From: a virus
Taxonomy: Duplodnaviria > Caudoviricetes
Reading direction: 5' to 3' (one strand)
Length of the DNA stretch: 53,720 nt
Virus record (IMG/VR): IMGVR_UViG_3300035204_001410
Span: 1-53,720 of that record
Shown: in pieces, positions 1 to 53,720 of the stretch
How positions within the stretch are numbered: the first letter of the stretch is position 1
Layout: every line of letters begins with the position of its first letter
Made by a program: the position numbers and the translations under genes
The notes under the pieces: generated by a model
Seen by the model: only the letters and a program-made list of their open reading frames with translations
What the model was told of the DNA's origin: nothing
The model's database searches: none

Positions 1-95
1 GTTGTCGACGGGCCTATCGTTGTCGACGGGCCTATTGTTGTCGACGGGCCTATTGTTGTCGACGGGCCTATCGTTGTCGACGGGCCTATTGTTGT
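1..95 (-). repeat. 18-bp tandem repeat encoding GPSTTI (mucin-like)
   Basis: gttgtcgacgggcctat(c/t) about 5 times, with another copy near 165-185; coding within the fibre ORF. Confidence 0.9.
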
Positions 96-3000
96 CGTCG
101 AAGGAGGCATTGTTGGTCCCGGAGGTTGGGTTGTTGTTGGGGCGACGGATGTTACTGGACCTACTGTTGTCGACGGGCCTATTGTTGTTGTTGATGGTGG
201 CGCTGTTGTTGGTGGCGCTGTTGTTTGACCGGTTATATCTTCGAGCTCGATCACTCTCCAACAATCATTCCAATCTATGGAAGTTACTCCATTGGAAGTT
301 GACCCCGACATATTCCCGCGACTTGAATCATCGACTATCGTCGCTTTTATAGTCTTACCGGTTAAATCTCCAAACTTATGTTTAGCAGCAAGACATAGTG
401 AAGAGCCGGATGTATAGTAATCTGTCCCTCCCCATACACTTGGACCGGATAGCTCCGTACAGGCATCGCAAGTGAAAGTATACGAACAACCCACTGCCTC
501 TGGGTCTGCGCACGGGTCTGCAATTGGATGACATCCTGCACCGGTATCACTGTCAGAACATACCCCGCAGCCAGTACCCGGTGGGCATTCATCTATAGTA
601 ATGCTACAATCTATGTCTCCTAAGTCTTTCGGAGCTCCTTGAGCGTCACACGCAACTGTTGGGCTTACTGTTGTCGTTGTTGTTCCCGGAGGTGAAGTTG
701 TTATTGTCGTTGTTGTTCCCGGAGGTGAAGTTGTTATTGTCGTTGTTGTTCCCGGAGGTGAAGTTGTTATTGTCGTTGTTGTTCCCGGAGGTGAAGTTGT
801 TATTGTCGCTGTTGTTGTTGTTGTTGCTGTTGATGTCGTTGTTGTAAGGGGGGGTAAGGTTGTTCCTCCACCACAATTACAGTCGTTAAATAACTTGTCG
901 ACACAGTCATCTGGGCAAGCCAGACTGAATGTTCTTGAAGGATCATAACTCGCCGGTAGCGAAGAATGATGCTCAAGAACTAGGCCGCAATTGGCGGTCC
1001 CGATGCCCGGAATCTCAATATATTTCCCAACCATATTCGCGGGAGGACAATTACCCGGTGGGGAATACCCGCAATCTGATTGTATTTTTACCCATATTGC
1101 TTCGGGTGCATTAGCATTGCATTCATCTGGATGCTCACCTCCCCCGCCTCCTTCGCCTCCTTCTCCTCCTTCTCCAGCATGATAAGAGAAAGTGCGATTA
1201 TTTGCGGGGCCGGGAGTTGATGTTGTTGGTCCTACTGTCGGATCGGCTGAGTTTGGATCGCCTGTCGTTATCGCTATATGTTCTGTTGTCGTTGTACTCG
1301 CTGACGTTCCGTCTTCGCATGGGCAAACTAAATACCAATTATCTTCACATTCCTGCACTACCTCGGAATATGGGTAATACGGTAACTCCTTGATCATAAG
1401 GCCACCTCCTTCTACGCACGAACAACAGTCATCAAAAACCTCTTTAATGGGCTGGATGTTGTGTTGGGCCCATCGCTCAGTCCGATCATATTCAATATTA
1501 GTCAAACATAGACCGTCGCTCATGCGCGCTAGGCAACTCGGCATTGTAAGATTACCGCTCTCAATATCGTCGACAGAAGCATTGAGTAAATTAGACATAT
1601 CGGCTACGTAGAAATCCTCCACAATCTCACCCTCATAATTGACATCCACTATTCCGTCACAACGTTTTCCTTTAAGTATCGCAACAGGACACTCGGGGCA
1701 ATCGCCGCCGGGATCATTACAAGGAGGTAAGGACAGTGGGTGATAATAAATGCATCCACTACCGGGACATTTTGATTGGTCTAATAATTCATTAGCTTTA
1801 GTAAGTCTTATAGCCGGGCGATACCTTACTCCGGCATCGGCAACATCTTTCTTGCATTGAGTCTCCGCTTTTTTAAGCGGACCACCTGAAGCGTTCGTCG
1901 CTTGAACCCATGCACCTGCCGCACCTGCCGAACCTCCGCCAGCTGCAAATGGATTTTCGCCCGGTATCCAATAATACGTCTGGTTATTCCAAGTCGTTTC
2001 ACATTCTATGCATCGTTTTTCATTGCCTGTTACAATCCCAGTAGGCGTGGCATCACTACAGTTATAAATTGGTTTATGCTTGGGTACTGAATCTGGAGGA
2101 CTCCCCCAGTTATTGACGCCAAGCCAGTTCCCGTTTCTGTCCCTGTATCTTGTAGAAACTCCAACTGGTGGATCTATTCCAATGTCTATATAACCGCTGC
2201 TCAATCCGGTCCCCATTGTGTGTGTTATACTTTTTACTGTATGCGTATATTTACCGCCGCTTTCCGGTACCCCCGTTCCACAAACGCCTCGATTTATTCC
2301 GTATTCATCAATACAGTAACCACCTTGACAAGTCCCAAGTAAACAATTTCTCCTTCCCACAATTTTCGAAATAAGAGAGTAGTGTATACAGTCACCCACT
2401 TTTAAGAGCGATAATCCATCATTTGCCCCGGGCTTATTTTTCTTAGTTGCGTCATCACAAGAAGCAATACCCGGCCCGCAATCGCGTCCTCCACCTAGAG
2501 CTGAAGTCATGTATACTCGTAAATAATCCTGTCCACCCATGTTTTCCCACGTTGTGCTGGCCCAATTCTGATCTCCATTTTCGCACTGACATTGCGTTGG
2601 TAATCCGCCGAATCCTCCACCGCTACTGGGGGGGGCGCCATGAGTACTCCAGAAAGCTGATGTACATCTTGATAATATTTTTGGAAATGGTCCAGCTGCA
2701 CCCGGGAGGCCTTGCTTGTAAATTGGTAAATTGCATTGATTATCAAAATATTCTTTTGTGGTATTTCTTCCTTTACCATTTTCAGATTTAAAAGGATCAG
2801 TAGTGTCATTTCCTAGCGAGTCTCCAAAGGGTCCTAACTCTAAACTTTCTTGTCCTTCCGGAGCAAAGCCTTTATGCCAATATTTTTTATGTTTATTAGG
2901 ATGACTAGCATCATGAGCCGGGAGAAGGCCTAATTCCCATCTGGGATCAACACTTCCTGAGCTATTAGAAAATTCTACATATACCTGTGGCATAGTTGAA

Positions 3001-6000
3001 TCTCCAGAGCTACCAACTAAACCAATCAACTCTCCTTTTGAAACTTTTCCGAGGCAATTACCATTTGCTGAACGTTTCTTAAGGTGATCTGGTATACTAT
3101 TCTGACGAAGGTGCGAATATAAAGCGTATTTAACTTTTAAATCAGTAGAATAATGTTTTACGACTATATAGTTTGAGAATCCACTGCATCTATTTTGCGT
3201 ACCACCTACGGTATTTTTTCCATGTATAATATGATCTGGGAATCTTGAGTCACACTGATCTGGTTCAAGATCATGGAACCTCACGATTTCACCGTCTGCC
3301 GCAGAAACTACTTGATAAGGCTCGTTTTCGCTTGCTTCGATATCTTCTTGGGTAACTCTGCTCCAGCTGTCATTCGAACAAACATCGCTTTGGATAGCGT
3401 TCTCTGGAGGCGTATCCGGATCCCCCCCAATCGGATTAACCCAAGAATCGCATCGACAAACATCTATTGAATAATACCATTCGTTTGAGTCTTTAAATTC
3501 ACTCAGTCCCAACTCGTACGCTGAATGCGTATTGCCGATCGCCCCGTGGCTGCTACCTATGTCTGACTGAGGAATATAATAATTCACTCCGGGCTTGTTT
3601 TCACAACGCTCTGGGTTTGTTTCACAATCCCAAGTTTCTTCGGTCACAACGCCAAGCCACTGAGATGTAGGCACTTGATAATCTATGCCAGACCTAGGCC
3701 ACTTATCTTTATCCCAATCTGAAGAAAAATAAAAGTTCGCAGCGCCATCTAAGGCATCATGAAAACGTGAATAAGGTTTGCTATCTGAATCAGTACCTAA
3801 AGTTACTGCGTTCTCTGAGCAACTGGGATCAAGTGATTCATGACAATTTGTTTCGCAATCGAGGCATCTAGTACACTCTGTTTTGTCAGAATTAAATATA
3901 TACAGCCATGGGAATCGATCGCAATGACGTTTCTTATTAACTTTGAGGGCATTTGGCTTCCATCGGAAAACTGTCGGCTTGTCTCCCGCCATTTCTTCCT
4001 CACTGATTCCATCTGAAGTCGGATTTACGCTTATTCCATTATAAGTGCTTCCATCATCGTTTAAATAACTATCTGATGGGTTACCGTACCAATTTGGATA
4101 AGGCATTTGCATTTTTGCTTTTGGTCCAGCATCATTATCGGTTTTGGGATCTTTTATAAACCAACCCAATTTTTGTTCTCCTGACTGCGCTTCAGTTTCT
4201 TCAGAAAAATCATCGATTTCGTCACAACAATTACCTGTTTCTAATATACATGTCCGCATATCTTCAGTTATTGTAAGTTTTCCTTCGTGATCTCTGTCTG
4301 GCGTAATTAAGTCTTGACATGCATGATCAACGTGTTTTAGCTCATTTATCGGAACTCCATTATCCCCAACTTTTTCAACACGACAATCGTTAAGGAAGAG
4401 CATGTAATGATTTGCTAATCCCCATCCGCCATACACCTCACCAAGCTCTGATGAAATGTTTAAATTTTTCAAAAGACTCATGCATGATTGTCCGTATAAT
4501 CCGGTGAAGACATGTGGTTCATATTTATCTGCACCTTTACCAGTAGCATTGTCATAACTTTTCCAAACTGTCGAGCTCCTTTCGTCCTCATTACTTACTG
4601 TTGAAATATCTACAGTGAGTATTACTGCGTCTTCTCCCGTGGGTTTTTTGATTAACGTATTTACTCCTCCGCCACCACAACAGGCGCATTTTGTCCACCC
4701 ATTTAACGACACAATGCCGGGATCACCATACGCAAGACCGTGATCTGGAGATGTTCCTTTATAAGTATTGTTTACTTTATCTTCATCGGTTACGACGTAA
4801 CATCTTTTCGGATAGTCGGGTCCGGCTCCACCCCAGTCTGCCCCGGGAGGTCCGGGATTAGTCCATACCACATCTCCCAAGTTATAAGTTTTACTGTTCG
4901 ACCATTTCGAACTAGCTTCGCAACAGCTTCCGGAGATTTCTCCAAATTGCCCACATTTTCCTTTGTTTAATGGTAAGCTGCTGTGAGATTGGTCGGCCCA
5001 TATTGCAAATTTTTTATTTGGATGATTTTTTATTTCTTCTTCTATGGAGTTAGCAAAATATTCGTTAGAATGCATCCCATTTTGATCTGCACACCACATT
5101 TCGTGGCCTGCAGCTCTTTCGTTCATATCTGGACGGGCGAAGCGTTGGGGGCAATCAATGGAAACCACTTTGATTCCTGCAACAAGACATGTCTCTATGA
5201 CTTTCATTATTGCAACAGGATAAAGTGGCCCTAAGTCATTCCACTCTTCTTCGTTTGACCAGTGAGGATCAATCCGACTGAAATCGATATTTGATTTAAT
5301 CTCTTTATATAAGTCGCACCAGACTTTCTCACCCCATCTGTAATCAGAGCTTTCGGTGTAAGCACGAAGCGCTTTAGAGTCTTTGGGTAAAAAGCCTAAA
5401 AATAAAATACCATTAGATATAATTTCTGGTAAAATCTTTTCTAACAAATTAGCCACAGAAAAAATGTGTACAGGTGGGCGAATACTATCCGCTGACCTAA
5501 CAAAGCTATCACCAATAAAAATTCCATCACCTATTTCAATTTCATTTTTAAATTTATTTATAATAGAGAGATGAGTTTCTCCTTGATTATGTAGATAGTT
5601 ACAAGGTACTTTTTGCCAAATTATGTCTTCGGGGCTATTTTTTTCAAAGCTTCCGTTCGGAGGTGTCCTTAGATTTTTTTTCCATTTTGTATCTGATGCT
5701 CCGGGATGCTTAAGAGTTTCAGCTCCCTTGTCGGTAAGCATGTAACAAGCTCCTTCAAAAGAAACAATTGCGTTAGTATTCCAATTAAATTTTTTATTTT
5801 TGTTATCCCAATGAGCTGCTCTAGTATCTATAAAATCTTGAATAAGGTGAAGATTTCCATCATTGCTCCACAGGTCTGGACTGAGATCTAAATTGTTTTG
5901 CCATTCTTGAACAGGGGACCCACCAGACAAAACTTGTACTAATGTGTTTGCGTCATGATCGTATCTTAATGCGCTGTTTAATGAAACGCTGCCTTTAATT

Positions 6001-8939
6001 TCGGTATTTTTTTCTGAAAATAATAGTTTATCACCAGAAATGTCTTCCCCATTTTTTTCTATTGTTTGAATAACTTTAAGTTCTTGATTTGGCCCCTTAG
6101 GATCTATAATGATAACGTCTTCCTCCTTTAAGTTAGTAACGTTTTTCAATAATAAAACCTTATTTCCCGAAGTGATTGGGTTGGATAATGAACTGCGGAA
6201 ACAGGATTTTCCTAACTTATTACCTGTGTCAGAAGTGGGAGTAGTTTCTGTGGAAACAGACGTAGCTTTGTCATCTATATTTTCTCCCCATATTAATTCA
6301 TGACAAGCACTACAACCCCTTACCCCGACGTACCCTCTAAGACCTTGATATCCTAAACCCGCACCTTGATATCCTTGAACTCCTATACCACCTTGATACC
6401 CTTGATAACCTTGATAACCTTGATAACCTTTTCCTCCGTCTACACCTATAACACCATCTTCACCAGCTGCGCCAGCTGCGCCTTGATACCCTTGAACTCC
6501 TAGGCCACCCAAACCACCTTGATAGCCTTGATAACCTAACCCCTGATACCCTCGAATTCCTTGGTATCCTTGATATCCTTGATATCCTCTAAAGCCCAAA
6601 CTTCCTTGATAACCTTGATATCCTTTAGAACCCAAATCTCCTTGATATCCTTGATATCCTCTAAAGCCCAAACTTCCTTGATAACCTTGATATCCTTTAG
6701 AACCCAAATCTCCTTGATGGCCTTGATGACCTTGGAAACCCGGGTAACCTCTATCGCCTTGATAACCTTGATACCCTAAATCTCCTTGAGCTCCTTGAAA
6801 ACCCGGATAACCCCTGTCGCCTTGATAACCTTGAATACCTTGATAACCCTGATATCCTTGATAACCAAAAGCGCCCCAAGAGCCAGCTAAGCCTTGCGCG
6901 CCTATTTGTCCTTGATATCCTTGATAACCTTTTTCTCCGTCTATACCTATAGTTCCTTGTAGTCCTTGATAACCTTGAGCACCCGCATCACCTTGATCAC
7001 CTTTCTGTCCAATACTGATCAAATGACCTTCAAAGACTGAGTTAGTAGCTATCCACCCGCTATTACCCGTTTCATTATCTAATTGAAACCAAACTGAAAA
7101 ATCGTCATCACTACCATTGGCGTCTGCTATACCTTCTACTTCTACCGGCATTGGAGAAGTATTCGCTCCACCTTCAAATGTCTTTTCAGCAACGATTGTG
7201 CCTGACCCGTTGACGTCAGGATTTTTGACAATTTTCACTGTCATTCTTCGTTCGATGCCGTTGCTATTATCCCAGATTACGTTTAAGCCAACTATCAATG
7301 CGTGAAAATGATATTTACCAGCAGTACTTGGAGTAAACGTATTAGAAGAGTAGTCTCCTGATGTTGTGTCAAAAACTACGTCATCAAATTCTGCTTTAAC
7401 TAAGCTAGTTTTCCATGCGTAATTAGGAGATGAAGCAGATGATGGGTTAGCTTTAAACGCTGCTGTAGGTCCACCTTCCCCTTGTTGACCTTGGTAACCT
7501 TGATAACCCTTTTCGCCACTAATGCCTACGTCTCCTTGAAATCCTTGGTGACCCTCTCCTTGAAAACCTTGATACCCTTGATAACCCTTTTCACCATCAG
7601 CACCTATGTCTCCTTGAAATCCTTGATGACCTACTAACCCTTGATAACCTTGATGCCCTTGATGACCTTGAACCCCTTGAAAACCTTGATACCCCTGATA
7701 ACCCTTTTCGCCACCAGCGCCTATGTCTCCTTGAAATCCTTGATGACCTTCTCCTTGATGACCTTGAGGGCCTACATCTCCTTGGGAACCCGTTTGACCT
7801 TGATAACCTTGATAACCTAAAGCACCCCAAGAGCCAGCTAATCCTTGATGACCTTGATACCCTTGATGACCTGCTCCTTGATATCCTTGATAACCTTTTT
7901 CTCCGTCTACACCTATGATGCCATCTGCACCAGCTAAACCTTGGGGACCTATTTGTCCTTGATAACCTTGATACCCTAAACCTTGATATCCTCGAATACC
8001 TTGGGGACCTATTTGTCCTTGATAACCTTGATATCCTAATCCCTGAGAACCTTGGTCACCTGTTTTTGAAAATTGAAAAACTAATAAATCGTTTACTACG
8101 AAAGGATCATAAATAGTGCTTCCTTGTCCGGGGGGAGGATCAGATTTTTCTACGAATTCGACAGCTATAGAATCAAATGTACCACCACCGCCAATCCCGG
8201 CCTCATCTACTAAAGGACCTACAATGCTATATATGACATATTCAGATTCATCAAATTTTTTCTTTAAAGTTATATAGCCATAATTACCTGTAGGATTATT
8301 AGTGTTATCAAGAGTCGATTTCCATCCTGTTATGTCATTTCCAAAATAATCTTTGTCGTCAATATATATTTTTGTTGTATCGTCTGGCATTAGCGCATTA
8401 AACCAAAGACCACCATCACCTATCTCCTCAACGTTGTTAATGCCGTCTTGAAATTCAAATTGTATTCCTGCGGTACCTACTGTTCCTTGATACCCTTGAG
8501 CCCCCATTCCTTGATACCCTTGATATCCTCGGTCTACTGCTGCGCCAGTTAATCCTTGATACCCTTGCGGTCCTTCTATTCCTTGGAATCCTTGATGCCC
8601 CGCACCTTCTGCTCCTTGATGTCCTTGATAACCTATACCAGCCCACGCGCCATCTAATCCTTGATATCCTCTAGAACCTTGAACACCTATTCCACCATCT
8701 ACGCCATCAGCACCTTGATGACCTTGATACCCTTGATATCCTATGCCAACCCATGCGCCATCTAATCCTTGATATCCTTGGTATCCTTCTCCGTCGGATC
8801 CTTGAAAACCTTGGAAGCCGTGATCACCTTTTTGCCCTTGATGACCCTGATAGCCTTGAGAACCTTGAGCGCCACTACCCCCACTGCCACCGGATCCTCC
8901 GATAACACCGCCGCCTCCGCCTGTTACAATAACACCCAT
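1..8939 (-). CDS. Giant collagen-like tail/head fibre protein (>2979 aa, C-terminus beyond window start)
   Basis: ATG at 8939 (MGVIVTGGGGG...GAQGSQGYQGHQG). The same frame reads GPSTTI repeats at the window edge, and all segments I translated are open. The track reports no ORF in this frame, as expected if there is no stop before position 1. Contains G-X-Y tracts, C1q-like, CBM-like, TIKI-like, M23-like, Cys-rich and Thr-rich parts. Confidence 0.88.
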   Translation of the reverse strand, partial: MGVIVTGGGGGVIGGSGGSGGSGAQGSQGYQGHQGQKGDHGFQGFQGSDGEGYQGYQGLDGAWVGIGYQGYQGHQGADGVDGGIGVQGSRGYQGLDGAWAGIGYQGHQGAEGAGHQGFQGIEGPQGYQGLTGAAVDRGYQGYQGMGAQGYQGTVGTAGIQFEFQDGINNVEEIGDGGLWFNALMPDDTTKIYIDDKDYFGNDITGWKSTLDNTNNPTGNYGYITLKKKFDESEYVIYSIVGPLVDEAGIGGGGTFDSIAVEFVEKSDPPPGQGSTIYDPFVVNDLLVFQFSKTGDQGSQGLGYQGYQGQIGPQGIRGYQGLGYQGYQGQIGPQGLAGADGIIGVDGEKGYQGYQGAGHQGYQGHQGLAGSWGALGYQGYQGQTGSQGDVGPQGHQGEGHQGFQGDIGAGGEKGYQGYQGFQGVQGHQGHQGYQGLVGHQGFQGDIGADGEKGYQGYQGFQGEGHQGFQGDVGISGEKGYQGYQGQQGEGGPTAAFKANPSSASSPNYAWKTSLVKAEFDDVVFDTTSGDYSSNTFTPSTAGKYHFHALIVGLNVIWDNSNGIERRMTVKIVKNPDVNGSGTIVAEKTFEGGANTSPMPVEVEGIADANGSDDDFSVWFQLDNETGNSGWIATNSVFEGHLISIGQKGDQGDAGAQGYQGLQGTIGIDGEKGYQGYQGQIGAQGLAGSWGAFGYQGYQGYQGIQGYQGDRGYPGFQGAQGDLGYQGYQGDRGYPGFQGHQGHQGDLGSKGYQGYQGSLGFRGYQGYQGDLGSKGYQGYQGSLGFRGYQGYQGYQGIRGYQGLGYQGYQGGLGGLGVQGYQGAAGAAGEDGVIGVDGGKGYQGYQGYQGYQGGIGVQGYQGAGLGYQGLRGYVGVRGCSACHELIWGENIDDKATSVSTETTPTSDTGNKLGKSCFRSSLSNPITSGNKVLLLKNVTNLKEEDVIIIDPKGPNQELKVIQTIEKNGEDISGDKLLFSEKNTEIKGSVSLNSALRYDHDANTLVQVLSGGSPVQEWQNNLDLSPDLWSNDGNLHLIQDFIDTRAAHWDNKNKKFNWNTNAIVSFEGACYMLTDKGAETLKHPGASDTKWKKNLRTPPNGSFEKNSPEDIIWQKVPCNYLHNQGETHLSIINKFKNEIEIGDGIFIGDSFVRSADSIRPPVHIFSVANLLEKILPEIISNGILFLGFLPKDSKALRAYTESSDYRWGEKVWCDLYKEIKSNIDFSRIDPHWSNEEEWNDLGPLYPVAIMKVIETCLVAGIKVVSIDCPQRFARPDMNERAAGHEMWCADQNGMHSNEYFANSIEEEIKNHPNKKFAIWADQSHSSLPLNKGKCGQFGEISGSCCEASSKWSNSKTYNLGDVVWTNPGPPGADWGGAGPDYPKRCYVVTDEDKVNNTYKGTSPDHGLAYGDPGIVSLNGWTKCACCGGGGVNTLIKKPTGEDAVILTVDISTVSNEDERSSTVWKSYDNATGKGADKYEPHVFTGLYGQSCMSLLKNLNISSELGEVYGGWGLANHYMLFLNDCRVEKVGDNGVPINELKHVDHACQDLITPDRDHEGKLTITEDMRTCILETGNCCDEIDDFSEETEAQSGEQKLGWFIKDPKTDNDAGPKAKMQMPYPNWYGNPSDSYLNDDGSTYNGISVNPTSDGISEEEMAGDKPTVFRWKPNALKVNKKRHCDRFPWLYIFNSDKTECTRCLDCETNCHESLDPSCSENAVTLGTDSDSKPYSRFHDALDGAANFYFSSDWDKDKWPRSGIDYQVPTSQWLGVVTEETWDCETNPERCENKPGVNYYIPQSDIGSSHGAIGNTHSAYELGLSEFKDSNEWYYSIDVCRCDSWVNPIGGDPDTPPENAIQSDVCSNDSWSRVTQEDIEASENEPYQVVSAADGEIVRFHDLEPDQCDSRFPDHIIHGKNTVGGTQNRCSGFSNYIVVKHYSTDLKVKYALYSHLRQNSIPDHLKKRSANGNCLGKVSKGELIGLVGSSGDSTMPQVYVEFSNSSGSVDPRWELGLLPAHDASHPNKHKKYWHKGFAPEGQESLELGPFGDSLGNDTTDPFKSENGKGRNTTKEYFDNQCNLPIYKQGLPGAAGPFPKILSRCTSAFWSTHGAPPSSGGGFGGLPTQCQCENGDQNWASTTWENMGGQDYLRVYMTSALGGGRDCGPGIASCDDATKKNKPGANDGLSLLKVGDCIHYSLISKIVGRRNCLLGTCQGGYCIDEYGINRGVCGTGVPESGGKYTHTVKSITHTMGTGLSSGYIDIGIDPPVGVSTRYRDRNGNWLGVNNWGSPPDSVPKHKPIYNCSDATPTGIVTGNEKRCIECETTWNNQTYYWIPGENPFAAGGGSAGAAGAWVQATNASGGPLKKAETQCKKDVADAGVRYRPAIRLTKANELLDQSKCPGSGCIYYHPLSLPPCNDPGGDCPECPVAILKGKRCDGIVDVNYEGEIVEDFYVADMSNLLNASVDDIESGNLTMPSCLARMSDGLCLTNIEYDRTERWAQHNIQPIKEVFDDCCSCVEGGGLMIKELPYYPYSEVVQECEDNWYLVCPCEDGTSASTTTTEHIAITTGDPNSADPTVGPTTSTPGPANNRTFSYHAGEGGEGGEGGGGGEHPDECNANAPEAIWVKIQSDCGYSPPGNCPPANMVGKYIEIPGIGTANCGLVLEHHSSLPASYDPSRTFSLACPDDCVDKLFNDCNCGGGTTLPPLTTTTSTATTTTTATITTSPPGTTTTITTSPPGTTTTITTSPPGTTTTITTSPPGTTTTTVSPTVACDAQGAPKDLGDIDCSITIDECPPGTGCGVCSDSDTGAGCHPIADPCADPEAVGCSYTFTCDACTELSGPSVWGGTDYYTSGSSLCLAAKHKFGDLTGKTIKATIVDDSSRGNMSGSTSNGVTSIDWNDCWRVIELEDITGQTTAPPTTAPPSTTTIGPSTTVGPVTSVAPTTTQPPGPTMPPSTTTIGPSTTIGPSTTIGPSTTIGPSTTIGPST
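672..810 (-). repeat. 33-bp tandem repeat encoding TTSPPGTTTTI
   Basis: ttgttcccggaggtgaagttgttattgtcg(t/c)tg 4 times; coding within the fibre ORF. Confidence 0.9.
6320..8880 (-). repeat. Collagen-like G-Y-Q/G-H-Q/G-F-Q tracts (about 6320-7010, 7480-8060, 8470-8880)
   Basis: Dense 9-bp ccttgata(a/t/c) periodicity; ~72-bp duplication near 6576-6720; recurring GVDGEKGYQGYQG blocks. Confidence 0.92.
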
Positions 8940-8948
8940 TTCTTAGAA

Positions 8949-9293
8949 TTAAGTAGTGACCTCTGGATTAATTATGAACTTACCCATTAAAATTTTCTCT
9001 ACTTGTTCTGCGTCAGTTAATGAATATTTTTCAATATCATAAACCGCTTCCGTTACAGGTAAGTCTTCTGAAAAACTTGGAAGTATGATAATTTTAACAA
9101 TCCCCCCTGTTGCGTTAATAATTTGGGGAGCGAAAGTAATTAACGTAGTCTCGTCTGAATATCTGTTTTTAACAGCTCCCCTAATTCCATAGCCAGTAAG
9201 GTCTTGCGGATTGTTAAAATCATCCGTAAGTGCTATTTGAATTTCGAAAAGGGATCCTTTTGTAAGTGGCAGATCAACGACTACAGCGCTCAT
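8949..9293 (-). CDS. Small Ig-like/BppU-N-like virion (fibre adaptor) protein
   Basis: DLTGY...YDIE...ILMGKFIINPEVT pattern typical of phage fibre-associated proteins; directly upstream of the fibre gene. Confidence 0.55.
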   Translation of the reverse strand: MSAVVVDLPLTKGSLFEIQIALTDDFNNPQDLTGYGIRGAVKNRYSDETTLITFAPQIINATGGIVKIIILPSFSEDLPVTEAVYDIEKYSLTDAEQVEKILMGKFIINPEVTT

Positions 9294-9354
9294 ACCACTT
9301 ATTACAGTTAATTAATAAAAATTAACTACAAAAAATGTTTTTTTATGAAATAAT

Positions 9355-9759
9355 TTATCTGCCCTCAGATAGTATTCTGGTGGCACTTTTTGAGATGTTT
9401 GGAGGAGGCTTAATTGAAGAAGCCGGCTTTTGAAATCCAGAGACATACTTCTTATATTCAGACATTAATACTTTAATTAATCTTGTCCTGTCTTGGATTG
9501 GAATTAGTCCGTGCATATGGGCATGAGCTTGCAAATCAGTTGTGTTCATTTCGCTGATTTTAGTTAAATATTGCTCTTCATTGATGTTTCCGTATTTAGT
9601 ATTTGCGGATTCACCCCATACTTGGTCTAGTGTTGAGGGTTGAAAATTCTCTTCTTTCGCGTGCGTTTGGGTCATTTCTTTAGTTTTCTTCTTGGAAGCT
9701 TTAGCCTTTTTCGCTGTTTTCTTAGCTGTTTTCTTGCTGGATGTCTTTTTCTTAGGCAT
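9355..9759 (-). CDS. Hypothetical protein with Lys-rich N-terminus
   Basis: Start moved to MPKKKTSSKK because the longer ORF runs through the capsid terminator; TTGTTA-17-TAGAAT lies 5 nt before this ATG. Confidence 0.75.
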   Translation of the reverse strand: MPKKKTSSKKTAKKTAKKAKASKKKTKEMTQTHAKEENFQPSTLDQVWGESANTKYGNINEEQYLTKISEMNTTDLQAHAHMHGLIPIQDRTRLIKVLMSEYKKYVSGFQKPASSIKPPPNISKSATRILSEGR

Positions 9760-9804
9760 GTCGTATTCTAAATCTAATCTACCAAAATAACAAGAAAAAT
9801 AAAT

Positions 9805-9835
9805 AAAAAAAAACCCGCTGGGCGAACCCAGCGGG
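9805..9835 (-). terminator. Rho-independent terminator after the major capsid gene
   Basis: Minus strand CCCGCTGGG-TTCG-CCCAGCGGG followed by T9. Confidence 0.92.
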
Positions 9836-9861
9836 GTGAATTTCATAAACTACAGTAATCT

Positions 9862-11031
9862 TTACGCAGTGAGTAACAAGCCCGCGATAGCGCGTGCATC
9901 GATACAAATACGTCCCTCATCGAGGAATCCGTAGAAGCCAGTCTTCTCAACTCGGCTACCATACATATTGAACTGTTCGTCTGGCAATGCGGTAAACGTA
10001 CCATTTCCTTGATAATCATGTTGACGAGCCACTGGGCGAATAAACGCACCCTTGGAATTATCAACACCAACAAGAAGTTGATGGTTTGCAGCGTTCCAGC
10101 TTGCAGCATTCAATTCAGTATATAGGTTGTCGCCGACAGCGTACGTCGCATTATCTGCGTTAGCAATCGCTAAGTCGTTAAACAATGTGTTATACTTCTT
10201 GCCCTTGCCAAGCTCAACCAACTCGTTGAGGTTAACTCCATAAATGGAAGACATGCCAGCGCTACGATAAATCTCAGAACGGATATCGTCCGGAAGATTT
10301 TGGCCGTATTTGTCTGCTCCTGCAGTATGGGCACCACTTGTGTTGGTTGGGTTATAGGCGAACGCGCGAACCATAGACATAACCTCTGGGCTTACGTATA
10401 AATCCGTAATACCATTGGAATAAGGCGCGACGGGAGTGTGTCCCGAGAACGACTCGTTAAGTCTGGTGTTATGTACCATTAAGGCGTTAAGATCAGCAAG
10501 ACCGAACTTGCCGGCTTCGTCCGTATTAAGTACATGTTTTGTTCCGCCTGTGTCAGCGTCGTTAAGAGCCTTCAGAATAACCGACCAAGCATTTCTTTCC
10601 TGCTTAATCAGAACTTCCTGAGCCATTCTTTCAAGCGCTTTGCTGACCACGTCTAAACGTGCTCTGCGAGCGTAACGTTTGTTGAAGCTTACTGCCGAAT
10701 CCAAGCGATAAGTAGCAATCTTGATTTCTCTCATGCCTTCGACTTGGGAGGTCGGCAGACCACCAGCCATGTGCTGACTCCAAACGGTGACGTGACCCTC
10801 TCCCTCGCCATGATAAAGGTCGAGTGGATAACTTGGGCTATCGTCTTCGTCATATGCAGAGTCTACATAGATCTGACTTGCGGTACCTGCTGTAAGGAGG
10901 ACCTTCTCAATGACAGGGCCGAGAAAAGCAGCAAATGCTTCCGAGGCCTCTCTAGCTACATTCTGATCCCTCGATCCGATAGCTTTGATAAGCTCCACCT
11001 GTTCCGGTGTATTTTTTAATTTTAATTTCAT
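9862..11031 (-). CDS. Major capsid protein
   Basis: 389 aa; follows protease/scaffold and decoration genes; AGGAG SD; strong terminator; capsid-like patterns (DVVSKALERMAQEVLIKQE, ITDLYVSPEV). Confidence 0.8.
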   Translation of the reverse strand: MKLKLKNTPEQVELIKAIGSRDQNVAREASEAFAAFLGPVIEKVLLTAGTASQIYVDSAYDEDDSPSYPLDLYHGEGEGHVTVWSQHMAGGLPTSQVEGMREIKIATYRLDSAVSFNKRYARRARLDVVSKALERMAQEVLIKQERNAWSVILKALNDADTGGTKHVLNTDEAGKFGLADLNALMVHNTRLNESFSGHTPVAPYSNGITDLYVSPEVMSMVRAFAYNPTNTSGAHTAGADKYGQNLPDDIRSEIYRSAGMSSIYGVNLNELVELGKGKKYNTLFNDLAIANADNATYAVGDNLYTELNAASWNAANHQLLVGVDNSKGAFIRPVARQHDYQGNGTFTALPDEQFNMYGSRVEKTGFYGFLDEGRICIDARAIAGLLLTA

Positions 11032-11052
11032 TATATTAATCTCCTATGAGGG

Positions 11053-11691
11053 TTAGAGTTCTAGTTTCATCAAGACGTCTCCGCCAGATACGATTCCCAG
11101 TCCTTTACCGATTTGAACAAGATCAACGCTACCATTGTTTGCACCACTTGTAATGGAACCATTTGCACCTGCGTACAATTTTCCACCAGCGGCTAACCAT
11201 GCTGCGTCCAAAGCAACGGGTGTGTTATCACCCTGATCAGATACGTCAACGCCGTTGACGAGGAAAATTCCTCTTGTTACGACTGGTACTGCTTGCCCAT
11301 CGATAACAGCTTCCAACTCAGAAGCTTTGCGTGGGTTGAATTTTAATTGCTCACCATTTTCGTCGTATGCGGCGACATGGTTAAGCGTGAGGCCCAACGG
11401 AATAAGTGCGCCACCAGCGCTCTTAATCTTAGCTGTAACCCCATAACGTTGTGTAGTTACGTTTGAAAGACCGGCGCTTCCAGCGCCAGCATCCCCGAGC
11501 ATTTCGTGGAGCTCTAATCCCTTGTTCCAACCATTGTCTAAAGCAACAACGTGACCGTGCGACAAACGTCCGGACCAATCGGTTCCGAGCGAAATTGCAC
11601 CATCAGCATTTGTTCCTGTAGCAAGGTTCATTGCAAACAAGTTGATTACGTCTTTCTCGTCATAATCTCTAAATGGTCTTAAACTTGCCAT
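11053..11691 (-). CDS. Probable capsid decoration/cement protein
   Basis: Gly-rich beta protein between scaffold and capsid genes (PLGLTL, AVPVVTRG, IGKGLG). Confidence 0.6.
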   Translation of the reverse strand: MASLRPFRDYDEKDVINLFAMNLATGTNADGAISLGTDWSGRLSHGHVVALDNGWNKGLELHEMLGDAGAGSAGLSNVTTQRYGVTAKIKSAGGALIPLGLTLNHVAAYDENGEQLKFNPRKASELEAVIDGQAVPVVTRGIFLVNGVDVSDQGDNTPVALDAAWLAAGGKLYAGANGSITSGANNGSVDLVQIGKGLGIVSGGDVLMKLEL

Positions 11692-11740
11692 AATAATTTT
11701 TCCTTTTTAATATATATATTTTAGTTGATGTGTTTATAAA

Positions 11741-13240
11741 CTACTTAACAATGTCAAATTGATCAATTGTAAAAGCTTTCTTATACTTTTCAGCTAAAGT
11801 TTGGTCTTCTGCCGATGTAGAATTCGGAATGTCTTCCGAGTCCTCTACTTGAGCCTCTTCTACTACGGTTTCAATCGCCTTAGTATCGGATTGCTCTTCA
11901 ACAGTTTCAGAAGCTTTCGCTTCCTTGGCTTGTTCTTCAGCTGCTTGTTTTTCTTCGGCTTCCTTTTTCGCAAGAACTTCCTTGTTCTTCTCTAAGAGAA
12001 GGACGGAAAGTTTTTTCGAATAAGTTTCGAAATCTTCGTTATTCATGTCCTTAATGTCGGAAGCAATGACTTCACGATCTTCATCGGTCAGTGCATACTC
12101 TTCGTCTAGCGCGGACATGCGTTCATTAAACCTCTGTTGGTTTTCTCTCTCCTGCTTTTCTTGCTCGAGTTCAGCTAAGACTTTTTCAACAGAGGATAAC
12201 TTATCCTTAAGCTCTTCGTGCTCGTTGGAAAGGGCCTCTCCATTTTCCTTTGCTTCCTCTAGCTGTTTTTCATAAGCATCCCGTTCTTCTGAGAACTTTT
12301 CTGACGCTTTCTTGAGTTCGCTTTCAATAAAGTCAGCGACCGCAGAAGCAGATGTCTCCTTCAAAGATTCATCCGTTATGTCTTTAATCGATTCGATTTT
12401 CATGATATTCTCCTTTGGAATTACATTCGTATTCTGATTTTGTGAAATATTATCAATTTCTTCAGCGTTTTTTGCTAAATTATTTTCAATATTTTTTGTT
12501 GTTTTTTCAGTGGATATACCCTTTACATCTGCTGCCGGAGTTTCCGTAAGTCCGATACCGAGAGGAACCACTTTTCCGATGACTTGACGATATGCTTGAG
12601 TATCACTGTCTACATATCCCTCACCACCAAAAGCTTTTAGATGGCTTTGAAGTTCTTCAATCTTTGCTTCATCAGCAATAACTTCGCCATTTTCTATGTT
12701 TTTTTCGTCATTTTTTAGTAAAATGATATTAAAATCTGAAAAGCCTAATTCCCAACTCGCTGATACTTTTAAGTAGTTTTCGTTAGTCGGGTCACTGGAA
12801 TCTTCTATAAGTTCGGCAATTTCATCATTAACAATCTTCCAAATAACCCCGCCCAAGGTGACGTTAAAAGGTCCGGTCATGGCTTTGACCTGCTCGACTG
12901 TTAAAGGCTTATCTGTTCCGAACTCGCTGAACCCAGAGGTTAAAATTGTACCAATAACTCTATTTCTATTATGCTCTATATTAATAGGCTTATTTAAAAA
13001 ATTCTCATGGATAGCAATAGCTGTGTCTGTGTCGATTACGTCACCATTCTTATTTACCCTATTCGCCACAAAAGCATTAAAAGCAACGGGAAGAAGGTCC
13101 ACGTTATACTCCATGTCAATATCAGGAATAAAGTCTCCAATATTTACTAAGCTTGCCAAAGACAGGTACTTATCCCTTTCTTCTGAAATGACCGCTTTAA
13201 TTTGTGAACTAAAACTTGTTTTATATTTGAAATCTTTCAT
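11741..13240 (-). CDS. Prohead protease-scaffold fusion
   Basis: N-terminal NKNGD, PINIEH and SASWE motifs of phage maturation proteases; C-terminal acidic coiled coil; in-frame internal AGGAG+ATG at 12403. Confidence 0.72.
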   Translation of the reverse strand: MKDFKYKTSFSSQIKAVISEERDKYLSLASLVNIGDFIPDIDMEYNVDLLPVAFNAFVANRVNKNGDVIDTDTAIAIHENFLNKPINIEHNRNRVIGTILTSGFSEFGTDKPLTVEQVKAMTGPFNVTLGGVIWKIVNDEIAELIEDSSDPTNENYLKVSASWELGFSDFNIILLKNDEKNIENGEVIADEAKIEELQSHLKAFGGEGYVDSDTQAYRQVIGKVVPLGIGLTETPAADVKGISTEKTTKNIENNLAKNAEEIDNISQNQNTNVIPKENIMKIESIKDITDESLKETSASAVADFIESELKKASEKFSEERDAYEKQLEEAKENGEALSNEHEELKDKLSSVEKVLAELEQEKQERENQQRFNERMSALDEEYALTDEDREVIASDIKDMNNEDFETYSKKLSVLLLEKNKEVLAKKEAEEKQAAEEQAKEAKASETVEEQSDTKAIETVVEEAQVEDSEDIPNSTSAEDQTLAEKYKKAFTIDQFDIVK

Positions 13241-13243
13241 ATT

Positions 13244-13540
13244 TTAACCCTCAAGATAATAAGAGATTGTTACATTGCCTGCGCTACTGTTGACATATAA
13301 ACTTGCGCCTTTAGCAACTTTTATGGGGGAAGAAAGGTTGGAGGAGCCTCCAGCAAGGTAAGCAACGAGAGATCCACCGTTTATAGCGGTTCCCAAAGAT
13401 CCATTATTCTCAGAAACTATATCGCAAATTACTATATGCTTATCAGTAACCCCAGTTACGACTAAGCCATTGCTCTGCCCTCCAACACCACTACTAACGA
13501 GTCCCGCGTTTGGCCTTCCTGTTTCTCTGAAAATATTCAT
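13244..13540 (-). CDS. Hypothetical virion protein (paralog of 16564-17004)
   Basis: Shares R.TGR, GL.VTG...K.I..CDI and V.KG.S.Y.N...ISYY motifs with 16564-17004. Confidence 0.7.
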   Translation of the reverse strand: MNIFRETGRPNAGLVSSGVGGQSNGLVVTGVTDKHIVICDIVSENNGSLGTAINGGSLVAYLAGGSSNLSSPIKVAKGASLYVNSSAGNVTISYYLEG

Positions 13541-13543
13541 AAC

Positions 13544-14242
13544 TTATCCCTTCTTTTCTAATTGGTCTGGAGTTTTATCTAAGACGTCTCCCTCTTTCCA
13601 AGTTTTTCCTGCGTTCGTACATTCATAAGCGACCGTTACTCCTTTGTCACCGTCAATTTTATTAAACTTCTTGACAACTCCCTCACTTTTATAGTGGGTG
13701 CATTTCGGGTTTACGTTTTTAACGTGATCACCTACTTTTAGCGGTCCACTATATTCGCCAGAAACCCTATTATATAAGTCCGAATAATCTTTTGCAGAAG
13801 CTTTGAGGCTTTCGTTATGAGCTGGATGATCCGAAACTGGAGTAACTTGATGATCGACTTCTCTAAGTTCAACTGCGCAATGAGGGATATCCTCCATTGT
13901 CCTAGTAGATTCATGTCTTGTCTTGATTTCTACCGGAGCTTTCTCGGGGTCCCATTGTGGATCCGCAGCAACGACTTCCGCTTCTTTTAGTTCTGGAAGC
14001 ACTGTGCATAAACGATTCTCGCAATCAAAATTAGTGAATTCGTTTTTCGGCTCATTGCCCCAATCATAACCTAGTTCGTTAAGGTAGGCTTTAATTGATT
14101 CTTGGTTAGAAAAGGTCAGCTTAATATATTGCCCTTTTTGATTCTTTGTAAAAAGAGCATATCCCTCAAAGCACGGAAAAGGCTTGTGAAGGATGTCTCG
14201 TTCTTTCATTTCTCTAATTTGTCCTGTGAAGTCGATATTCAT
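13544..14242 (-). CDS. Hypothetical protein with C-terminal SH3/KOW-like segment
   Basis: 232-aa ORF in the operon; LKVGDHVKN...GVVK. Confidence 0.65.
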   Translation of the reverse strand: MNIDFTGQIREMKERDILHKPFPCFEGYALFTKNQKGQYIKLTFSNQESIKAYLNELGYDWGNEPKNEFTNFDCENRLCTVLPELKEAEVVAADPQWDPEKAPVEIKTRHESTRTMEDIPHCAVELREVDHQVTPVSDHPAHNESLKASAKDYSDLYNRVSGEYSGPLKVGDHVKNVNPKCTHYKSEGVVKKFNKIDGDKGVTVAYECTNAGKTWKEGDVLDKTPDQLEKKG

Positions 14243-14245
14243 GGT

Positions 14246-14755
14246 TTACTCCCAATTAAATTGTATGGGTTTATAGGGTTCTAAATATAGTTCATCTATA
14301 TTTTTAAAGTTAAAATGTAATTTATGTTGTTCTATATCCGCTTTAGCGTAATCGATGTCCTCGTCTTGCGGCACCCATGCTTCAGAGATATCTAGAGGTT
14401 TGTTTGAGTTTTGGAGATTTTCTGATTCTAGGATTAGCTCAGAAAGCTCTTCTTTTTCTGCAAGCTTTGCTGAAACGACGCCCATCGTTTTTTGCTCTTT
14501 CATTCTGAGAAACATATTAACTCGAGCTAACCCATTTAAATTTGAATCTTCATCGCAAGTCGCTGCCCCCCGTTTATATACTTCTTTTAGTTGATCAATT
14601 TTGATATTAGCTTTATTTTTTTTATTAAAAGCTTTTTTCTTTTCTTCGAGACATGAAACAAGATCAGCAGAGAAAGCTATCCTCTGCTCTTCCAATTTTT
14701 TTTCGCTCTGTTGAGTCGATTGTTCTTGTATGTTTTCTTCAGTATCCTTTTTCAT
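14246..14755 (-). CDS. Hypothetical protein (LKEVYKRG...LARVNMF motif, DUF5824-like)
   Basis: Motif resembles a family seen in large viruses; start MKKDT preferred over the GTG at 14800. Confidence 0.55.
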   Translation of the reverse strand: MKKDTEENIQEQSTQQSEKKLEEQRIAFSADLVSCLEEKKKAFNKKNKANIKIDQLKEVYKRGAATCDEDSNLNGLARVNMFLRMKEQKTMGVVSAKLAEKEELSELILESENLQNSNKPLDISEAWVPQDEDIDYAKADIEQHKLHFNFKNIDELYLEPYKPIQFNWE

Positions 14756-14843
14756 AAAAGCAAATTTTAACGTGGGCGCTATATGCAATATAATATACAC
14801 TAAATAACCATTGAAGATTATTTAAATTAATAATTAGTTAATT

Positions 14844-15350
14844 TTATTTACTGATAAGGTATATTTCTTTTAATACAGTGTCCTTTCCAAAAAAAGATAA
14901 AATATTTTGATGAACAGGGAAGCAGATCCAATGGTAGTTTAAGGTGCCTTTTTTCTTAATAAGTACTATTGCTGTATCCGTATCTTTATTTAAGTCTTCG
15001 TACTTCTTTACTTTGGAAACCTTAAAACCGTTTTCTTTTAAAACGTATAAAATTTCTTCGGGAAAAGTTATTCTTCTTGCATCGTTTACAAAAACCGCAG
15101 CGAAGTCTCTTATTAGAGTATTACATTGAAAACTTGCTTGAATTATATGACTTAAGTCATGTAAGCTTATTTTGATTCCAAATCTTGCTAATGAGTCCTG
15201 TAAAGCTTCGGGACCGCAACTATATACGTGAAGTACATCTCTATTTTGGCTCCGAAGAGATTTGTAGTAATCGGCCTCCCGAGACTGTTGGAATAGCCCA
15301 CATCCCGTTAAATTAAGCATTAGAACGAAATATAAAAAAAGGCGAATCAT
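14844..15350 (-). CDS. C39-like cysteine peptidase, predicted lipoprotein
   Basis: Hydrophobic signal with lipobox LTGC; SCGPEAL catalytic Cys; YHWI His. Confidence 0.65.
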   Translation of the reverse strand: MIRLFLYFVLMLNLTGCGLFQQSREADYYKSLRSQNRDVLHVYSCGPEALQDSLARFGIKISLHDLSHIIQASFQCNTLIRDFAAVFVNDARRITFPEEILYVLKENGFKVSKVKKYEDLNKDTDTAIVLIKKKGTLNYHWICFPVHQNILSFFGKDTVLKEIYLISK

Positions 15351-15390
15351 TTAAAATGGTTACACCCTTTTTAAAAAAATAAGAAATCAC

Positions 15391-16548
15391 TTACTTATTA
15401 CTGGTAAGTCTTAATTCTTTTATTTTTTCCACTGGTTCTTCAAGCCCCCCAACAACGCTAAATATATTCAAAGTAGGCTTGTCTCCACTATAAACACCTC
15501 CATGGACAGTACTTCCTTGCTTTAACATTCTATTTAACTGATCTAAAGATTGATCTATATAAGATTGAGGAAGGTTATCTAAAACCTCCGTTCCGCCTAT
15601 CATAATAACTCCTGCGGTTGTTCCGGTTGATGGATCTATTCCAGCACAAAGCACGTTACTTTTTAAATTTTCTCTAACGACTCGAGCAATAGCTACGGAA
15701 TCTTTCCAGTTCTTAACCGGAGCAGCGCCAAATACGACTAAGCCAGAATCTAATATTCCTTTGTAATCGTTTTTGTCAAAAGACGAATAGCTGCTATCTT
15801 TTGCGGAAGTCAAATTAAATAAATGAAATAATCCTGCGAAATTTTTATTAGCAACATCCCAAAACTTAGATATAGCTACGTTAGGATATAATTGCGATAC
15901 TTTTTCGTTATCTAATAATATTAGAGGACTAATTTTACGAGCACTAACCAAAGAGTAAGCATTTCTTAAAGCAACCGCTGCGTTTGCAGCAACTTTTGCT
16001 CCTTCAGATTTTTTAGGCAATGTTAAAATCATTCCAACTTTTTTCTCGGTTGTACGTGATAACGCTTGTACTTCTGTCGCTAAATCAACCAAAGGTATTG
16101 CTGACCCAGAGCCAGTGCCACCCCCCGCGCCAGCGCAAATGATTATTCTGTCGAAGGTGTCGCCAAAAGAGTATCTCATAAAATCAATTACGTCTTCCCT
16201 CTTATCGTTTAATAATTTTTTAGCTACTTCGGGATCTTTTCCTGCCCCTCCTTCACCAATACATAGCTTGTTTTTTAAGTCTATCCCATTTAAGTCTTGC
16301 TGAGCTGTGTTTATAGCTGCTACTCTATTGTATCCCATTTTAGAAAAGGTTTCAGCAATTCTAGACCCTCCTTGCCCCACCCCTAGGAAACAGAACTTGA
16401 AAGCGCCATCTATGCTGTCTTCAACGTTAGTTATATTAGCGTACGCTGCTTCTTCTACTTCAGGAACCAAGAGTTCTTCTGGTAATGAAATATCTGAATC
16501 TCCATAAAGAGATTTTATTTGATCATCGTTAATATCGTTATCACTCAT
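15391..16548 (-). CDS. Tubulin/FtsZ-family GTPase (PhuZ/TubZ/CetZ-like)
   Basis: GVGQGGSRIA (T1), AINTA..D, GAGKDP, GAGGGTGSG signature, LDNEK, SFDKND (T7 loop). Confidence 0.93.
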   Translation of the reverse strand: MSDNDINDDQIKSLYGDSDISLPEELLVPEVEEAAYANITNVEDSIDGAFKFCFLGVGQGGSRIAETFSKMGYNRVAAINTAQQDLNGIDLKNKLCIGEGGAGKDPEVAKKLLNDKREDVIDFMRYSFGDTFDRIIICAGAGGGTGSGSAIPLVDLATEVQALSRTTEKKVGMILTLPKKSEGAKVAANAAVALRNAYSLVSARKISPLILLDNEKVSQLYPNVAISKFWDVANKNFAGLFHLFNLTSAKDSSYSSFDKNDYKGILDSGLVVFGAAPVKNWKDSVAIARVVRENLKSNVLCAGIDPSTGTTAGVIMIGGTEVLDNLPQSYIDQSLDQLNRMLKQGSTVHGGVYSGDKPTLNIFSVVGGLEEPVEKIKELRLTSNK

Positions 16549-16563
16549 AATAATTTTTATTTT

Positions 16564-17004
16564 TTACGGCGCATTAGTTGTTGTCGTTGTACCTTGGTGT
16601 CCTGATGACGTGGTAGTAGTCGATGTGGTAGTAGCCGACGACGACGCATTTGCCATGACTCGTCCTTCTATTTCGTAATAAGTCACAGAAATATAAGGTG
16701 CTGTTGTATTTATATACACTGAATCTCCCTTAGAAACTATCATCGGTCTTTTAAAGTTGGTGGTTTCACCACCTCGAACGTACGAAATTAAAGACGCTGA
16801 TGATGGCGAAGCTCCTGCTTCAGTACTTAACTTAAAACTTCCAGTACCTCCTTGTGGGCCCACCAAGATATCACAAAGAGCTATGCTTTTCCCTGCGGTA
16901 CCAGTTACAAGTAACCCCGCATTATTATTTAACTGTAATGCAGTGGGATTCCTACTAATAACTGACCCTGATCGTATCCTTCCTGTATCTCTGTGGTAGT
17001 TCAT
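16564..17004 (-). CDS. Hypothetical virion protein with Ser/Thr-rich tail (paralog of 13244-13540)
   Basis: Motif similarity to 13244-13540; C-terminal SSSATTTSTTTTSS...TTTTT. Confidence 0.7.
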   Translation of the reverse strand: MNYHRDTGRIRSGSVISRNPTALQLNNNAGLLVTGTAGKSIALCDILVGPQGGTGSFKLSTEAGASPSSASLISYVRGGETTNFKRPMIVSKGDSVYINTTAPYISVTYYEIEGRVMANASSSATTTSTTTTSSGHQGTTTTTNAP

Positions 17005-17005
17005 T

Positions 17006-17200
17006 TTAGTCCTCGTTTTTTGGCGTTCCTTTGCAGCAATGGTTATACGCTGCCGAACGTCCTTTACAACTGCAATCGCACTTGTCGTTTTGGTAAAGTC
17101 CTATTTTACATAGCCAACGTTTAATTGCTTTCCACCATTTTCCATGATTTGGATCTTTTTTCTTAAATTTACCTATACCTGAGCTCCATGTGCTACTCAT
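17006..17200 (-). CDS. Small basic Cys-rich hypothetical protein
   Basis: 64 aa, tightly packed between portal and the next gene. Confidence 0.6.
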   Translation of the reverse strand: MSSTWSSGIGKFKKKDPNHGKWWKAIKRWLCKIGLYQNDKCDCSCKGRSAAYNHCCKGTPKNED

Positions 17201-19292
17201 CTTTTTCTTCCTCCTTATCTATTTTACTATGATATAATACACTTCCCATAAACGTATTAACTTGATGCTCTAAACATATACCAGAGATTTCCTCAACAAC
17301 GTCATGGTTTTTGTCTACGGGATTATCGCAATACTCCGCGATAGATTCTTTCCAATCGTTTGGATTTTCGTTAGCGATAATGATTTCCGCTACGCTCGTA
17401 GCCACTTCTTTTTGTGACTTGTTTAATCTTTTTACTTTATGAGCTTTTCTTAGATGTGCTTCTACACTCTTTTCAAGATCTTGAAATAATAACATATTGT
17501 CTTTTATTTTAGTAAAGCTAAAAAATGACTTCGACTCTCTCTGATTTTGTTGAGGTATGCCATCTGTACCTCCGGGTCTACCCGCAGGCTGTTTCACCCC
17601 GGGTTGTTTTGCTGGTTTTTTGATGGATTTAGTTGGTTGTCCTTGTTGAGGTTGAGCTTGTTGGGGTTGTTTGTCAGCAATTTTTTCTGCGTTTTTAAGG
17701 CTTTTGTCCTGCATCCTAAGTTGAAGTTTACCGTCCTTATCTGCAAGCTCTTTCTGGGTGGCAGGACCACCGACTATAGGCTCATATAGCCCTGAATTTT
17801 TATGAGCCTTAAACTGTTTTTGGGACTCAAGAGACTCTTCCGCGCTAGGAAGCCTCCCAGTCTCGATAGCTTGTAAGCCCTCTTCTGGAGTTAATATTCC
17901 TAATTCTACAAGCCTACTGTAAACTTTAGCAAAGTTCGTGCTTTCCCTTAAAGAGATTTCGTCAAAAAATGGCGTAGGGTAATTCTTAAGGTTTACTGAT
18001 TGCGCAATTCTTTTCATTTCTGGAACTAAAAAATCGTTAAGGAATGTCTCTCTAGCCTGTTTAAGTCTTGCTAGGAATATCTCTACCTTCATCGAAAAGC
18101 TACTAGCTTTATCTCCTGAATCAGAGGAGACTCCTGCTCCAGCCCCCGTAATCATACTGTTTAATCCTGCTTGAATGTCTGCATTAATAACATGGTATTT
18201 TTTAGGATCTAATAAATCCCCTATTTGAGGAAGAACGAATTGAGCTTTAGTCGTATAATCAGCGATTAAGACTCGTCCTACTGACTGGTTTTCGAAAAGC
18301 TTTTGTAGCTCTACTAGATTTTTTTGATTCACTCCGCCTTTGTCTGGGTCTGTACCCGTAGTAACGAGCAACACAGCCTGTTGCATTGTTCTCGCTATTG
18401 CCATATCCATTCGTTTTAATTCGGACTTAAAGTTTATATCTTCAAGTACGGGATACCCCATGGGTACAGCGAATGGCTCGTAATCCATTTTTTTGTAGAA
18501 TAAAGCATAAATTTTATCAGACTCTAAAGGGATGTTGATGCTATTTACGACTGCTCCGGAGTTTAGCAACTTTTTAACTTCAGTCGGAAGATTCTCTCTT
18601 ATCTTTTTATCTTCTTCTGTTTTGGGATTTCTTACTCTTTCCAATTCGTAATCCGTAAGCACTTTTTGATATTTTTTTACGTCTGCAGAAAAACTTAATG
18701 ATCCAGAGAGCTGAATGTCTGCTGGATTTAGGATTACGTATCTATATGGAATTTTTACTTTTTTAGCTCCAAAAGTTTGAGAGATCTTTTTAACATCTGC
18801 CTGTTTTAATGATGCGTCCAATCTATAAAGGAAAACATTTCCAGATCTAAAATACTCTCTAAAAAATTGCCCCTGCAAATCCCAGATATTTATTTTCTTT
18901 AAAAGAGCTTGAAAAAACTTCTTTGATTTTTGACTCCCTCCCTGAAGGTAAATATCCGCTACAGAAAACTCAGTCATTAAATCTATTGCATTTCTAAAGA
19001 CTGAAAAATTATAATAAGCTTTTTGACATAAGATCACCGCATCCCTGACGGATAATCCACCTTTATTATCAGAAACCCTGAAGGGAACCAACCCCTTGTC
19101 TATGTTGCCAAATTTATCAGTTCTTTCAATATTTCCTGCTACGTTCCTCCTAGAAGAAGTTCTTCCCGAGGAGGAGGCGTTACTATCGTAGTTTTGTGAA
19201 GAAGCTTCGGAAACCATAATTGGAACCGTATCTTCGGCCTTGTTTTCCTTGGTTTTCTTCGTTTTCGGTTTTGTCTTTTTCGGAACGCTCAT
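17193..19292 (-). CDS. Portal protein
   Basis: 699 aa directly after TerL; AYYNFSVFRNAIDLMTEF, EYFRSGNVF, KKMDYEPFAVP portal-like motifs. Confidence 0.78.
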   Translation of the reverse strand: MSVPKKTKPKTKKTKENKAEDTVPIMVSEASSQNYDSNASSSGRTSSRRNVAGNIERTDKFGNIDKGLVPFRVSDNKGGLSVRDAVILCQKAYYNFSVFRNAIDLMTEFSVADIYLQGGSQKSKKFFQALLKKINIWDLQGQFFREYFRSGNVFLYRLDASLKQADVKKISQTFGAKKVKIPYRYVILNPADIQLSGSLSFSADVKKYQKVLTDYELERVRNPKTEEDKKIRENLPTEVKKLLNSGAVVNSINIPLESDKIYALFYKKMDYEPFAVPMGYPVLEDINFKSELKRMDMAIARTMQQAVLLVTTGTDPDKGGVNQKNLVELQKLFENQSVGRVLIADYTTKAQFVLPQIGDLLDPKKYHVINADIQAGLNSMITGAGAGVSSDSGDKASSFSMKVEIFLARLKQARETFLNDFLVPEMKRIAQSVNLKNYPTPFFDEISLRESTNFAKVYSRLVELGILTPEEGLQAIETGRLPSAEESLESQKQFKAHKNSGLYEPIVGGPATQKELADKDGKLQLRMQDKSLKNAEKIADKQPQQAQPQQGQPTKSIKKPAKQPGVKQPAGRPGGTDGIPQQNQRESKSFFSFTKIKDNMLLFQDLEKSVEAHLRKAHKVKRLNKSQKEVATSVAEIIIANENPNDWKESIAEYCDNPVDKNHDVVEEISGICLEHQVNTFMGSVLYHSKIDKEEEKDE

Positions 19293-19339
19293 TTTGGGTT
19301 ATTTTGAGTTATTTTGATTAATAAAATGTTATTCTTGTA

Positions 19340-21172
19340 TTACACCATTCTAGGGACAAAGGTCGCGGCGTTATCATCTATTTTGTAATTACTCATATCA
19401 AAGTAGCATTTTACCGCCCAATTAGCTAAAAGTAAAGCTGTGTAATTATCTTTTCTTGCCCTACTTGCTGAGGTATTTCTCTTTAAATGCTGTGGTAAAT
19501 CAAAGGTTTGGGTTCCTCTGGCTGTGGTTTTGACCTCAACGAGAGCGCATTGTTTCTTCGTTTGATATATCAGATTATCTTGCGCTTCGATCAACATTCC
19601 TAAATTTTCTTCATGGACGTATTTTAAGTTAATTTTCGACATGCTTTGTTTGTCGAATTCTGAGCCATTTGCTGTGGTTCTAGAGGCAAACCATGTCTTT
19701 TTGTAGTCAATATTTGCTTGAAGCAATTCATTTGCTTTCCTTATCCATTCACTAGAAAATACTTGGTTAAATATTATATGTTTTGTTTCTTTATTATATG
19801 CTCTTTTAAAGTCTCTTATTTGTTTAATATAATCCACGCCTTCTTTGTTAGAATCAAATTCAATTGTTTTTAAGTTAATTCTGTTATCTATAAAGAGCTT
19901 AGAATTGTTAGCCGCCTCAAGGAACATGTCTGAGCCAGCATTATCAATACTTATCAGCTCTGGGTCAAAGTGGTCCAATATATAATTGAGGTATTTTACA
20001 TGTTTGCTCAAGCTGCCTAATCCAGCATAACAATGTACAAGTGTTGACGTTTCTTTTTCTTCGTCTAACTCCATTATAGCCATGCCAAAATAGTCAGCAC
20101 TGGGGCTATCGCTCATATTTGGGTCAATTCCTACCACATATTTCTTACTAGGTTTTTTTGTGATTAACGTAGTTGGTTCTTCTCCATCGGGAATAGTGCA
20201 TTGGTGCATTTTTATTGCGCTAAAATAACTGTCGCTGCCATCAGTAAACTGAGCGCAATACTCCCTTTGAAAAGAGGCGTTGGAAGAACCTCCGTCTTGA
20301 GCTGCTTCAATTATGCTGTGATCAATCATGTGCTCAGGTAAAGCCTCGTATCCCATTTGAGACACAAAGTAGGAAGAGTCTACTTCCCCATCTTTTTCGT
20401 AAATTTTATTGACCCAATCTTGGTAAGTTTTATATAGGTTTTCAAAAGTATAGCTAGCTGAAGAAAGTGCTATCATTTTGCTATCGTTTTCGAAAGTCAT
20501 CCTATCTTTTTCTTCCATTACCCCCTTTTCTATTAAGCTATCTTCCATCTCTCGTATTTCAATTCTTTCCTTCATGTTTTGTGGCGCTACCAAAAACGGC
20601 ATAAGTACTGTATTAATCAAGTCTTCTGGAAGAAGCAAATACTCATCCAGTAATAATACGTTTGCTCTGAAACCACGAATTTTTTCTCCGTTAAGGGGAA
20701 TAGCTGTGATTGTTCCACCATTTATTTGCCATTGAAATTGGTCGTTCCTTTTTGATTTCGCTCCAAAACATTGCATTAAAAGGGTCGCGCCTTCGGAGTC
20801 GACTATTCTCTCTAGGTTTTCAAAAATAAATCTAGCTGTTCTAAACGTTGGGCCCGCTACAAGAATTTTGGTCCCGGGGTTAAAGATACACTGTAGAAAG
20901 CAAAATACTGAAGCAATGAATGTCTTACCGCAACCACGTCCCCATACACACATTGAGAAGTTTCTCTCCATCATTCCTCGAAGAGTAATTTCTTGATAAG
21001 CTGCTAATTTAATTCCAGAGATAAGTTCTGTAGTTAAGCCTAAGTTCGCATGAAGAAACTGAATTAGAGTCATCTTAGCTTCATTGTCCGAAAGCGGACC
21101 TTTTAGCTTCTTCATGGTTTCGTTAACGTTTTTCGCGTTATCGTTTTTGTATTTATCAGGACAGTACCACAT
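19340..21172 (-). CDS. terL: Terminase large subunit
   Basis: Walker A GRGCGKT, IRGFRANVLLLDE Walker B, FQREYCAQF, GIDP RNase H-like nuclease, C-terminal KDNYTA. Confidence 0.92.
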   Translation of the reverse strand: MWYCPDKYKNDNAKNVNETMKKLKGPLSDNEAKMTLIQFLHANLGLTTELISGIKLAAYQEITLRGMMERNFSMCVWGRGCGKTFIASVFCFLQCIFNPGTKILVAGPTFRTARFIFENLERIVDSEGATLLMQCFGAKSKRNDQFQWQINGGTITAIPLNGEKIRGFRANVLLLDEYLLLPEDLINTVLMPFLVAPQNMKERIEIREMEDSLIEKGVMEEKDRMTFENDSKMIALSSASYTFENLYKTYQDWVNKIYEKDGEVDSSYFVSQMGYEALPEHMIDHSIIEAAQDGGSSNASFQREYCAQFTDGSDSYFSAIKMHQCTIPDGEEPTTLITKKPSKKYVVGIDPNMSDSPSADYFGMAIMELDEEKETSTLVHCYAGLGSLSKHVKYLNYILDHFDPELISIDNAGSDMFLEAANNSKLFIDNRINLKTIEFDSNKEGVDYIKQIRDFKRAYNKETKHIIFNQVFSSEWIRKANELLQANIDYKKTWFASRTTANGSEFDKQSMSKINLKYVHEENLGMLIEAQDNLIYQTKKQCALVEVKTTARGTQTFDLPQHLKRNTSASRARKDNYTALLLANWAVKCYFDMSNYKIDDNAATFVPRMV

Positions 21173-22131
21173 TATAAGATATTTAAGTCGTAAGCATATT
21201 GTAAATCTACTTTTTTATAAAAGCACCCACTAAAGAATATTTTTTTAATAACCCTTTTAGACTCTTGTCTTCCTTTTACAAATAAAAACTGGATATGTGG
21301 ATACTTTTGGATTAAGTATCTAACGTTATGAAAAATATATTCAGGAGTAACTTTTATTTTTTTAGATATATAAGGTAGATATTTAAATTTCGCTGCGTTG
21401 TTTAAAGTGTCTTCCACGAGGACGATTAAATTGGCGTCCATTTCTTTTGCTCTAATTATCTCTTTCTCAAACCTTTCAAAATTCTTTACGCTTAAGGTTG
21501 ATATAAAATCCGGTAAAGACTTTCTTTCTATATAGCAATTACAAGTAAGCCGTGGTTCGCTAAAAGTATAATCCCCAACTGACAATGTTTTAACTTCTGT
21601 AGGGTAATCATCAAACGTCAAGGGTAACTGTTCTCTAGTGTCTACATGTATGGAGTATTGAGGCTTCTCATATTCTTTTCCAAGGATTATCTCCGTTGGT
21701 TTTTGGTATTTGTTTTTAAACCCCAAGGACTCGCAATAGGTGTAGTAATTACCAAAAATTTCATCATAATACTGAATGGGAGGAATCAGGACTGTTCTCA
21801 TCTCTGTTTGAGAGGGGGTATATATTAATTCTTTTTTATTTTTCCTTTCAAGCAGGGTTTTTTCGCAGTACTCTTTAGCTTCAGACACTTCCCTATCTTT
21901 TAGCCATAGTCTTAGCGTTGTTCTTGAGTTAAAGTCTGTTGAAAAATACTGTTCTTTCGTTTTATACTTTATAATTTTTCCATCGTGAAGATCATGTCTT
22001 GGGTAATATTTTTGATAATACTCTACAACTCTTAAGTTGTGTACTTTTATATGAGCATGCAACTGCCTGTCGGTTTTAAACTTTTTATCACACCCCTTAC
22101 AGGCTACTAAATTGTCTTGCTCGTTTGTCAT
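21172..22131 (-). CDS. C2H2 zinc finger plus ERCC4/XPF-type structure-specific nuclease
   Basis: CKGC...H...H; VDTREQ, GDY, IERKSLPDF, LIVLVE. Confidence 0.85.
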   Translation of the reverse strand: MTNEQDNLVACKGCDKKFKTDRQLHAHIKVHNLRVVEYYQKYYPRHDLHDGKIIKYKTKEQYFSTDFNSRTTLRLWLKDREVSEAKEYCEKTLLERKNKKELIYTPSQTEMRTVLIPPIQYYDEIFGNYYTYCESLGFKNKYQKPTEIILGKEYEKPQYSIHVDTREQLPLTFDDYPTEVKTLSVGDYTFSEPRLTCNCYIERKSLPDFISTLSVKNFERFEKEIIRAKEMDANLIVLVEDTLNNAAKFKYLPYISKKIKVTPEYIFHNVRYLIQKYPHIQFLFVKGRQESKRVIKKIFFSGCFYKKVDLQYAYDLNIL

Positions 22132-23201
22132 ATACTGTCTTCGTCTAACCCCAAGATCCTTGCTTTAACTTCGTCTATGTCTGCAAGTTTTTTAACCTCA
22201 TCTGATACAGCCTTTCTTCTTAATTCAGCGAGTTGTAAAAGTTTTTGCCGGCTTTCCTCTTCCTTCCAAAGTCTTACTAAGTTTAATACGCTAGCGTTTT
22301 CTTTTATTTGTTTTTTGAGTTTGTCGCTTCTTTTTTCTTTTAGGGAGTCTAATAATTTGCTTTGTCTATTTACTGATTGATTATATTCTGTTTCGGTTTT
22401 CCCTATAGCTTCAACTAAAGACATGGAAGCTCTTCCGTCTGTGTCTTCTACTATATTATCAAGTAATTGAGTTAAATGTTCTTTTCTTCTCTGTATGCTT
22501 GCGGCAATAACTACCTCAGAAGAAAGAACTATGTATTGATCGACTTCTTCCTGACTTAAATCTGATTTGTCGTACGTGTATCTTATAAAGCTAGATTCAA
22601 ACAACTCTCTATCTGTGCTGGTGGTATAGGTATTTATTTGGTAAGAAAATCTATAGGTATTTAAGTAGTTAATTAAAGCGTTTATATCTTTTTTGTTCTT
22701 GCTAGTAATTTTGCTTTTGTTAATTGAGTTGTTTGTATATTTGTTTACCCTGTAAAGAGTTTTATCAAATGTTTTTGGTGGTTTATACTCTTCGCTTGGA
22801 ACTTCGTTCGGGTTTTCGAAAACCCTGTCTTCATCTAAAGATTTTATAAAATCAGCAACAACGCGCGCTTCTTGATTTAAGTTTGTTAGCTCTGGGTTTT
22901 TAAAAATTATTCTAGATATTTCTACAGAACTCATAAATTCCACATTATTTTTTGTAAAAGTTTTATCTTCTTCCGAAAGCTCTATCTTTTCTTTTGGTTG
23001 GTATTCGTGCGAAGCACGAGCTTTAATTTCTCTAGAAGCTAAAAACTCTTTAACCGCTCTTCCTTCCTTGGTTCTTCCGTCTAGGTTTTGATCAGGGAAA
23101 GCCAAGTTTATAAGTTCTAATAACGAGGGTGGGGAATCTGGTCTAGAATTCCATTCGTTTAGAATTGTTTGTTCTTGCTCTTCTGTGAGTTTATGTTTCA
23201 T
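22128..23201 (-). CDS. Hypothetical helical protein (possibly terminase small subunit-like)
   Basis: 357-aa ORF with overlapping start/stop; the function guess is positional only. Confidence 0.6.
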   Translation of the reverse strand: MKHKLTEEQEQTILNEWNSRPDSPPSLLELINLAFPDQNLDGRTKEGRAVKEFLASREIKARASHEYQPKEKIELSEEDKTFTKNNVEFMSSVEISRIIFKNPELTNLNQEARVVADFIKSLDEDRVFENPNEVPSEEYKPPKTFDKTLYRVNKYTNNSINKSKITSKNKKDINALINYLNTYRFSYQINTYTTSTDRELFESSFIRYTYDKSDLSQEEVDQYIVLSSEVVIAASIQRRKEHLTQLLDNIVEDTDGRASMSLVEAIGKTETEYNQSVNRQSKLLDSLKEKRSDKLKKQIKENASVLNLVRLWKEEESRQKLLQLAELRRKAVSDEVKKLADIDEVKARILGLDEDSI

Positions 23202-23836
23202 TTCCTTGTTTTTTCTAAAGCCTTTTGGAACTCTTTATCAGATGCTTCTTTTTGCTCTGCTCTTCTTTTGGTTCCTTGCCAATAATTCCAACCATAATCT
23301 ACGAAAAGCTCTTCCCCCATAGCTATATCCCTTATCGAAATTAAATATAATAAAGTTTTATTGGGTACTGGCCAGTAATGGAGGTTATATCCGTCTTTTA
23401 CTTGCTCTTCAAATGGTTTGGAAATAAGGCCATCTTCGCCCGTTTTGTACTCTTCTTTAGTTCTTCCCTCTATTGCTCTTGTGTCGTTTGCAAATCCCCC
23501 AAGACCTATAGTGCTTTCACTTAAAGCGGGATGAGCATCAATACTTTCACCGTTAAGAGGATGGGTTAATACGTAAGGAAAATCTCTTTCCGTGTATCCT
23601 CCTACCAAAGTAAAGTTATAGCGTTTGTTTAAAAGTTCTTCGGGAAATCTGACGGGATCTCCTGCGTCATCCCCCAAAGGAACTCTCTCTGGGTTTTTAG
23701 AAAATACGTCGCCTTTATATTCGCAAACTGGTACTCCTGCAGGAATATCTATACCCGTAAAAAGCCCAACCCCAGCATTTGGAATAGTAGAAACGCGTAT
23801 CATTAATCTATGGGCTATGTTATCTATGATTTTCAT
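23198..23836 (-). CDS. SET-domain lysine methyltransferase
   Basis: STIPNAGVGLF, VCEYKG, GGFAND, RDIAMGEELFVDYGWNYW. Confidence 0.88.
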   Translation of the reverse strand: MKIIDNIAHRLMIRVSTIPNAGVGLFTGIDIPAGVPVCEYKGDVFSKNPERVPLGDDAGDPVRFPEELLNKRYNFTLVGGYTERDFPYVLTHPLNGESIDAHPALSESTIGLGGFANDTRAIEGRTKEEYKTGEDGLISKPFEEQVKDGYNLHYWPVPNKTLLYLISIRDIAMGEELFVDYGWNYWQGTKRRAEQKEASDKEFQKALEKTRK

Positions 23837-24531
23837 ATTAATTCAATATCCCCCTTCTCTAATAAGTCTTTAGCTTTTTTAAGTATGCTTTTTTTTAAAT
23901 TTTTAATTTGTTTATATCCCGGCCTTCGATTCTTTTCGTTAGATGTAAACCCTAACTTTTGCGCAATCTGATCTTCTTCTAGATAACATATATAAAGCCC
24001 TTCGTAGACTATCCATTCATTAGGTTTTAAAATTTTTTTCATTTCTGCATGCATTTTTTTAATATGAATTTCTATATCTGCATGATCATTAAATTTTATA
24101 GAGTTTACTTCTACTTCATGGTCTTCTAGAGATAATGGTATTTTAATGTTATAAGCTGATCTTTTAGTCTTTTCCCACTTAGCATATAGCGGGCATTCAT
24201 CGCATTGTGTTTTATATATTTTGCAAGAACTTTCGCCCTCTGCTGCTTCACATTTTAAACACGGTCGAGCGAAATTCCCATAGTGATTCCTTACCAAATT
24301 TTTAATTTGGTTTGATATAATTCTGTTTAGCCATGGCGCGAGAGGTTTTTCACCATCATACAAATGCCATTTCTCATAGATATGCACTCGGATGATCTGT
24401 GAAACATCATCGTAATCTATCCAATTTAAAGACGTTAGGCTCCATTTTTTGCTTCTTTTGCGTATCTCTTGATTTATAAAGTCAAAACTTTCTTCAAACG
24501 TTGGCTTTGTTACTCCTTTATTCTTTTTCAT
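23833..24531 (-). CDS. Phage sigma70-family factor with Cys-rich insertion
   Basis: Region 2 DYDDVSQ...W.LYD...LAPWLNRIISNQIKN; CLKC..C..CDEC insert; region-4-like HTH EDQIAQKLG. Confidence 0.78.
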   Translation of the reverse strand: MKKNKGVTKPTFEESFDFINQEIRKRSKKWSLTSLNWIDYDDVSQIIRVHIYEKWHLYDGEKPLAPWLNRIISNQIKNLVRNHYGNFARPCLKCEAAEGESSCKIYKTQCDECPLYAKWEKTKRSAYNIKIPLSLEDHEVEVNSIKFNDHADIEIHIKKMHAEMKKILKPNEWIVYEGLYICYLEEDQIAQKLGFTSNEKNRRPGYKQIKNLKKSILKKAKDLLEKGDIELI

Positions 24532-24907
24532 CCGTTGGGATCGGCTTCCCTGACCTTAGGGTGCCGGCCTCTTGCTGAAACTGCTTCCGAAACTCTTCTT
24601 TCGATAATTTAGGTTGTTCTTGGTTAGGGTATTTTAAGGCTTTACTTGCTTCCTCCTTAATTGTCCCTATAGCATCACCTAATTTCTCTGGTGATTTAGT
24701 GTAAGATTCTATTTCGATTTCCAATTCCCCAATAGAGGGTACCTCGCTAACTTCATCTTCCGCTTCCTCTTCCTCGATAACCTTAGAAGTTGACACCCTT
24801 CGATCTGAACCTAAACTTAAAGACTCTCCACAGCCGTGGCAAAACTTAGGTTTGGAACTAACTGAAAATTCTATTTTTGCACCACATTGTTGGCAATAAA
24901 CTTTCAT
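24518..24907 (-). CDS. Double zinc-ribbon protein
   Basis: YCQQCG...KFCHGCGESL. Confidence 0.75.
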   Translation of the reverse strand: MKVYCQQCGAKIEFSVSSKPKFCHGCGESLSLGSDRRVSTSKVIEEEEAEDEVSEVPSIGELEIEIESYTKSPEKLGDAIGTIKEEASKALKYPNQEQPKLSKEEFRKQFQQEAGTLRSGKPIPTDEKE

Positions 24908-24980
24908 AATCATTATTATAAGAAATTTAAAGAAAAATATACAAAAGAAAATAAAAAAAAAACTAAATAAGTGTAACGGC

Positions 24981-25295
24981 TTAAAGTCCTAAATACCTTA
25001 AATATTCTGTCGGAGTCTGAAGCTTAATTAATATTTCTTCAGTTATATCCGCAGGTAAACCGTCTTCAAGTTTAAAGCCCTCGCTTTCGGCCCAAGCCCA
25101 TTTTTTAAGGTTAACTTTAAAAACGTTTAGCATATTGTGTATTTCACCTTCTTCTATAGCTAGACATACTATTTTCTTGCCAGAAGATACAAAGGCAACG
25201 TTTTCTATTTGCGTCTCTATTAAGGATACGGAAATATTTCTTTTAATCGCTAAAGCTTTTAAATTTTTGAACTCCTTCCGTAAAGCCGCATGCAT
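24981..25295 (-). CDS. Hypothetical protein
   Basis: Translationally coupled to PhoH. Confidence 0.7.
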   Translation of the reverse strand: MHAALRKEFKNLKALAIKRNISVSLIETQIENVAFVSSGKKIVCLAIEEGEIHNMLNVFKVNLKKWAWAESEGFKLEDGLPADITEEILIKLQTPTEYLRYLGL

Positions 25296-26089
25296 TAGTC
25301 TTCCTCCGCGAATTTGTGGATTTTTTTAATTAAAAACTTAACCAAATCCGATCTCATGATATCTTCCTCAGAGAACTCAAATGTATATATCCCCATTTTA
25401 ATACTCTCTTCATCAGAAAAAACCCTAGATAACCCCTCGAATCCCCCTTGGGCATTTTCGTTTTTCAAATCGGTTTGCATCGGGTCTGCTAAGATAAAGC
25501 ACCTACATCCTTCTCCCATTCTAGTAAGAACCGTAACAATCTCTTTTATGGAGCTATTTTGAGCTTCGTCAAGTATTATACATTTATGTTTCCAATTCAT
25601 GCCTCTGGCAAAATTTACAGGAAACATAGATACTCTTTTTTGTTCTTCTAGTTTTTGAGCGGTGCTTTCTGTCAAAAGCTCATCGAGCTTATCGAGAAAA
25701 GGCAGATTGTAAAATCTTAGTTTTTCGTTTGCATCACCCGGTAAGTATCCCAAGCTTTTATCTGAACTTTCTACAGCAGACCTTAAATACATTATATCTT
25801 CGGTAATTTTCATGTTTAAAAGCTGTAAACCACAGTACACTGAAAGAAGCGTTTTTGCTGTACCGGCAGGACCGTTTACAAAAACTATATTGGTTGAAGG
25901 ATCTAAAGCTACTCTAAAAAATTCCTTTTGTTTTTCGGTCCAAGGAAATTGATTTAGTTTGATTTGTCTTTTGATGGGGTTCGGAGTTTTAGGGCGCTTT
26001 TTGTGCCCTGATTCGTTTAAGTCTTCCGCTAATTCCTTAGCGCCACGAATCTTCACTTTCCCCTTGGCAGGGCTGGACTTTTCTTTCAT
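25295..26089 (-). CDS. phoH: PhoH-family ATPase
   Basis: GPAGTAKT, RSAVE..LGYLPG..EK, ARG, ILDEAQN, LTRMG, D..QTDL, DIMRS. Confidence 0.93.
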   Translation of the reverse strand: MKEKSSPAKGKVKIRGAKELAEDLNESGHKKRPKTPNPIKRQIKLNQFPWTEKQKEFFRVALDPSTNIVFVNGPAGTAKTLLSVYCGLQLLNMKITEDIMYLRSAVESSDKSLGYLPGDANEKLRFYNLPFLDKLDELLTESTAQKLEEQKRVSMFPVNFARGMNWKHKCIILDEAQNSSIKEIVTVLTRMGEGCRCFILADPMQTDLKNENAQGGFEGLSRVFSDEESIKMGIYTFEFSEEDIMRSDLVKFLIKKIHKFAEED

Positions 26090-26104
26090 GTAAAATTAAT
26101 TACA

Positions 26105-26743
26105 CTATTTTTTAAATAAATTTTCATCATTCATTAAATGATTTATTATAGAGTAATTTTCATTCATATAAGAAGAATAATAGCTAATATTTACGTTATT
26201 ACGTATAAAAAAGTGACTATTAAAAGTATCTTTATACATCGCAAACGTATGAAAATGCTTCGAGTTTTCTCTTTTACAAATTTGCATAACCTTATATTTA
26301 AAAGACCCCTTTAAGTTAGCGTGATCTATAGAAGATAAAGAAAATTTCGTATCGTGACCTAATAACTCGCTTATTCTAAAGACGCTATATGCTGATATCA
26401 TCGAAACACTGTCTGTTGGTAAATTAACTACTTCTTTTATGACAGGAAAAACTTTATCGAAGTTTAAAGAACCCTGATACTCTTGTCCTACTATTTTTAG
26501 AAAGTTTCTTTTCCATTTTCTAGACAGTATTACAATGTCACTTATAGGCTCGTAATCAGAACGAACAATTATTGGTATTTTAAATATAAATTTTTTATCA
26601 TTTCTTTTGATGATAGTTTTATCTGCCCACGACTTTTTATTGTAAAAAGAATCGTCGGCAAAGATGACTTTATCCACTTCCTTTACTACGTCAAAATAGC
26701 TTTTGAAAGGGAAAAAATTAGGTTGTAGTACGGTTATTTTCAT
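26105..26743 (-). CDS. WbqC-like protein
   Basis: LQPNFFPF.SYF......D..IF.DD..Y.KKSW N-terminus. Confidence 0.8.
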   Translation of the reverse strand: MKITVLQPNFFPFKSYFDVVKEVDKVIFADDSFYNKKSWADKTIIKRNDKKFIFKIPIIVRSDYEPISDIVILSRKWKRNFLKIVGQEYQGSLNFDKVFPVIKEVVNLPTDSVSMISAYSVFRISELLGHDTKFSLSSIDHANLKGSFKYKVMQICKRENSKHFHTFAMYKDTFNSHFFIRNNVNISYYSSYMNENYSIINHLMNDENLFKK

Positions 26744-27390
26744 TCCGCGTCAAAGAAAAACAATTGAAATAGTCTTGCATTCTCTTTTTTGTCTCCAAAG
26801 TACTCGGATGCAGCATGAATAGATTGCGCATTAAAGATTACAAGCCTGTTGTATACATTTCCCGCGACATCAACAACATCTAAATCTGTTTTATCATAAA
26901 AATTATTTCTAAATATTTGATAATGAAGTGCTCCTTGTGGAGTAGCTAATCTTTTAGCGTCTGCTTTAGTGGGGGCAGACCTTAAGCCGGTTCTCCTACT
27001 TCTATAAGTTGACGTACCGCAAGAGGGTGGCGCATTGGGGGTTAAATAGATCATAGCAGCATAAGATTGTTGGTCTACGTGGTAGACTAAAGCGTCTTGA
27101 GCTGTGCAAAACTGAAATACTCCATTTACCCCGTGTTCTTTCCACTTCGTTATTTTTTTATTTAAAAATTTTTCGAAAAGCTCTTTCATGCCTTTAGGAA
27201 GAAATCTATTACCAGTACGTGATCCTTTGTGATATTTATCGTTTGCTACGAATTTACAAGATAAAGCGAATTCTCTTACTTTATGTGGATCTTCGTAAAT
27301 ATCATCTACTATAATGATAGTAGGCGAGAGCCTCGTTGAAATCTTAAAGACGTCTTCTGTCTCGACTTTATCTATCGATGCCTCTTTCAT
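26740..27390 (-). CDS. 2OG-Fe(II) oxygenase-like protein (DUF6445-like)
   Basis: IVDDIYEDPHKVREFAL, HVD, IYLTP...GT, YNRLVIF...HA, RLFQLFF. Confidence 0.78.
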   Translation of the reverse strand: MKEASIDKVETEDVFKISTRLSPTIIIVDDIYEDPHKVREFALSCKFVANDKYHKGSRTGNRFLPKGMKELFEKFLNKKITKWKEHGVNGVFQFCTAQDALVYHVDQQSYAAMIYLTPNAPPSCGTSTYRSRRTGLRSAPTKADAKRLATPQGALHYQIFRNNFYDKTDLDVVDVAGNVYNRLVIFNAQSIHAASEYFGDKKENARLFQLFFFDAE

Positions 27391-28324
27391 AGTATTTTAC
27401 TGTTTTTTTAAGCCCGTTCTTAAGAGCAGTTCTGGGTTTCCAGTTTAAGTCTTTTTGGATTTTGCTATTATTAATCGCGTATCTAAAATCATGCCCTAAT
27501 CGATCTTCGACAAAATCAATATGATTTTCTGGGTCTTTCTCTAGTATTTTACAAATTTCATAGATTATTTCTAAATTAGTTTTTTCACAGTTTGCTCCAA
27601 CTAGATAAGTATCCCCAACCTCTCCTTTATTTAAGATCTTCCATAAAGCTTTGCAATGATCTTTGACATAAATCCAATCCCTAATGTTATCTCCTTTACC
27701 GTAGACAGGTATATCTAGATCATTCAATAAACAGTTAATTACTGTGGGGATAAATTTTTCTTTATGTTGGTTTGGGCCATAATTATTGCTGCAATTGGAA
27801 ATAGATATTGGTAAACCGTAAGTAGAATGATAAGCTCTTACCAAAAAATCAGAGCCAGCTTTAGAAGCGGAATAAGGGTTTCTTGGGTCATATGGAGTAT
27901 CTTCTGAAAACCTTTTGTCTTCCCGACCTAAATGCCCATATACTTCGTCAGTAGAGACATGATGAAATCGCTGTATTTTGAATTTTAAGCACGCTTTAAG
28001 TAGGTTATGTGTGCCAATGACATTTGACGTTAAAAACGCGTCAGCGTTCGAAATAGAGTTATCTACGTGCGTCTCAGCAGCAAGATGGACTACGTGAGTT
28101 ATATCATGCTTGTAAAAAGTATCGTAAGTCTTTTTGTAATCCGCTAGATCATACTTCTCTAAAAGGTATTTGGAATTGTTGTGAAATTTACTTGTGTTAT
28201 CTAATGAACCCGCATAAGAAAGGCAGTCGACATTAACAAGTTTGGAAACTTGTTTTTTTTCTATTACGTGTTTTATAAAATTAGAGCCAATAAAACCACA
28301 TCCGCCTGTAACTAGTAGGTTCAT
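27368..28324 (-). CDS. rfbB: dTDP-glucose 4,6-dehydratase
   Basis: TGGCGFIGSN, HLAAETHVDNSI, HVSTDEVYG, PYSASKA, NCSNNYGP. Confidence 0.96.
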   Translation of the reverse strand: MNLLVTGGCGFIGSNFIKHVIEKKQVSKLVNVDCLSYAGSLDNTSKFHNNSKYLLEKYDLADYKKTYDTFYKHDITHVVHLAAETHVDNSISNADAFLTSNVIGTHNLLKACLKFKIQRFHHVSTDEVYGHLGREDKRFSEDTPYDPRNPYSASKAGSDFLVRAYHSTYGLPISISNCSNNYGPNQHKEKFIPTVINCLLNDLDIPVYGKGDNIRDWIYVKDHCKALWKILNKGEVGDTYLVGANCEKTNLEIIYEICKILEKDPENHIDFVEDRLGHDFRYAINNSKIQKDLNWKPRTALKNGLKKTVKYYERGIDR

Positions 28325-28334
28325 AATATATAAT

Positions 28335-28901
28335 CTATGTTTGATATCCGAAAAGACTAAAATCTTTACCGTGATATTCCTTAACTAAAGCTTTAATTTT
28401 TGGACAACAATTTTCTCTAGTCGCGTAAGGGGTAGATACATTGATTCGGCCAAGCTTCATCTTGAGTCCAATTTTTTTGCAAATATAGTCAAAATCTTTT
28501 TGTAAGTTTTCAAAATGGCCTATAAAGTCAACGGAAATATTTCCATCAAAATCCGTTATCCAGTCTTCTTGCGATATATAACGACAGCTGGAGTGTTTTT
28601 TATATTTTCCCTTTATCCCATTCCGTACGAAATCCAGAAGGGAAGTCTTTGCTGGGATTGTTTTGTGTTTTTTGCTCCAATTATATAAAGATATCCAACG
28701 GTCATACGGATTCCGTACAAATGTAAATTTGAAATATTCGTCAAGATTTATATCTGGAAATTTCTTTTGGATATCTTTTATTGTTTGATGCTTCCTTGAC
28801 TTATTCCTTACTAACCCACCCCTACTAAGGGCTTGATAAATAGAAGAAGAAGCGGCCTTGCATATTCCTAAAAATATTATTTTTTCTTTTGTATTTATCA
28901 T
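28335..28901 (-). CDS. Sulfotransferase family 2 protein
   Basis: KAASSSI (PAPS loop), FTFVRNPYDRWISLY, DFIGHFENL. Confidence 0.88.
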   Translation of the reverse strand: MINTKEKIIFLGICKAASSSIYQALSRGGLVRNKSRKHQTIKDIQKKFPDINLDEYFKFTFVRNPYDRWISLYNWSKKHKTIPAKTSLLDFVRNGIKGKYKKHSSCRYISQEDWITDFDGNISVDFIGHFENLQKDFDYICKKIGLKMKLGRINVSTPYATRENCCPKIKALVKEYHGKDFSLFGYQT

Positions 28902-28902
28902 T

Positions 28903-29526
28903 CTAAAGCTTTATGTTATTTAGCTTTTTTGTATACAAAAAAACAACGCATGAACCATATTTTTTAAATTCTTTTACTTTAGTAAAATGATCACTGTATT
29001 TTGTTATAAATTTTCTTTGGTATTGAGCTACACCATAGTTAAAATCCATCAAAACTAATACTGTCTCGCCGGGTATCCAATACGGTGAGAAGGTTTTAAT
29101 TGCGTAAGAAAATAATTTTTCCGATTTACATACATCATCCATATAAAGCTCTATAACTCCATTATCCCATTGAGAATCTCGAATATCTTGTACTTTATGA
29201 TATTTGATATTCGGGTTTATAGGGTTTAGATAATCTTGAACGATGGGTAAGGTGTCTTGTCCAAGCTTTAGGTGGACCCCTTGTTTTTTTGCTTTTATTA
29301 TCTCTGTTTCTCCCACTCTATCCTTGGCGACATAGAACCTATCAAATAAATGTATATCAGTGTTCTTACCGGCCTCTGCAAGCGCTTTAGCCACGGGTTC
29401 AATAGATCCTCCTAGCCAAGACCCAAGTTCAACAACGCAACCATTTCCAGTAAGACTTTTTCCAAGCTCGTAACAATACTCTGCGACTTTTTTATTATTT
29501 TGAGATGGTATTTTAGATTTATACAT
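28903..29526 (-). CDS. Class I SAM-dependent methyltransferase
   Basis: VVELGSWLGGS, LFDRF. Confidence 0.78.
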   Translation of the reverse strand: MYKSKIPSQNNKKVAEYCYELGKSLTGNGCVVELGSWLGGSIEPVAKALAEAGKNTDIHLFDRFYVAKDRVGETEIIKAKKQGVHLKLGQDTLPIVQDYLNPINPNIKYHKVQDIRDSQWDNGVIELYMDDVCKSEKLFSYAIKTFSPYWIPGETVLVLMDFNYGVAQYQRKFITKYSDHFTKVKEFKKYGSCVVFLYTKKLNNIKL

Positions 29527-30919
29527 ATTTAAGATGTTCGGACCCCTTTATCCATTCTCCATGAACTTTTTCACAAATTTTATCTAGCTGCTTTACTAGC
29601 TTTTGATGAACCTTTTCGTCTACGTTTACTTTTTTGTAATGCCATTCAATATAGATTTCGTTAATATATTTTATGGTGCCGTCTTTTATCATTTTAGGTA
29701 AAACATGATATTCCGCTCCTTCTATATCCATTTTAAGTACAATGTAGTCTTTTTTCTCAAAGTTTTTAAAAATCCATTGACTAAAATTTATAGCGTCTAC
29801 TTCTAAAGGATTATCTAAGTCGTTTTCTTTATATCCGTTAGGATGTATTTTTTCAGTCAGGACGCTGCTTCCATCTCCGTCATTACGATCTAGGTAAAAA
29901 TTTATTTTTTCATCTTTTACCCATACAGCTTTGCTATGAATGTGAACTTCTGGATTATTTTTTGCATAGTTTTGTATTAAATCAAAGTTAGGCTCAAAAG
30001 AAAAAATTTCAAATTTTGAGTCTCTATATTGCTTACTTCTTTTAAATTTTTCAATCGATTGGCCTTTGTGTCCACCACAATCGATAAAGACGTTTCTTCT
30101 TCTATTTTGTTGACGCCATTTTAATGTATGACCTATTCTAGAAAATATTTTTTTATCGGTATCGATTTGTAGTCTTGGGTAGAAAGATCGTTCTATGTGT
30201 CTTAATATAGCTTGGTCTGAACCGCATCCCTTAGGAAACTCTCTCGATAATTTAGCTAGCTTGTTTATACGTTTTGGAGCGCTTTTACCCTCTTTTTCGT
30301 GGAACTTTATAACATTAACAGCATTGGTGATAGCTTTTTCTTTTTCGTACCATTCTTTAGCTTTTAGGTCTTCGTGTGTGACGTAGTCCAGAACCTTTTT
30401 GAATACTTCTATAACGAAGTCTTTTTTACCTATATAAGCTCCAGCGTTTAAAAATAAGTTATCATGCGTTTCCTTGGCCCATTTTTGATTTTCTAAAGAT
30501 TCTTCGGTATACCAATACCCCTTCCAGAAGCTTGTAGCGTTAAACAATAAATCGCAATCAAACTTATTTAAAAATATTTCTAATACTTCGTGAGGACTTT
30601 TGTAAAAGAACACATCGTCCGTATCGACAAAAATTACATATTTTTTATTTTTAGCGTATTTGCTTTCTAAAAAGTTAATATAAGGAATCAGTCTTTTAGT
30701 ATTGCTCCAAGGCTTAATATCTTTCAGCTTTAAACAGCGATAATTTTTACATTTATGATATTTCATTTGTTCCTCAAAAAAGGAATCATATGGATAATTA
30801 TGGCAGCCTATAAGTAATAAATCTTCAGGGACGATAAATTCCTTTGGCAGCAAGCCGTTTACCTTGTGGTATTCATACTCTTTTACGGCTCTTAGTTGAT
30901 CGTGATAAATAGGAACCAT
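29519..30919 (-). CDS. PLOD-type glycosyltransferase fused to FkbM-family methyltransferase
   Basis: N-terminal VIFVDTDDV, LLFNA, FLNAGAYIG, SDQ, IDT..KIF; C-terminal FIDCGGHKG, FEPN, LKMDIEGAEY, IEWH. Confidence 0.82.
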   Translation of the reverse strand: MVPIYHDQLRAVKEYEYHKVNGLLPKEFIVPEDLLLIGCHNYPYDSFFEEQMKYHKCKNYRCLKLKDIKPWSNTKRLIPYINFLESKYAKNKKYVIFVDTDDVFFYKSPHEVLEIFLNKFDCDLLFNATSFWKGYWYTEESLENQKWAKETHDNLFLNAGAYIGKKDFVIEVFKKVLDYVTHEDLKAKEWYEKEKAITNAVNVIKFHEKEGKSAPKRINKLAKLSREFPKGCGSDQAILRHIERSFYPRLQIDTDKKIFSRIGHTLKWRQQNRRRNVFIDCGGHKGQSIEKFKRSKQYRDSKFEIFSFEPNFDLIQNYAKNNPEVHIHSKAVWVKDEKINFYLDRNDGDGSSVLTEKIHPNGYKENDLDNPLEVDAINFSQWIFKNFEKKDYIVLKMDIEGAEYHVLPKMIKDGTIKYINEIYIEWHYKKVNVDEKVHQKLVKQLDKICEKVHGEWIKGSEHLKYV

Positions 30920-30922
30920 AAT

Positions 30923-31780
30923 TTATTTTTCCCATCTCTCTAGAGAATCAACTAGAGCTTCTTCCGTGGTCCTCATCTCAAACCCTGTGGATAAAAGTTT
31001 AGAATTATCTAATAAACAATTAGACCTTGGAGCTGTCGCTCCAATATTGTAAAATTCTTCTTCAGAATCAAAAAAATTAAAATTATTAATACTTAAATGC
31101 TTGCCGATAAGCGAGCATACTTGCTCGGTATCAACCGATCCTGTATTAGTAATATTATATGTTCCAAATATACAGTTTTCTTGATATAGATGCAGGCATG
31201 CGTCAACGAAATCTGCTCTGTGCGATATTGAGTTTTGCATGTTCAATAATTTATCATAAGTCATTAACTTGGATAAATAATTCCTAGGGCTATTGATGTT
31301 ATCAAAAGGGATTCTTAATCTGCAAATATAAGAATTATTTTTGTTTATTAATTTCTCTGCTAAAGCTTTAGTGCCAGAATAAAAAGAACAATTATTTTGT
31401 TCAAAAGAAAAATTAGGGGGGTCTTCTTCAGTAAACTCCTTATCGTATCCGTTATATATACAACCAGAAGAAATATGCATAAATTTAATCATTACCTCTG
31501 AGCATAACGCAGAAAGCATCTGCGGAAGGATAACGTTACCTTCTATGCATTCTTCTTTATTGTTTTCACAGGCATCTACGTTGGGTTTACCAACATAACC
31601 AGCGCAATTAATTAGAATATCAAAATTAGCCGCGTTTGCATGTAAGAAATGCATTATTGTTTCATAATTTGTATAATCCATTCCAGACCTAGATAAGCCG
31701 AAAAATTCTATACCTTTATCCACAAACCTTTGTTTAAAGGCTTCTCCAATATATCCACTCTCTCCTAATAATAATATCAT
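30923..31780 (-). CDS. RmlD-like NDP-4-keto-6-deoxyglucose epimerase/reductase (NRS/ER type)
   Basis: GESGYIG, NCAGYVGKPNVDACE, SSGCIY, FYSGTK, LRIP...PRNYLSKL. Confidence 0.85.
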   Translation of the reverse strand: MILLLGESGYIGEAFKQRFVDKGIEFFGLSRSGMDYTNYETIMHFLHANAANFDILINCAGYVGKPNVDACENNKEECIEGNVILPQMLSALCSEVMIKFMHISSGCIYNGYDKEFTEEDPPNFSFEQNNCSFYSGTKALAEKLINKNNSYICRLRIPFDNINSPRNYLSKLMTYDKLLNMQNSISHRADFVDACLHLYQENCIFGTYNITNTGSVDTEQVCSLIGKHLSINNFNFFDSEEEFYNIGATAPRSNCLLDNSKLLSTGFEMRTTEEALVDSLERWEK

Positions 31781-31795
31781 AATATAAATTTATTT

Positions 31796-32656
31796 TTATT
31801 GTGAGACTCTCAACAAGTAGCTTTTATAATCGCTATCAGGCATCTTCGCCGCTAGATCTTTCAATTCTTTTTTGTTTATTAGTTTTTTATTGTAAGCAGC
31901 TTCCTCTATGCAACCAATTTTAATTCCTTGTCTTTCTTCAATGACTTTTATATACTCTGCTGATTCATGCAAAGATTTAGGAGTCCCAGCATCTAACCAT
32001 GCACAGCCGCGATTTAACTTAAAAGCTTTTAATTTACTAGTAGCTATATATTTATTAATAACAGAAGTAATCTCTAACTCTCCTCTCGGAGAGGGGCTAA
32101 TAGATTTAGCATAATCAACAACATTCTCATCAAATATATATAGCCCCGGAATTGCATAATTACTAGAAGGCTCTTTAGGTTTTTCAGTAACACTCCTTAC
32201 CCCACCACTCTTTTTAAAATTTATAACACCATACCTCTCTGGATCTTTAACTTCATAACCAAATATAATACCGCCAGATCTAAAATTATGAAACGCCCTT
32301 TTAAATACCCTACTTCCACCAGAAAAGATGTTATCTCCTAGAATTAAAGCAACTTTTTCTCCCTTTATAAAGTTTTTAGCAATTAAAAATGATTGAGCTA
32401 TGCCTTCTGGCTTTTTTTGAACCTTATAAGAGATGTTTATACCTAAAAAAGGAATATTTTTTAATATTTTTTTAAAATTATTGATATGTTCTGGAGAGGA
32501 AATTAAACAAATGTCATTAATCCCGTTTTCAATCAAAGTACAGAGTGGGTAGTAGATCATGGGTTTATCATATACCGGCAAAAGTCCTTTATTTTGAACA
32601 GATGTCGTAGGATAAAGCCTAGTCCCACTTCCTCCAATTAAGATTATGCCTTTCAT
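31796..32656 (-). CDS. rfbA: Glucose-1-phosphate thymidylyltransferase
   Basis: GIILIGGSGTRLYP, LLPVYDKPMIYYP, LILGDNIF, EKP, RGELEIT, WLDAGT. Confidence 0.96.
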   Translation of the reverse strand: MKGIILIGGSGTRLYPTTSVQNKGLLPVYDKPMIYYPLCTLIENGINDICLISSPEHINNFKKILKNIPFLGINISYKVQKKPEGIAQSFLIAKNFIKGEKVALILGDNIFSGGSRVFKRAFHNFRSGGIIFGYEVKDPERYGVINFKKSGGVRSVTEKPKEPSSNYAIPGLYIFDENVVDYAKSISPSPRGELEITSVINKYIATSKLKAFKLNRGCAWLDAGTPKSLHESAEYIKVIEERQGIKIGCIEEAAYNKKLINKKELKDLAAKMPDSDYKSYLLRVSQ

Positions 32657-32835
32657 TTCACTACTGGCTTCCAAACAAATTCATTTATATCAGGATCAAA
32701 TACTTTTTTGTATTTTTTCCCATCCTCTTTCCACATGTAAATTACTTTCTCTTTATCTATTTCGCCTTGACCGGGTCTTCTGCTCAAGTAGTCATAATAG
32801 TCTTCCCCTTGACCAGTATGAAGGTTATCACTCAT
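32653..32835 (-). CDS. Hypothetical protein, leaderless, first gene of the glycan operon
   Basis: TTGACG-17-TAGTAT-6-ATG (32842-32870). Confidence 0.6.
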   Translation of the reverse strand: MSDNLHTGQGEDYYDYLSRRPGQGEIDKEKVIYMWKEDGKKYKKVFDPDINEFVWKPVVK

Positions 32836-33040
32836 AAAGTTATACTAGCGGCGAAAGTACAAAACGTCAAATTTAGCGCGTTTATACGTGCGTATGAATA
32901 TTTTTAAATAATTTATAATATTTATTGATAGAGTTTATTTTTTTCGGGCAGATTTATTTTAACCCCCCACCCCCCACACGCGAGCGCAAAAACTTTTTTG
33001 ATTCGAAAAATAGGGGGGGGTCGTCCTATTAGGCTCTTTT

Positions 33041-33202
33041 TTAATTCGTTAAGCTCTCAAAGTAGCTTTTCCAGCCCTGACTTGCTAAAGCGATCCACAA
33101 AAAGGCCAAAAAAAGTATGCCGTAAGCAACAAAAGCTATTTGGGCAAATAATTTGACACATTCCCAAGGTTGAAACGTATTTTTTTTATGATTAGTCTTC
33201 AT
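33041..33202 (-). CDS. Small membrane protein (53 aa, below track cutoff)
   Basis: MKTNHKK...LFAQIAFVAYGILFLAFLWIALA. Confidence 0.6.
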   Translation of the reverse strand: MKTNHKKNTFQPWECVKLFAQIAFVAYGILFLAFLWIALASQGWKSYFESLTN

Positions 33203-33211
33203 TAGTAGGTT

Positions 33212-33376
33212 TTAGCGAGTTAAAATGTCAATGGCGTCGATCATTTGGAATCCGTAATCCAAGATAACCGCAACAAAGATAATTGTCACAGCAAATTTGG
33301 TCATCGGCATCAACACTTCGTCGGCAAACATCTTGTTAGCTTCGTCGTTCCATTTTTGTAGGTTGTTTTTCTTCAT
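33212..33376 (-). CDS. Small membrane protein, leaderless
   Basis: ATG 6 nt after TATATT; one TM segment. Confidence 0.7.
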   Translation of the reverse strand: MKKNNLQKWNDEANKMFADEVLMPMTKFAVTIIFVAVILDYGFQMIDAIDILTR

Positions 33377-33422
33377 TGGTACAATATAACACAGATTAGG
33401 TTGCTTGTCAAGTGGTTTTTGT

Positions 33423-33632
33423 CTACCACTCAGGATATTCTTGTGCATCGTGCCACGCTTCGTCTGCGTATGAACCACAATCATCATCCAAAGTGTATTC
33501 AGCCAGAAAAGGTGTCGTAGGCAGATGCCCCACGCGCTCCAAAGATGGGGTTTCTGTTGGAACTTCTATTCCCTCGCATACTTGGTCGAGAAGTCGTTGG
33601 GTTTCTGGGTCAAAGTCAGGTCCGTTTTTCAT
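33423..33632 (-). CDS. Acidic hypothetical protein, near-leaderless
   Basis: MKNGPDFD start 8 nt after the -10. Confidence 0.7.
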   Translation of the reverse strand: MKNGPDFDPETQRLLDQVCEGIEVPTETPSLERVGHLPTTPFLAEYTLDDDCGSYADEAWHDAQEYPEW

Positions 33633-33665
33633 AATATAATAATATAACACAAGTTAAAGCATTTG

Positions 33666-33974
33666 TCAATCGATTTTTTCATATACTGTATGAGAACTTA
33701 ACCCCACTTCTTCTTTTTCATCTTCCCAATAGTATCCCTCTGGAGGCATGACTTCATCAAGGGCAGTACCTTTAGCTTGACTGATGATATAGGGCTTAAT
33801 CTCGTTCATATCAACGTTTCCCCATTCATTCTCAAAGCCCATCACAAGACCAAAGGCGATGCCGTTTTCGTCTGTCTCTCCGAGGTAATATTCCCAAAAG
33901 TTTTTTAGAATGATATGCTGGTGAACGGCGAAAGGTTCGCCACCTTGGTTGCTGATGATGTTTCTCGGTTTCAT
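33666..33974 (-). CDS. DUF2958-like protein, leaderless
   Basis: WEYY....D...AFGLVMGFENEWG.V...E. Confidence 0.65.
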   Translation of the reverse strand: MKPRNIISNQGGEPFAVHQHIILKNFWEYYLGETDENGIAFGLVMGFENEWGNVDMNEIKPYIISQAKGTALDEVMPPEGYYWEDEKEEVGLSSHTVYEKID

Positions 33975-34013
33975 TGTTACAATATAACACAGAAACGAAT
34001 GCTTGTCAAGTGT

Positions 34014-34085
34014 TGTGAATAACTTTCTGAAAAATAGGGGGGGTAAGTTGGCATACGACGTGCGGCAGCTTCCATGCCAAGTTAC
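34014..34085. repeat. Intergenic element copy E1
   Basis: TGTGAATAACTT-18-TAAGTT-29bp core-AAGTTAC. Confidence 0.9.
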
Positions 34086-34153
34086 TAGTCAATCATTGCT
34101 TTGTGCATAAGTAAAATGACAATGCCTGTCCAAATAATATAAAAAGTTTCCAT
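34085..34153 (-). CDS. 22-aa hydrophobic micropeptide
   Basis: METFYIIWTGIVILLMHKAMID; abuts the upstream gene stop and ends TAG TAA at element E1. Confidence 0.5.
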   Translation of the reverse strand: METFYIIWTGIVILLMHKAMID

Positions 34154-34381
34154 TTATATATCTTCGTTTAGTTCACTAATCAAGTGAGCGATTGTTTGAA
34201 GTGTTTTAGATGGGTCTGGTGATTGTCGTATCATCACAGCCATAACTAGTATTGGGTCATAATCTGATTTGCTACACTCCCTCCATTGGCCTACTTCTTT
34301 TACCCATAACGCAGATTGCCTTGTCCTGCTGTTTTGAAATATGGCAAAGTCTGGTGCTTTCTTATCCATACCATTCATTAC
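34154..34381 (-). CDS. Hypothetical protein
   Basis: ORF coupled to the upstream gene; start uncertain. Confidence 0.6.
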   Translation of the reverse strand, partial: VMNGMDKKAPDFAIFQNSRTRQSALWVKEVGQWRECSKSDYDPILVMAVMIRQSPDPSKTLQTIAHLISELNEDI

Positions 34382-34557
34382 ACGTACCATCTCCCGTTCA
34401 TATACATTGGGCCTTGCGGAAGCTCAATGTTTGTCACGGTATCTTTGACAATCGTAGCTTTTGCCTGAAGGTCAGCACGTAGCTTTTTCGCTTCTTCTGC
34501 TGTGGCTCGCAAAGAAACAATCTCTGCTTCGAGGGGTAGGTTTTTTTCGTTGTTCAT
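34378..34557 (-). CDS. Hypothetical coiled-coil protein, leaderless
   Basis: MNNEKN start 7 nt after the -10. Confidence 0.7.
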   Translation of the reverse strand: MNNEKNLPLEAEIVSLRATAEEAKKLRADLQAKATIVKDTVTNIELPQGPMYMNGRWYV

Positions 34558-34610
34558 TAGATACAATATAACACAGGTTGTAGGTTTTGTCAAGGGCCGT
34601 AATGACTTTT

Positions 34611-34775
34611 TTATTCCATTTCCCGCCAGCTTTCGCCATCGTCGTAAGAAATCAAATCCAATGCGTGAATCACGATTGCCTCTTGTCCAGCATAATCAAA
34701 GCTGTGTACTTCATACTCTATGCCGTCTACCACGGCGTTTCCGTTTTCGTTTAGTTCTATGTCGTTCATAATCAT
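34611..34775 (-). CDS. Acidic hypothetical protein
   Basis: TGGTATATT-6-ATG without a consensus -35. Confidence 0.6.
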   Translation of the reverse strand: MIMNDIELNENGNAVVDGIEYEVHSFDYAGQEAIVIHALDLISYDDGESWREME

Positions 34776-34813
34776 GTGTCTAATATACCATAGGGGGTGA
34801 GACATCCGTAGTC

Positions 34814-35014
34814 CTACCATTCACTTTTTATCATTAAACTTTTCAGCATTTTAATCCGTCTTGGTGGGATATCCCCACCTTGCGGAAGGCTAGGGTAATG
34901 CTCTACCTCTACCCAACCATTAACGGGATGCCTTGGGCTCAGGTCGCTAGTGACGATTCCCAACCATGCACCATTGTCACGGTGACGCACTTTAGTTCCT
35001 GCCTTAATCTTCAT
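34814..35014 (-). CDS. Small SH3-like hypothetical protein, leaderless
   Basis: MKIKAGTKVRH..GIV..; ATG 6 nt after the -10. Confidence 0.65.
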   Translation of the reverse strand: MKIKAGTKVRHRDNGAWLGIVTSDLSPRHPVNGWVEVEHYPSLPQGGDIPPRRIKMLKSLMIKSEW

Positions 35015-35064
35015 TGGTACAATATAACATACAAAAGGGTGTTTGTCAAGGGGTGAGGTACGAT

Positions 35065-35126
35065 TGTGAATAACTTTTTTCGGGTAAGTTGGCATGCGGC
35101 GTGCGGCAGCTTCCATGCCAAGTTAC
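35065..35126. repeat. Intergenic element copy E2
   Basis: TGTGAATAACTT-8-TAAGTT-29bp core-AAGTTAC. Confidence 0.9.
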
Positions 35127-35130
35127 TAAT

Positions 35131-35180
35131 TAAAAAGGCGCAGCGAGCGAAAACATGAAAAAACTCGCTGCACCCTTTTT
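35131..35180 (-). terminator. Probable (bidirectional) terminator after the hydrolase gene
   Basis: aaaaagg-cgcagcgag...ctcgctgc-acccttttt. Confidence 0.6.
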
Positions 35181-35182
35181 GC

Positions 35183-35716
35183 TCACCGTAATTTGTAGAA
35201 TAGATGCCGACCAATTCGTGCAACGGGTAGTTTACCTTTTGTCCAATACGGGCGCACACCGATAGCGTGGTAATGATCTGCAAATCCAGTAAATTTACGA
35301 TTGATAAGTGGTGGTGCTAGACTGGCTAATTGCATAGCAACCTTACCCTCATTCGATGCCCACAACATTGCTGGCGGCACTGGGATACGTCCATTATTCC
35401 AACAAGAGAATTGTTTTCTTTGCAAGCAAACTTGATGCGGTTGTAATTTCCTGTTTATAGCCCTTTGTTGTATAACAGCTAGAACAGCATGCATACCAAC
35501 AGCACCCTCTCCACGAGCTTCACCAAGTAAGGTTAAAGCAACGATCTGTATTGGTGATAAGCCTAGCCTATAAACTGGATGAACAGGTAAGGCAGGTCTT
35601 GGAGTATATGTTGGTTTTGGGTAGTTACTAGGCAAAACCCTAGGTTTAGGTTGTGCAAGAGCGACAGTGCAAACTATAAACACTAGCACCGTAATAATCA
35701 TCCAATGTTTTTTCAT
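35183..35716 (-). CDS. Cell wall hydrolase (SleB/Hydrolase_2) with signal peptide, leaderless
   Basis: TLLGEARGEG..GM.AV..VI..R, QFSCWN, ADHYHA..V.PYW, IGRHLFY. Confidence 0.9.
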   Translation of the reverse strand: MKKHWMIITVLVFIVCTVALAQPKPRVLPSNYPKPTYTPRPALPVHPVYRLGLSPIQIVALTLLGEARGEGAVGMHAVLAVIQQRAINRKLQPHQVCLQRKQFSCWNNGRIPVPPAMLWASNEGKVAMQLASLAPPLINRKFTGFADHYHAIGVRPYWTKGKLPVARIGRHLFYKLR

Positions 35717-35742
35717 AATTTTAGTATAAAGGTTTTTTTAAT

Positions 35743-35907
35743 TTAGTCAAGGGTTTTTTTGTTTATCTTTTTGTATTCAGCCCAAATCTTTTTATGCCAC
35801 TCTTTATAAGCGTCACTTTCAAGGGCTTCACTCATTTCTTTTTTACGTCTCAAGTAAAACTCTTTACTTGTTTCGTTTTTGTTGAATCTCCTATTCTCGT
35901 ACTTCAT
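35743..35907 (-). CDS. Small basic hypothetical protein (54 aa)
   Basis: MKYENRRF; ATGA overlap with the upstream stop. Confidence 0.55.
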   Translation of the reverse strand: MKYENRRFNKNETSKEFYLRRKKEMSEALESDAYKEWHKKIWAEYKKINKKTLD

Positions 35908-36209
35908 GAAAGTAATTCAGAAGGAGGAGAAGTAGCAAGGCCAGAGTTAGGCAATGGTGGCAACTTTGGTAACGGCAACGGTGGCAACGGTGGTAATTGT
36001 ACTTTTGCGATTGGGCTGGAAAGCGAATTCTCGTTTACCGCGAAATGCTTCCTCAAGATGGGAATTGCTTTCTTGATGTTATAAAGCCGATAAGCCTCGG
36101 CTTTAGCCTCTCCGTGAGTCTGCCCCAACTTCTTGGCGGCAATGATGTGGTTGGTTACTTGTGCCGCTTTAACGGCGTTCTTTGCTTGGTAGGTTTTGTA
36201 GGTTTTCAT
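35904..36209 (-). CDS. Hypothetical protein with Pro-rich C-terminus, leaderless
   Basis: MKTYKTYQ start 7 nt after the -10. Confidence 0.7.
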   Translation of the reverse strand: MKTYKTYQAKNAVKAAQVTNHIIAAKKLGQTHGEAKAEAYRLYNIKKAIPILRKHFAVNENSLSSPIAKVQLPPLPPLPLPKLPPLPNSGLATSPPSELLS

Positions 36210-36248
36210 TAGATATAATATAACACAGGTTAGGTTGATTGTCAATAG

Positions 36249-36428
36249 TTAAACGAAATAAATTTGATGAATAATTACAAACCCTAATGCGAGGGATGCG
36301 CCCAAACAGGCAGAAATAATCCACTCGCAATAACGAATTTGTTTCTTGCAACGGGAGATGTCGGCTTGCAGTTCGAGGTTGCTGCGTTGTTGTTTGTAGC
36401 TGGTGTAGGTTTCTTTAATTGCTTTCAT
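36249..36428 (-). CDS. 59-aa tail-anchored membrane protein, leaderless
   Basis: MKAIKETY...WIISACLGASLALGFVIIHQIYFV; ATG 6 nt after the -10. Confidence 0.7.
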   Translation of the reverse strand: MKAIKETYTSYKQQRSNLELQADISRCKKQIRYCEWIISACLGASLALGFVIIHQIYFV

Positions 36429-36463
36429 TAGTATAATATAACACAGGTTAGTGGGTTTGTCAA

Positions 36464-36667
36464 CTAAAATGTTCTATGTTTTAAGTCTTCGGGTGTGGTG
36501 GTTGGTGGTCGCCAACCCTCATCACACTTACAATACTTCGGACAATCATCCTCTGCGCTTCCCTCTTTTGCTACTGTCTCGTGACAGGTAGGACACAGAA
36601 ACAATTGCCTAATCGCTGGATGATCCAAGCAGAATCGCTTTGTTAATGGGCCGAATTTAGTTGTCAT
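36464..36667 (-). CDS. Small Cys-rich (Zn-binding) protein
   Basis: CPTC...CPKYCKC. Confidence 0.6.
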   Translation of the reverse strand: MTTKFGPLTKRFCLDHPAIRQLFLCPTCHETVAKEGSAEDDCPKYCKCDEGWRPPTTTPEDLKHRTF

Positions 36668-36825
36668 ACTAATTCTTTTGTTGCTGTTGGTTCCTTACCC
36701 TCTCGGACTAGGTTAACGTCGAAACAGACTGCGCTTAATAGTTTGCCCTTGTCTGCGTTTCGGTTGCTCGCAATAATTGCCATTGTGAAGATGAAATCGA
36801 TTGCTTTTGATTCTTTAACTGTCAT
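36664..36825 (-). CDS. Hypothetical protein (53 aa)
   Basis: MTVKESK; ATGA overlaps at both ends. Confidence 0.6.
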   Translation of the reverse strand: MTVKESKAIDFIFTMAIIASNRNADKGKLLSAVCFDVNLVREGKEPTATKELV

Positions 36826-37133
36826 TTTACTTCCTCATATACGGGGTTAGTCATACTTGCTCTAGTGCGGTACTCCCACTCTGGAGACATCACGCTAACA
36901 GGTTCCTCACCAGTTTGCACAAACAACTTGCCAACGGCATAATCTAGCCACCAACGCTTTTGTTGATTCCAGTAGAAGTCAATCGCTTTTTCCATATCGG
37001 CAACAAACTTCTGTGTCGCTGGTTTGTGCATACTACTAAAGTGAGCGCAGCACTCATCAAATCCATCCCAGCCAGTAGTTTCCTTTTTGCCTACGGCGTG
37101 AAGTTCAATATAGTAATGTTTTTCGTTTTCCAT
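36822..37133 (-). CDS. Hypothetical protein, leaderless
   Basis: MENEKHYY start 6 nt after the -10. Confidence 0.72.
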   Translation of the reverse strand: MENEKHYYIELHAVGKKETTGWDGFDECCAHFSSMHKPATQKFVADMEKAIDFYWNQQKRWWLDYAVGKLFVQTGEEPVSVMSPEWEYRTRASMTNPVYEEVK

Positions 37134-37164
37134 TGGTACAATATAACACACAAATGACGGTTTG

Positions 37165-37404
37165 TCAAACGATTTTTTTAACTTTCTTAAATCCGTTTTC
37201 GCAGTAGTCCGTAAGCCCTTGCTTGTTAATGAAATGCTCTGCCAATTCGTCAAAGTCATCCTCACCTGTTCCCATGTTGTTGGCGTGCTGCAATGCCCGA
37301 AACAAGCCGCAAGCCTCATAATGATCGTCGCAAGCCTTGGCGGCAGCGAGGTTCTGCTTACGGGTGGTGGGGACTACGTTTTGAAGTTTACCGTTCTTAA
37401 TCAT
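37165..37404 (-). CDS. Hypothetical protein, leaderless
   Basis: MIKNGKL start 6 nt after the -10; stop lies inside the next -35. Confidence 0.72.
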   Translation of the reverse strand: MIKNGKLQNVVPTTRKQNLAAAKACDDHYEACGLFRALQHANNMGTGEDDFDELAEHFINKQGLTDYCENGFKKVKKIV

Positions 37405-37443
37405 TAGTATAATATAACACAAGAACGTCACTTTGTCAAGCGT

Positions 37444-37506
37444 TGTGAATAACTTTTTTTAGGGTAAGTTGGTATGCGGCGTGCTGCAGCTCCCATGCCA
37501 AGTTAC
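37444..37506. repeat. Intergenic element copy E3
   Basis: TGTGAATAACTT-9-TAAGTT-29bp core-AAGTTAC; contains the stop codon of the upstream gene. Confidence 0.9.
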
Positions 37507-37907
37507 TCAACTCTTACTTGAATGTCACTGTCTAGGCCAAGCTGCTTTATTAGCTTCTTCGTTATTTCGTCTTTAGTTATTTCATGCCCTGATTTATCTT
37601 TTGGCTTATCGCCCATAACTTCCTCCCACGGCACATCAATACGCCAACCAAAGGGTAAACACTCATGCCACACACCGTCAATGTTAATGTAGTCACCCAC
37701 CATCATTGAACGAACATTAAGATTCAAGAACTGCTGTGACTCATTGCCTGATCCCGCATTCCATTGCTCCCAAACAAAGTCGAGAATCTCATGATCTGTG
37801 TATTCCCGTTCTGCGTTTGCGTCTAACATCCAATCATAACAGAATTGCCAATCAGAGGAAATCCGTTTGCTGGTGTCGTCGTGATATCTAACTGATACGT
37901 GTTTCAT
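37503..37907 (-). CDS. Hypothetical protein (RSMMVGD motif, YodL-like)
   Basis: VRSMMVGDYINIDGVWHECLPFGW resembles RS.SVGD families. Confidence 0.6.
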   Translation of the reverse strand: MKHVSVRYHDDTSKRISSDWQFCYDWMLDANAEREYTDHEILDFVWEQWNAGSGNESQQFLNLNVRSMMVGDYINIDGVWHECLPFGWRIDVPWEEVMGDKPKDKSGHEITKDEITKKLIKQLGLDSDIQVRVE

Positions 37908-37908
37908 G

Positions 37909-38475
37909 TTAATTACTTTCTTGCGCCTCTGGTGTTGGAACTTGCGCCCATACTTTTGTATGCCCATTCTCTGTGCCTGTCAAAATGACTTTGCGAGCAG
38001 TAAAGATAGGTTCAATCTTATCTTCAATACTACCACGAAAAGGATTAGTATCCTTCGTTACAAAGGTTCGATACTTATAAGGGTTATAAAGAACCTCGCG
38101 CCATTCGTAGCCTTCGCGCTCATCCATATACTGTTTTTCGAAATACTTACTTGCATCTTTGGCGTGACCCTTCTCAAACGCATCCATATCAGCATAAGCC
38201 CATACAGCATTAACTATGCAACCACGAATAACTGCATGGACATTTTTGCGCTGTTCATCACGCACGCGCTGATTCCCTTTCGGGCCTACGGCAAAGGTGA
38301 CAGGGTACTTGGTGTTACCGTCCATGATGACGGTATAGGCGTGACCCTCAACGAGTCCATCCGAGCATTTGCGCACAGAATAAACTGTTTCGTCTCTCCA
38401 GTTAAGATTGCGATAGACTTCCCGACGCATATGCGCCACGGCCTTTTTAGTGTCAGTGATATCGTGTAAAGGCAT
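37909..38475 (-). CDS. Conserved phage hypothetical protein
   Basis: VYRNL...RVRDEQRKNVHA.IRG...YNPYK..TFV pattern common in phages. Confidence 0.72.
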   Translation of the reverse strand: MPLHDITDTKKAVAHMRREVYRNLNWRDETVYSVRKCSDGLVEGHAYTVIMDGNTKYPVTFAVGPKGNQRVRDEQRKNVHAVIRGCIVNAVWAYADMDAFEKGHAKDASKYFEKQYMDEREGYEWREVLYNPYKYRTFVTKDTNPFRGSIEDKIEPIFTARKVILTGTENGHTKVWAQVPTPEAQESN

Positions 38476-38479
38476 AGGA

Positions 38480-38674
38480 TTAGTCTCCAAAAACATTCTC
38501 CCACTCTTCTGGAGTGATGCCTGTTTTAATGAACTCACGCTCATCTGCCGAGAGGTTCGGCATGGCGTTTTGAATGAGTTCGCCACCTTGCCAAGAAGCG
38601 ATCTGCTCCTCAGTAACGTCAATATCCATGACGTTTTTGTTACCACTGAATGGGGATTCTTTCTCGATCAACAT
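38480..38674 (-). CDS. Conserved phage hypothetical protein, leaderless
   Basis: LIQNAMPNLSADEREFIKTGITPEEW. Confidence 0.75.
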   Translation of the reverse strand: MLIEKESPFSGNKNVMDIDVTEEQIASWQGGELIQNAMPNLSADEREFIKTGITPEEWENVFGD

Positions 38675-38723
38675 AATATAATATACCACAAGAACGTTGC
38701 TTTGTCAAGGGGTTTTTTGCTTT

Positions 38724-39041
38724 TTATATCGCTTTCATGGGTAAGCGATGACCCTTCTTGAATTCGTCAAGACTCATGCTCCACACAGTCTCATCATGTT
38801 GCCCATGCTCACCCCAACGATGCACGATCTCTGCCTCACCAACAACACCACCAACGGCAGCAGCATCAGTAAGCAGCTGGTGCGCCTCTTTCAGTAGGGT
38901 GTTGAGACTGTCCCTGTTCTTCGGCAGCATATGGTGTCGGTCACCCAAGAACCAAAGCTCGTAGGTGTGCGTGGATAGACCAAGGTGCTGACGGACTGCT
39001 TCGGCTACTTGAGGAGAGGGGCTTGTTACTTCGATCTTCAT
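38724..39041 (-). CDS. Hypothetical protein, leaderless
   Basis: MKIEVTS start 6 nt after the -10. Confidence 0.7.
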   Translation of the reverse strand: MKIEVTSPSPQVAEAVRQHLGLSTHTYELWFLGDRHHMLPKNRDSLNTLLKEAHQLLTDAAAVGGVVGEAEIVHRWGEHGQHDETVWSMSLDEFKKGHRLPMKAI

Positions 39042-39092
39042 ACCTATAATATAACACCGAAACACCCTCCTGTCAAGGGCTGGCGGTACGAT

Positions 39093-39154
39093 TGTGAATA
39101 ACTTTTTCAGAGTAAGTTGGCATGCTCGCTGCTCCCGCGCCGACCACAAGTTAC
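39093..39154. repeat. Intergenic element copy E4
   Basis: TGTGAATAACTT-8-TAAGTT-29bp core-AAGTTAC; contains the stop codon of the upstream gene. Confidence 0.88.
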
Positions 39155-39294
39155 TGGCAGCCGCAACACGGCGCATCCTCACACCCACACCGTAGGCCGG
39201 GATCATCATACACAGGCTCGGCGTCGAGGTCATCTATCCACGCACACAGGTCGGCATGGTCATCGTCTGAAAACTGGCTATAATGATCGTTCAT
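39151..39294 (-). CDS. 47-aa acidic protein ending CGCEDAPCCGCQ, leaderless
   Basis: ATG 6 nt after the -10; not in the track. Confidence 0.7.
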   Translation of the reverse strand: MNDHYSQFSDDDHADLCAWIDDLDAEPVYDDPGLRCGCEDAPCCGCQ

Positions 39295-39341
39295 AATAAG
39301 AATATAACACGCAAAAGGCTATCTGTCAAGGGGAAAGTTAT

Positions 39342-39527
39342 TCACCACCCCCGTGTGTTCTCGCGTATAGAGTAGCTGCTCAAGTCTTGGTCTGTGAGCT
39401 TGTCCCATCCGCACTTACACTCACCGTACCACGTGCCACCCCACACCTTTGCACCGGGGTACTCTTGGAAGGGTGCTTCATACTCCATCTCGACGGGCGC
39501 ACCACATTTTTCGCATTTGATTTTCAT
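39342..39527 (-). CDS. Zinc-ribbon protein, leaderless
   Basis: CEKCG...CKCGW. Confidence 0.7.
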   Translation of the reverse strand: MKIKCEKCGAPVEMEYEAPFQEYPGAKVWGGTWYGECKCGWDKLTDQDLSSYSIRENTRGW

Positions 39528-39573
39528 TAGTTATAATATAACACAAAAGAATGTAACTGTCAAGTGATTTTAT

Positions 39574-39609
39574 AAAAAAAATGAGATGCTTCTTGTGAGG
39601 GTGCATCCC
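39574..39609 (-). terminator. Terminator closing the ncRNA candidate
   Basis: GGGATGC...GCATCTC-A-T8 on the minus strand. Confidence 0.7.
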
Positions 39610-40144
39610 AACCCACGACCACTTAAGTTTATTCTGGTTGGCCGCTTAACCGCGTTTAGGTTTCTTACTCGCTCCAGTTACCTTCAGGCTCATCGCGCCT
39701 GACCACGTTCCGACTTCACCCTCGGTGGGCTTGTGTTGTTGTTGCCTACTAGCGTTATTGCCAGCAGGGCGTGTTCTTGTTACCTCGCCACGGCTTCCCA
39801 CATTGCCGACAGAAGGATTACTTATCTGCGTCCGGTTGAGGCGAGGGTAAATTACTGCTGGTGTGAGGGGCTCGAACCCTCCCCCGTCCCTATCGTGTCA
39901 CCGTCTAGTTTCAATGCATCTCCACTAGGGGCTTTCAGCCACGGGCGGTATTGCGGTACTTGCCGCCTTATAGGCCCGATACCCGTAATGGGGCGGTAAC
40001 CGTGCGACAGAGGTTATAACCGAATACTTCCAGTCTCACCAACATAAAATGTGTTCTCCTAGTCGTCACGCTGTGTCAGCGAGGTCTTTGACACTTCGAG
40101 CTTCAAGCGTAGGTTTTCGGAGAACTAAACTTCTCTCAAAGAAC
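39574..40144 (-). ncRNA. Candidate large (~570 nt) structured non-coding RNA
   Basis: Consensus promoter 40151-40179 with no start codon at +1; no minus-strand ORF of 60 aa or more; many nested helices; terminal hairpin plus T8. Confidence 0.72.
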
Positions 40145-40360
40145 TACTATAATATACCACGGAAACACCCTTTTGTCAAGCGGTTTTTTAACTTTTTTTA
40201 ATTACCCTAATTAATCGCATTTAATTACCCCTAATTAGCCGCTCACAAATGATCGACAAATCAATTTGCCAACCAAAAAACGCAAAAAATGATCGACAAA
40301 GTTTCGTAAAAAGGGGTGTTTTCTCCGATGTGAAATTCGCTGTTTTTAAGAAACTGTCAG

Positions 40361-40426
40361 TAAGTTGTTAGTAACTTTCTCTGGTAAGTTGTGATCCGCG
40401 CGGGAGCACGCCCCATGCCAAGTTAC
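40361..40426. repeat. Intergenic element copy E5 (core inverted)
   Basis: TGTTAGTAACTT-7-TAAGTT-29bp core-AAGTTAC; core is 22/29 identical to the reverse complement of the E4 core. Confidence 0.85.
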
Positions 40427-40476
40427 TCGCGCCTGTTCCGAGTTACTTTCTTATGGGATGGGGTTTATTTCGATAT

Positions 40477-40659
40477 TTAATTGTTACTATTTAATCTAGC
40501 TTTTTCTGTAAAGCCTTCTTCGGAAAGGTAACAAGCAATATTTTCTAATTCTTCTTGAGTCAATGATTCGTCAGGAAAAATTATTTGTTGCTTGTCATAA
40601 TCTATTAATACAGTATTTCCATAAACGTTAATTTCTTCTATTTGATTTTGAGCTTTCAT
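40477..40659 (-). CDS. Hypothetical protein
   Basis: 60-aa ORF with YL.EEGF ending common in phage small proteins. Confidence 0.6.
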   Translation of the reverse strand: MKAQNQIEEINVYGNTVLIDYDKQQIIFPDESLTQEELENIACYLSEEGFTEKARLNSNN

Positions 40660-40807
40660 TATCGATTAGTCTTTGCATTATATCTTCCCAGCGTTGCCTG
40701 TCTAATCCAATTTCATCTTCGTTTAACTGTATTGGTAACATTTCCCAAAAGCTAGTTTGCGAAAAGGTTTGAATTAGGTTCAGCCGGTCTTTGTCTGTTA
40801 TATTCAT
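40628..40807 (-). CDS. Hypothetical protein
   Basis: MNITDKDRL. Confidence 0.55.
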   Translation of the reverse strand: MNITDKDRLNLIQTFSQTSFWEMLPIQLNEDEIGLDRQRWEDIMQRLIDNESSKSNRRN

Positions 40808-40809
40808 GA

Positions 40810-40881
40810 TTATAATTTTCTCCACATCTGTATTCCTAAGGCTATGATGCCTATAAACAAAAGTATGGTTATAATTTCCAT
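40810..40881 (-). CDS. 23-aa hydrophobic micropeptide
   Basis: MEIITILLFIGIIALGIQMWRKL with AAGGA upstream. Confidence 0.55.
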   Translation of the reverse strand: MEIITILLFIGIIALGIQMWRKL

Positions 40882-40895
40882 GGGGATCCTTTCTG

Positions 40896-41633
40896 TTATG
40901 CTGTTGCTAGTTGTTGTTTGTTTGCTTTTTTGATTGCTGACAACGCCACGCTTGCCACACTACCCTTGGGCTGCGTACCATGAATCAACAACGCAAAATT
41001 CTCTTTACCAAATGCTGCGTGTGTGTCGTCGTGGTCAATTTCCAAGTCACGCTCTTTTGCTTCTTGCTCGCTGTAAACGACAAGAGCTTCTTTCCATCCG
41101 TGCAAATCAATTAGCTCGTCGTGCTTGCCACCACGGGAAGCAGTTAAAACTAAATTTTCGGGAAGGGCAAACTGTTTGAAGAAATGCAAGCTCTTGGAAT
41201 AAGAGTAAAACACTTTGTCGGGATTCCTTTTGGCAACTTCAATCCACGCTTGCAAATACTTGGCGTTAAAATAATCACCGCCAACGTGAACGCGCATAAT
41301 GTCGAACTTTTTTGGAAGTGATTCGCAAATCAAATCCGCGCAAGCATCGACACCATCCACAAGTGAATCTTTTAGCAAGCCAAGGTTATGCCAAACCATT
41401 TTTCGCAATGATGGATACGTTGCTTCTGCACTAGCAGCAAAACAACGAAACTGCGTGTCAGGCCCATCTTGAATCTTGCCCGTTTGCCTATCTGCACGCG
41501 ACAAACAATCTTTTGCACCGGGGCAAGTATGCCCTGCGGGAAGCGTAAAGGTTTTGAGGGTTAGGCCGAGCTTCCGAATCATTTTCTTGAGCTTGGAGTT
41601 CGGATCTCCAAATCGTAGTAGGTTGTTGTTCAT
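40896..41633 (-). CDS. GP88-family protein, leaderless
   Basis: NSKL, FTLPAGHTCPGAKDC...CFA, RVHVGGDYF, YSYSK. Confidence 0.75.
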   Translation of the reverse strand: MNNNLLRFGDPNSKLKKMIRKLGLTLKTFTLPAGHTCPGAKDCLSRADRQTGKIQDGPDTQFRCFAASAEATYPSLRKMVWHNLGLLKDSLVDGVDACADLICESLPKKFDIMRVHVGGDYFNAKYLQAWIEVAKRNPDKVFYSYSKSLHFFKQFALPENLVLTASRGGKHDELIDLHGWKEALVVYSEQEAKERDLEIDHDDTHAAFGKENFALLIHGTQPKGSVASVALSAIKKANKQQLATA

Positions 41634-41664
41634 AATAACAATATAACACAGGTTTTGGGTTTTG

Positions 41665-42126
41665 TCAAACGGTTTGTAATCTGCTGCGTTGGCTTGCAGC
41701 GTTTTGCTTATATTCTTCTTCATCAAACGCCCTTACTTGAGCAGGGTTTTCTCTTGCCTCTGTACGGCCTATCGAATAATCATAAACGATTGGATCAGTA
41801 GACACAAACGCTTCGGAATTTTCCTTTAGTTCTTCCATACGTCGATTTGCAAGCCTTTGAGCCTCGCTCTTAACGCCGCCTTTTTCTCCCTTGAATCTGT
41901 TAGGGTACTTGTTAAGAAGTAAATGCAATGACGAGTTGAAAAAATACTTTTCTAGCTTTTCTTCACTGGTGGTAATATAAGCAAACGTATCACACATCCA
42001 ATGTAGTCCTCCGCCCGTTGCTTGGTGGTTCCAGAAGGAATAATACTGTTCTATAATTTTTTGTTCATCATTAGATTCAATACCTACGAGAGCAACTGTT
42101 CCGAGTGGTTGATATACGAGTTTCAT
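41665..42126 (-). CDS. Hypothetical protein, near-leaderless
   Basis: ATG 9 nt after the -10; stop lies inside the next -35. Confidence 0.72.
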   Translation of the reverse strand: MKLVYQPLGTVALVGIESNDEQKIIEQYYSFWNHQATGGGLHWMCDTFAYITTSEEKLEKYFFNSSLHLLLNKYPNRFKGEKGGVKSEAQRLANRRMEELKENSEAFVSTDPIVYDYSIGRTEARENPAQVRAFDEEEYKQNAASQRSRLQTV

Positions 42127-42153
42127 AACTAATACAATATAACACGTAAAAGG

Positions 42154-42309
42154 CTATCTGTCAAGGGGTTTCTGATGTTTTTTTCTACGACGAAAAGACC
42201 CTTTACCCTTTCTCACGCGATGTTCCCTAGATGCACTACCCATAAGTCCGTCTTTGTTCACTCGCGCGCGAGGGTGGGCGCGTTGGTTTCTTTGTCTTTT
42301 CCTTTTCAC
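42154..42309 (-). CDS. ArfA-like basic peptide (51 aa, GTG start, leaderless)
   Basis: RVRKGKGSFRRRKKH matches the ArfA KKGKGSYxRKxKH signature. Confidence 0.6.
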   Translation of the reverse strand: MKRKRQRNQRAHPRARVNKDGLMGSASREHRVRKGKGSFRRRKKHQKPLDR

Positions 42310-42348
42310 AATAACAATATACCACAAGAACATCACTTTGTCAAGGGT

Positions 42349-42421
42349 TGTGAATACTTTGTTAATAACTTTCTCAGGGTAAGTTGGCATAAAAGCTGCC
42401 GCACGCCGCATGCCAAGTTAC
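42349..42421. repeat. Intergenic element copy E6 (core inverted, box duplicated at 11 bp)
   Basis: Core is 27/29 identical to the reverse complement of the E2 core. Confidence 0.9.
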
Positions 42422-42438
42422 CACAAAAACTTACTCAC

Positions 42439-42462
42439 AAAAAAACCCCGCGCATGGCGGGG
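42439..42462 (-). terminator. Rho-independent terminator
   Basis: CCCCGC-CATGC-GCGGGG followed by T7. Confidence 0.82.
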
Positions 42463-42483
42463 TGTGCTGGTAGGTTATTAGCG

Positions 42484-43374
42484 TTATTCCGTAACGGTCA
42501 CAACCACATCCTTCTCCTTCGCGGGAGTCCAGAGCTTTTTCAAGCGGTTAGGGTTGCGAGCAGCAAGGTCAAAACGCCGCAGCACGTTAGTAGTGACACG
42601 GTTGGCATACTCAAAACGAGAGTCAGCAACCTCATGCGTAACGTGTTGAGTCACGGCATTGTTAAGGTTGTAAAGGTTGCGAGCCTTATCCTCATCGTGT
42701 GTAGGGTTAACCCAGATTTTTGCAATCTCCTCGCGTAGCTTTTCAGAGATAACCTTGCCTTGGGTGAGAGTCTTGAGAATGTTCAAGCCCTGTTCTTCGC
42801 TCAAGTCAACTTGAGCCAAACGACCATAAACGCTGACACTATCCTTGAGCTTGGCAAGAGCATTGTCAAGCGCGTCATCAGTGACAAGGTCAGCAATGTT
42901 TAGTTGTTTGGAGTGCTTTTTCACCATGTCCACCTCTTTTTCGGTGGTGGTCATACCGTTGGTGCAAACGAGACGAACCAAGCCAAGCGCAAACGAAACA
43001 CGCAAGGAACGGTCAAACGAGTTTTGTGCCGTCAAGCGGTAAGCCATAACGTCACCCACTTGCGGTACTTCAGACTGAAACAGGTCGCCACCTAAATCAT
43101 ACTGCGCTCGCATTTTCGCGCCACCTTCAGTGACAATCACCTTGCGAGTAACGTCGATACCGCGAGCCTCAAAAGCCTCATCGGCACGGGCAAGAACGTC
43201 ACGGTGATTCACAAGACCGTAACGCTCTGAAGTCCAACCCAGAATCTCGTTGTTGTCCTCACGGACGTTCATAAAATAGCCAGACTTACCGCCTTTTACT
43301 GGGTGAGGAACCTCCACTTGGTTCACGGTGAAATCGAAATCAGTGTTAATGGATTGTTTTGCTGCGATACTCAT
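42484..43374 (-). CDS. DUF932/DUF945-family protein
   Basis: VSERY.LV.H-like segment, NSFDRS...GLVRLVCTNG, LYNLNNAVT. Confidence 0.82.
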   Translation of the reverse strand: MSIAAKQSINTDFDFTVNQVEVPHPVKGGKSGYFMNVREDNNEILGWTSERYGLVNHRDVLARADEAFEARGIDVTRKVIVTEGGAKMRAQYDLGGDLFQSEVPQVGDVMAYRLTAQNSFDRSLRVSFALGLVRLVCTNGMTTTEKEVDMVKKHSKQLNIADLVTDDALDNALAKLKDSVSVYGRLAQVDLSEEQGLNILKTLTQGKVISEKLREEIAKIWVNPTHDEDKARNLYNLNNAVTQHVTHEVADSRFEYANRVTTNVLRRFDLAARNPNRLKKLWTPAKEKDVVVTVTE

Positions 43375-43444
43375 TTTTTTCTTTCTGTTAAGGGTTAGTT
43401 TCTTTCGCTTTGTTACTTATAATATACCACAATTTTTAAGAAAG

Positions 43445-43663
43445 TCAAGGCGTAAAAGTGATTTTCTTAAACTTTTTTCTAGTTGACACGCAGCCCTCGC
43501 ATTCACAACCCTCAAGCACTAGGGACAGACTCAATTTTTCGTTAGGAGTTAACCCTTCAAGCGGGGGAGCGGCACAAGTCAGGCACTTACCGTTGTTTTC
43601 CTTAAGCAGTAAGGCGTCATTGCCGCACTGATTGCAAGGTTCAAAGGTGGTTTGCGTTGTCAT
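43445..43663 (-). CDS. Cys-rich Zn-binding protein, leaderless
   Basis: CNQC, CLTC, CECEGC. Confidence 0.65.
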   Translation of the reverse strand: MTTQTTFEPCNQCGNDALLLKENNGKCLTCAAPPLEGLTPNEKLSLSLVLEGCECEGCVSTRKKFKKITFTP

Positions 43664-43702
43664 TGTTACAATATACCACAAGAATGTCGCTTTGTCAAGG
43701 GT

Positions 43703-43774
43703 TGTGAATAACTTTCTTATGGTAAGTTGTGGTAAGTTGGCATCCGGCGTGCTGCGCGTTTTTTACCAAGTTAC
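43703..43774. repeat. Intergenic element copy E7 (10-bp duplication of GGTAAGTTG)
   Basis: TGTGAATAACTT-8-TAAGTT-4-TAAGTT-29bp core-AAGTTAC. Confidence 0.88.
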
Positions 43775-43801
43775 AAGCATAAAATAAAAAAAATTTAATA
43801 T

Positions 43802-43836
43802 AAAAAAACTCTCCCTTACTATTATTTCGGGGAGAG
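43802..43836 (-). terminator. Probable terminator
   Basis: CTCTCCC...GGGAGAG followed by T7. Confidence 0.7.
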
Positions 43837-43999
43837 CCATTATTTGACCTATTTACCTGTATCCTATTATTTCTATTATTTCTATTATTTACAGTTATTT
43901 AAAAGTTTGGCGGGAACCGTTGATTGCGTCTCTGCCTTGTTGCCTACTGGCATAACACGGAACGGCATCAGGGCATTACCCCGCCTTAAATTATTATTA

Positions 44000-44356
44000 T
44001 TACCACCAACTACTATAATACAATTTATTATTATTGTTTAATATCTCTTTAGCTTTACTTATAAAACTTAAGTCATCATTTTTATATCCATATTCATCAT
44101 CTTCATAATCTTTATATGAATCATTACCAAAGAAAAATCCTTGTGTTTCAGGTAAATTTTTATTTAGTATTGTTGCCTCTAGCTGGTCAATGTCCTCAAG
44201 AGTTAATTCAACATCAACACAATTAAACTCCTCCATACCACCTTTGCGGCGATACAATTCTTCCATCCATCCTTGCAGACGATTGTGTTTGCGCCAGTAG
44301 AATACGTCTTCCCGTTCTTCTCCTGTGCCTGTGAATGCGTATTGGTCTAGTCCCAT
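44000..44356 (-). CDS. Conserved phage hypothetical protein
   Basis: MGLDQYA, YWRKHNRLQGWM, LP.T.GFFFG, YYSSWW. Confidence 0.8.
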   Translation of the reverse strand: MGLDQYAFTGTGEEREDVFYWRKHNRLQGWMEELYRRKGGMEEFNCVDVELTLEDIDQLEATILNKNLPETQGFFFGNDSYKDYEDDEYGYKNDDLSFISKAKEILNNNNKLYYSSWW

Positions 44357-44368
44357 GATATAATACTC

Positions 44369-45391
44369 CTATTTTATGTTGTGTGTTTTAAGGTAATCCA
44401 AACCTTGTTTAGAGAGAGAGCGTCCACCAGTGCCTATGTTCATTAGACTCTGTTTCTGCAAATACATCTCAAAGTCACGACGAATACACTCGGTAGTCAT
44501 GCCAACCTTCGCCGCAAGATTTGTAAGACTGCAAACCTTACGTTCGCGCAACGCTTTTAAAATCTGGATCTCGATGTCACTCAAGCCGAGAGGCATTATG
44601 CCTAAAGCGTGTTTTAGCTTGCTCCAATCACCCGCATCAAACTCCTTCTTCTTGGCGCGAGCGAGATAACTTTTCATATCGTTTGCCATCTTCTGCGCTG
44701 CCCTAGCGTTACCACGCAAGACTGTTGCGATCTCCTCCAACACCTCTGGGTCTGCCTTCATCGTCTCATTGTCCAAATTCAACTGGACAATTTTACCAAG
44801 CTCGCTCAAAGTATATTCCTCCATGTCAATACGATCACAACGATCAATCAACGCATGGAAAATCTTGTGTGCCTCTGTCGTAGCAAACATAAACGATTGT
44901 CTACGAAAATTAAAGTCAAACGTCCTGTCCTCGTAAGTCATCGTGTTAAAATGCTTGTCGTTTGGATTCAACGCAGTTAACAAGAACATGGTTACATCAG
45001 TAGGCAACATATGTGCCTCGTCAAATAAGACGGTAACTTCCTTGTTCATAATACGCTCCATAAGCAAGCCTTCAACAAATTGCGGAACAGACTTGATGCT
45101 GGAACAGTTAACTTCCAAGAAACGCTTGGGTGCTTTACCAGCAGGAACCTCGACAGTATTCCTGTCGCCAAATTCGTCAATAGTTGTACGAGACGTTGGT
45201 TCTGCCGAGAGAAGGTTGCGACCTACTGCTTTGGCAAGCATGGTCTTACCACACCCTTTAGGTGCAATAAACATCATGTGAGGCAATATCTTTGTTGCGT
45301 CAAAGTTGTCGAGATGAAAGTCTAACTTTCTTTTTGCTTTGGTTTGTCCGATAAGACCTTTGAAACGGTCTTTCTTTGTAGGTTTTGTCAT
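44369..45391 (-). CDS. RuvB-like AAA+ ATPase
   Basis: LIGQ, APKGCGKT, LFDEAH, ATT, DR finger, RGNARAA sensor 2, C-terminal winged helix (E.YL...GR). Confidence 0.82.
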   Translation of the reverse strand: MTKPTKKDRFKGLIGQTKAKRKLDFHLDNFDATKILPHMMFIAPKGCGKTMLAKAVGRNLLSAEPTSRTTIDEFGDRNTVEVPAGKAPKRFLEVNCSSIKSVPQFVEGLLMERIMNKEVTVLFDEAHMLPTDVTMFLLTALNPNDKHFNTMTYEDRTFDFNFRRQSFMFATTEAHKIFHALIDRCDRIDMEEYTLSELGKIVQLNLDNETMKADPEVLEEIATVLRGNARAAQKMANDMKSYLARAKKKEFDAGDWSKLKHALGIMPLGLSDIEIQILKALRERKVCSLTNLAAKVGMTTECIRRDFEMYLQKQSLMNIGTGGRSLSKQGLDYLKTHNIK

Positions 45392-45417
45392 AGTATAGGT
45401 TTTTAGGTTTTTTAGGT

Positions 45418-45654
45418 TTACCAGTTTTCTTCATCTACTTGAACCAGCGGCTCAAGTTCCTCACTCTTAAAGTCAACTGGTTTCTTCGCTTTAATGTTTG
45501 TCGTACTCGCTTCAAATTGCTCAACCTCAAGATTCAGAGTCTCCGCAAACCGACGAGAGACAACAACAACAGCGTCCTCTTTTAATACGCGATTCAACTC
45601 CTTCAGATTCACTTGGAGGAAGCTACCCGCGCCTTTTGTCTTTCCTCTTGCCAT
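45418..45654 (-). CDS. Hypothetical protein, leaderless
   Basis: ATG 6 nt after a class B -10. Confidence 0.72.
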   Translation of the reverse strand: MARGKTKGAGSFLQVNLKELNRVLKEDAVVVVSRRFAETLNLEVEQFEASTTNIKAKKPVDFKSEELEPLVQVDEENW

Positions 45655-45714
45655 ACTACTAATATACCAGCTTTTTTAAAAAAGTCAAGCCCCTAATGGA
45701 ACTTTTTTTAATTT

Positions 45715-45900
45715 TTATTCAACAGAAAAAAGTAACTCTCTTTCCGTGTTTCTAGATACCTTTAATTCAAGGTCTTTAGCTTCTTTACTATATGGATCGC
45801 TTGAAACAATCTCTCTGATAGCTGGATTAAGATTATCATATTCTTCTTGATAGATTTTTTTATGGACATACCAATACTGGGGATGATTTTTAATGTTCAT
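45715..45900 (-). CDS. Hypothetical protein
   Basis: 61-aa ORF. Confidence 0.6.
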   Translation of the reverse strand: MNIKNHPQYWYVHKKIYQEEYDNLNPAIREIVSSDPYSKEAKDLELKVSRNTERELLFSVE

Positions 45901-45919
45901 ATTATTTATTAATATTTAT

Positions 45920-46135
45920 TTAAAATGGAGAATTAGTAGTTGATGCTTTCTTCTGACTATCATACTCCCATGACTCTGCGAGCTTAATAGCTTCTTTTGT
46001 AACCTCTTGGCTTACCCTCTCCCAGTCTGGAGATTCGTCCTCATGGTTAACAATTACTTTCTTTTTCCAACCGGGAAGCTTGTCAACTATTTGGTTCCAT
46101 GCTTTCTCGTAAAGTTTTGCCATTCGTTTGCTCAT
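45920..46135 (-). CDS. Hypothetical protein
   Basis: 71-aa ORF after a class B promoter. Confidence 0.65.
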   Translation of the reverse strand: MSKRMAKLYEKAWNQIVDKLPGWKKKVIVNHEDESPDWERVSQEVTKEAIKLAESWEYDSQKKASTTNSPF

Positions 46136-46259
46136 TGTACCTCCAGTATAAAGGGTTTTTTAAAAAAGTCAATATTAAAATACTTTAAAATAAACTATAT
46201 ATTCTATATTACATTTAAATTATCTATTTGTCAGTATATATTTCAAAAGAGCTAAAAAA

Positions 46260-46710
46260 ATTGGGCCGAAAAATTATTAATATTTATTCATTAAATTAAT
46301 AGTAACTTTCTTCTTTCCTTCTCTTATATAGGGAAACCATATTACGCCGTATTACGACAACTGGCAAAAATTAGCAAAAATTATTAATATTTATTCGCCG
46401 CTTAATTGTTACTTTCTTGGCGGCGGAAGAATCTCACTTTCTATATTTGGCTCAAAATCATTTATCCTCTAAATCTATATTTGGGTCAAAATCAAATAAA
46501 CTTGAAAAAAACTCCCCCTGCTTCCAAGGGGAGTCTCATATTATTATTACAATGAGTAAGGAACCAACCAAGGCGGCGAGAAATAACAAAACCGCCATGC
46601 TCCTCACACTATAATTAGTATATCATTTATTTATATTTAGTCAAGCTATATTTGCAAAAATATCTGGCAAAATTAATTATTAATATTTATTTATATTTAT
46701 TCGCCGCTAT
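46260..46710. repeat. AT-rich region with TTATTAATATTTATT repeats (origin candidate)
   Basis: Copies near 46274, 46381 and 46677 (also 45906); tctatatttgg(c/g)tcaaaatca twice (46440, 46474); tatttattcgccgct twice. Confidence 0.6.
46536..46607 (-). CDS. Hydrophobic micropeptide with own promoter and terminator
   Basis: (V)RSMAVLLFLAALVGSLLIVIII; promoter 46617-46644; hairpin plus T-tract 46505-46533. Confidence 0.5.
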   Translation of the reverse strand: MRSMAVLLFLAALVGSLLIVIII

Positions 46711-46982
46711 CTACTTGTATGTTTATTTAGCTCGTTTTCATTTAACCTGCAAAATTTATATTGACTTTAATAAAAATTATGTTATATTTATTACTGATTA
46801 CTTCAGCTTCTTATGTCTATATAGCTATAATACAATACAAAAAATAAATAAATAGATTTAAAAATTTATATTTGACATAAAAATAAAAGTGTGGCACACC
46901 CCACAGCACCACACTTTCACCCATACTGAAACACTAAAAACGTAAAAAACTTAATATATTTTAATAATTATAGACCTTATTC

Positions 46983-47057
46983 TTATAGCTTGTAAACTAC
47001 TATTCTATAAACAATGCTAAATATAAAAGCCATCAATAACAATCCTAAAAATTCCAT
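46983..47057 (-). CDS. 24-aa hydrophobic micropeptide
   Basis: MEFLGLLLMAFIFSIVYRIVVYKL. Confidence 0.5.
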   Translation of the reverse strand: MEFLGLLLMAFIFSIVYRIVVYKL

Positions 47058-47145
47058 AAATACAACCTTTCATATATTACAAGGAACACTTTGTATCTTA
47101 CAAGGCTCCAAATGTAGGCTGTATTTACTTTAGTAGAAGTAGGTT

Positions 47146-47445
47146 CTACTGTTCTCTCATTTCTTCTATTCCAACTACCTTTCTTCCATCCCACTCCCAA
47201 ACACCATCGTATTCTTCAAGAACCTTCAGTTGTTTGTTCATGCGGATATATTGAAATTCTCCCTCCACCCCCTTCAGCACTCCAAAATCCTTTATGGGTA
47301 CAGTCGCCTTTTTAGGACTGCCATTCTCGTATGTCTGGTTAAAACAGGTTATACGGGCGTGTGTGGCGTGTTTAGGGGGCGTTGGTACTTCCACTTCCCA
47401 ACCGTTTACTCCTACTACTCTTGTTGGTTTGGTCTTAAAGGGCAT
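47146..47445 (-). CDS. Hypothetical protein
   Basis: MPFKTKP start with GAGG upstream. Confidence 0.65.
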   Translation of the reverse strand: MPFKTKPTRVVGVNGWEVEVPTPPKHATHARITCFNQTYENGSPKKATVPIKDFGVLKGVEGEFQYIRMNKQLKVLEEYDGVWEWDGRKVVGIEEMREQ

Positions 47446-47446
47446 C

Positions 47447-47782
47447 TTATTCCTCTCCTGACCAATCACTATAAAAGTCAATATCTCCCTCGTTATATTC
47501 CAACCATGATTGGTGATACGGATCGACGAACATCGGAGTATGTTCGCCAACGTATGCGCCAGCTACATTAAATTCAAAGAACTCTATCGCTTCGTCCTCA
47601 TCCATGCCATCTCTTTCCATGAGTATATCTACGCACTTGTTAGTGTCATATAGAGCTTTCTTCGGTTCGTAGTTCTCAACGCCTATAAACGCATTGTCAA
47701 AACCGTCTGCAAGTAAAATCTTATCCATATCATTTGGATAATTATCTTTTAAATAAGTTGCTATATCTGATCTAGTTTTCAT
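47447..47782 (-). CDS. Conserved phage hypothetical protein
   Basis: ADGFDNAFIG...YD..KC..IL..RDGM..DEAIEFFEFNVAGAYVGE.TP. Confidence 0.8.
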   Translation of the reverse strand: MKTRSDIATYLKDNYPNDMDKILLADGFDNAFIGVENYEPKKALYDTNKCVDILMERDGMDEDEAIEFFEFNVAGAYVGEHTPMFVDPYHQSWLEYNEGDIDFYSDWSGEE

Positions 47783-47858
47783 TTTAATTAATTAATAAAT
47801 ATTCAAGTCTGGAAGGAGAAGGGGTAGGTTTTACCCTACCCCATTGAGTCCACCCCAA

Positions 47859-48704
47859 CTATTCCTCCAATTCGTCTTGCGCTGCTTTGTAACCAGCATC
47901 CCAGCCAGCACCGTATTCAACACTTTCCTCGTCCACACCGTCAAAATCCTCGTCCCATTCGACGTATGACGGCATGATTCCATCCTCCAAAGGAGGTGCT
48001 TCGATTGTTTCGTACACGCCAACTACAACGTATTTAGAAGTACGCAATTTTTGGCAATCGCAATCGTGAGGTACGCTTACAACGTCCCTTGGGTCGATCT
48101 CTACGACCATCAAATGACCTCCGCTACTAGCATATCCCTTGGCATATTCGTAGCTTCCAGCATGAAAACCATTAGAACAACCAATATTGGCATCATCACA
48201 TACGCCATTTCGACGCATTTCCAGTGTTTTACCCACACTGTTATCAAAACTGCGAGTATGGAAGTCCATGAACTCACTCGTAACACCCTTATAGGCAAGG
48301 AAGTTGCCATTAGCAGTCAGAGGCATATTTTTATGCTCCAGAAAGCGATATAGCTCGTTTACAGAGCGAGCGGAAGGGTTTTCCATTAGCTTGCCAAGAA
48401 ACTTAACAAGCGGCTTATATGGCAATCCTCCGCGCATAAACGCTAGGATTTTATCCACAACCAAGTTGTGAACGTACTCACCTTGATAAAGAACAGCACC
48501 GTCCTTAATCTCGACCTCTGCTTCAGAGTCAAGATAGTCCTCTACTGCTTTACCAACGTCAAAAAGACTCTCAAGACGCTCCCAATCTTCATCCTTTAAC
48601 GCTTCGTTAGCTTGTTGCCAAGCAGGATGGTCATGGTTCATCGTATGAGCCTTGCCCTCAATTACTACTGTAAGGGACTCATCGGTTAGTATGTATGGGT
48701 TCAT
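47859..48704 (-). CDS. rIIB: rIIB-like protein
   Basis: ENPS.RSV.ELY.FL...PLT..G.FLAYK.V, CSNGFH, V.IDP.DVVSVP.D...KLR..KY. Confidence 0.88.
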   Translation of the reverse strand: MNPYILTDESLTVVIEGKAHTMNHDHPAWQQANEALKDEDWERLESLFDVGKAVEDYLDSEAEVEIKDGAVLYQGEYVHNLVVDKILAFMRGGLPYKPLVKFLGKLMENPSARSVNELYRFLEHKNMPLTANGNFLAYKGVTSEFMDFHTRSFDNSVGKTLEMRRNGVCDDANIGCSNGFHAGSYEYAKGYASSGGHLMVVEIDPRDVVSVPHDCDCQKLRTSKYVVVGVYETIEAPPLEDGIMPSYVEWDEDFDGVDEESVEYGAGWDAGYKAAQDELEE

Positions 48705-48766
48705 AATCTATTAGGTTTAGTTTGTTTCTCTTATCTACTTATAGTATAACATCTTTTTTAATTAAG

Positions 48767-48955
48767 TCAAGAGGTTTTTTCATTTTTTTTCTCATACCAA
48801 TGCTTACTAAACTTGGTTGATTCTAACTTTCTTAAATCATCAATCACTATTCGGAGTTGATTAGCTGCACCTCCATCATAATCATCCATAATAATCATAT
48901 CTCTTAATTGTTGTTGATATTCTTCAATTTGCTTTTTTAGTTCATTCATTTTCAA
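48767..48955 (-). CDS. Hypothetical protein
   Basis: 62-aa ORF; stop lies inside the next -35. Confidence 0.6.
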   Translation of the reverse strand: MKMNELKKQIEEYQQQLRDMIIMDDYDGGAANQLRIVIDDLRKLESTKFSKHWYEKKNEKTS

Positions 48956-49382
48956 ATCCTTTAAATAGTTTTAATTGTTTGTCTATACATTCTCTCATTT
49001 TATATTGAAGTAATAAGGACTGCTCCAGTTCTTCTACATAATCACTTACAAACAAGAATCTATTTTCTACTCCATCAAATTCTATCTCACTATCTCTCAA
49101 TGAAGGGGCAAGGTTTCTCATCTCGCTCATTTCTTTTTCAAACTTTACTGATGTGCTTATGTATTTTGCACCACACTCTCTTAACTTTTTTAATTTATTA
49201 ATAATTATATCATCCCGCGCATAAGCCTCTGGCTCTTTTAACATCTTCGCAAAGCTCTCAATTCGTTCCAATAAATCATCTAGTAGGTTGAAATACTTTT
49301 CTTCAATAGTATTTAGTTGTTCATGGAAAAACTCATAGCTCTCGCAATTTAATAATATTAGCTCTTTCGTTTTTTCGTCCAT
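48942..49382 (-). CDS. Hypothetical coiled-coil protein
   Basis: 146-aa ORF. Confidence 0.7.
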   Translation of the reverse strand: MDEKTKELILLNCESYEFFHEQLNTIEEKYFNLLDDLLERIESFAKMLKEPEAYARDDIIINKLKKLRECGAKYISTSVKFEKEMSEMRNLAPSLRDSEIEFDGVENRFLFVSDYVEELEQSLLLQYKMRECIDKQLKLFKGFENE

Positions 49383-49389
49383 AAATTGA

Positions 49390-49430
49390 AAAGCGGGTAA
49401 CGAGGGAAAACCTACTAACCCTCGCTACCC
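49390..49430 (-). terminator. Hairpin/terminator after rIIA
   Basis: GGGTAGCGAGGG...CCCTCGTTACCC-GCTTTT. Confidence 0.6.
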
Positions 49431-49447
49431 TACCAAGAATGGACAAC

Positions 49448-51688
49448 CTACGAACCATTCTTGGAATTATGTTTGATGTTACATACATCTATAATGTTTA
49501 TGTAGTTGGCAAGATCGTCAACAAATTCGTTGGTGCATTGCCAGTTCCATCGGTTATACTCCATGTGTTTTAGCATGGTGTATCTTTCTTCAACCTTTTT
49601 CTTCAACCCTTTTAAGTCTGTGCTTGGTTCTACGTCGAGCTTCAACTCTATCCCCAAGTCAACGAGAGTGCCTTCTACGACCTCTAGCGTTTTCAGAGCG
49701 TCTTTTGTCATGGTCTTTTGAAGCATCCTTCTTGCGGTGTAAAACTCACGCATAGGACTATCTTCAGAAACAATACCCTTTAGTAAACGGATTAGATGCT
49801 TATCGCTCTTATCCCATGCCCAATTCGTATTGCTCGATACATTCTTGAGTAAACGATTATCAACTATGGTCTGTTGGAGGCTATCAATGTGCTTTTTAAC
49901 CTCTCTAGGTAGCCATTTGAAGAAGTTTTCCCAACCGTCTTTACCTTCGACCTTGTTGCGACTACCATTCTTAACACCAATCACTCTTGGAAGTTTAATG
50001 TTAAAATGTTCTAGTACGTTCGCAAGGTTTTTCCAACTCCGCAAGTCTTGCAACCTGTGAGAAGGTGCGTCAAGTGCTTGGAATCGGTCAATAATTACAT
50101 ATAAGCCAGACTCGTTATCAAAATCAACAGATTCTTTAGTCCAATAGGCAGAGTGCTTGTCTTGCCAGTTCCCAATCTTTTTCCAATCGGCTTGGAATAC
50201 TTTGCTTGCGAGCTTTTCGTCCTTTTTCCATTCACCACTAACCGTGGAGGTTCGTCCATACCCTTCAAACTCGTTTAGTTTGCGTACAGGTAGTTCGGAG
50301 AACTTTTGTGTTGGTGCATCAAAGTTCAGCTTCTTTAGCTCCTTTTTGGCTTCTTTTGGATCAAGGTAAGTGACAAGGTAAGGCTTTAAGTCCTGCTCTA
50401 TTGCCAACCCAAGCAACCTGTTCATTAACCCGCGAGTAGCTTTCTCATCGTTTATGATAACCACCGTATTGTGTCTGCACTCGATACGATTGGTAGTCTC
50501 GACCTTGAACTTGTTACTACGTTGGGTTTTGCCCAAGTGTTGAACCTTTAGTGCGTTCTCCGAAATGTTCCCCGTCCAAAAATGATCGCTTTCAACTTTA
50601 ACACCGTTGACTTCAATATTTTTGTTAATTAATTCGCGGAACTGGTAAAGCCCACTTGAGAAATCGTCGATAGTACCGATAAGGCATTTAGCTTCAAACA
50701 TAGTAGTGCAATCACCAAACTCCTTTTGGATTTCCGCAATCAGTTCTTCCTTAACTTTCTTGAGCTTCTGGATGACGCTCTTGTTGGTGTGGTCAGTATA
50801 TTGGAGTTGTTCGCGGGATGCGGAAATCTCCATATCACCAATTTCGACCTCAAGAATTAAGTTATCAGAACAAAGATTTTGCAATTCACGCCAATCTTCA
50901 TTGTTTGAATCATAATTTAGAGAATGAAAGTCAATAGGGTATCCGATATTCCCCATTACTGCTATGGCATTACCATCGTTGCTGCGACTGTAATAATTGT
51001 TGTAATGATGCTTTTGTTTGCGCCATTTCCAATCTTTCCCCTCGTATAAGACGGTTCTATCGTCAAATTCCACTGGTTGCCCCTTAATAAGTGGACGAAC
51101 CTTAAAATGCTGGAAAATTTCTTCTGCTGTTGAGCGAAAAGTTTCGACATCTTCCTCTTTGGTAGGAATAACAATCTCAATACCATTTTCTTCATCAGTA
51201 TCTTCAACGCCAAGTTTAGCAATTTGTCCAACTTGAGATGGATCAATAAAGGCGTTGTAGGTATGCTTCTGACCGTCAACGAATGAGTTGATTACAAAGT
51301 TATCACCGTATGCGAACGCACTTTTTGAACCGATGCCAAGCATACCTGTTTGGCTATTCGTATTCCGCTTCGTACTTTCGCCGTAAAAGGCATATATATC
51401 TTGAACATCTTTATCTGTAAGAGCAGTACCAAAGTCTCTGATTTTTAGATTTGGATTGAGTTGAGTTGGAAGGGTTACTTCGATTGGCCTTTCTGGGCAT
51501 CCCGCTTCCACATGAGAATCAACACCGTTTACGGCATACTCCCGTAGGACTGCCATATACTTGTTTGAATAAAGCTGATTGCGTAATACATTGAAGATAT
51601 GTGCGAATCCATCTTCTTTGATTCCGAAAGAGACTGTGTTGGTGATTCCGCTCGATGCGAGCTTTCGTGATGTAGGTTGTTGTATCAT
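49448..51688 (-). CDS. rIIA: rIIA-like protein (N-terminal GHKL ATPase fold)
   Basis: LYSNKYMAVLREYAVNGVDSH, IRDFG, YGESTKR, GMLGIGSKSAFAY, MGNIGYP, SREQL. Confidence 0.9.
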   Translation of the reverse strand: MIQQPTSRKLASSGITNTVSFGIKEDGFAHIFNVLRNQLYSNKYMAVLREYAVNGVDSHVEAGCPERPIEVTLPTQLNPNLKIRDFGTALTDKDVQDIYAFYGESTKRNTNSQTGMLGIGSKSAFAYGDNFVINSFVDGQKHTYNAFIDPSQVGQIAKLGVEDTDEENGIEIVIPTKEEDVETFRSTAEEIFQHFKVRPLIKGQPVEFDDRTVLYEGKDWKWRKQKHHYNNYYSRSNDGNAIAVMGNIGYPIDFHSLNYDSNNEDWRELQNLCSDNLILEVEIGDMEISASREQLQYTDHTNKSVIQKLKKVKEELIAEIQKEFGDCTTMFEAKCLIGTIDDFSSGLYQFRELINKNIEVNGVKVESDHFWTGNISENALKVQHLGKTQRSNKFKVETTNRIECRHNTVVIINDEKATRGLMNRLLGLAIEQDLKPYLVTYLDPKEAKKELKKLNFDAPTQKFSELPVRKLNEFEGYGRTSTVSGEWKKDEKLASKVFQADWKKIGNWQDKHSAYWTKESVDFDNESGLYVIIDRFQALDAPSHRLQDLRSWKNLANVLEHFNIKLPRVIGVKNGSRNKVEGKDGWENFFKWLPREVKKHIDSLQQTIVDNRLLKNVSSNTNWAWDKSDKHLIRLLKGIVSEDSPMREFYTARRMLQKTMTKDALKTLEVVEGTLVDLGIELKLDVEPSTDLKGLKKKVEERYTMLKHMEYNRWNWQCTNEFVDDLANYINIIDVCNIKHNSKNGS

Positions 51689-51833
51689 TTTCTTTTGTAG
51701 GTTTGTTCTTGTCTACATTCAATATACCATTTTTTTTAAATAAGTCAAGTAGTTTTTTTAGTTTTTTTGAATCTATTAAATTGAAGAAAGTGATTTTCTT
51801 AAAATCACAACACATCTCAATAAATTTTAATAT

Positions 51834-52037
51834 TTATCTCCACCTCTTATCTCTCCTTGCTTGGAGCATTGCCTCAAATTTAGCCTTCTTTTTCTTTTCC
51901 TTCTTTACTTCAGATGGTTTCTTGTAGTATCTACGCTCTTTCAACTTATCCATGACCTGTTCTCTGTCTAGTTGTGATTTTAGACGCTTTAAACCTCTGT
52001 CAACTGATTCGCCTTTATGTAATTTAACTTCAGCCAT
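51834..52037 (-). CDS. rpsU: Ribosomal protein bS21
   Basis: V.L.KGESVDR.LKRLK...E......K.RRYY.KPSE.K. Confidence 0.9.
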   Translation of the reverse strand: MAEVKLHKGESVDRGLKRLKSQLDREQVMDKLKERRYYKKPSEVKKEKKKKAKFEAMLQARRDKRWR

Positions 52038-52402
52038 TATGCTATCTCCTTTACTTTGTTAATTACTTCCATAACTTCGTTTAGTTGTTCTGGAGTAAAT
52101 CTTGTACGATTAAAATGAATGTAATTTTCTTGGGTATTTATTGTTGCAACAATAGTCTCTGTTACTCGCCAAGACTTTGTTATCCATTCGCCGCTATCAT
52201 GGTTTTGGATTTTATTTTCTTTTGTTTCTGTGTTTTGAGGAAAATGAATGTTTATAGTAGGATACTCCTTGGTAACATTCGTCATGGTTACAGATACTTC
52301 GTTATCTTTAACATCTGATTCTTTTTCAAGAATATCTTCTTGGGGAATTTTTGAGTTCCTTTTAACTCTGCTATTTTTAATCCACTTTATCTTTGCGCTC
52401 AT
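52037..52402 (-). CDS. Hypothetical protein
   Basis: 121-aa ORF coupled to rpsU. Confidence 0.7.
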   Translation of the reverse strand: MSAKIKWIKNSRVKRNSKIPQEDILEKESDVKDNEVSVTMTNVTKEYPTINIHFPQNTETKENKIQNHDSGEWITKSWRVTETIVATINTQENYIHFNRTRFTPEQLNEVMEVINKVKEIA

Positions 52403-52449
52403 TTTATTATATTAATATTTACATTGAAAGGTTGCCAAACTATTTTAAA

Positions 52450-52716
52450 TTAATTTATATCCTTTACTGTCCCATCTTCCCCTATCTCTAGTCCACGATG
52501 CTTCTCTATTTCTGATACATCAACGCTATAACTTCCCGAAAAGTCAAGGTGATCGTTATGGTAAGCATCATTCTTTTCATCTTGCTTCTGCCATTCTCTT
52601 TCTATAAAATCTCTAAACTCTTTCGACCTCGCTTGAGATGGCACGTTAGCATCACCGTTTTGAGCGATGGCAACATGGCGACGATATACTTCTTCTAAAA
52701 TTTGACTATCATTCAT
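52450..52716 (-). CDS. Hypothetical protein
   Basis: MNDSQILE start with AAGGA SD. Confidence 0.65.
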   Translation of the reverse strand: MNDSQILEEVYRRHVAIAQNGDANVPSQARSKEFRDFIEREWQKQDEKNDAYHNDHLDFSGSYSVDVSEIEKHRGLEIGEDGTVKDIN

Positions 52717-52774
52717 TTCACTTCCTTTCTTAATGTTGTCAAAGATAATCTTGTCCGACAAAAATAACAAGCAT

Positions 52775-53029
52775 TTAATCATCATCATCTGCGCTGAAAT
52801 GATGTCTACATTTCTTTTTTAATTTATCCTTAAACTTCTGAAGTAAGTCCCACAACTTTTGTTCTTCCGTAGTATTAGCTTTTATATCGTATTCATCTTT
52901 AGCTATAAAGAATATCTCACCAAACTTCTCGTCAACCATGTGATCTAACGTAATCTTCCTCTGCTCCTCAAAGGATTCTACCTTGCTTTTAGGAGGATAT
53001 GTGGTAACGCTGTCTTTGTTTTCTGGCAT
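52775..53029 (-). CDS. Hypothetical protein
   Basis: 84-aa ORF with GAGG upstream. Confidence 0.65.
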   Translation of the reverse strand: MPENKDSVTTYPPKSKVESFEEQRKITLDHMVDEKFGEIFFIAKDEYDIKANTTEEQKLWDLLQKFKDKLKKKCRHHFSADDDD

Positions 53030-53030
53030 T

Positions 53031-53219
53031 TTAATCCTCTCTCATTTCTGAATCTTCATAACAAGCATCACACATTAATACCTTTTGCGGTACGGATTGC
53101 GTCAGCATGAAGTGGAAATCTTCAATCGAGCTAACTTTGACACCGTTAAGTGCGTGATATAACTCGTATGTTTCTTGTCCACATTCGGGACAATTAATGG
53201 GTTTTGAGTATGTTGTCAT
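53031..53219 (-). CDS. Zinc-finger protein
   Basis: CPECG...CDACY. Confidence 0.65.
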   Translation of the reverse strand: MTTYSKPINCPECGQETYELYHALNGVKVSSIEDFHFMLTQSVPQKVLMCDACYEDSEMRED

Positions 53220-53222
53220 AAT

Positions 53223-53399
53223 TTAATCGTCTAGTGGGCTATCTCCTCGATAGCTCTCTCTATATTTTTTAATATTTATATCGTCGGCATTTGATGCCTT
53301 CTTTCGAGGGAGGTTGTTATACAACTGCTCGTCGAGCTTTTTCTTTAATTGAGACTTCTGTTTGTCTCGCCAATTTTTATACGCTTTTTCGTTTTTCAT
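53223..53399 (-). CDS. Small basic hypothetical protein (58 aa)
   Basis: MKNEKAYK; fills the gap in the operon. Confidence 0.5.
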   Translation of the reverse strand: MKNEKAYKNWRDKQKSQLKKKLDEQLYNNLPRKKASNADDINIKKYRESYRGDSPLDD

Positions 53400-53542
53400 T
53401 TCGTTTTTTAATGTCTCTTTGGTTATACCCTGTTTGTCTTTTGGACGGCATAGACGCTTTCAGTTGTTCGATTGCCTGTTCACCTTCTCCATCGCTCATG
53501 CTATAAAGAGTGTCTATCCACCAATCCCTATCCTTTATCCAT

Positions 53543-53707
53543 TTATCTTTCAATCTTTTCAAAGTGTTTGTCTACTATGTCGAGTACGTCCTCTTGTAGC
53601 GTCTGTTTCCATCCAGCCTCGTTGTCTAGTTGAGGCCAATACCGATTGAAGTATGCTTCAACATCTTCATGTATGTCTGCTTTAACGTCTAATATTTTGT
53701 ATCCCAT
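53543..53707 (-). CDS. Hypothetical protein (54 aa)
   Basis: MGYKILDV with GGAGG SD at the window end. Confidence 0.6.
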   Translation of the reverse strand: MGYKILDVKADIHEDVEAYFNRYWPQLDNEAGWKQTLQEDVLDIVDKHFEKIER

Positions 53708-53720
53708 AATTTAATCCTCC

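Follow-up and report, generated by a model that had tools for sequence, protein, structure and literature searches.

Two described systems resemble the element analysed here. Promoter-early stem-loops (PeSLs) are known from the T4-type phages RB49/phi1, PST/T4 and nt-1/KVP40 (Arbiol et al. 2010, PMC2839356; Comeau et al. 2014, PMC4122927). In the portions of these reports drawn on here, a PeSL is a composite intergenic cassette that runs from an upstream stop to a downstream start; it joins an inverted repeat to an AT-rich tract and an early sigma70 promoter close to consensus. Such cassettes cluster in hyperplastic small-ORF regions and go along with cassette shuffling between relatives. The second system comprises the sigma54 sites of enterobacteria, which include non-productive and intragenic sites; antisense and interference roles of opposing sites are discussed in the part of the study used here (Samuels et al. 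2013, PMC3844500). These sites follow TGGCAYR-N4-yTGC with exact GG-N10-GC spacing and occur in either orientation to genes. Sequences of the TGGCATGAAAGCTGCT type are among the Salmonella sites, where GG at -24 and TGC at -12 are the parts recognised (PMC3844500).

The element described below shares all of the listed PeSL features. It differs from PeSLs, as portrayed in those portions of the reports, in several ways. Its genes are leaderless and have no Shine-Dalgarno sequence. The length of its "stem-loop" is invariant, the interior shows no sign of selected pairing, and the sequence is that of a sigma54-type box. The element also keeps helical phase with the promoter, and in sister phages a -24/-12 promoter stands in for the sigma70 one. 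Judged by its terminase, whose identity to those of Bacillus phages is 25%, the phage is also not T4-like.

The window is the whole stretch of DNA that was analysed, a record of 53,720 bases. Scanning it with GTAACTT-N29-AACTTAC returned seven matches on the minus strand, none on the plus strand and none with a reversed-pattern control, which bears out the seven copies reported in the initial annotation (E1 to E7, Table 1). The minus strand also carries all genes. The copies are intergenic and occupy a hyperplastic region of small ORFs between 34 and 44 kb of the window, where they are spaced 1-2.4 kb apart, one per cassette and not in tandem. Read along the minus strand, the order is a stop, the 43-mer, an A-tract with AAGTTATTCACA, TTGACA-N17-TATATT and ATG. 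An upstream stop codon or terminator precedes each copy (n = 7), and E3 and E4 do supply the upstream TAA, as had been stated, to ORFs that end at 37503 and 39151, respectively. These seven copies are the upstream module of linkers that separate small early-gene cassettes in an uncultured marine phage.

Table 1. Coordinates of the element copies and associated features in the window
Feature	Position	Strand	Remarks
E1	34043..34085	-	43-bp quasi-palindrome GTAACTT-[29]-AACTTAC; -24/-12-type boxes on both strands
E2	35084..35126	-	boxes on both strands; hairpin + T5 just upstream (about 35175-35132)
E3	37464..37506	-	sense-strand box TGGCATGGGAGCTGC; left-flank TAA ends ORF 37967-37503
E4	39112..39154	-	box on plus (antisense) strand only; left arm degenerate (TTGTGGTC)
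E4 left-flank TAA		-	ends ORF 39294-39151
E5	40384..40426	-	box on sense strand only; right arm degenerate
E6	42379..42421	-	boxes on both strands; core flipped with respect to E1-E3 and E7
E7	43732..43774	-	box on plus (antisense) strand; left arm TTGGTAAAAAA
AAGTTATTCACA box (initially annotated as TGTGAATAACTT)	34014..34025	-	between E1 and -35 hexamer
AAGTTATTCACA box	35065..35076	-	downstream of E2
AAGTTATTCACA box	37444..37455	-	downstream of E3
AAGTTATTCACA box	39093..39104	-	downstream of E4
AAGTTATTAACA variant box	42360..42371	-	downstream of E6
AAGTTATTCACA box	43703..43714	-	downstream of E7
Sigma70-type promoter TTGACA-17-TATATT after E1	33981..34009	-	ATG 6 nt past -10 hexamer; leaderless
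Sigma70-type promoter after E2	35021..35049	-	ATG 6 nt past -10 hexamer
Sigma70-type promoter after E3	37411..37439	-	ATG 6 nt past -10 hexamer
Sigma70-type promoter after E4	39048..39076	-	ATG 6 nt past -10 hexamer
Sigma70-type promoter after E6	42316..42344	-	GTG 6 nt past -10 hexamer
Sigma70-type promoter after E7	43670..43698	-	ATG 6 nt past -10 hexamer
Intrinsic-terminator-like hairpin + T7	42445..42463	-	between DUF932 gene stop and E6

A consensus sigma70-type promoter, TTGACA-17-TATATT with a preceding TG, is found 29-40 bp downstream of six of the seven copies, with an A-tract between the element and the -35 hexamer. E5 is followed by conserved non-coding DNA instead of a promoter, the next one being located only at 40179, so the claim that every copy sits between the end of a transcription unit and the next promoter holds for the other six. 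The linker box TGTGAATAACTT is exact in five of the seven copies, with variants at E5 and E6, and a search allowing up to two mismatches gave 20 matches against 8.9 expected. Because the start codon stands 6 nt past the -10 hexamer, the mRNA is leaderless, and there is no room for a Shine-Dalgarno sequence between hexamer and start. Of the 22 sigma70-type promoters in the window, 17 have an ATG 5-9 nt past the -10 hexamer, the one after E6 having a GTG at 6 nt instead. Only 6 of the 22 promoter matches on the coding strand of the window are preceded by the element, which is therefore not required for promoter function. None of the RNA runs contains the sequence.

The core consists of two head-to-head -24/-12 (sigma54-type) boxes, TTGGCAYG-N4-sTGC, with a common centre base. 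Taken together with the inner flank bases, the 29-bp core forms two copies of AAsTTGGCAYG-N4-sTGC (16+1+16 = 33 bp), a motif with the sigma54 geometry GG-N10-GC, that is, the recognition part of a -24/-12 promoter. The initial annotation recognised a real element but missed that its core is such a pair of promoter-type boxes. The pattern TGGCAYN5BTGC has 10 matches in the window, all of them within the seven copies, against 0.33 expected, a number reached in 0 of 100 shuffles. The boxes of the window match the sigma54 consensus TGGCAYR-N4-YTGCW, the base before TGC being C or G, not T. In the upstream-facing half, conservation across 94 copies peaks at TTGGCAT and TGC and is low in the spacer. 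The phage element nevertheless differs from the enterobacterial sites, as these are presented in the part of the study cited above. It joins a pair of boxes head to head within an unvarying 33-bp frame that recurs once per cassette in a virus, with no activator or sigma54 gene found, and binding is putative. A meltable region and a gene about 12 nt past the -12 GC are absent in the window, where a mirrored GC-rich arm is found instead. No Sigma54_DBD match was obtained in the window or its relatives, and no enhancer-binding activator either, the sole Sigma54_activat signal being a weak Walker-A match in a RuvB-like gene. These phages encode sigma70-family factors themselves, and one of these, not sigma54, could be what reads the box.

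Sister phages carry this box by itself in the sense orientation, with the ATG of orthologous genes 10-12 nt further on. An AT-rich stretch comes after the box, which replaces the sigma70-type promoter. Stand-alone boxes numbered 16 forward and 0 reverse in G004 and 11 in gene sense in G005, with 0 in controls. An ATG lies 9-12 nt past the 16-mer in 12/16 cases in L128, 18/22 in L159, 2/2 in L164 and 4/4 in L165, while none lies at this distance past an antisense box. The GP88 gene, for example, is preceded in the window by TTGACA-17-TATATT-N6-ATG (MNNNLLRFGDPN), and its orthologue in L128 and L159 by TGGCATGAAaCCTGCT-N11-ATG (MTNLLKFGDPN). By geometry, L128, L130, L159, L164 and L165 have the meltable region of a sigma54 promoter and a gene after the -12 GC.

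Constraint on the element was assessed in 106 unique copies, drawn from the window and from 70 metagenome loci. The distance from GTAAsTTG to CAAsTTAC is exactly 27 bp in 103/103 copies, and the left flank is in register in 80/81 copies where RTGCCAACTTAC is present, so the invariant spacing seen in the window extends to the relatives. The distance from the element to the -35 hexamer falls into clusters of 18-19, 27-30, 38-42, 49-53 and 60-61 bp. For a period of 10.5 bp, this phasing has a Rayleigh R of 0.60, which 0/5000 null draws exceeded; without the modal class, R is 0.41 (exceeded by 6/5000). Like the conservation statistics, these values overstate independence because the copies share ancestry. 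One relative, 96% complete, has all seven of its copies confined to a single 9-kb early region of 162 kb. The 14 viral relatives differ in gene order, which is scrambled among them; a cassette of the window is 91% identical in nucleotides to L129, although the RuvB-like gene beside it is only 53% identical in amino acids. The element is a real, selected cis-acting DNA element of rigid geometry between transcription units. The initial proposal of an undescribed cis-acting system was correct as to cis action but overlooked the resemblance to the published PeSL cassettes.

The resemblance to PeSLs raises the possibility of a classical stem-loop, in which an RNA fold (or DNA cruciform) terminates or attenuates upstream read-through and the sigma54-like sequence is incidental or a relic. 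This explanation is unlikely, although several observations are in its favour. The location after a stop and before an AT-rich tract and a strong sigma70 promoter reproduces the layout described in the portions of the PeSL reports used here (PMC2839356, PMC4122927). The arms change together between lineages yet remain inverted repeats, and a run of T8-9 follows the L130 palindrome. The inverted repeat is likewise present in the window copies, whose RNA folding z-scores range from -2.27 to +1.45 with two of seven below -1.9. Only E2 and E6 fold better than shuffles (z -2.27 and -1.97), whereas the other five do not (z -0.93 to +1.45), and E4 and E5 have no hairpin. None of the window copies is followed by a T-run, and E2 and E6 already have separate terminator hairpins of their own just upstream. 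Across 94 distinct copies, interior positions 9-19 show no covariation for pairing, which is no commoner than with shuffled partners and at some positions below expectation. A hairpin also leaves the invariant length, the helical phasing and the asymmetric conservation of one half unexplained. The situation may be different elsewhere: the equivalent palindrome of L128 and L159 has TTGCA arms, good internal pairing and no -24 box, and that of L139, whose interior also pairs well, is a G7/C7 hairpin. These sequences favour a hairpin role at least in those lineages.

The palindromic framework, with its invariant GC-N-GC centre, invariant outer arms and fixed spacing, may also be interpreted as the operator of a symmetric DNA-binding protein, encoded by phage or host and unrelated to sigma54, that would act from activator or repressor positions upstream of some of the early promoters. 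The phased distances place its centre near -70, -81, -91 and -102 in the usual -35/-10 numbering, positions that may be comparable to those of class I activators. Further short flank-motif copies (GTAAGTT up to 45 nt upstream in 34/103 copies, AAGTTAY or RTAACTT up to 40 nt downstream in 70/103) suggest an array of short sites. However, the halves are unequally conserved, a strict box being present in the upstream-facing half of 87/106 copies, in the sense half of 37/106 and in neither half of 9/106. The half-site, including its AAsT flank, equals the stand-alone promoter of the sister phages, which an operator would have to attribute to coincidence, and a Pfam scan of 10 neighbouring proteins revealed none that binds DNA. 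An unrelated operator is consequently regarded as improbable, to much the same degree as the stem-loop.

The orientation of the cores had been taken to indicate an inversion or recombination site. The underlying comparison was reproduced: E6 matches E2 at 17/29 positions directly and 27/29 inverted, and E4 matches E5 at 13/29 and 22/29, against a mean of 8.2 and a maximum of 16 for composition-shuffled cores. The direct and inverted identities of E6 to the other cores are 19 and 25 for E1, 17 and 24 for E3, and 15 and 22 for E7 (of 29). The flanks GTAAsTTG...CAAsTTAC form a perfect inverted repeat save one centre base, and the claim that they always point the same way, true in the window, hangs on that single base. 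Likewise, a flank G that is never converted to C is a property of the window only; among the 106 copies in relatives, the left and right centre bases are CC in 56, GC in 44, CG in 5 and GG in 1, so no fixed crossover point is implied.

Active site-specific inversion, either as a switch or as an attC/REP-like hairpin site for cassette mobility, would account for both core orientations between fixed flanks. It would also fit the shuffling of cassettes among relatives and the many contig joints, from two runs, that link promoter and element regions, most of which have sides shorter than 30 letters. Nevertheless, it is very improbable. As the initial annotation had noted for the window, no recombinase is visible: Resolvase (PF00239), Phage_integrase (PF00589) and Y1_Tnp (PF01797) gave 0 matches in five records, namely the window and four relatives, one of them 96% complete. 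At E1, E5, E6 and E7, contigs from another study are oriented as in the window (as assembled contigs, in which rare variants are invisible), and the orientation of E7 is kept in 32/32 loci that have an element in its position. Orientation differences at the E6 position occur only between relatives about 90% identical or less and appear to be evolutionary turnover of a near-palindrome, not switching. A segment of 29 bp is also probably too short to form a looped synapse. Integron attC sites and REP/BIME elements are likewise imperfect palindromes that lie at the 3' end of a cassette or gene and form arrays, in either orientation in the case of REP. In contrast, the phage records have no integrase or RAYT/Y1 transposase match, and the element is fixed in length and tied to a downstream promoter. 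Another parallel is provided by the hairpin-associated micro-inversions of non-coding chloroplast DNA, where a short segment between inverted-repeat arms flips without a recombinase and so differs between copies or lineages. The flipped segment of the phage differs in having functional-looking boxes and a strong length constraint.

A centromere-like or replication/packaging signal, such as a partition array for the phage tubulin, is extremely unlikely. A tubulin/FtsZ-family gene is present at 15391-16548, and the sites are repeated and phased. However, the copies lie 18-28 kb from that gene, dispersed one per cassette at 1-2.4 kb, whereas a tubC-type centromere has tandem iterons beside the tubulin/adaptor operon; the relative's seven are gathered in its 9-kb early region. 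The copies are in helical phase with promoters, and their sequence is that of a promoter-type box. Of the binding platforms initially suggested, the tubulin version is thus not supported; the element most likely serves to bind protein.

The element is best described as a cassette linker of PeSL-like type, in which the "stem-loop" most likely serves, at the DNA level, as a binding site for polymerase or another factor. The full explanation, mirrored sigma54-type boxes acting as a double-stranded DNA site near an early promoter, has about an even chance of being correct. According to this explanation, the element in the window would work as double-stranded DNA and bind the reader of the sister-phage box promoters, for which host sigma54 holoenzyme is the obvious candidate, while its geometry and its helical face relative to the early promoter downstream stay fixed. 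With a mirrored arm in place of the melting and start region and the retained box facing upstream, the site would be either non-productive or an antisense promoter. A non-productive site could park polymerase as an insulator or roadblock, and an antisense promoter could regulate neighbouring cassettes. A single upstream-facing box would not, however, account for the GTAAsTTG left flank, which is invariant even where the left box is degenerate. The two orientations would then record which half carries which box variant, having probably arisen by evolutionary micro-inversion or gene conversion of a near-palindrome, not by a switch. The conserved linker may, in addition, offer homology for the shuffling of early-gene cassettes.

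The pattern GTAACTT-N29-AACTTAC occurs seven times on the minus strand of the window (copies E1 to E7), with no occurrence on the plus strand and none in a reversed control, which bears out the repeated element described in the initial annotation. The sequence TGTGAATAACTT reported there is exact in five of the seven copies and inexact in the other two. The cores, that is, the central 29 bp, do lie in both orientations as stated: E6 and E2 agree at 17 of 29 positions when compared directly and at 27 when one of them is inverted. The corresponding direct and inverted values are 19 and 25 for E6-E1, 17 and 24 for E6-E3, 15 and 22 for E6-E7, and 13 and 22 for E4-E5, against a shuffled null with a mean of 8.2 and a maximum of 16. 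The anatomy is composite. Along the coding strand, an upstream stop codon is followed by GTAACTT-[29]-AACTTAC, an A-tract, AAGTTATTCACA, TTGACA-N17-(TG)nTATATT and an ATG. The left-flank TAA itself is the stop codon in E3 and E4, in agreement with the earlier description. E2 and E6 each have a separate terminator-like hairpin with a T-run upstream, and about 200 nt of non-coding DNA separates E5 from the next promoter. This DNA is 75-82% conserved in four relatives (loci L127, L131, L133 and L136) and contains the direct repeats TTTGTCGATCATTT and TAATTAGGG(G)TAATTAAA, each present twice, which give it an iteron-like look.

The record, all 53,720 bases of which form the window, is estimated at 35% of the genome, and metagenomes from seawater and marine plankton contain its words. 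The minus strand carries every large ORF. The large terminase is of the T4 type, its best cultured-phage matches (Bacillus phages) being only 25% identical, and a near-identity search of cultured phages with 34-44 kb gave no match at the DNA level. The main features are collected in the table.

Coordinates of features in the window and in related loci
Feature	Record	Coordinates	Strand	Remark
Collagen-like giant tail-fibre ORF, at least 2,979 aa	window	3-8939	minus	continues past record end
ORF with Sigma70_r2 domain (sigma70-family factor)	window	23833-24531	minus	
Cassette shared with L129	window	37413-37178		L129 19434-19669
GTGAATAACTT box	window	39345-39335		also in L127, L129, L131, L137
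Stretch after promoter 40179	window	40150-39860	minus	about 300 nt, no convincing ORF
Non-coding DNA 3' of E5	window	40360-40185	minus	
Small protein downstream of E6	window	42306-42154	minus	leaderless GTG start
RuvB-like AAA+ protein	window	44369-45391	minus	heads cassette array; conserved in all relatives
Tubulin/FtsZ-family, RIIA, GP88 and DUF932 proteins	window			window-encoded
Stand-alone box array (TGGCACGGAACCTGCT)	L128	2465-10098		
Stand-alone box array	L130	14488-20562		
Stand-alone box array	L159	760-10001		
Stand-alone box array	L164			
Stand-alone box array	L165			

The promoters next to the element are of the sigma70 type. From 33.4 to 51.7 kb, the coding strand has 22 matches to TTGAC[AT]-N16-18-TAnnnT, six of them preceded by the element. 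In 17 of the 22, an ATG opening an ORF of 47-245 aa lies 5-9 nt past the -10 hexamer (exactly 6 nt in 11), and the early genes are therefore leaderless; there is no space for a Shine-Dalgarno sequence at the early-gene starts (33400-45700, minus strand). The start codon of GP88 is supported by the alignment of its N-terminus with homologues from the first residues. The ATGs within the CATGCC arms of the element were rejected as leaderless starts, being in frame with the downstream gene at E2 only and missing from the CGTGCC arms of relatives. The small protein downstream of E6 is 53-85% identical in relatives and has a weak, sub-threshold match (E 0.0013) to the alternative ribosome-rescue factor ArfA through its KGKGSFRRRKKH-type tail. 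The stretch after promoter 40179 ends in a tRNA-like T-arm with ACCA (GAGGGTTCGAGCCCCTC...ACCA), is in part 79% identical to L136, and is a candidate structured RNA; Rfam at the gathering threshold (whole window), Rfam at an E-value threshold (39600-40480) and ARAGORN gave no match. The GTGAATAACTT box lies in either orientation at variable distances upstream of the -35 hexamer, also at promoters without the palindrome, and may be a separate factor-binding site.

The 29 bp and the inner TT/AA together make up a frame of 33 bp, TTGGCAYG-N6-GC-N-GC-N6-CRTGCCAA. Its halves both read TGGCAY-N5-sTGC, i.e. GG-N10-GC, with the centre base common to both, and their geometry and sequence are those of -24/-12 (sigma54-type) promoters. 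TGGCAYN5BTGC has 10 matches on both strands of the whole window, all within the seven copies and at least one in each, where 0.33 are expected; none of 100 shuffles reached this number. The fuller sigma54 consensus is TGGCACG-N4-TTGCW. One study of sigma54 sites places the bases central to recognition at -24 (GG) and -12 (TGC) and lists sites such as TGGCATGAAAGCTGCT in its Table 3 (PMC3844500). Neither a sigma54 gene nor a bona fide enhancer-binding activator was found in the partly incomplete records of the window and its relatives, and the phages encode sigma70-family factors (up to three per relative), so that any assignment of the factor reading the box is an inference. A search for a T7-type RNA polymerase gave no match, but its control matched nowhere either, making it uninformative. 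The RuvB-like protein, labelled a clamp loader in PHROGs, was rejected as a sigma54 activator: its RuvB match runs full length (PDB RuvB matches, E 3e-9, span the AAA lid and C-terminal winged helix), no GAFTGA motif was seen in its sequence, and the Sigma54_activat signal is confined to the Walker-A region.

Sister phages carry the box singly, in arrays (TGGCACGGAACCTGCT) that take the place of sigma70-type promoters, each box 10-12 nt ahead of the start codon of a small gene. The locus L128 (genome G004) contains 16 copies of TGGCAYR-N4-YTGCW in 8 kb, all in gene sense and none palindromic, and is free of sigma70-type promoters; L130 (G005), L159, L164 and L165 have 11, 22, 2 and 4 sense copies. 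An AT-rich stretch (g-TATA-gg-t) comes after the box, and the gene opens with an ATG 9-12 nt downstream of the 16-mer in 12 of 16 cases in L128, 18 of 22 in L159, and all of those in L164 (2/2) and L165 (4/4). No antisense box has an ATG at this distance. Relative to the predicted start of a -24/-12 promoter, the ATG thus occupies +1/+2, which amounts to the same leaderless design as in the sigma70-type cassettes. The stand-alone boxes are putative -24/-12-type promoters. A sigma70-type or T7-type assignment was rejected in view of the conserved blocks at -28..-21 and -16..-12 from the ATG and a TATA-like stretch inconstant in position and sequence. At the orthologous GP88 genes, the window has TTGACA-17-TATATT-N6-ATG and L128 and L159 have TGGCATGAAaCCTGCT-N11-ATG, a direct case of a swap between the predicted promoter classes. 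The sister-phage boxes and the window element also share AAsT before TGGCA, so that each half of the element corresponds to about -31 to -12 of the sister-phage promoter; the half-site is identical to that promoter, if the latter is real.

Constraint on the element was assessed in 70 metagenome loci collected via the DUF932 protein (65-100% amino acid identity), which together with the window yielded 106 unique window-type copies. The spacing is rigid, as the initial annotation had it: GTAAsTTG and CAAsTTAC are exactly 27 bp apart in all 103 pairs, and nine longer regex matches are nested additional GTAAGTTG copies. The interior A-runs vary by substitution at unchanged length, and the left flank is in register in 80 of 81 copies with RTGCCAACTTAC. 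The flank G said never to be converted is not fixed; the centre base is free, with left and right combinations CC in 56 copies, GC in 44, CG in 5 and GG in 1. The flanks are a palindrome around this free centre. Conservation is asymmetric, the strict box being present in the upstream-facing (antisense) half of 87 of the 106 copies and in the sense half of 37 (both halves in 27, neither in 9). Among 94 distinct copies it peaks at GTAA.TTG, GC.GCA and ATGCCAACTTAC.

The same copies are positioned relative to the promoter. A sigma70-type promoter lies within 75 nt in 76 of the 104 copies with sufficient flank, and the gap between element and -35 falls into groups at 18-19, 27-30, 38-42, 49-53 and 60-61 bp, while some copies lie off phase at 31-35. 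The Rayleigh peak is at a period of 10.5 bp (R 0.60, exceeded by 0 of 5000 uniform nulls; R 0.41 without the modal class, exceeded by 6 of 5000), figures that are suggestive of helical phasing and are not exact probabilities because the copies share descent.

In the 94 distinct copies, interior positions 9-19 show no more pairing than with shuffled partners, and less of it at some; there is no selection for pairing in the window's lineage. The equivalent palindromes in L128/L159, L139 and L130 show good pairing, the lack of a -24 box, or a following T-run, and a hairpin role may consequently be ancestral or coexist with a binding role. As the explanation of the window's element, we consider an RNA or DNA hairpin terminator unlikely.

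The element was followed in 14 further IMG/VR loci, collected via the RuvB-like protein (45-57% amino acid identity) and sharing the cassette architecture. The 33-bp frame is present in seven of them, representing five distinct phages (two pairs are duplicates). With the window included, 31 copies have the promoter-proximal arm RTGCCAA in 28 cases, the distal arm TTGGCAY in 21 and the centre GC-N-GC in 29. In whole-record scans, a 96%-complete, 162-kb relative has all seven of its copies at 6.3-15.1 kb, and two further relatives have three and five in equally narrow regions, with controls at zero. The element is therefore family-wide and restricted to one hyperplastic region. A scan of IMG/VR with the exact-arm pattern gave no match; a loose 14-base pattern gave 118 single matches, evidently due to chance, and was dropped. 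Cassettes are shuffled within the hyperplastic region, whose gene order is scrambled between relatives. One window cassette is 91% identical in nucleotides to its L129 counterpart, with the RuvB-like genes only 53% identical in amino acids, and in L129 it adjoins a homologue of a cassette located 2.4 kb away in the window; this indicates a recent horizontal exchange of that single cassette.

The two core orientations had suggested an active inversion switch. Searches for serine recombinases, tyrosine recombinases and Y1 HUH proteins gave no match in the window and four relatives. A first comparison of orientation uses assembled Logan contigs and is weak, as these break at repeats and many joints are short-sided. 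Over E1, E5, E6 and E7, contigs from a different study depart from the window by 6, 13, 8 and 4 letters altogether, where inversion of the core would by itself bring in 11, 19, 13 and 15 additional mismatches (from self-inverted identities of 18, 10, 16 and 14 of 29); the contigs therefore have the window's orientation at these four copies, rare variants being possible. Upstream of the DUF932 gene, all 32 loci with a window-type element (75-92% amino acid identity) have the orientation of E7. Downstream of it, at the E6 position, 24 loci have such an element: two relatives of at least 96% identity are identical to E6, and overall seven copies are nearer E6 directly, 16 nearer its inverse and one is tied, the 16 having a degenerate left arm and a box facing upstream. 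Judged by these comparisons, the core arrangement changes over evolutionary time and is fixed within lineages. Micro-inversion or gene conversion between near-palindromic copies would produce the observed changes. An active switch is highly improbable, and so is the centromere-like array proposed along with it for a phage that encodes a tubulin/FtsZ-family protein.

A DNA-level sigma54-type site is a reading to which we give roughly an even chance. The element would be bound as double-stranded DNA by the machinery of -24/-12 promoters, for which the host sigma54 holoenzyme is the foremost candidate. Whether non-productive or antisense-directed, such binding would insulate or time the adjoining cassettes, and the conserved linker could serve as recombination homology too. 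The invariant distal flank is not accounted for by such a site and counts against it; an unrelated symmetric operator is unlikely. A broader arrangement is doubtful: within the marine phage family, the holoenzyme driving interchangeable leaderless cassettes would be that of sigma70 in some genomes and that of sigma54 in others. Genomes that use sigma70, the present one included, would carry fused head-to-head sigma54 boxes ahead of their early promoters, in helical register with them, and the boxes would trap polymerase or start antisense transcription. Such boxes could time early-gene shut-off, insulate cassettes or, at hundreds of genome copies, titrate host sigma54 from stress regulons.

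The closest described system is the promoter-early stem-loop (PeSL) of T4-type phages, which likewise lies between genes in a hyperplastic region, carries a sigma70 promoter and is associated with shuffling, and for which the main texts propose a linker role as recombination homology (PMC2839356, PMC4122927). Its terminator-type stem-loop may or may not have a counterpart in the inverted repeat of the element. Unlike PeSL cassettes, those of the element have no Shine-Dalgarno sequence; the comparison rests on the main texts, and closer stem-loops in the supplementary lists are conceivable. The window element has the motif of a sigma54 promoter but not its start region. Within an incomplete coverage of the literature, no description was found of viral -24/-12 leaderless promoter arrays or of fused head-to-head boxes; a further paper only mentions a sigma54-type regulator gene in one phage (PMC3391216).

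If the sister-phage boxes are real promoters, they would constitute sigma54-type leaderless promoter arrays in a virus, and the phages would be able to exchange the sigma class driving the same cassette. Even as a mere relic palindrome, the element would be a handy marker of cassette boundaries in an uncultured marine phage group. The 43-bp element is a sharply defined target for experiments on the insulation or timing of dozens of tiny early genes by a virus: over 100 natural variants share its length, its interior varies and its position is phased. It also takes the PeSL idea, by which conserved regulatory linkers drive modular shuffling, past the T4-type phages.

What the first reader, a model, noticed from the sequence alone, without database searches (positions are those of the whole stretch)
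39574..40144. ~570-nt ornate non-coding RNA candidate with a tRNA-like domain, own promoter and terminator
Seen: this is the only class A promoter (40151-40179) not followed by a start codon. The transcript is GC-richer than its flanks, has no ORF of 60 aa or more, and ends in a hairpin plus T8. Minus-strand helices found by eye: TGTTGGTG (40037-44) with CACCAGCA (39856-63); a D-arm-like ACTG/CGGT; CTCTGTCG (40005-12) with CGATAGGG (39888-95); GTTACCG with CGGTGAC, closing a multi-branch junction; a T-arm GAGGG-TTCGAGC-CCCTC (39865-81); GTTCTCC/GGAGAAC; GTGTCA/TGACAC; TTACC(C)TCGCC/GGCGAGGTAA. Many pairs are G-U, which suggests selection at the RNA level. The central domain looks like a tRNA elbow with a hugely expanded anticodon arm, yet it is neither a tRNA nor a recognisable tmRNA. 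Inference: a phage large ncRNA, either GOLLD/ROOL-like or a new class.
Basis: partly seen in the sequence, partly recalled or inferred. Interest (0 to 1): 0.82.

Follow-up and report, generated by a model that had tools for sequence, protein, structure and literature searches.

The report
Phage noncoding RNA with tRNA-like module
An uncultured ocean phage transcribes a roughly 570-base RNA that codes for no protein and is built from separately conserved folded modules, one of them an apparently undescribed tRNA look-alike that recurs in more than a hundred marine virus sequences.

Summary
The region is real non-coding RNA, but it is a chain of modules rather than one ornate RNA. Promoter 40151-40179 is the only one of 18 consensus promoters in the window with no start codon directly after it.

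The centre (39857-40043, minus strand) is a 123-195 nt tRNA-like element. It has a 7-bp acceptor-like stem, a stemless UGG loop, a T-arm and three further helices, and no anticodon arm. I found it in 107 marine metagenome stretches and 13 IMG/VR contigs. It was absent from 185,579 prokaryote species genomes and from cultured phages. Covariation supports it. Rfam and ARAGORN do not recognise it.

Downstream lies a second unlisted motif, a three-way junction with 16 of 19 pairs compensatory. In relatives, the known manA RNA takes this place.

GOLLD/ROOL membership fails.

The mechanism is inferred, not shown. An early multi-module precursor is probably cut at conserved AAUUUA linkers and by RNase P, releasing a stable tRNA mimic. 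RNA-library contigs cover parts of the region but show no RNA ends.

The parts
40151..40179 (-). Sigma-70-type promoter TTGACA-17-(TG)TATATT. The inferred transcript start is at about 40144/40145.
   Evidence: Promoter scan, 11 of 12 matches. It is the only one of 18 such promoters without a start codon 5-9 nt after the -10 hexamer. The start position is inferred from the spacing seen at the 17 leaderless genes.
40050..40144 (-). Leader module M1. It has a conserved 5' end (GUUCUUUGAGA), a closing helix 40125-40119/40059-40053, an inner helix 40110-40106/40072-40068 and a variable tip hairpin 40094-40089/40078-40073.
   Evidence: nhmmer hits in relatives. Alignment of 10 distinct sequences shows GUUC..GAAC changing to GUCC..GGAC and tip hairpins being replaced. 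GTTCTTTGAGA after a promoter occurs once in the window. Coordinates.
40044..40049 (-). 5' linker UUUUAU. Family consensus is A(A/U)UUUAU, with U at -1 in 59 of 68.
   Evidence: Flank logo over 68 unique cores.
39857..40043 (-). tRNA-like element (TLD), 187 nt. One copy in the window.
   Evidence: Model R1 scores 104.3 bits over 39849-40049. Family covariation.
40037..40043 (-). P1 5' strand GUUGGUG. It pairs with 39863-39857 (CACCAGC) to form the acceptor-like stem.
   Evidence: 95.8% of cells paired and 5 of 7 pairs with changes on both sides across 81 distinct sequences.
40028..40036 (-). Stemless D-loop-like joint AGACUGGAA. UGG sits 4 nt after P1.
   Evidence: TGG is invariant in 68 of 68 sequences although it was in no search pattern. 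Found by regex in 78 of 81; two of the three exceptions lack the 5' part.
39948..40027 (-). P2: helix GUAUU/AAUAC (40027-40023 / 39952-39948) closing a lineage-specific insertion of about 70 nt.
   Evidence: A helix of 4 bp or more at this anchored position in 68 of 78 sequences, against 20% of shuffles; 37 distinct helices. The insertion is absent in the 123-nt forms.
39938..39946 (-). P2b: small hairpin GCC-CGU-GGC (tentative).
   Evidence: Equivalent hairpin CCUG-ACG-CAGG in class B. Only 1 pair has changes on both sides.
39903..39936 (-). Conserved GAAAGC (39936-39931) followed by hairpin P3, with inner stem CUAG/CUAG at 39928-39925 / 39908-39905.
   Evidence: P3 of 4 bp or more in 74 of 78 sequences, against 22% of shuffles; 19 distinct helices. 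GAAAGC is kept in 13 of 13 IMG/VR elements found without requiring it.
39891..39902 (-). Fixed block GGUGACACGAUA.
   Evidence: GGTGAYACGATA is kept in all 13 IMG/VR elements found by a pattern that required only its first five bases, GGTGA. In the metagenome set it was part of the query pattern.
39865..39881 (-). T-arm: stem GAGGG/CCCUC with loop UUCGAGC.
   Evidence: Stem covaries as CG 34, AU 22, GC 10 at one pair. Coordinates.
39848..39856 (-). A at the discriminator position (39856) followed by linker GUAAUUUA. Family consensus is A-R-C-A-A-U-U-U-A.
   Evidence: A at +1 in 64 of 68. At +2, C occurs in only 3 of 68. C at +3 in 53 and A at +4 in 59.
39780..39850 (-). Module M3a, a three-way junction. 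S1 is 39847-39840/39789-39783, S2 is 39829-39825/39813-39809 with loop UAAGUAAUCCU, and S3 is 39807-39805/39794-39792.
   Evidence: 34 sequences (32 distinct), 89.6% paired against 78.4% in shuffles, 16 of 19 pairs compensatory, 0 of 500 shuffles reach the score.
39684..39779 (-). Variable spacer. It is missing or shortened in L014 and L002.
   Evidence: Alignment and nhmmer hit ranges.
39574..39683 (-). 3' module M3c with terminal hairpin 39609-39603/39589-39583 and T8 at 39581-39574.
   Evidence: 9 distinct homologues. The hairpin covaries (GGGAUGC/GCAUCCC, GAGAUGC/GCAUCUC, GAGACGC/GCGUCUC). Some relatives end in ACAAUUUAA instead of a T-run.
40196..40300 (.). Direct repeats upstream of the promoter: 40196-40218/40220-40242 and 40247-40260/40287-40300. 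Possibly a regulator-binding site.
   Evidence: the repeat finder. A similar sequence is present in L014.

Best explanation
SHOWN
- The interval is a non-coding transcription unit in the early-type, promoter-dense region of an uncultured marine phage of roughly 150 kb.
- It is a string of separately conserved RNA modules: a leader (M1), a tRNA-like element (TLD), a three-way-junction motif (M3a), a variable spacer and a 3' module (M3c) ending in a hairpin plus T8.
- The TLD copies the top half of a tRNA: a 7-bp acceptor-like stem stacked on a 5-bp T-stem, and a canonical UUCGAR(Y) T-loop.
- A UGG lies 4 nt after the acceptor strand with no D-stem. From recall of the E. coli sequence, this is the layout of the tRNA-like domain of tmRNA.
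- In place of an anticodon arm it has a variable hairpin P2, a small hairpin P2b, a hairpin P3 and fixed single-stranded blocks (GAAAGC, GGUGAYACGAUA).

INFERRED
1. Host RNA polymerase makes the precursor early in infection.
2. The precursor is cut at the conserved A/U-rich linkers (AAUUUAU before the TLD, ARCAAUUUA after it and after other modules).
3. RNase P cuts at U(-1)/G(+1). Together these release a stable 125-190-nt tRNA mimic plus the neighbouring module RNAs.
4. With no anticodon and an RCA rather than CCA tail, the mimic cannot decode. It most likely occupies or diverts a host or defence factor that recognises the tRNA elbow and acceptor end.

My odds: structured multi-module ncRNA with a genuine tRNA-like fold, about 0.9. 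Excision into separate RNAs, about 0.5. A decoy or hijack role, about 0.25.
For: NON-CODING
- No conserved frame on either strand. The longest ORF within the element varies from 6 to 57 aa on the sense strand and 0 to 56 aa on the antisense strand. Core lengths spread over all three residues mod 3.

TRANSCRIPTION UNIT
- Consensus promoter, unique in lacking a start codon, with a hairpin plus T8 at the end.
- Contigs from 4 RNA libraries of 4 studies lie on 39599-39947 and 40148-40189. They are 92-381 nt long. One carries a class-B T-arm joined to the same 3' modules.

FAMILY
- 107 metagenome stretches and 13 IMG/VR contigs, giving 70 unique cores.
- All 83 bearers scanned score 58-156 bits with model R1, and 0 of 7 relatives lacking the pattern score.
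- Only one weak, spurious hit in 762 kb of unrelated viral DNA.

STRUCTURE
- 85.5% of cells paired against 73.0% in shuffles. Covariation score 0.305 against 0.126, reached by 0 of 500 shuffles. Slid controls give 35-48% paired.
- P2 and P3 are kept by 37 and 19 different helices.
- UGG is invariant without being in any search pattern.

MODULARITY
- Stand-alone TLDs lie 6-10 nt after a promoter in L017, L044, L104, L059 and L116. L017 ends ...CACCAAC-ACCA-T7.
- M3a is adjacent in 18, further downstream in 11 and absent in 35 of 64 unique TLDs with enough downstream sequence.
- manA RNA follows the TLD in L016, L023, L031, L040, L041 and L047.
- The L010-type RNA shares only the leader.

LINKERS
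- U at -1 in 59 of 68. The A-R-C-A-A-U-U-U trailer is conserved.
- The same ACAAUUUAA ends module M3c in relatives and precedes M3a in abundant RNA-library contigs (table 7).

COPY NUMBER
- One TLD in a complete 158-kb phage genome.
Against: - No RNA 5' or 3' ends were observed. Contigs cannot show them, and an RNA library can contain DNA. Processing is therefore pure inference.
- One RNA-library contig runs uninterrupted from the T-arm through M3a into M3c (record 1). That fits an uncut precursor or DNA.
- Genuine tRNAs in the same loci do not share the TLD's flanks, and 13 of 14 end in an encoded CCA. The TLD need not follow the tRNA maturation route.
- The linker also follows non-tRNA-like modules, so a nuclease other than RNase P may do all the cutting.
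- No partner protein is fixed next to the element; contexts vary.
- Folding energies are not distinguishable from shuffles, except weakly for the TLD at z = -2.12.
- P2b rests on one compensatory pair.
- Class A and class B differ at many linked positions, so tertiary contacts could not be resolved.
- The host is unknown.
Confidence: 0.6

Rival explanations
1. The tRNA-like element is only a cis-acting punctuation signal. Like plant mitochondrial t-elements or the mascRNA at the end of MALAT1, it recruits RNase P and 3' nucleases to give defined ends to the neighbouring RNAs (leader, M3a, manA). It has no function of its own after excision.
For: It sits between other conserved RNA modules and directly before manA or M3a in many loci. 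It has a tRNA-like acceptor/T-arm with U at -1.
Against: Stand-alone copies exist with their own promoter and nothing to mature on either side. Three extra helices and fixed single-stranded blocks (GAAAGC, GGUGAYACGAUA) are kept in all elements found. That is far more than a processing signal needs.
Confidence: 0.17
2. The whole transcript of about 570 nt acts as one large ornate RNA, functionally like GOLLD or ROOL. It would possibly multimerise, with the tRNA-like part as an internal domain.
For: One promoter and one terminator frame the whole unit. The full leader-TLD-M3a-M3c order recurs in L080, L086, L078, L100, L053 and L002. GOLLD and ROOL are phage RNAs found near tRNA islands, and GOLLD linkers sometimes hold tRNAs (PMC12286853, passages read).
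Against: Modules recombine freely, and the TLD class is swapped within otherwise similar units. Stand-alone TLDs exist. No hit to the GOLLD or ROOL models. Self-complementary loop sequences are not above chance.
Confidence: 0.12
3. It is a cis-regulatory leader (riboswitch-like) controlling the downstream small genes from 39527 onward.
For: manA, which shares this locus in relatives, is filed in Rfam as cis-regulatory. Genes follow on the same strand.
Against: The next gene has its own consensus promoter at 39563-39535 and is leaderless. A hairpin plus T8 separates them. Downstream content differs between loci.
Confidence: 0.05
4. It is a degenerate or intron-containing tRNA, or a tmRNA.
For: An acceptor-like stem, a T-arm and A at the discriminator position.
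Against: ARAGORN finds nothing in the window or at the element in 14 relatives. There is no Rfam tRNA or tmRNA hit at E up to 10. There is no anticodon stem-loop in the 123-nt forms and no G3:U70. There is no room for a tag frame, and CCA is not encoded in 65 of 68.
Confidence: 0.03
5. The region encodes small proteins: the minus-strand 33- and 51-aa frames or the plus-strand 88-aa frame.
For: These frames exist in the window. One antisense frame is open over 96 nt in 64 of 80 relatives.
Against: No frame of constant length or start is kept. Substitutions are compensatory in stems. Indels are not multiples of three. All neighbouring genes and promoters are on the minus strand.
Confidence: 0.03

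Closest known systems
tRNA-like domain of tmRNA (SsrA)
   Same: Acceptor stem stacked on a T-arm, and a stemless D-loop with UGG 4 nt after the acceptor strand. A long helix leaves the junction where the anticodon arm would be. The spacing comparison with E. coli tmRNA is from recall; the features of this element are.
   Different: No G3:U70 (position 3:70 is UA 41, CG 21, GC 11, UG 5). No encoded CCA in 65 of 68. No tag reading frame or pseudoknot ring, and only 123-195 nt long. ARAGORN and the Rfam scan give no tmRNA hit.
Phage T4 species 1 and species 2 stable RNAs (rnaC, rnaD)
   Same: Phage-encoded stable RNAs of about 120-140 nt and unknown function, lying in the tRNA gene cluster (annotation). 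rnaC ends in a T-arm-like CCGGG-UUCGAAU-CCCGG (sequence read).
   Different: By eye I saw none of the conserved blocks (GAAAGC, GGTGAYACGATA) in rnaC; no alignment was run. blastn of the element against 50,697 phage records found nothing. Processing of the T4 RNAs by RNase P is recalled, not checked here.
manA RNA motif (Rfam RF01745)
   Same: A marine-phage structured RNA. In relatives it lies directly after the tRNA-like element, or fills the body of the equivalent transcript. It was described from marine metagenomes and T4-like cyanophages (PMC2864571, passages read).
   Different: It is a different fold and is not present in this window. It is filed as a candidate riboswitch in 5' UTRs. 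Here it is co-transcribed with other ncRNA modules.
GOLLD and ROOL large phage RNAs
   Same: Phage-encoded non-coding RNAs of unknown function found near tRNA genes (PMC12286853, passages read).
   Different: No model match. This RNA is modular, and its parts occur alone.
t-elements of plant mitochondria and mascRNA of MALAT1
   Same: tRNA-like folds inside longer transcripts that serve as RNase P / RNase Z cleavage signals. For t-elements I saw only the search listing and abstract of PMC1920247. mascRNA is recalled.
   Different: Those are eukaryotic or organellar and carry no extra conserved helices. Cleavage was not tested for this element.
YrlA (bacterial Y RNA-like)
   Same: A bacterial and phage RNA with a tRNA-like T-arm/D-arm module (recalled).
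   Different: From recall, the termini of YrlA lie in the anticodon-stem equivalent and its acceptor stem is closed. Here the acceptor stem holds the ends. No Rfam hit was obtained.

Membership tests
tRNA | Cloverleaf with an anticodon stem-loop, detectable by tRNA finders | tested here: not met
   ARAGORN found 0 genes in the window and none at the element in 14 loci. No RF00005 hit at E up to 10. The 123-nt forms have no anticodon arm.
tRNA | 7-bp acceptor stem stacked on a 5-bp T-stem, with a UUCRANY T-loop and a GG partner | tested here: met
   P1 and the T-stem covary. The T-loop is UUCGA[AG][UC] and UGG is invariant.
tRNA | 3' CCA end, encoded as in the genuine tRNAs of these phages | tested here: not met
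   The trailer is A-R-C-A, with C at +2 in 3 of 68. 13 of 14 genuine tRNAs in the loci end in CCA.
tmRNA | G3:U70 alanine identity pair | tested here: not met
   Pair 3:70 is UA 41, CG 21, GC 11, UG 5, other 1 across 81 distinct sequences (2 with a gap at this pair).
tmRNA | Internal tag reading frame and pseudoknots | tested here: not met
   Elements of 123-195 nt have no room for them. ARAGORN tmRNA search was negative.
tmRNA | Stemless D-loop with GG facing the T-loop | tested here: met
   UGG lies 4 nt after P1 and no D-stem is conserved.
GOLLD / ROOL | Match to the Rfam covariance models | tested here: not met
   0 matches at gathering score over the window. Nothing at E up to 10 over 39400-40300.
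manA RNA (RF01745) | Match to the Rfam covariance model | tested here: not met
   No hit in the window. Hits of 59.7-77.5 bits in 7 related loci: L016, L023, L026, L031, L040, L041 and L047.
RNase P substrate (pre-tRNA-like) | Cleavage 5' of the acceptor stem by RNase P | not testable with these tools
   Only the sequence prerequisites are seen: acceptor/T-arm stack, U at -1 in 59 of 68 and A at 73 in 64 of 68.
T4 species 1 RNA (rnaC) | Sequence similarity to rnaC | tested here: not met
   No blastn match of the element in the phage collection that holds T4. By eye I saw none of the conserved blocks in rnaC.

The most novel reading that the evidence does not exclude
The tRNA-like element is a new class of phage-made tRNA mimic. 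It is cut out by the host's tRNA-processing enzymes. It deliberately carries a purine at position 74 (RCA instead of CCA) and has no anticodon. It can therefore engage factors that read the tRNA elbow and 3' end (a tRNA-end-targeting defence toxin, an aminoacyl-tRNA-using enzyme, SmpB or EF-Tu) without entering translation. On this reading it is an RNA-based early anti-defence or takeover tool. The long-orphan manA motif and the new M3a motif would be sister cargo RNAs of the same processed early precursor, rather than riboswitches.
Probability: 0.25. Interest if true: 0.85.

Novelty: new variant of a known kind. Interest (0 to 1): 0.7.

Why it matters
- **Two apparently undescribed motifs.** tRNA mimicry by non-coding RNAs is known (tmRNA, Y-RNA-like RNAs, viral tRNA-like ends). 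Here there is a well-populated, apparently uncatalogued family (more than 100 environmental copies, strong covariation) confined to uncultured marine phages, plus a second uncatalogued three-way-junction motif beside it.
- **A new context for manA.** The known manA RNA has been a candidate riboswitch since 2010 without a ligand. In this lineage it sits in the same ncRNA cassette array, co-transcribed with a tRNA-like RNA. That context argues for a trans-acting or processed RNA and makes the question testable.
- **A testable early transcript.** The unit is driven by the one promoter among 18 that does not start a leaderless mRNA. The phage therefore invests an early, strong promoter in RNA alone. 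If the mimic diverts a host tRNA-binding factor or defence nuclease, it would be an RNA-only counterpart to the phage tRNAs recently linked to anti-defence.
- **Caveat on novelty.** A 2023 catalogue of 10,006 candidate viral structured RNAs from IMG/VR (PMC10690425; passages read, supplements closed) may already list these motifs without description.

Tried and rejected
DATABASE AND FINDER SEARCHES WITH NO RESULT
- Rfam at gathering score over the window: 0 hits. At E up to 10 over 39400-40300: only two chance hits, PVT1_2 and sR36.
- ARAGORN: nothing.
- blastn of the region, of a class-B element and of a manA copy against 50,697 phage records: no match.
- Model R1 on P-SSM2, Syn9 and S-RSM4: no real hit; the best was 11.5 bits at E 0.7. 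manA is present only in P-SSM2.

STRUCTURE TESTS THAT DID NOT HELP
- Single-sequence folding energies are not informative. RNAalifold on the raw MAFFT alignment recovered only P1 and the T-stem, because the variable hairpins misalign.
- The mutual-information scan for tertiary pairs was dominated by the class A / class B split, so no contact could be assigned.
- Kissing-loop dimer idea from self-complementary P3 loops (AUGCAU, GCGC, UGCA, GAUAUC): 12 of 22 distinct loops have no palindrome, and the rest are not above shuffles, apart from AUGCAU at 0.04.

PATTERN SCANS THAT WENT ASTRAY
- TTATGTTGGTGAN{3,4}TGG gave chance matches. In the 80 loci returned, R1 found one weak hit (L148, 23.8 bits) that lacks a T-loop and was judged spurious.
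- GGTTCGANNCCN{3,4}CACCNNNANCAATTT mostly pulled genuine tRNAs. It also pulled tRNA-negative ends of the form CACCTCCACCA-ATTT, which I took from recall to be tmRNA 3' ends.

RNA LIBRARIES
- Only small shares of the sampled words were held.
- In the 4 runs laid, nothing lay on 39000-39598, 39948-40147 or 40190-40800. This is not evidence of absence.
- Contig ends at 39856 and 39947 coincide with boundaries of sequence variation and were not read as RNA ends.

OTHER
- tmRNA tag reading: a frame from GCA in the P2 insertion ends ...AESP at the P3 UAG. It is absent from short forms, so it was rejected by eye.
- Supplements of PMC10690425 and PMC2864571 could not be consulted.
Full report
**Source and setting.** The window is an IMG/VR virus record of 53,720 bases, estimated 35% complete. 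Its genes include rIIA and a clamp-loader-like protein. It also encodes a T4-type terminase, a tubulin/FtsZ-like protein, a sigma-70 region 2 protein, PhoH and a sugar-nucleotide gene cluster, plus an ORF of at least 2,979 aa. The rIIA protein is at most about 25% identical to those of cultured phages, so this is an uncultured lineage. Related contigs reach 136-158 kb. All sequences found with the element's pattern come from marine-type metagenomes.

**Checking the observation.**
- The promoter at 40179-40151 (minus strand) is a perfect TTGACA, 17 nt, TG-TATATT site.
- A script listed 18 such sites on the minus strand. In 17 of them a start codon (16 ATG, 1 GTG) lies 5-9 nt after the -10 hexamer, with no Shine-Dalgarno sequence. 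These genes look leaderless.
By the same spacing, its transcript should start at about 40144/40145.
- GC content is 0.52-0.565 inside the unit, against 0.35-0.43 immediately outside.
- The unit ends in a 7-bp hairpin with a 13-nt loop followed by A and T8.
- The minus strand has no ORF above 51 aa. The plus strand has an 88-aa frame.
- Folding energy is not distinguishable from shuffled sequence for the whole RNA (z = -1.37). The same holds for three of the four modules; the tRNA-like part reaches only z = -2.12. Whether the structure is 'more than chance' had to be settled by comparison.

**Known families.** Rfam 15 gave no match at gathering score over the window. At E up to 10 over 39400-40300 there were only two chance hits. 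ARAGORN found no tRNA or tmRNA. blastn against 50,697 phage records found nothing.

**Relatives show a mosaic.**
- Loci carrying the upstream GP88-family gene, plus a first T-arm pattern, gave partial matches.
- L014 matched almost the whole RNA. L002 matched only positions 209-569. L013 and L015 matched only the central ~94-299. L007, L010 and L012 matched only the first ~93 nt.
- In L010 the same promoter and leader are followed by a different non-coding body of about 660 nt.
- The 570-nt unit is therefore assembled from parts that occur separately.

**Distribution of the tRNA-like element (TLD).**
- A degenerate pattern found 11 IMG/VR loci. A second pattern found 0 stretches in one genome each of 185,579 bacterial and archaeal species and 107 stretches in metagenome contigs.
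- Parsing gave 70 unique cores, 68 of them 123-195 nt long.
- A covariance model built from 20 of them scored all 83 representatives scanned at 58-156 bits, one copy each. It scored none of the 7 related loci that lack the pattern.
- It produced only one weak, spurious hit in 762 kb of unrelated viral DNA.
- A complete 158-kb genome with terminal repeats holds exactly one copy. A 79%-complete relative holds none.

**Structure of the TLD.** On the model-fitted alignment, 85.5% of cells pair, against 73.0% after shuffling. The covariation score is 0.305 against 0.126, reached by 0 of 500 shuffles. Sliding the partners drops pairing to 35-48%.

| Feature | Window coordinates | Support |
|---|---|---|
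| P1, acceptor-like stem GUUGGUG/CACCAGC | 40043-40037 / 39863-39857 | 95.8% paired, 5 of 7 pairs compensatory |
| T-arm | 39881-39865 | Stem covaries; loop is the canonical UUCGA[AG][UC] |
| UGG joint, no D-stem | 40036-40028 | UGG 4 nt after P1, invariant in 68 of 68, in no search pattern |
| P2, variable hairpin | 40027-39948 | 4 bp or more in 68 of 78 (20% of shuffles); 37 distinct helices |
| P2b, small hairpin (weak) | 39946-39938 | 1 compensatory pair |
| GAAAGC | 39936-39931 | Kept in 13 of 13 IMG/VR elements |
| P3 hairpin | 39928-39905 | 4 bp or more in 74 of 78 (22% of shuffles); 19 distinct helices |
| GGUGAYACGAUA | 39902-39891 | Kept in 13 of 13 IMG/VR elements |

- The two fixed blocks were part of the metagenome query, so their invariance there is circular. 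A last scan required only GGTGA plus the T-arm and acceptor strand, not the rest of that block or GAAAGC. It recovered 13 true elements in IMG/VR, and all 13 keep both blocks.
- The window's element is among the longest (187 nt). Its extra ~70 nt is an insertion in P2; the shortest forms are 123 nt.
The MFE fold of the single sequence also picks them. They are not maintained in relatives.
- No reading frame is conserved on either strand.

**The neighbouring modules.**
- *Leader M1 (40144-40050).* It keeps GUUCUUUGAGA at the 5' end, a closing helix (GUUCUCC/GGAGAAC, shortened with a compensatory change to GUCC/GGAC in relatives), an invariant inner helix and a replaceable tip hairpin. Within the window, the leader motif behind a promoter occurs only here.
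- *M3a (about 39850-39780).* A three-way junction with conserved loops. In 34 sequences, 89.6% of cells pair against 78.4% in shuffles, and 16 of 19 pairs show changes on both sides. 0 of 500 shuffles reach the score. A strict M3a pattern is absent from the prokaryote genomes and occurs in 2 IMG/VR contigs, both already known.
- *Coupling of M3a to the TLD.* Among 64 unique TLDs with enough downstream sequence, M3a is adjacent in 18, further downstream in 11 and absent in 35.
- *M3c (39683-39574).* Nearly invariant in 9 distinct homologues. Its terminal hairpin covaries, and some relatives replace the T-run by ACAAUUUAA.
- *manA.* Rfam finds the known manA RNA (RF01745) directly or closely after the TLD in L016, L023, L031, L040, L041 and L047. 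It also finds it inside the L010-type RNA. Genuine tRNA genes lie nearby on the same strand in several loci.

**Boundaries.**
- The six bases before P1 are A(A/U)UUUAU, with U at -1 in 59 of 68.
- After P1 come A (64 of 68), then R, C, A, A, U, U, U, A.
- The same ACAAUUU string ends M3c in relatives. It also precedes M3a in abundant RNA-library contigs with otherwise unrelated upstream sequence (table 7).
- In five kinds of locus the TLD starts 6-10 nt after a consensus promoter. In L017 it ends ...CACCAAC-ACCA followed by T7, so it is a free-standing gene there.
- Genuine tRNAs of these phages end in encoded CCA (13 of 14) and lack these flanks. The TLD has C at the first CCA position in only 3 of 68.

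**Expression.**
- Twenty marine RNA-library runs hold small shares of the region's sampled words.
- Contigs of four runs from four studies were laid. They cover 39599-39947 and 40148-40189 and are 92-381 nt long. Word depths reach 88.9 and 47.6 on the M3a segment. One contig joins a class-B T-arm to the same 3' modules.
- This is compatible with abundant RNA. It does not prove transcription and shows no RNA ends.

**Interpretation.**
- *Shown:* a promoter-to-terminator non-coding unit made of at least four conserved structured modules. Two of them (TLD, M3a) are absent from Rfam 15. The TLD has a genuine tRNA-type acceptor/T-arm/elbow.
- *Inferred:*
  - The unit is expressed early. It shares the host-type promoter of the 17 leaderless small genes around it.
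  - It is processed at the A/U-rich linkers, which resemble RNase E sites (recalled consensus), and by RNase P at U(-1)/G(+1).
  - The excised element acts as a tRNA mimic that cannot decode.
- I cannot say which factor it engages. Candidates are proteins that read the elbow and the 3' end.
- *Rivals:* a pure punctuation signal, a single large RNA, a cis-regulator, a true tRNA or tmRNA, and small proteins. Each is weighed in its own section of this report.

**Comparison with known kinds.**
- The element works most like the tRNA-like domain of tmRNA in architecture, but fails tmRNA membership. It has no G3:U70, no tag frame and no model hit.
- It is analogous in size and setting to T4 species 1 RNA, which also ends in a T-arm, but shares no detectable sequence with it.
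- It is not GOLLD or ROOL.
- Searches of the paper library found no description of it. The term sets were 'tRNA-like / bacteriophage / noncoding RNA / marine / covariation', 'phage-encoded / tRNA-like / decoy / anti-defense / acceptor stem', and manA terms.
- The 2023 catalogue of 10,006 viral candidate RNAs (PMC10690425; passages read) may contain it in supplements that I could not open.

**Verdict.** This is a real finding of above-average interest. Its centrepiece is a new family of phage tRNA mimic, accompanied by a second new motif and, in relatives, by the orphan manA RNA.

Noticed in passing
window 33383-43698, minus strand: 17 of 18 consensus TTGACA-17-TATATT promoters are followed by ATG or GTG 5-9 nt after the -10 hexamer, with no Shine-Dalgarno sequence. 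The small early-type genes of this phage appear to be expressed as leaderless mRNAs.
   Followed up: partly
window 40196-40300: Two pairs of direct repeats lie just upstream of the ncRNA promoter: 23 nt at 40196/40220 and 14 nt at 40247/40287. An inverted repeat bridges 40163-40174 and 40310-40321. This may be a regulator-binding site.
   Followed up: no
L016:1307-1483, L023:5900-6078, L031:1654-1834, L040:6377-6558, L041:7834-8012, L047:1034-1212, L026:1345-1523: The manA RNA motif (RF01745), filed as a cis-regulatory riboswitch candidate, sits directly after the tRNA-like element, or inside the equivalent non-coding transcript, in relatives. It seems to be one cassette of an ncRNA array rather than a 5' UTR.
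   Followed up: partly
L049 (tip of P2); L100, L050, L007/L010 (tip of leader M1): The same mini-hairpin, GGTGCTGGGTTACAGGCC, is inserted at the tips of two different RNA modules in different loci, as if it were a portable hairpin.
   Followed up: no
window 15391-16548; 23198-23836; 23833-24531; 26105-32674; 3-8939: The phage encodes a tubulin/FtsZ-family protein, a SET-domain protein, a sigma-70 region 2 protein and a block of sugar-nucleotide, sulfotransferase and methyltransferase genes. It also has an ORF of at least 2,979 aa that runs off the window.
   Followed up: no
L116:5273-5346, L092:2908-2981, L016:343-416, L023:4940-5013: A tRNA-Cys gene lies 90-730 nt upstream of the tRNA-like element on the same strand in several loci.
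   Followed up: no
loci L258-L334 (IMG/VR): A pattern for a T-arm plus CACC...A.CAATTT pulled many viral contigs with tRNA 3' ends. Of the 77 loci, 32 gave no ARAGORN tRNA call; most of those printed read CACCTCCACCA-ATTT, which I recall as the tmRNA 3' end. They may be prophage attachment sites.
   Followed up: no
TLD P3 loop, window 39924-39909: P3 loops of the short types differ by linked changes that keep a self-complementary core (GCGC, UGCA, AUGCAU). Over all 22 loop types this is not above chance.
   Followed up: yes
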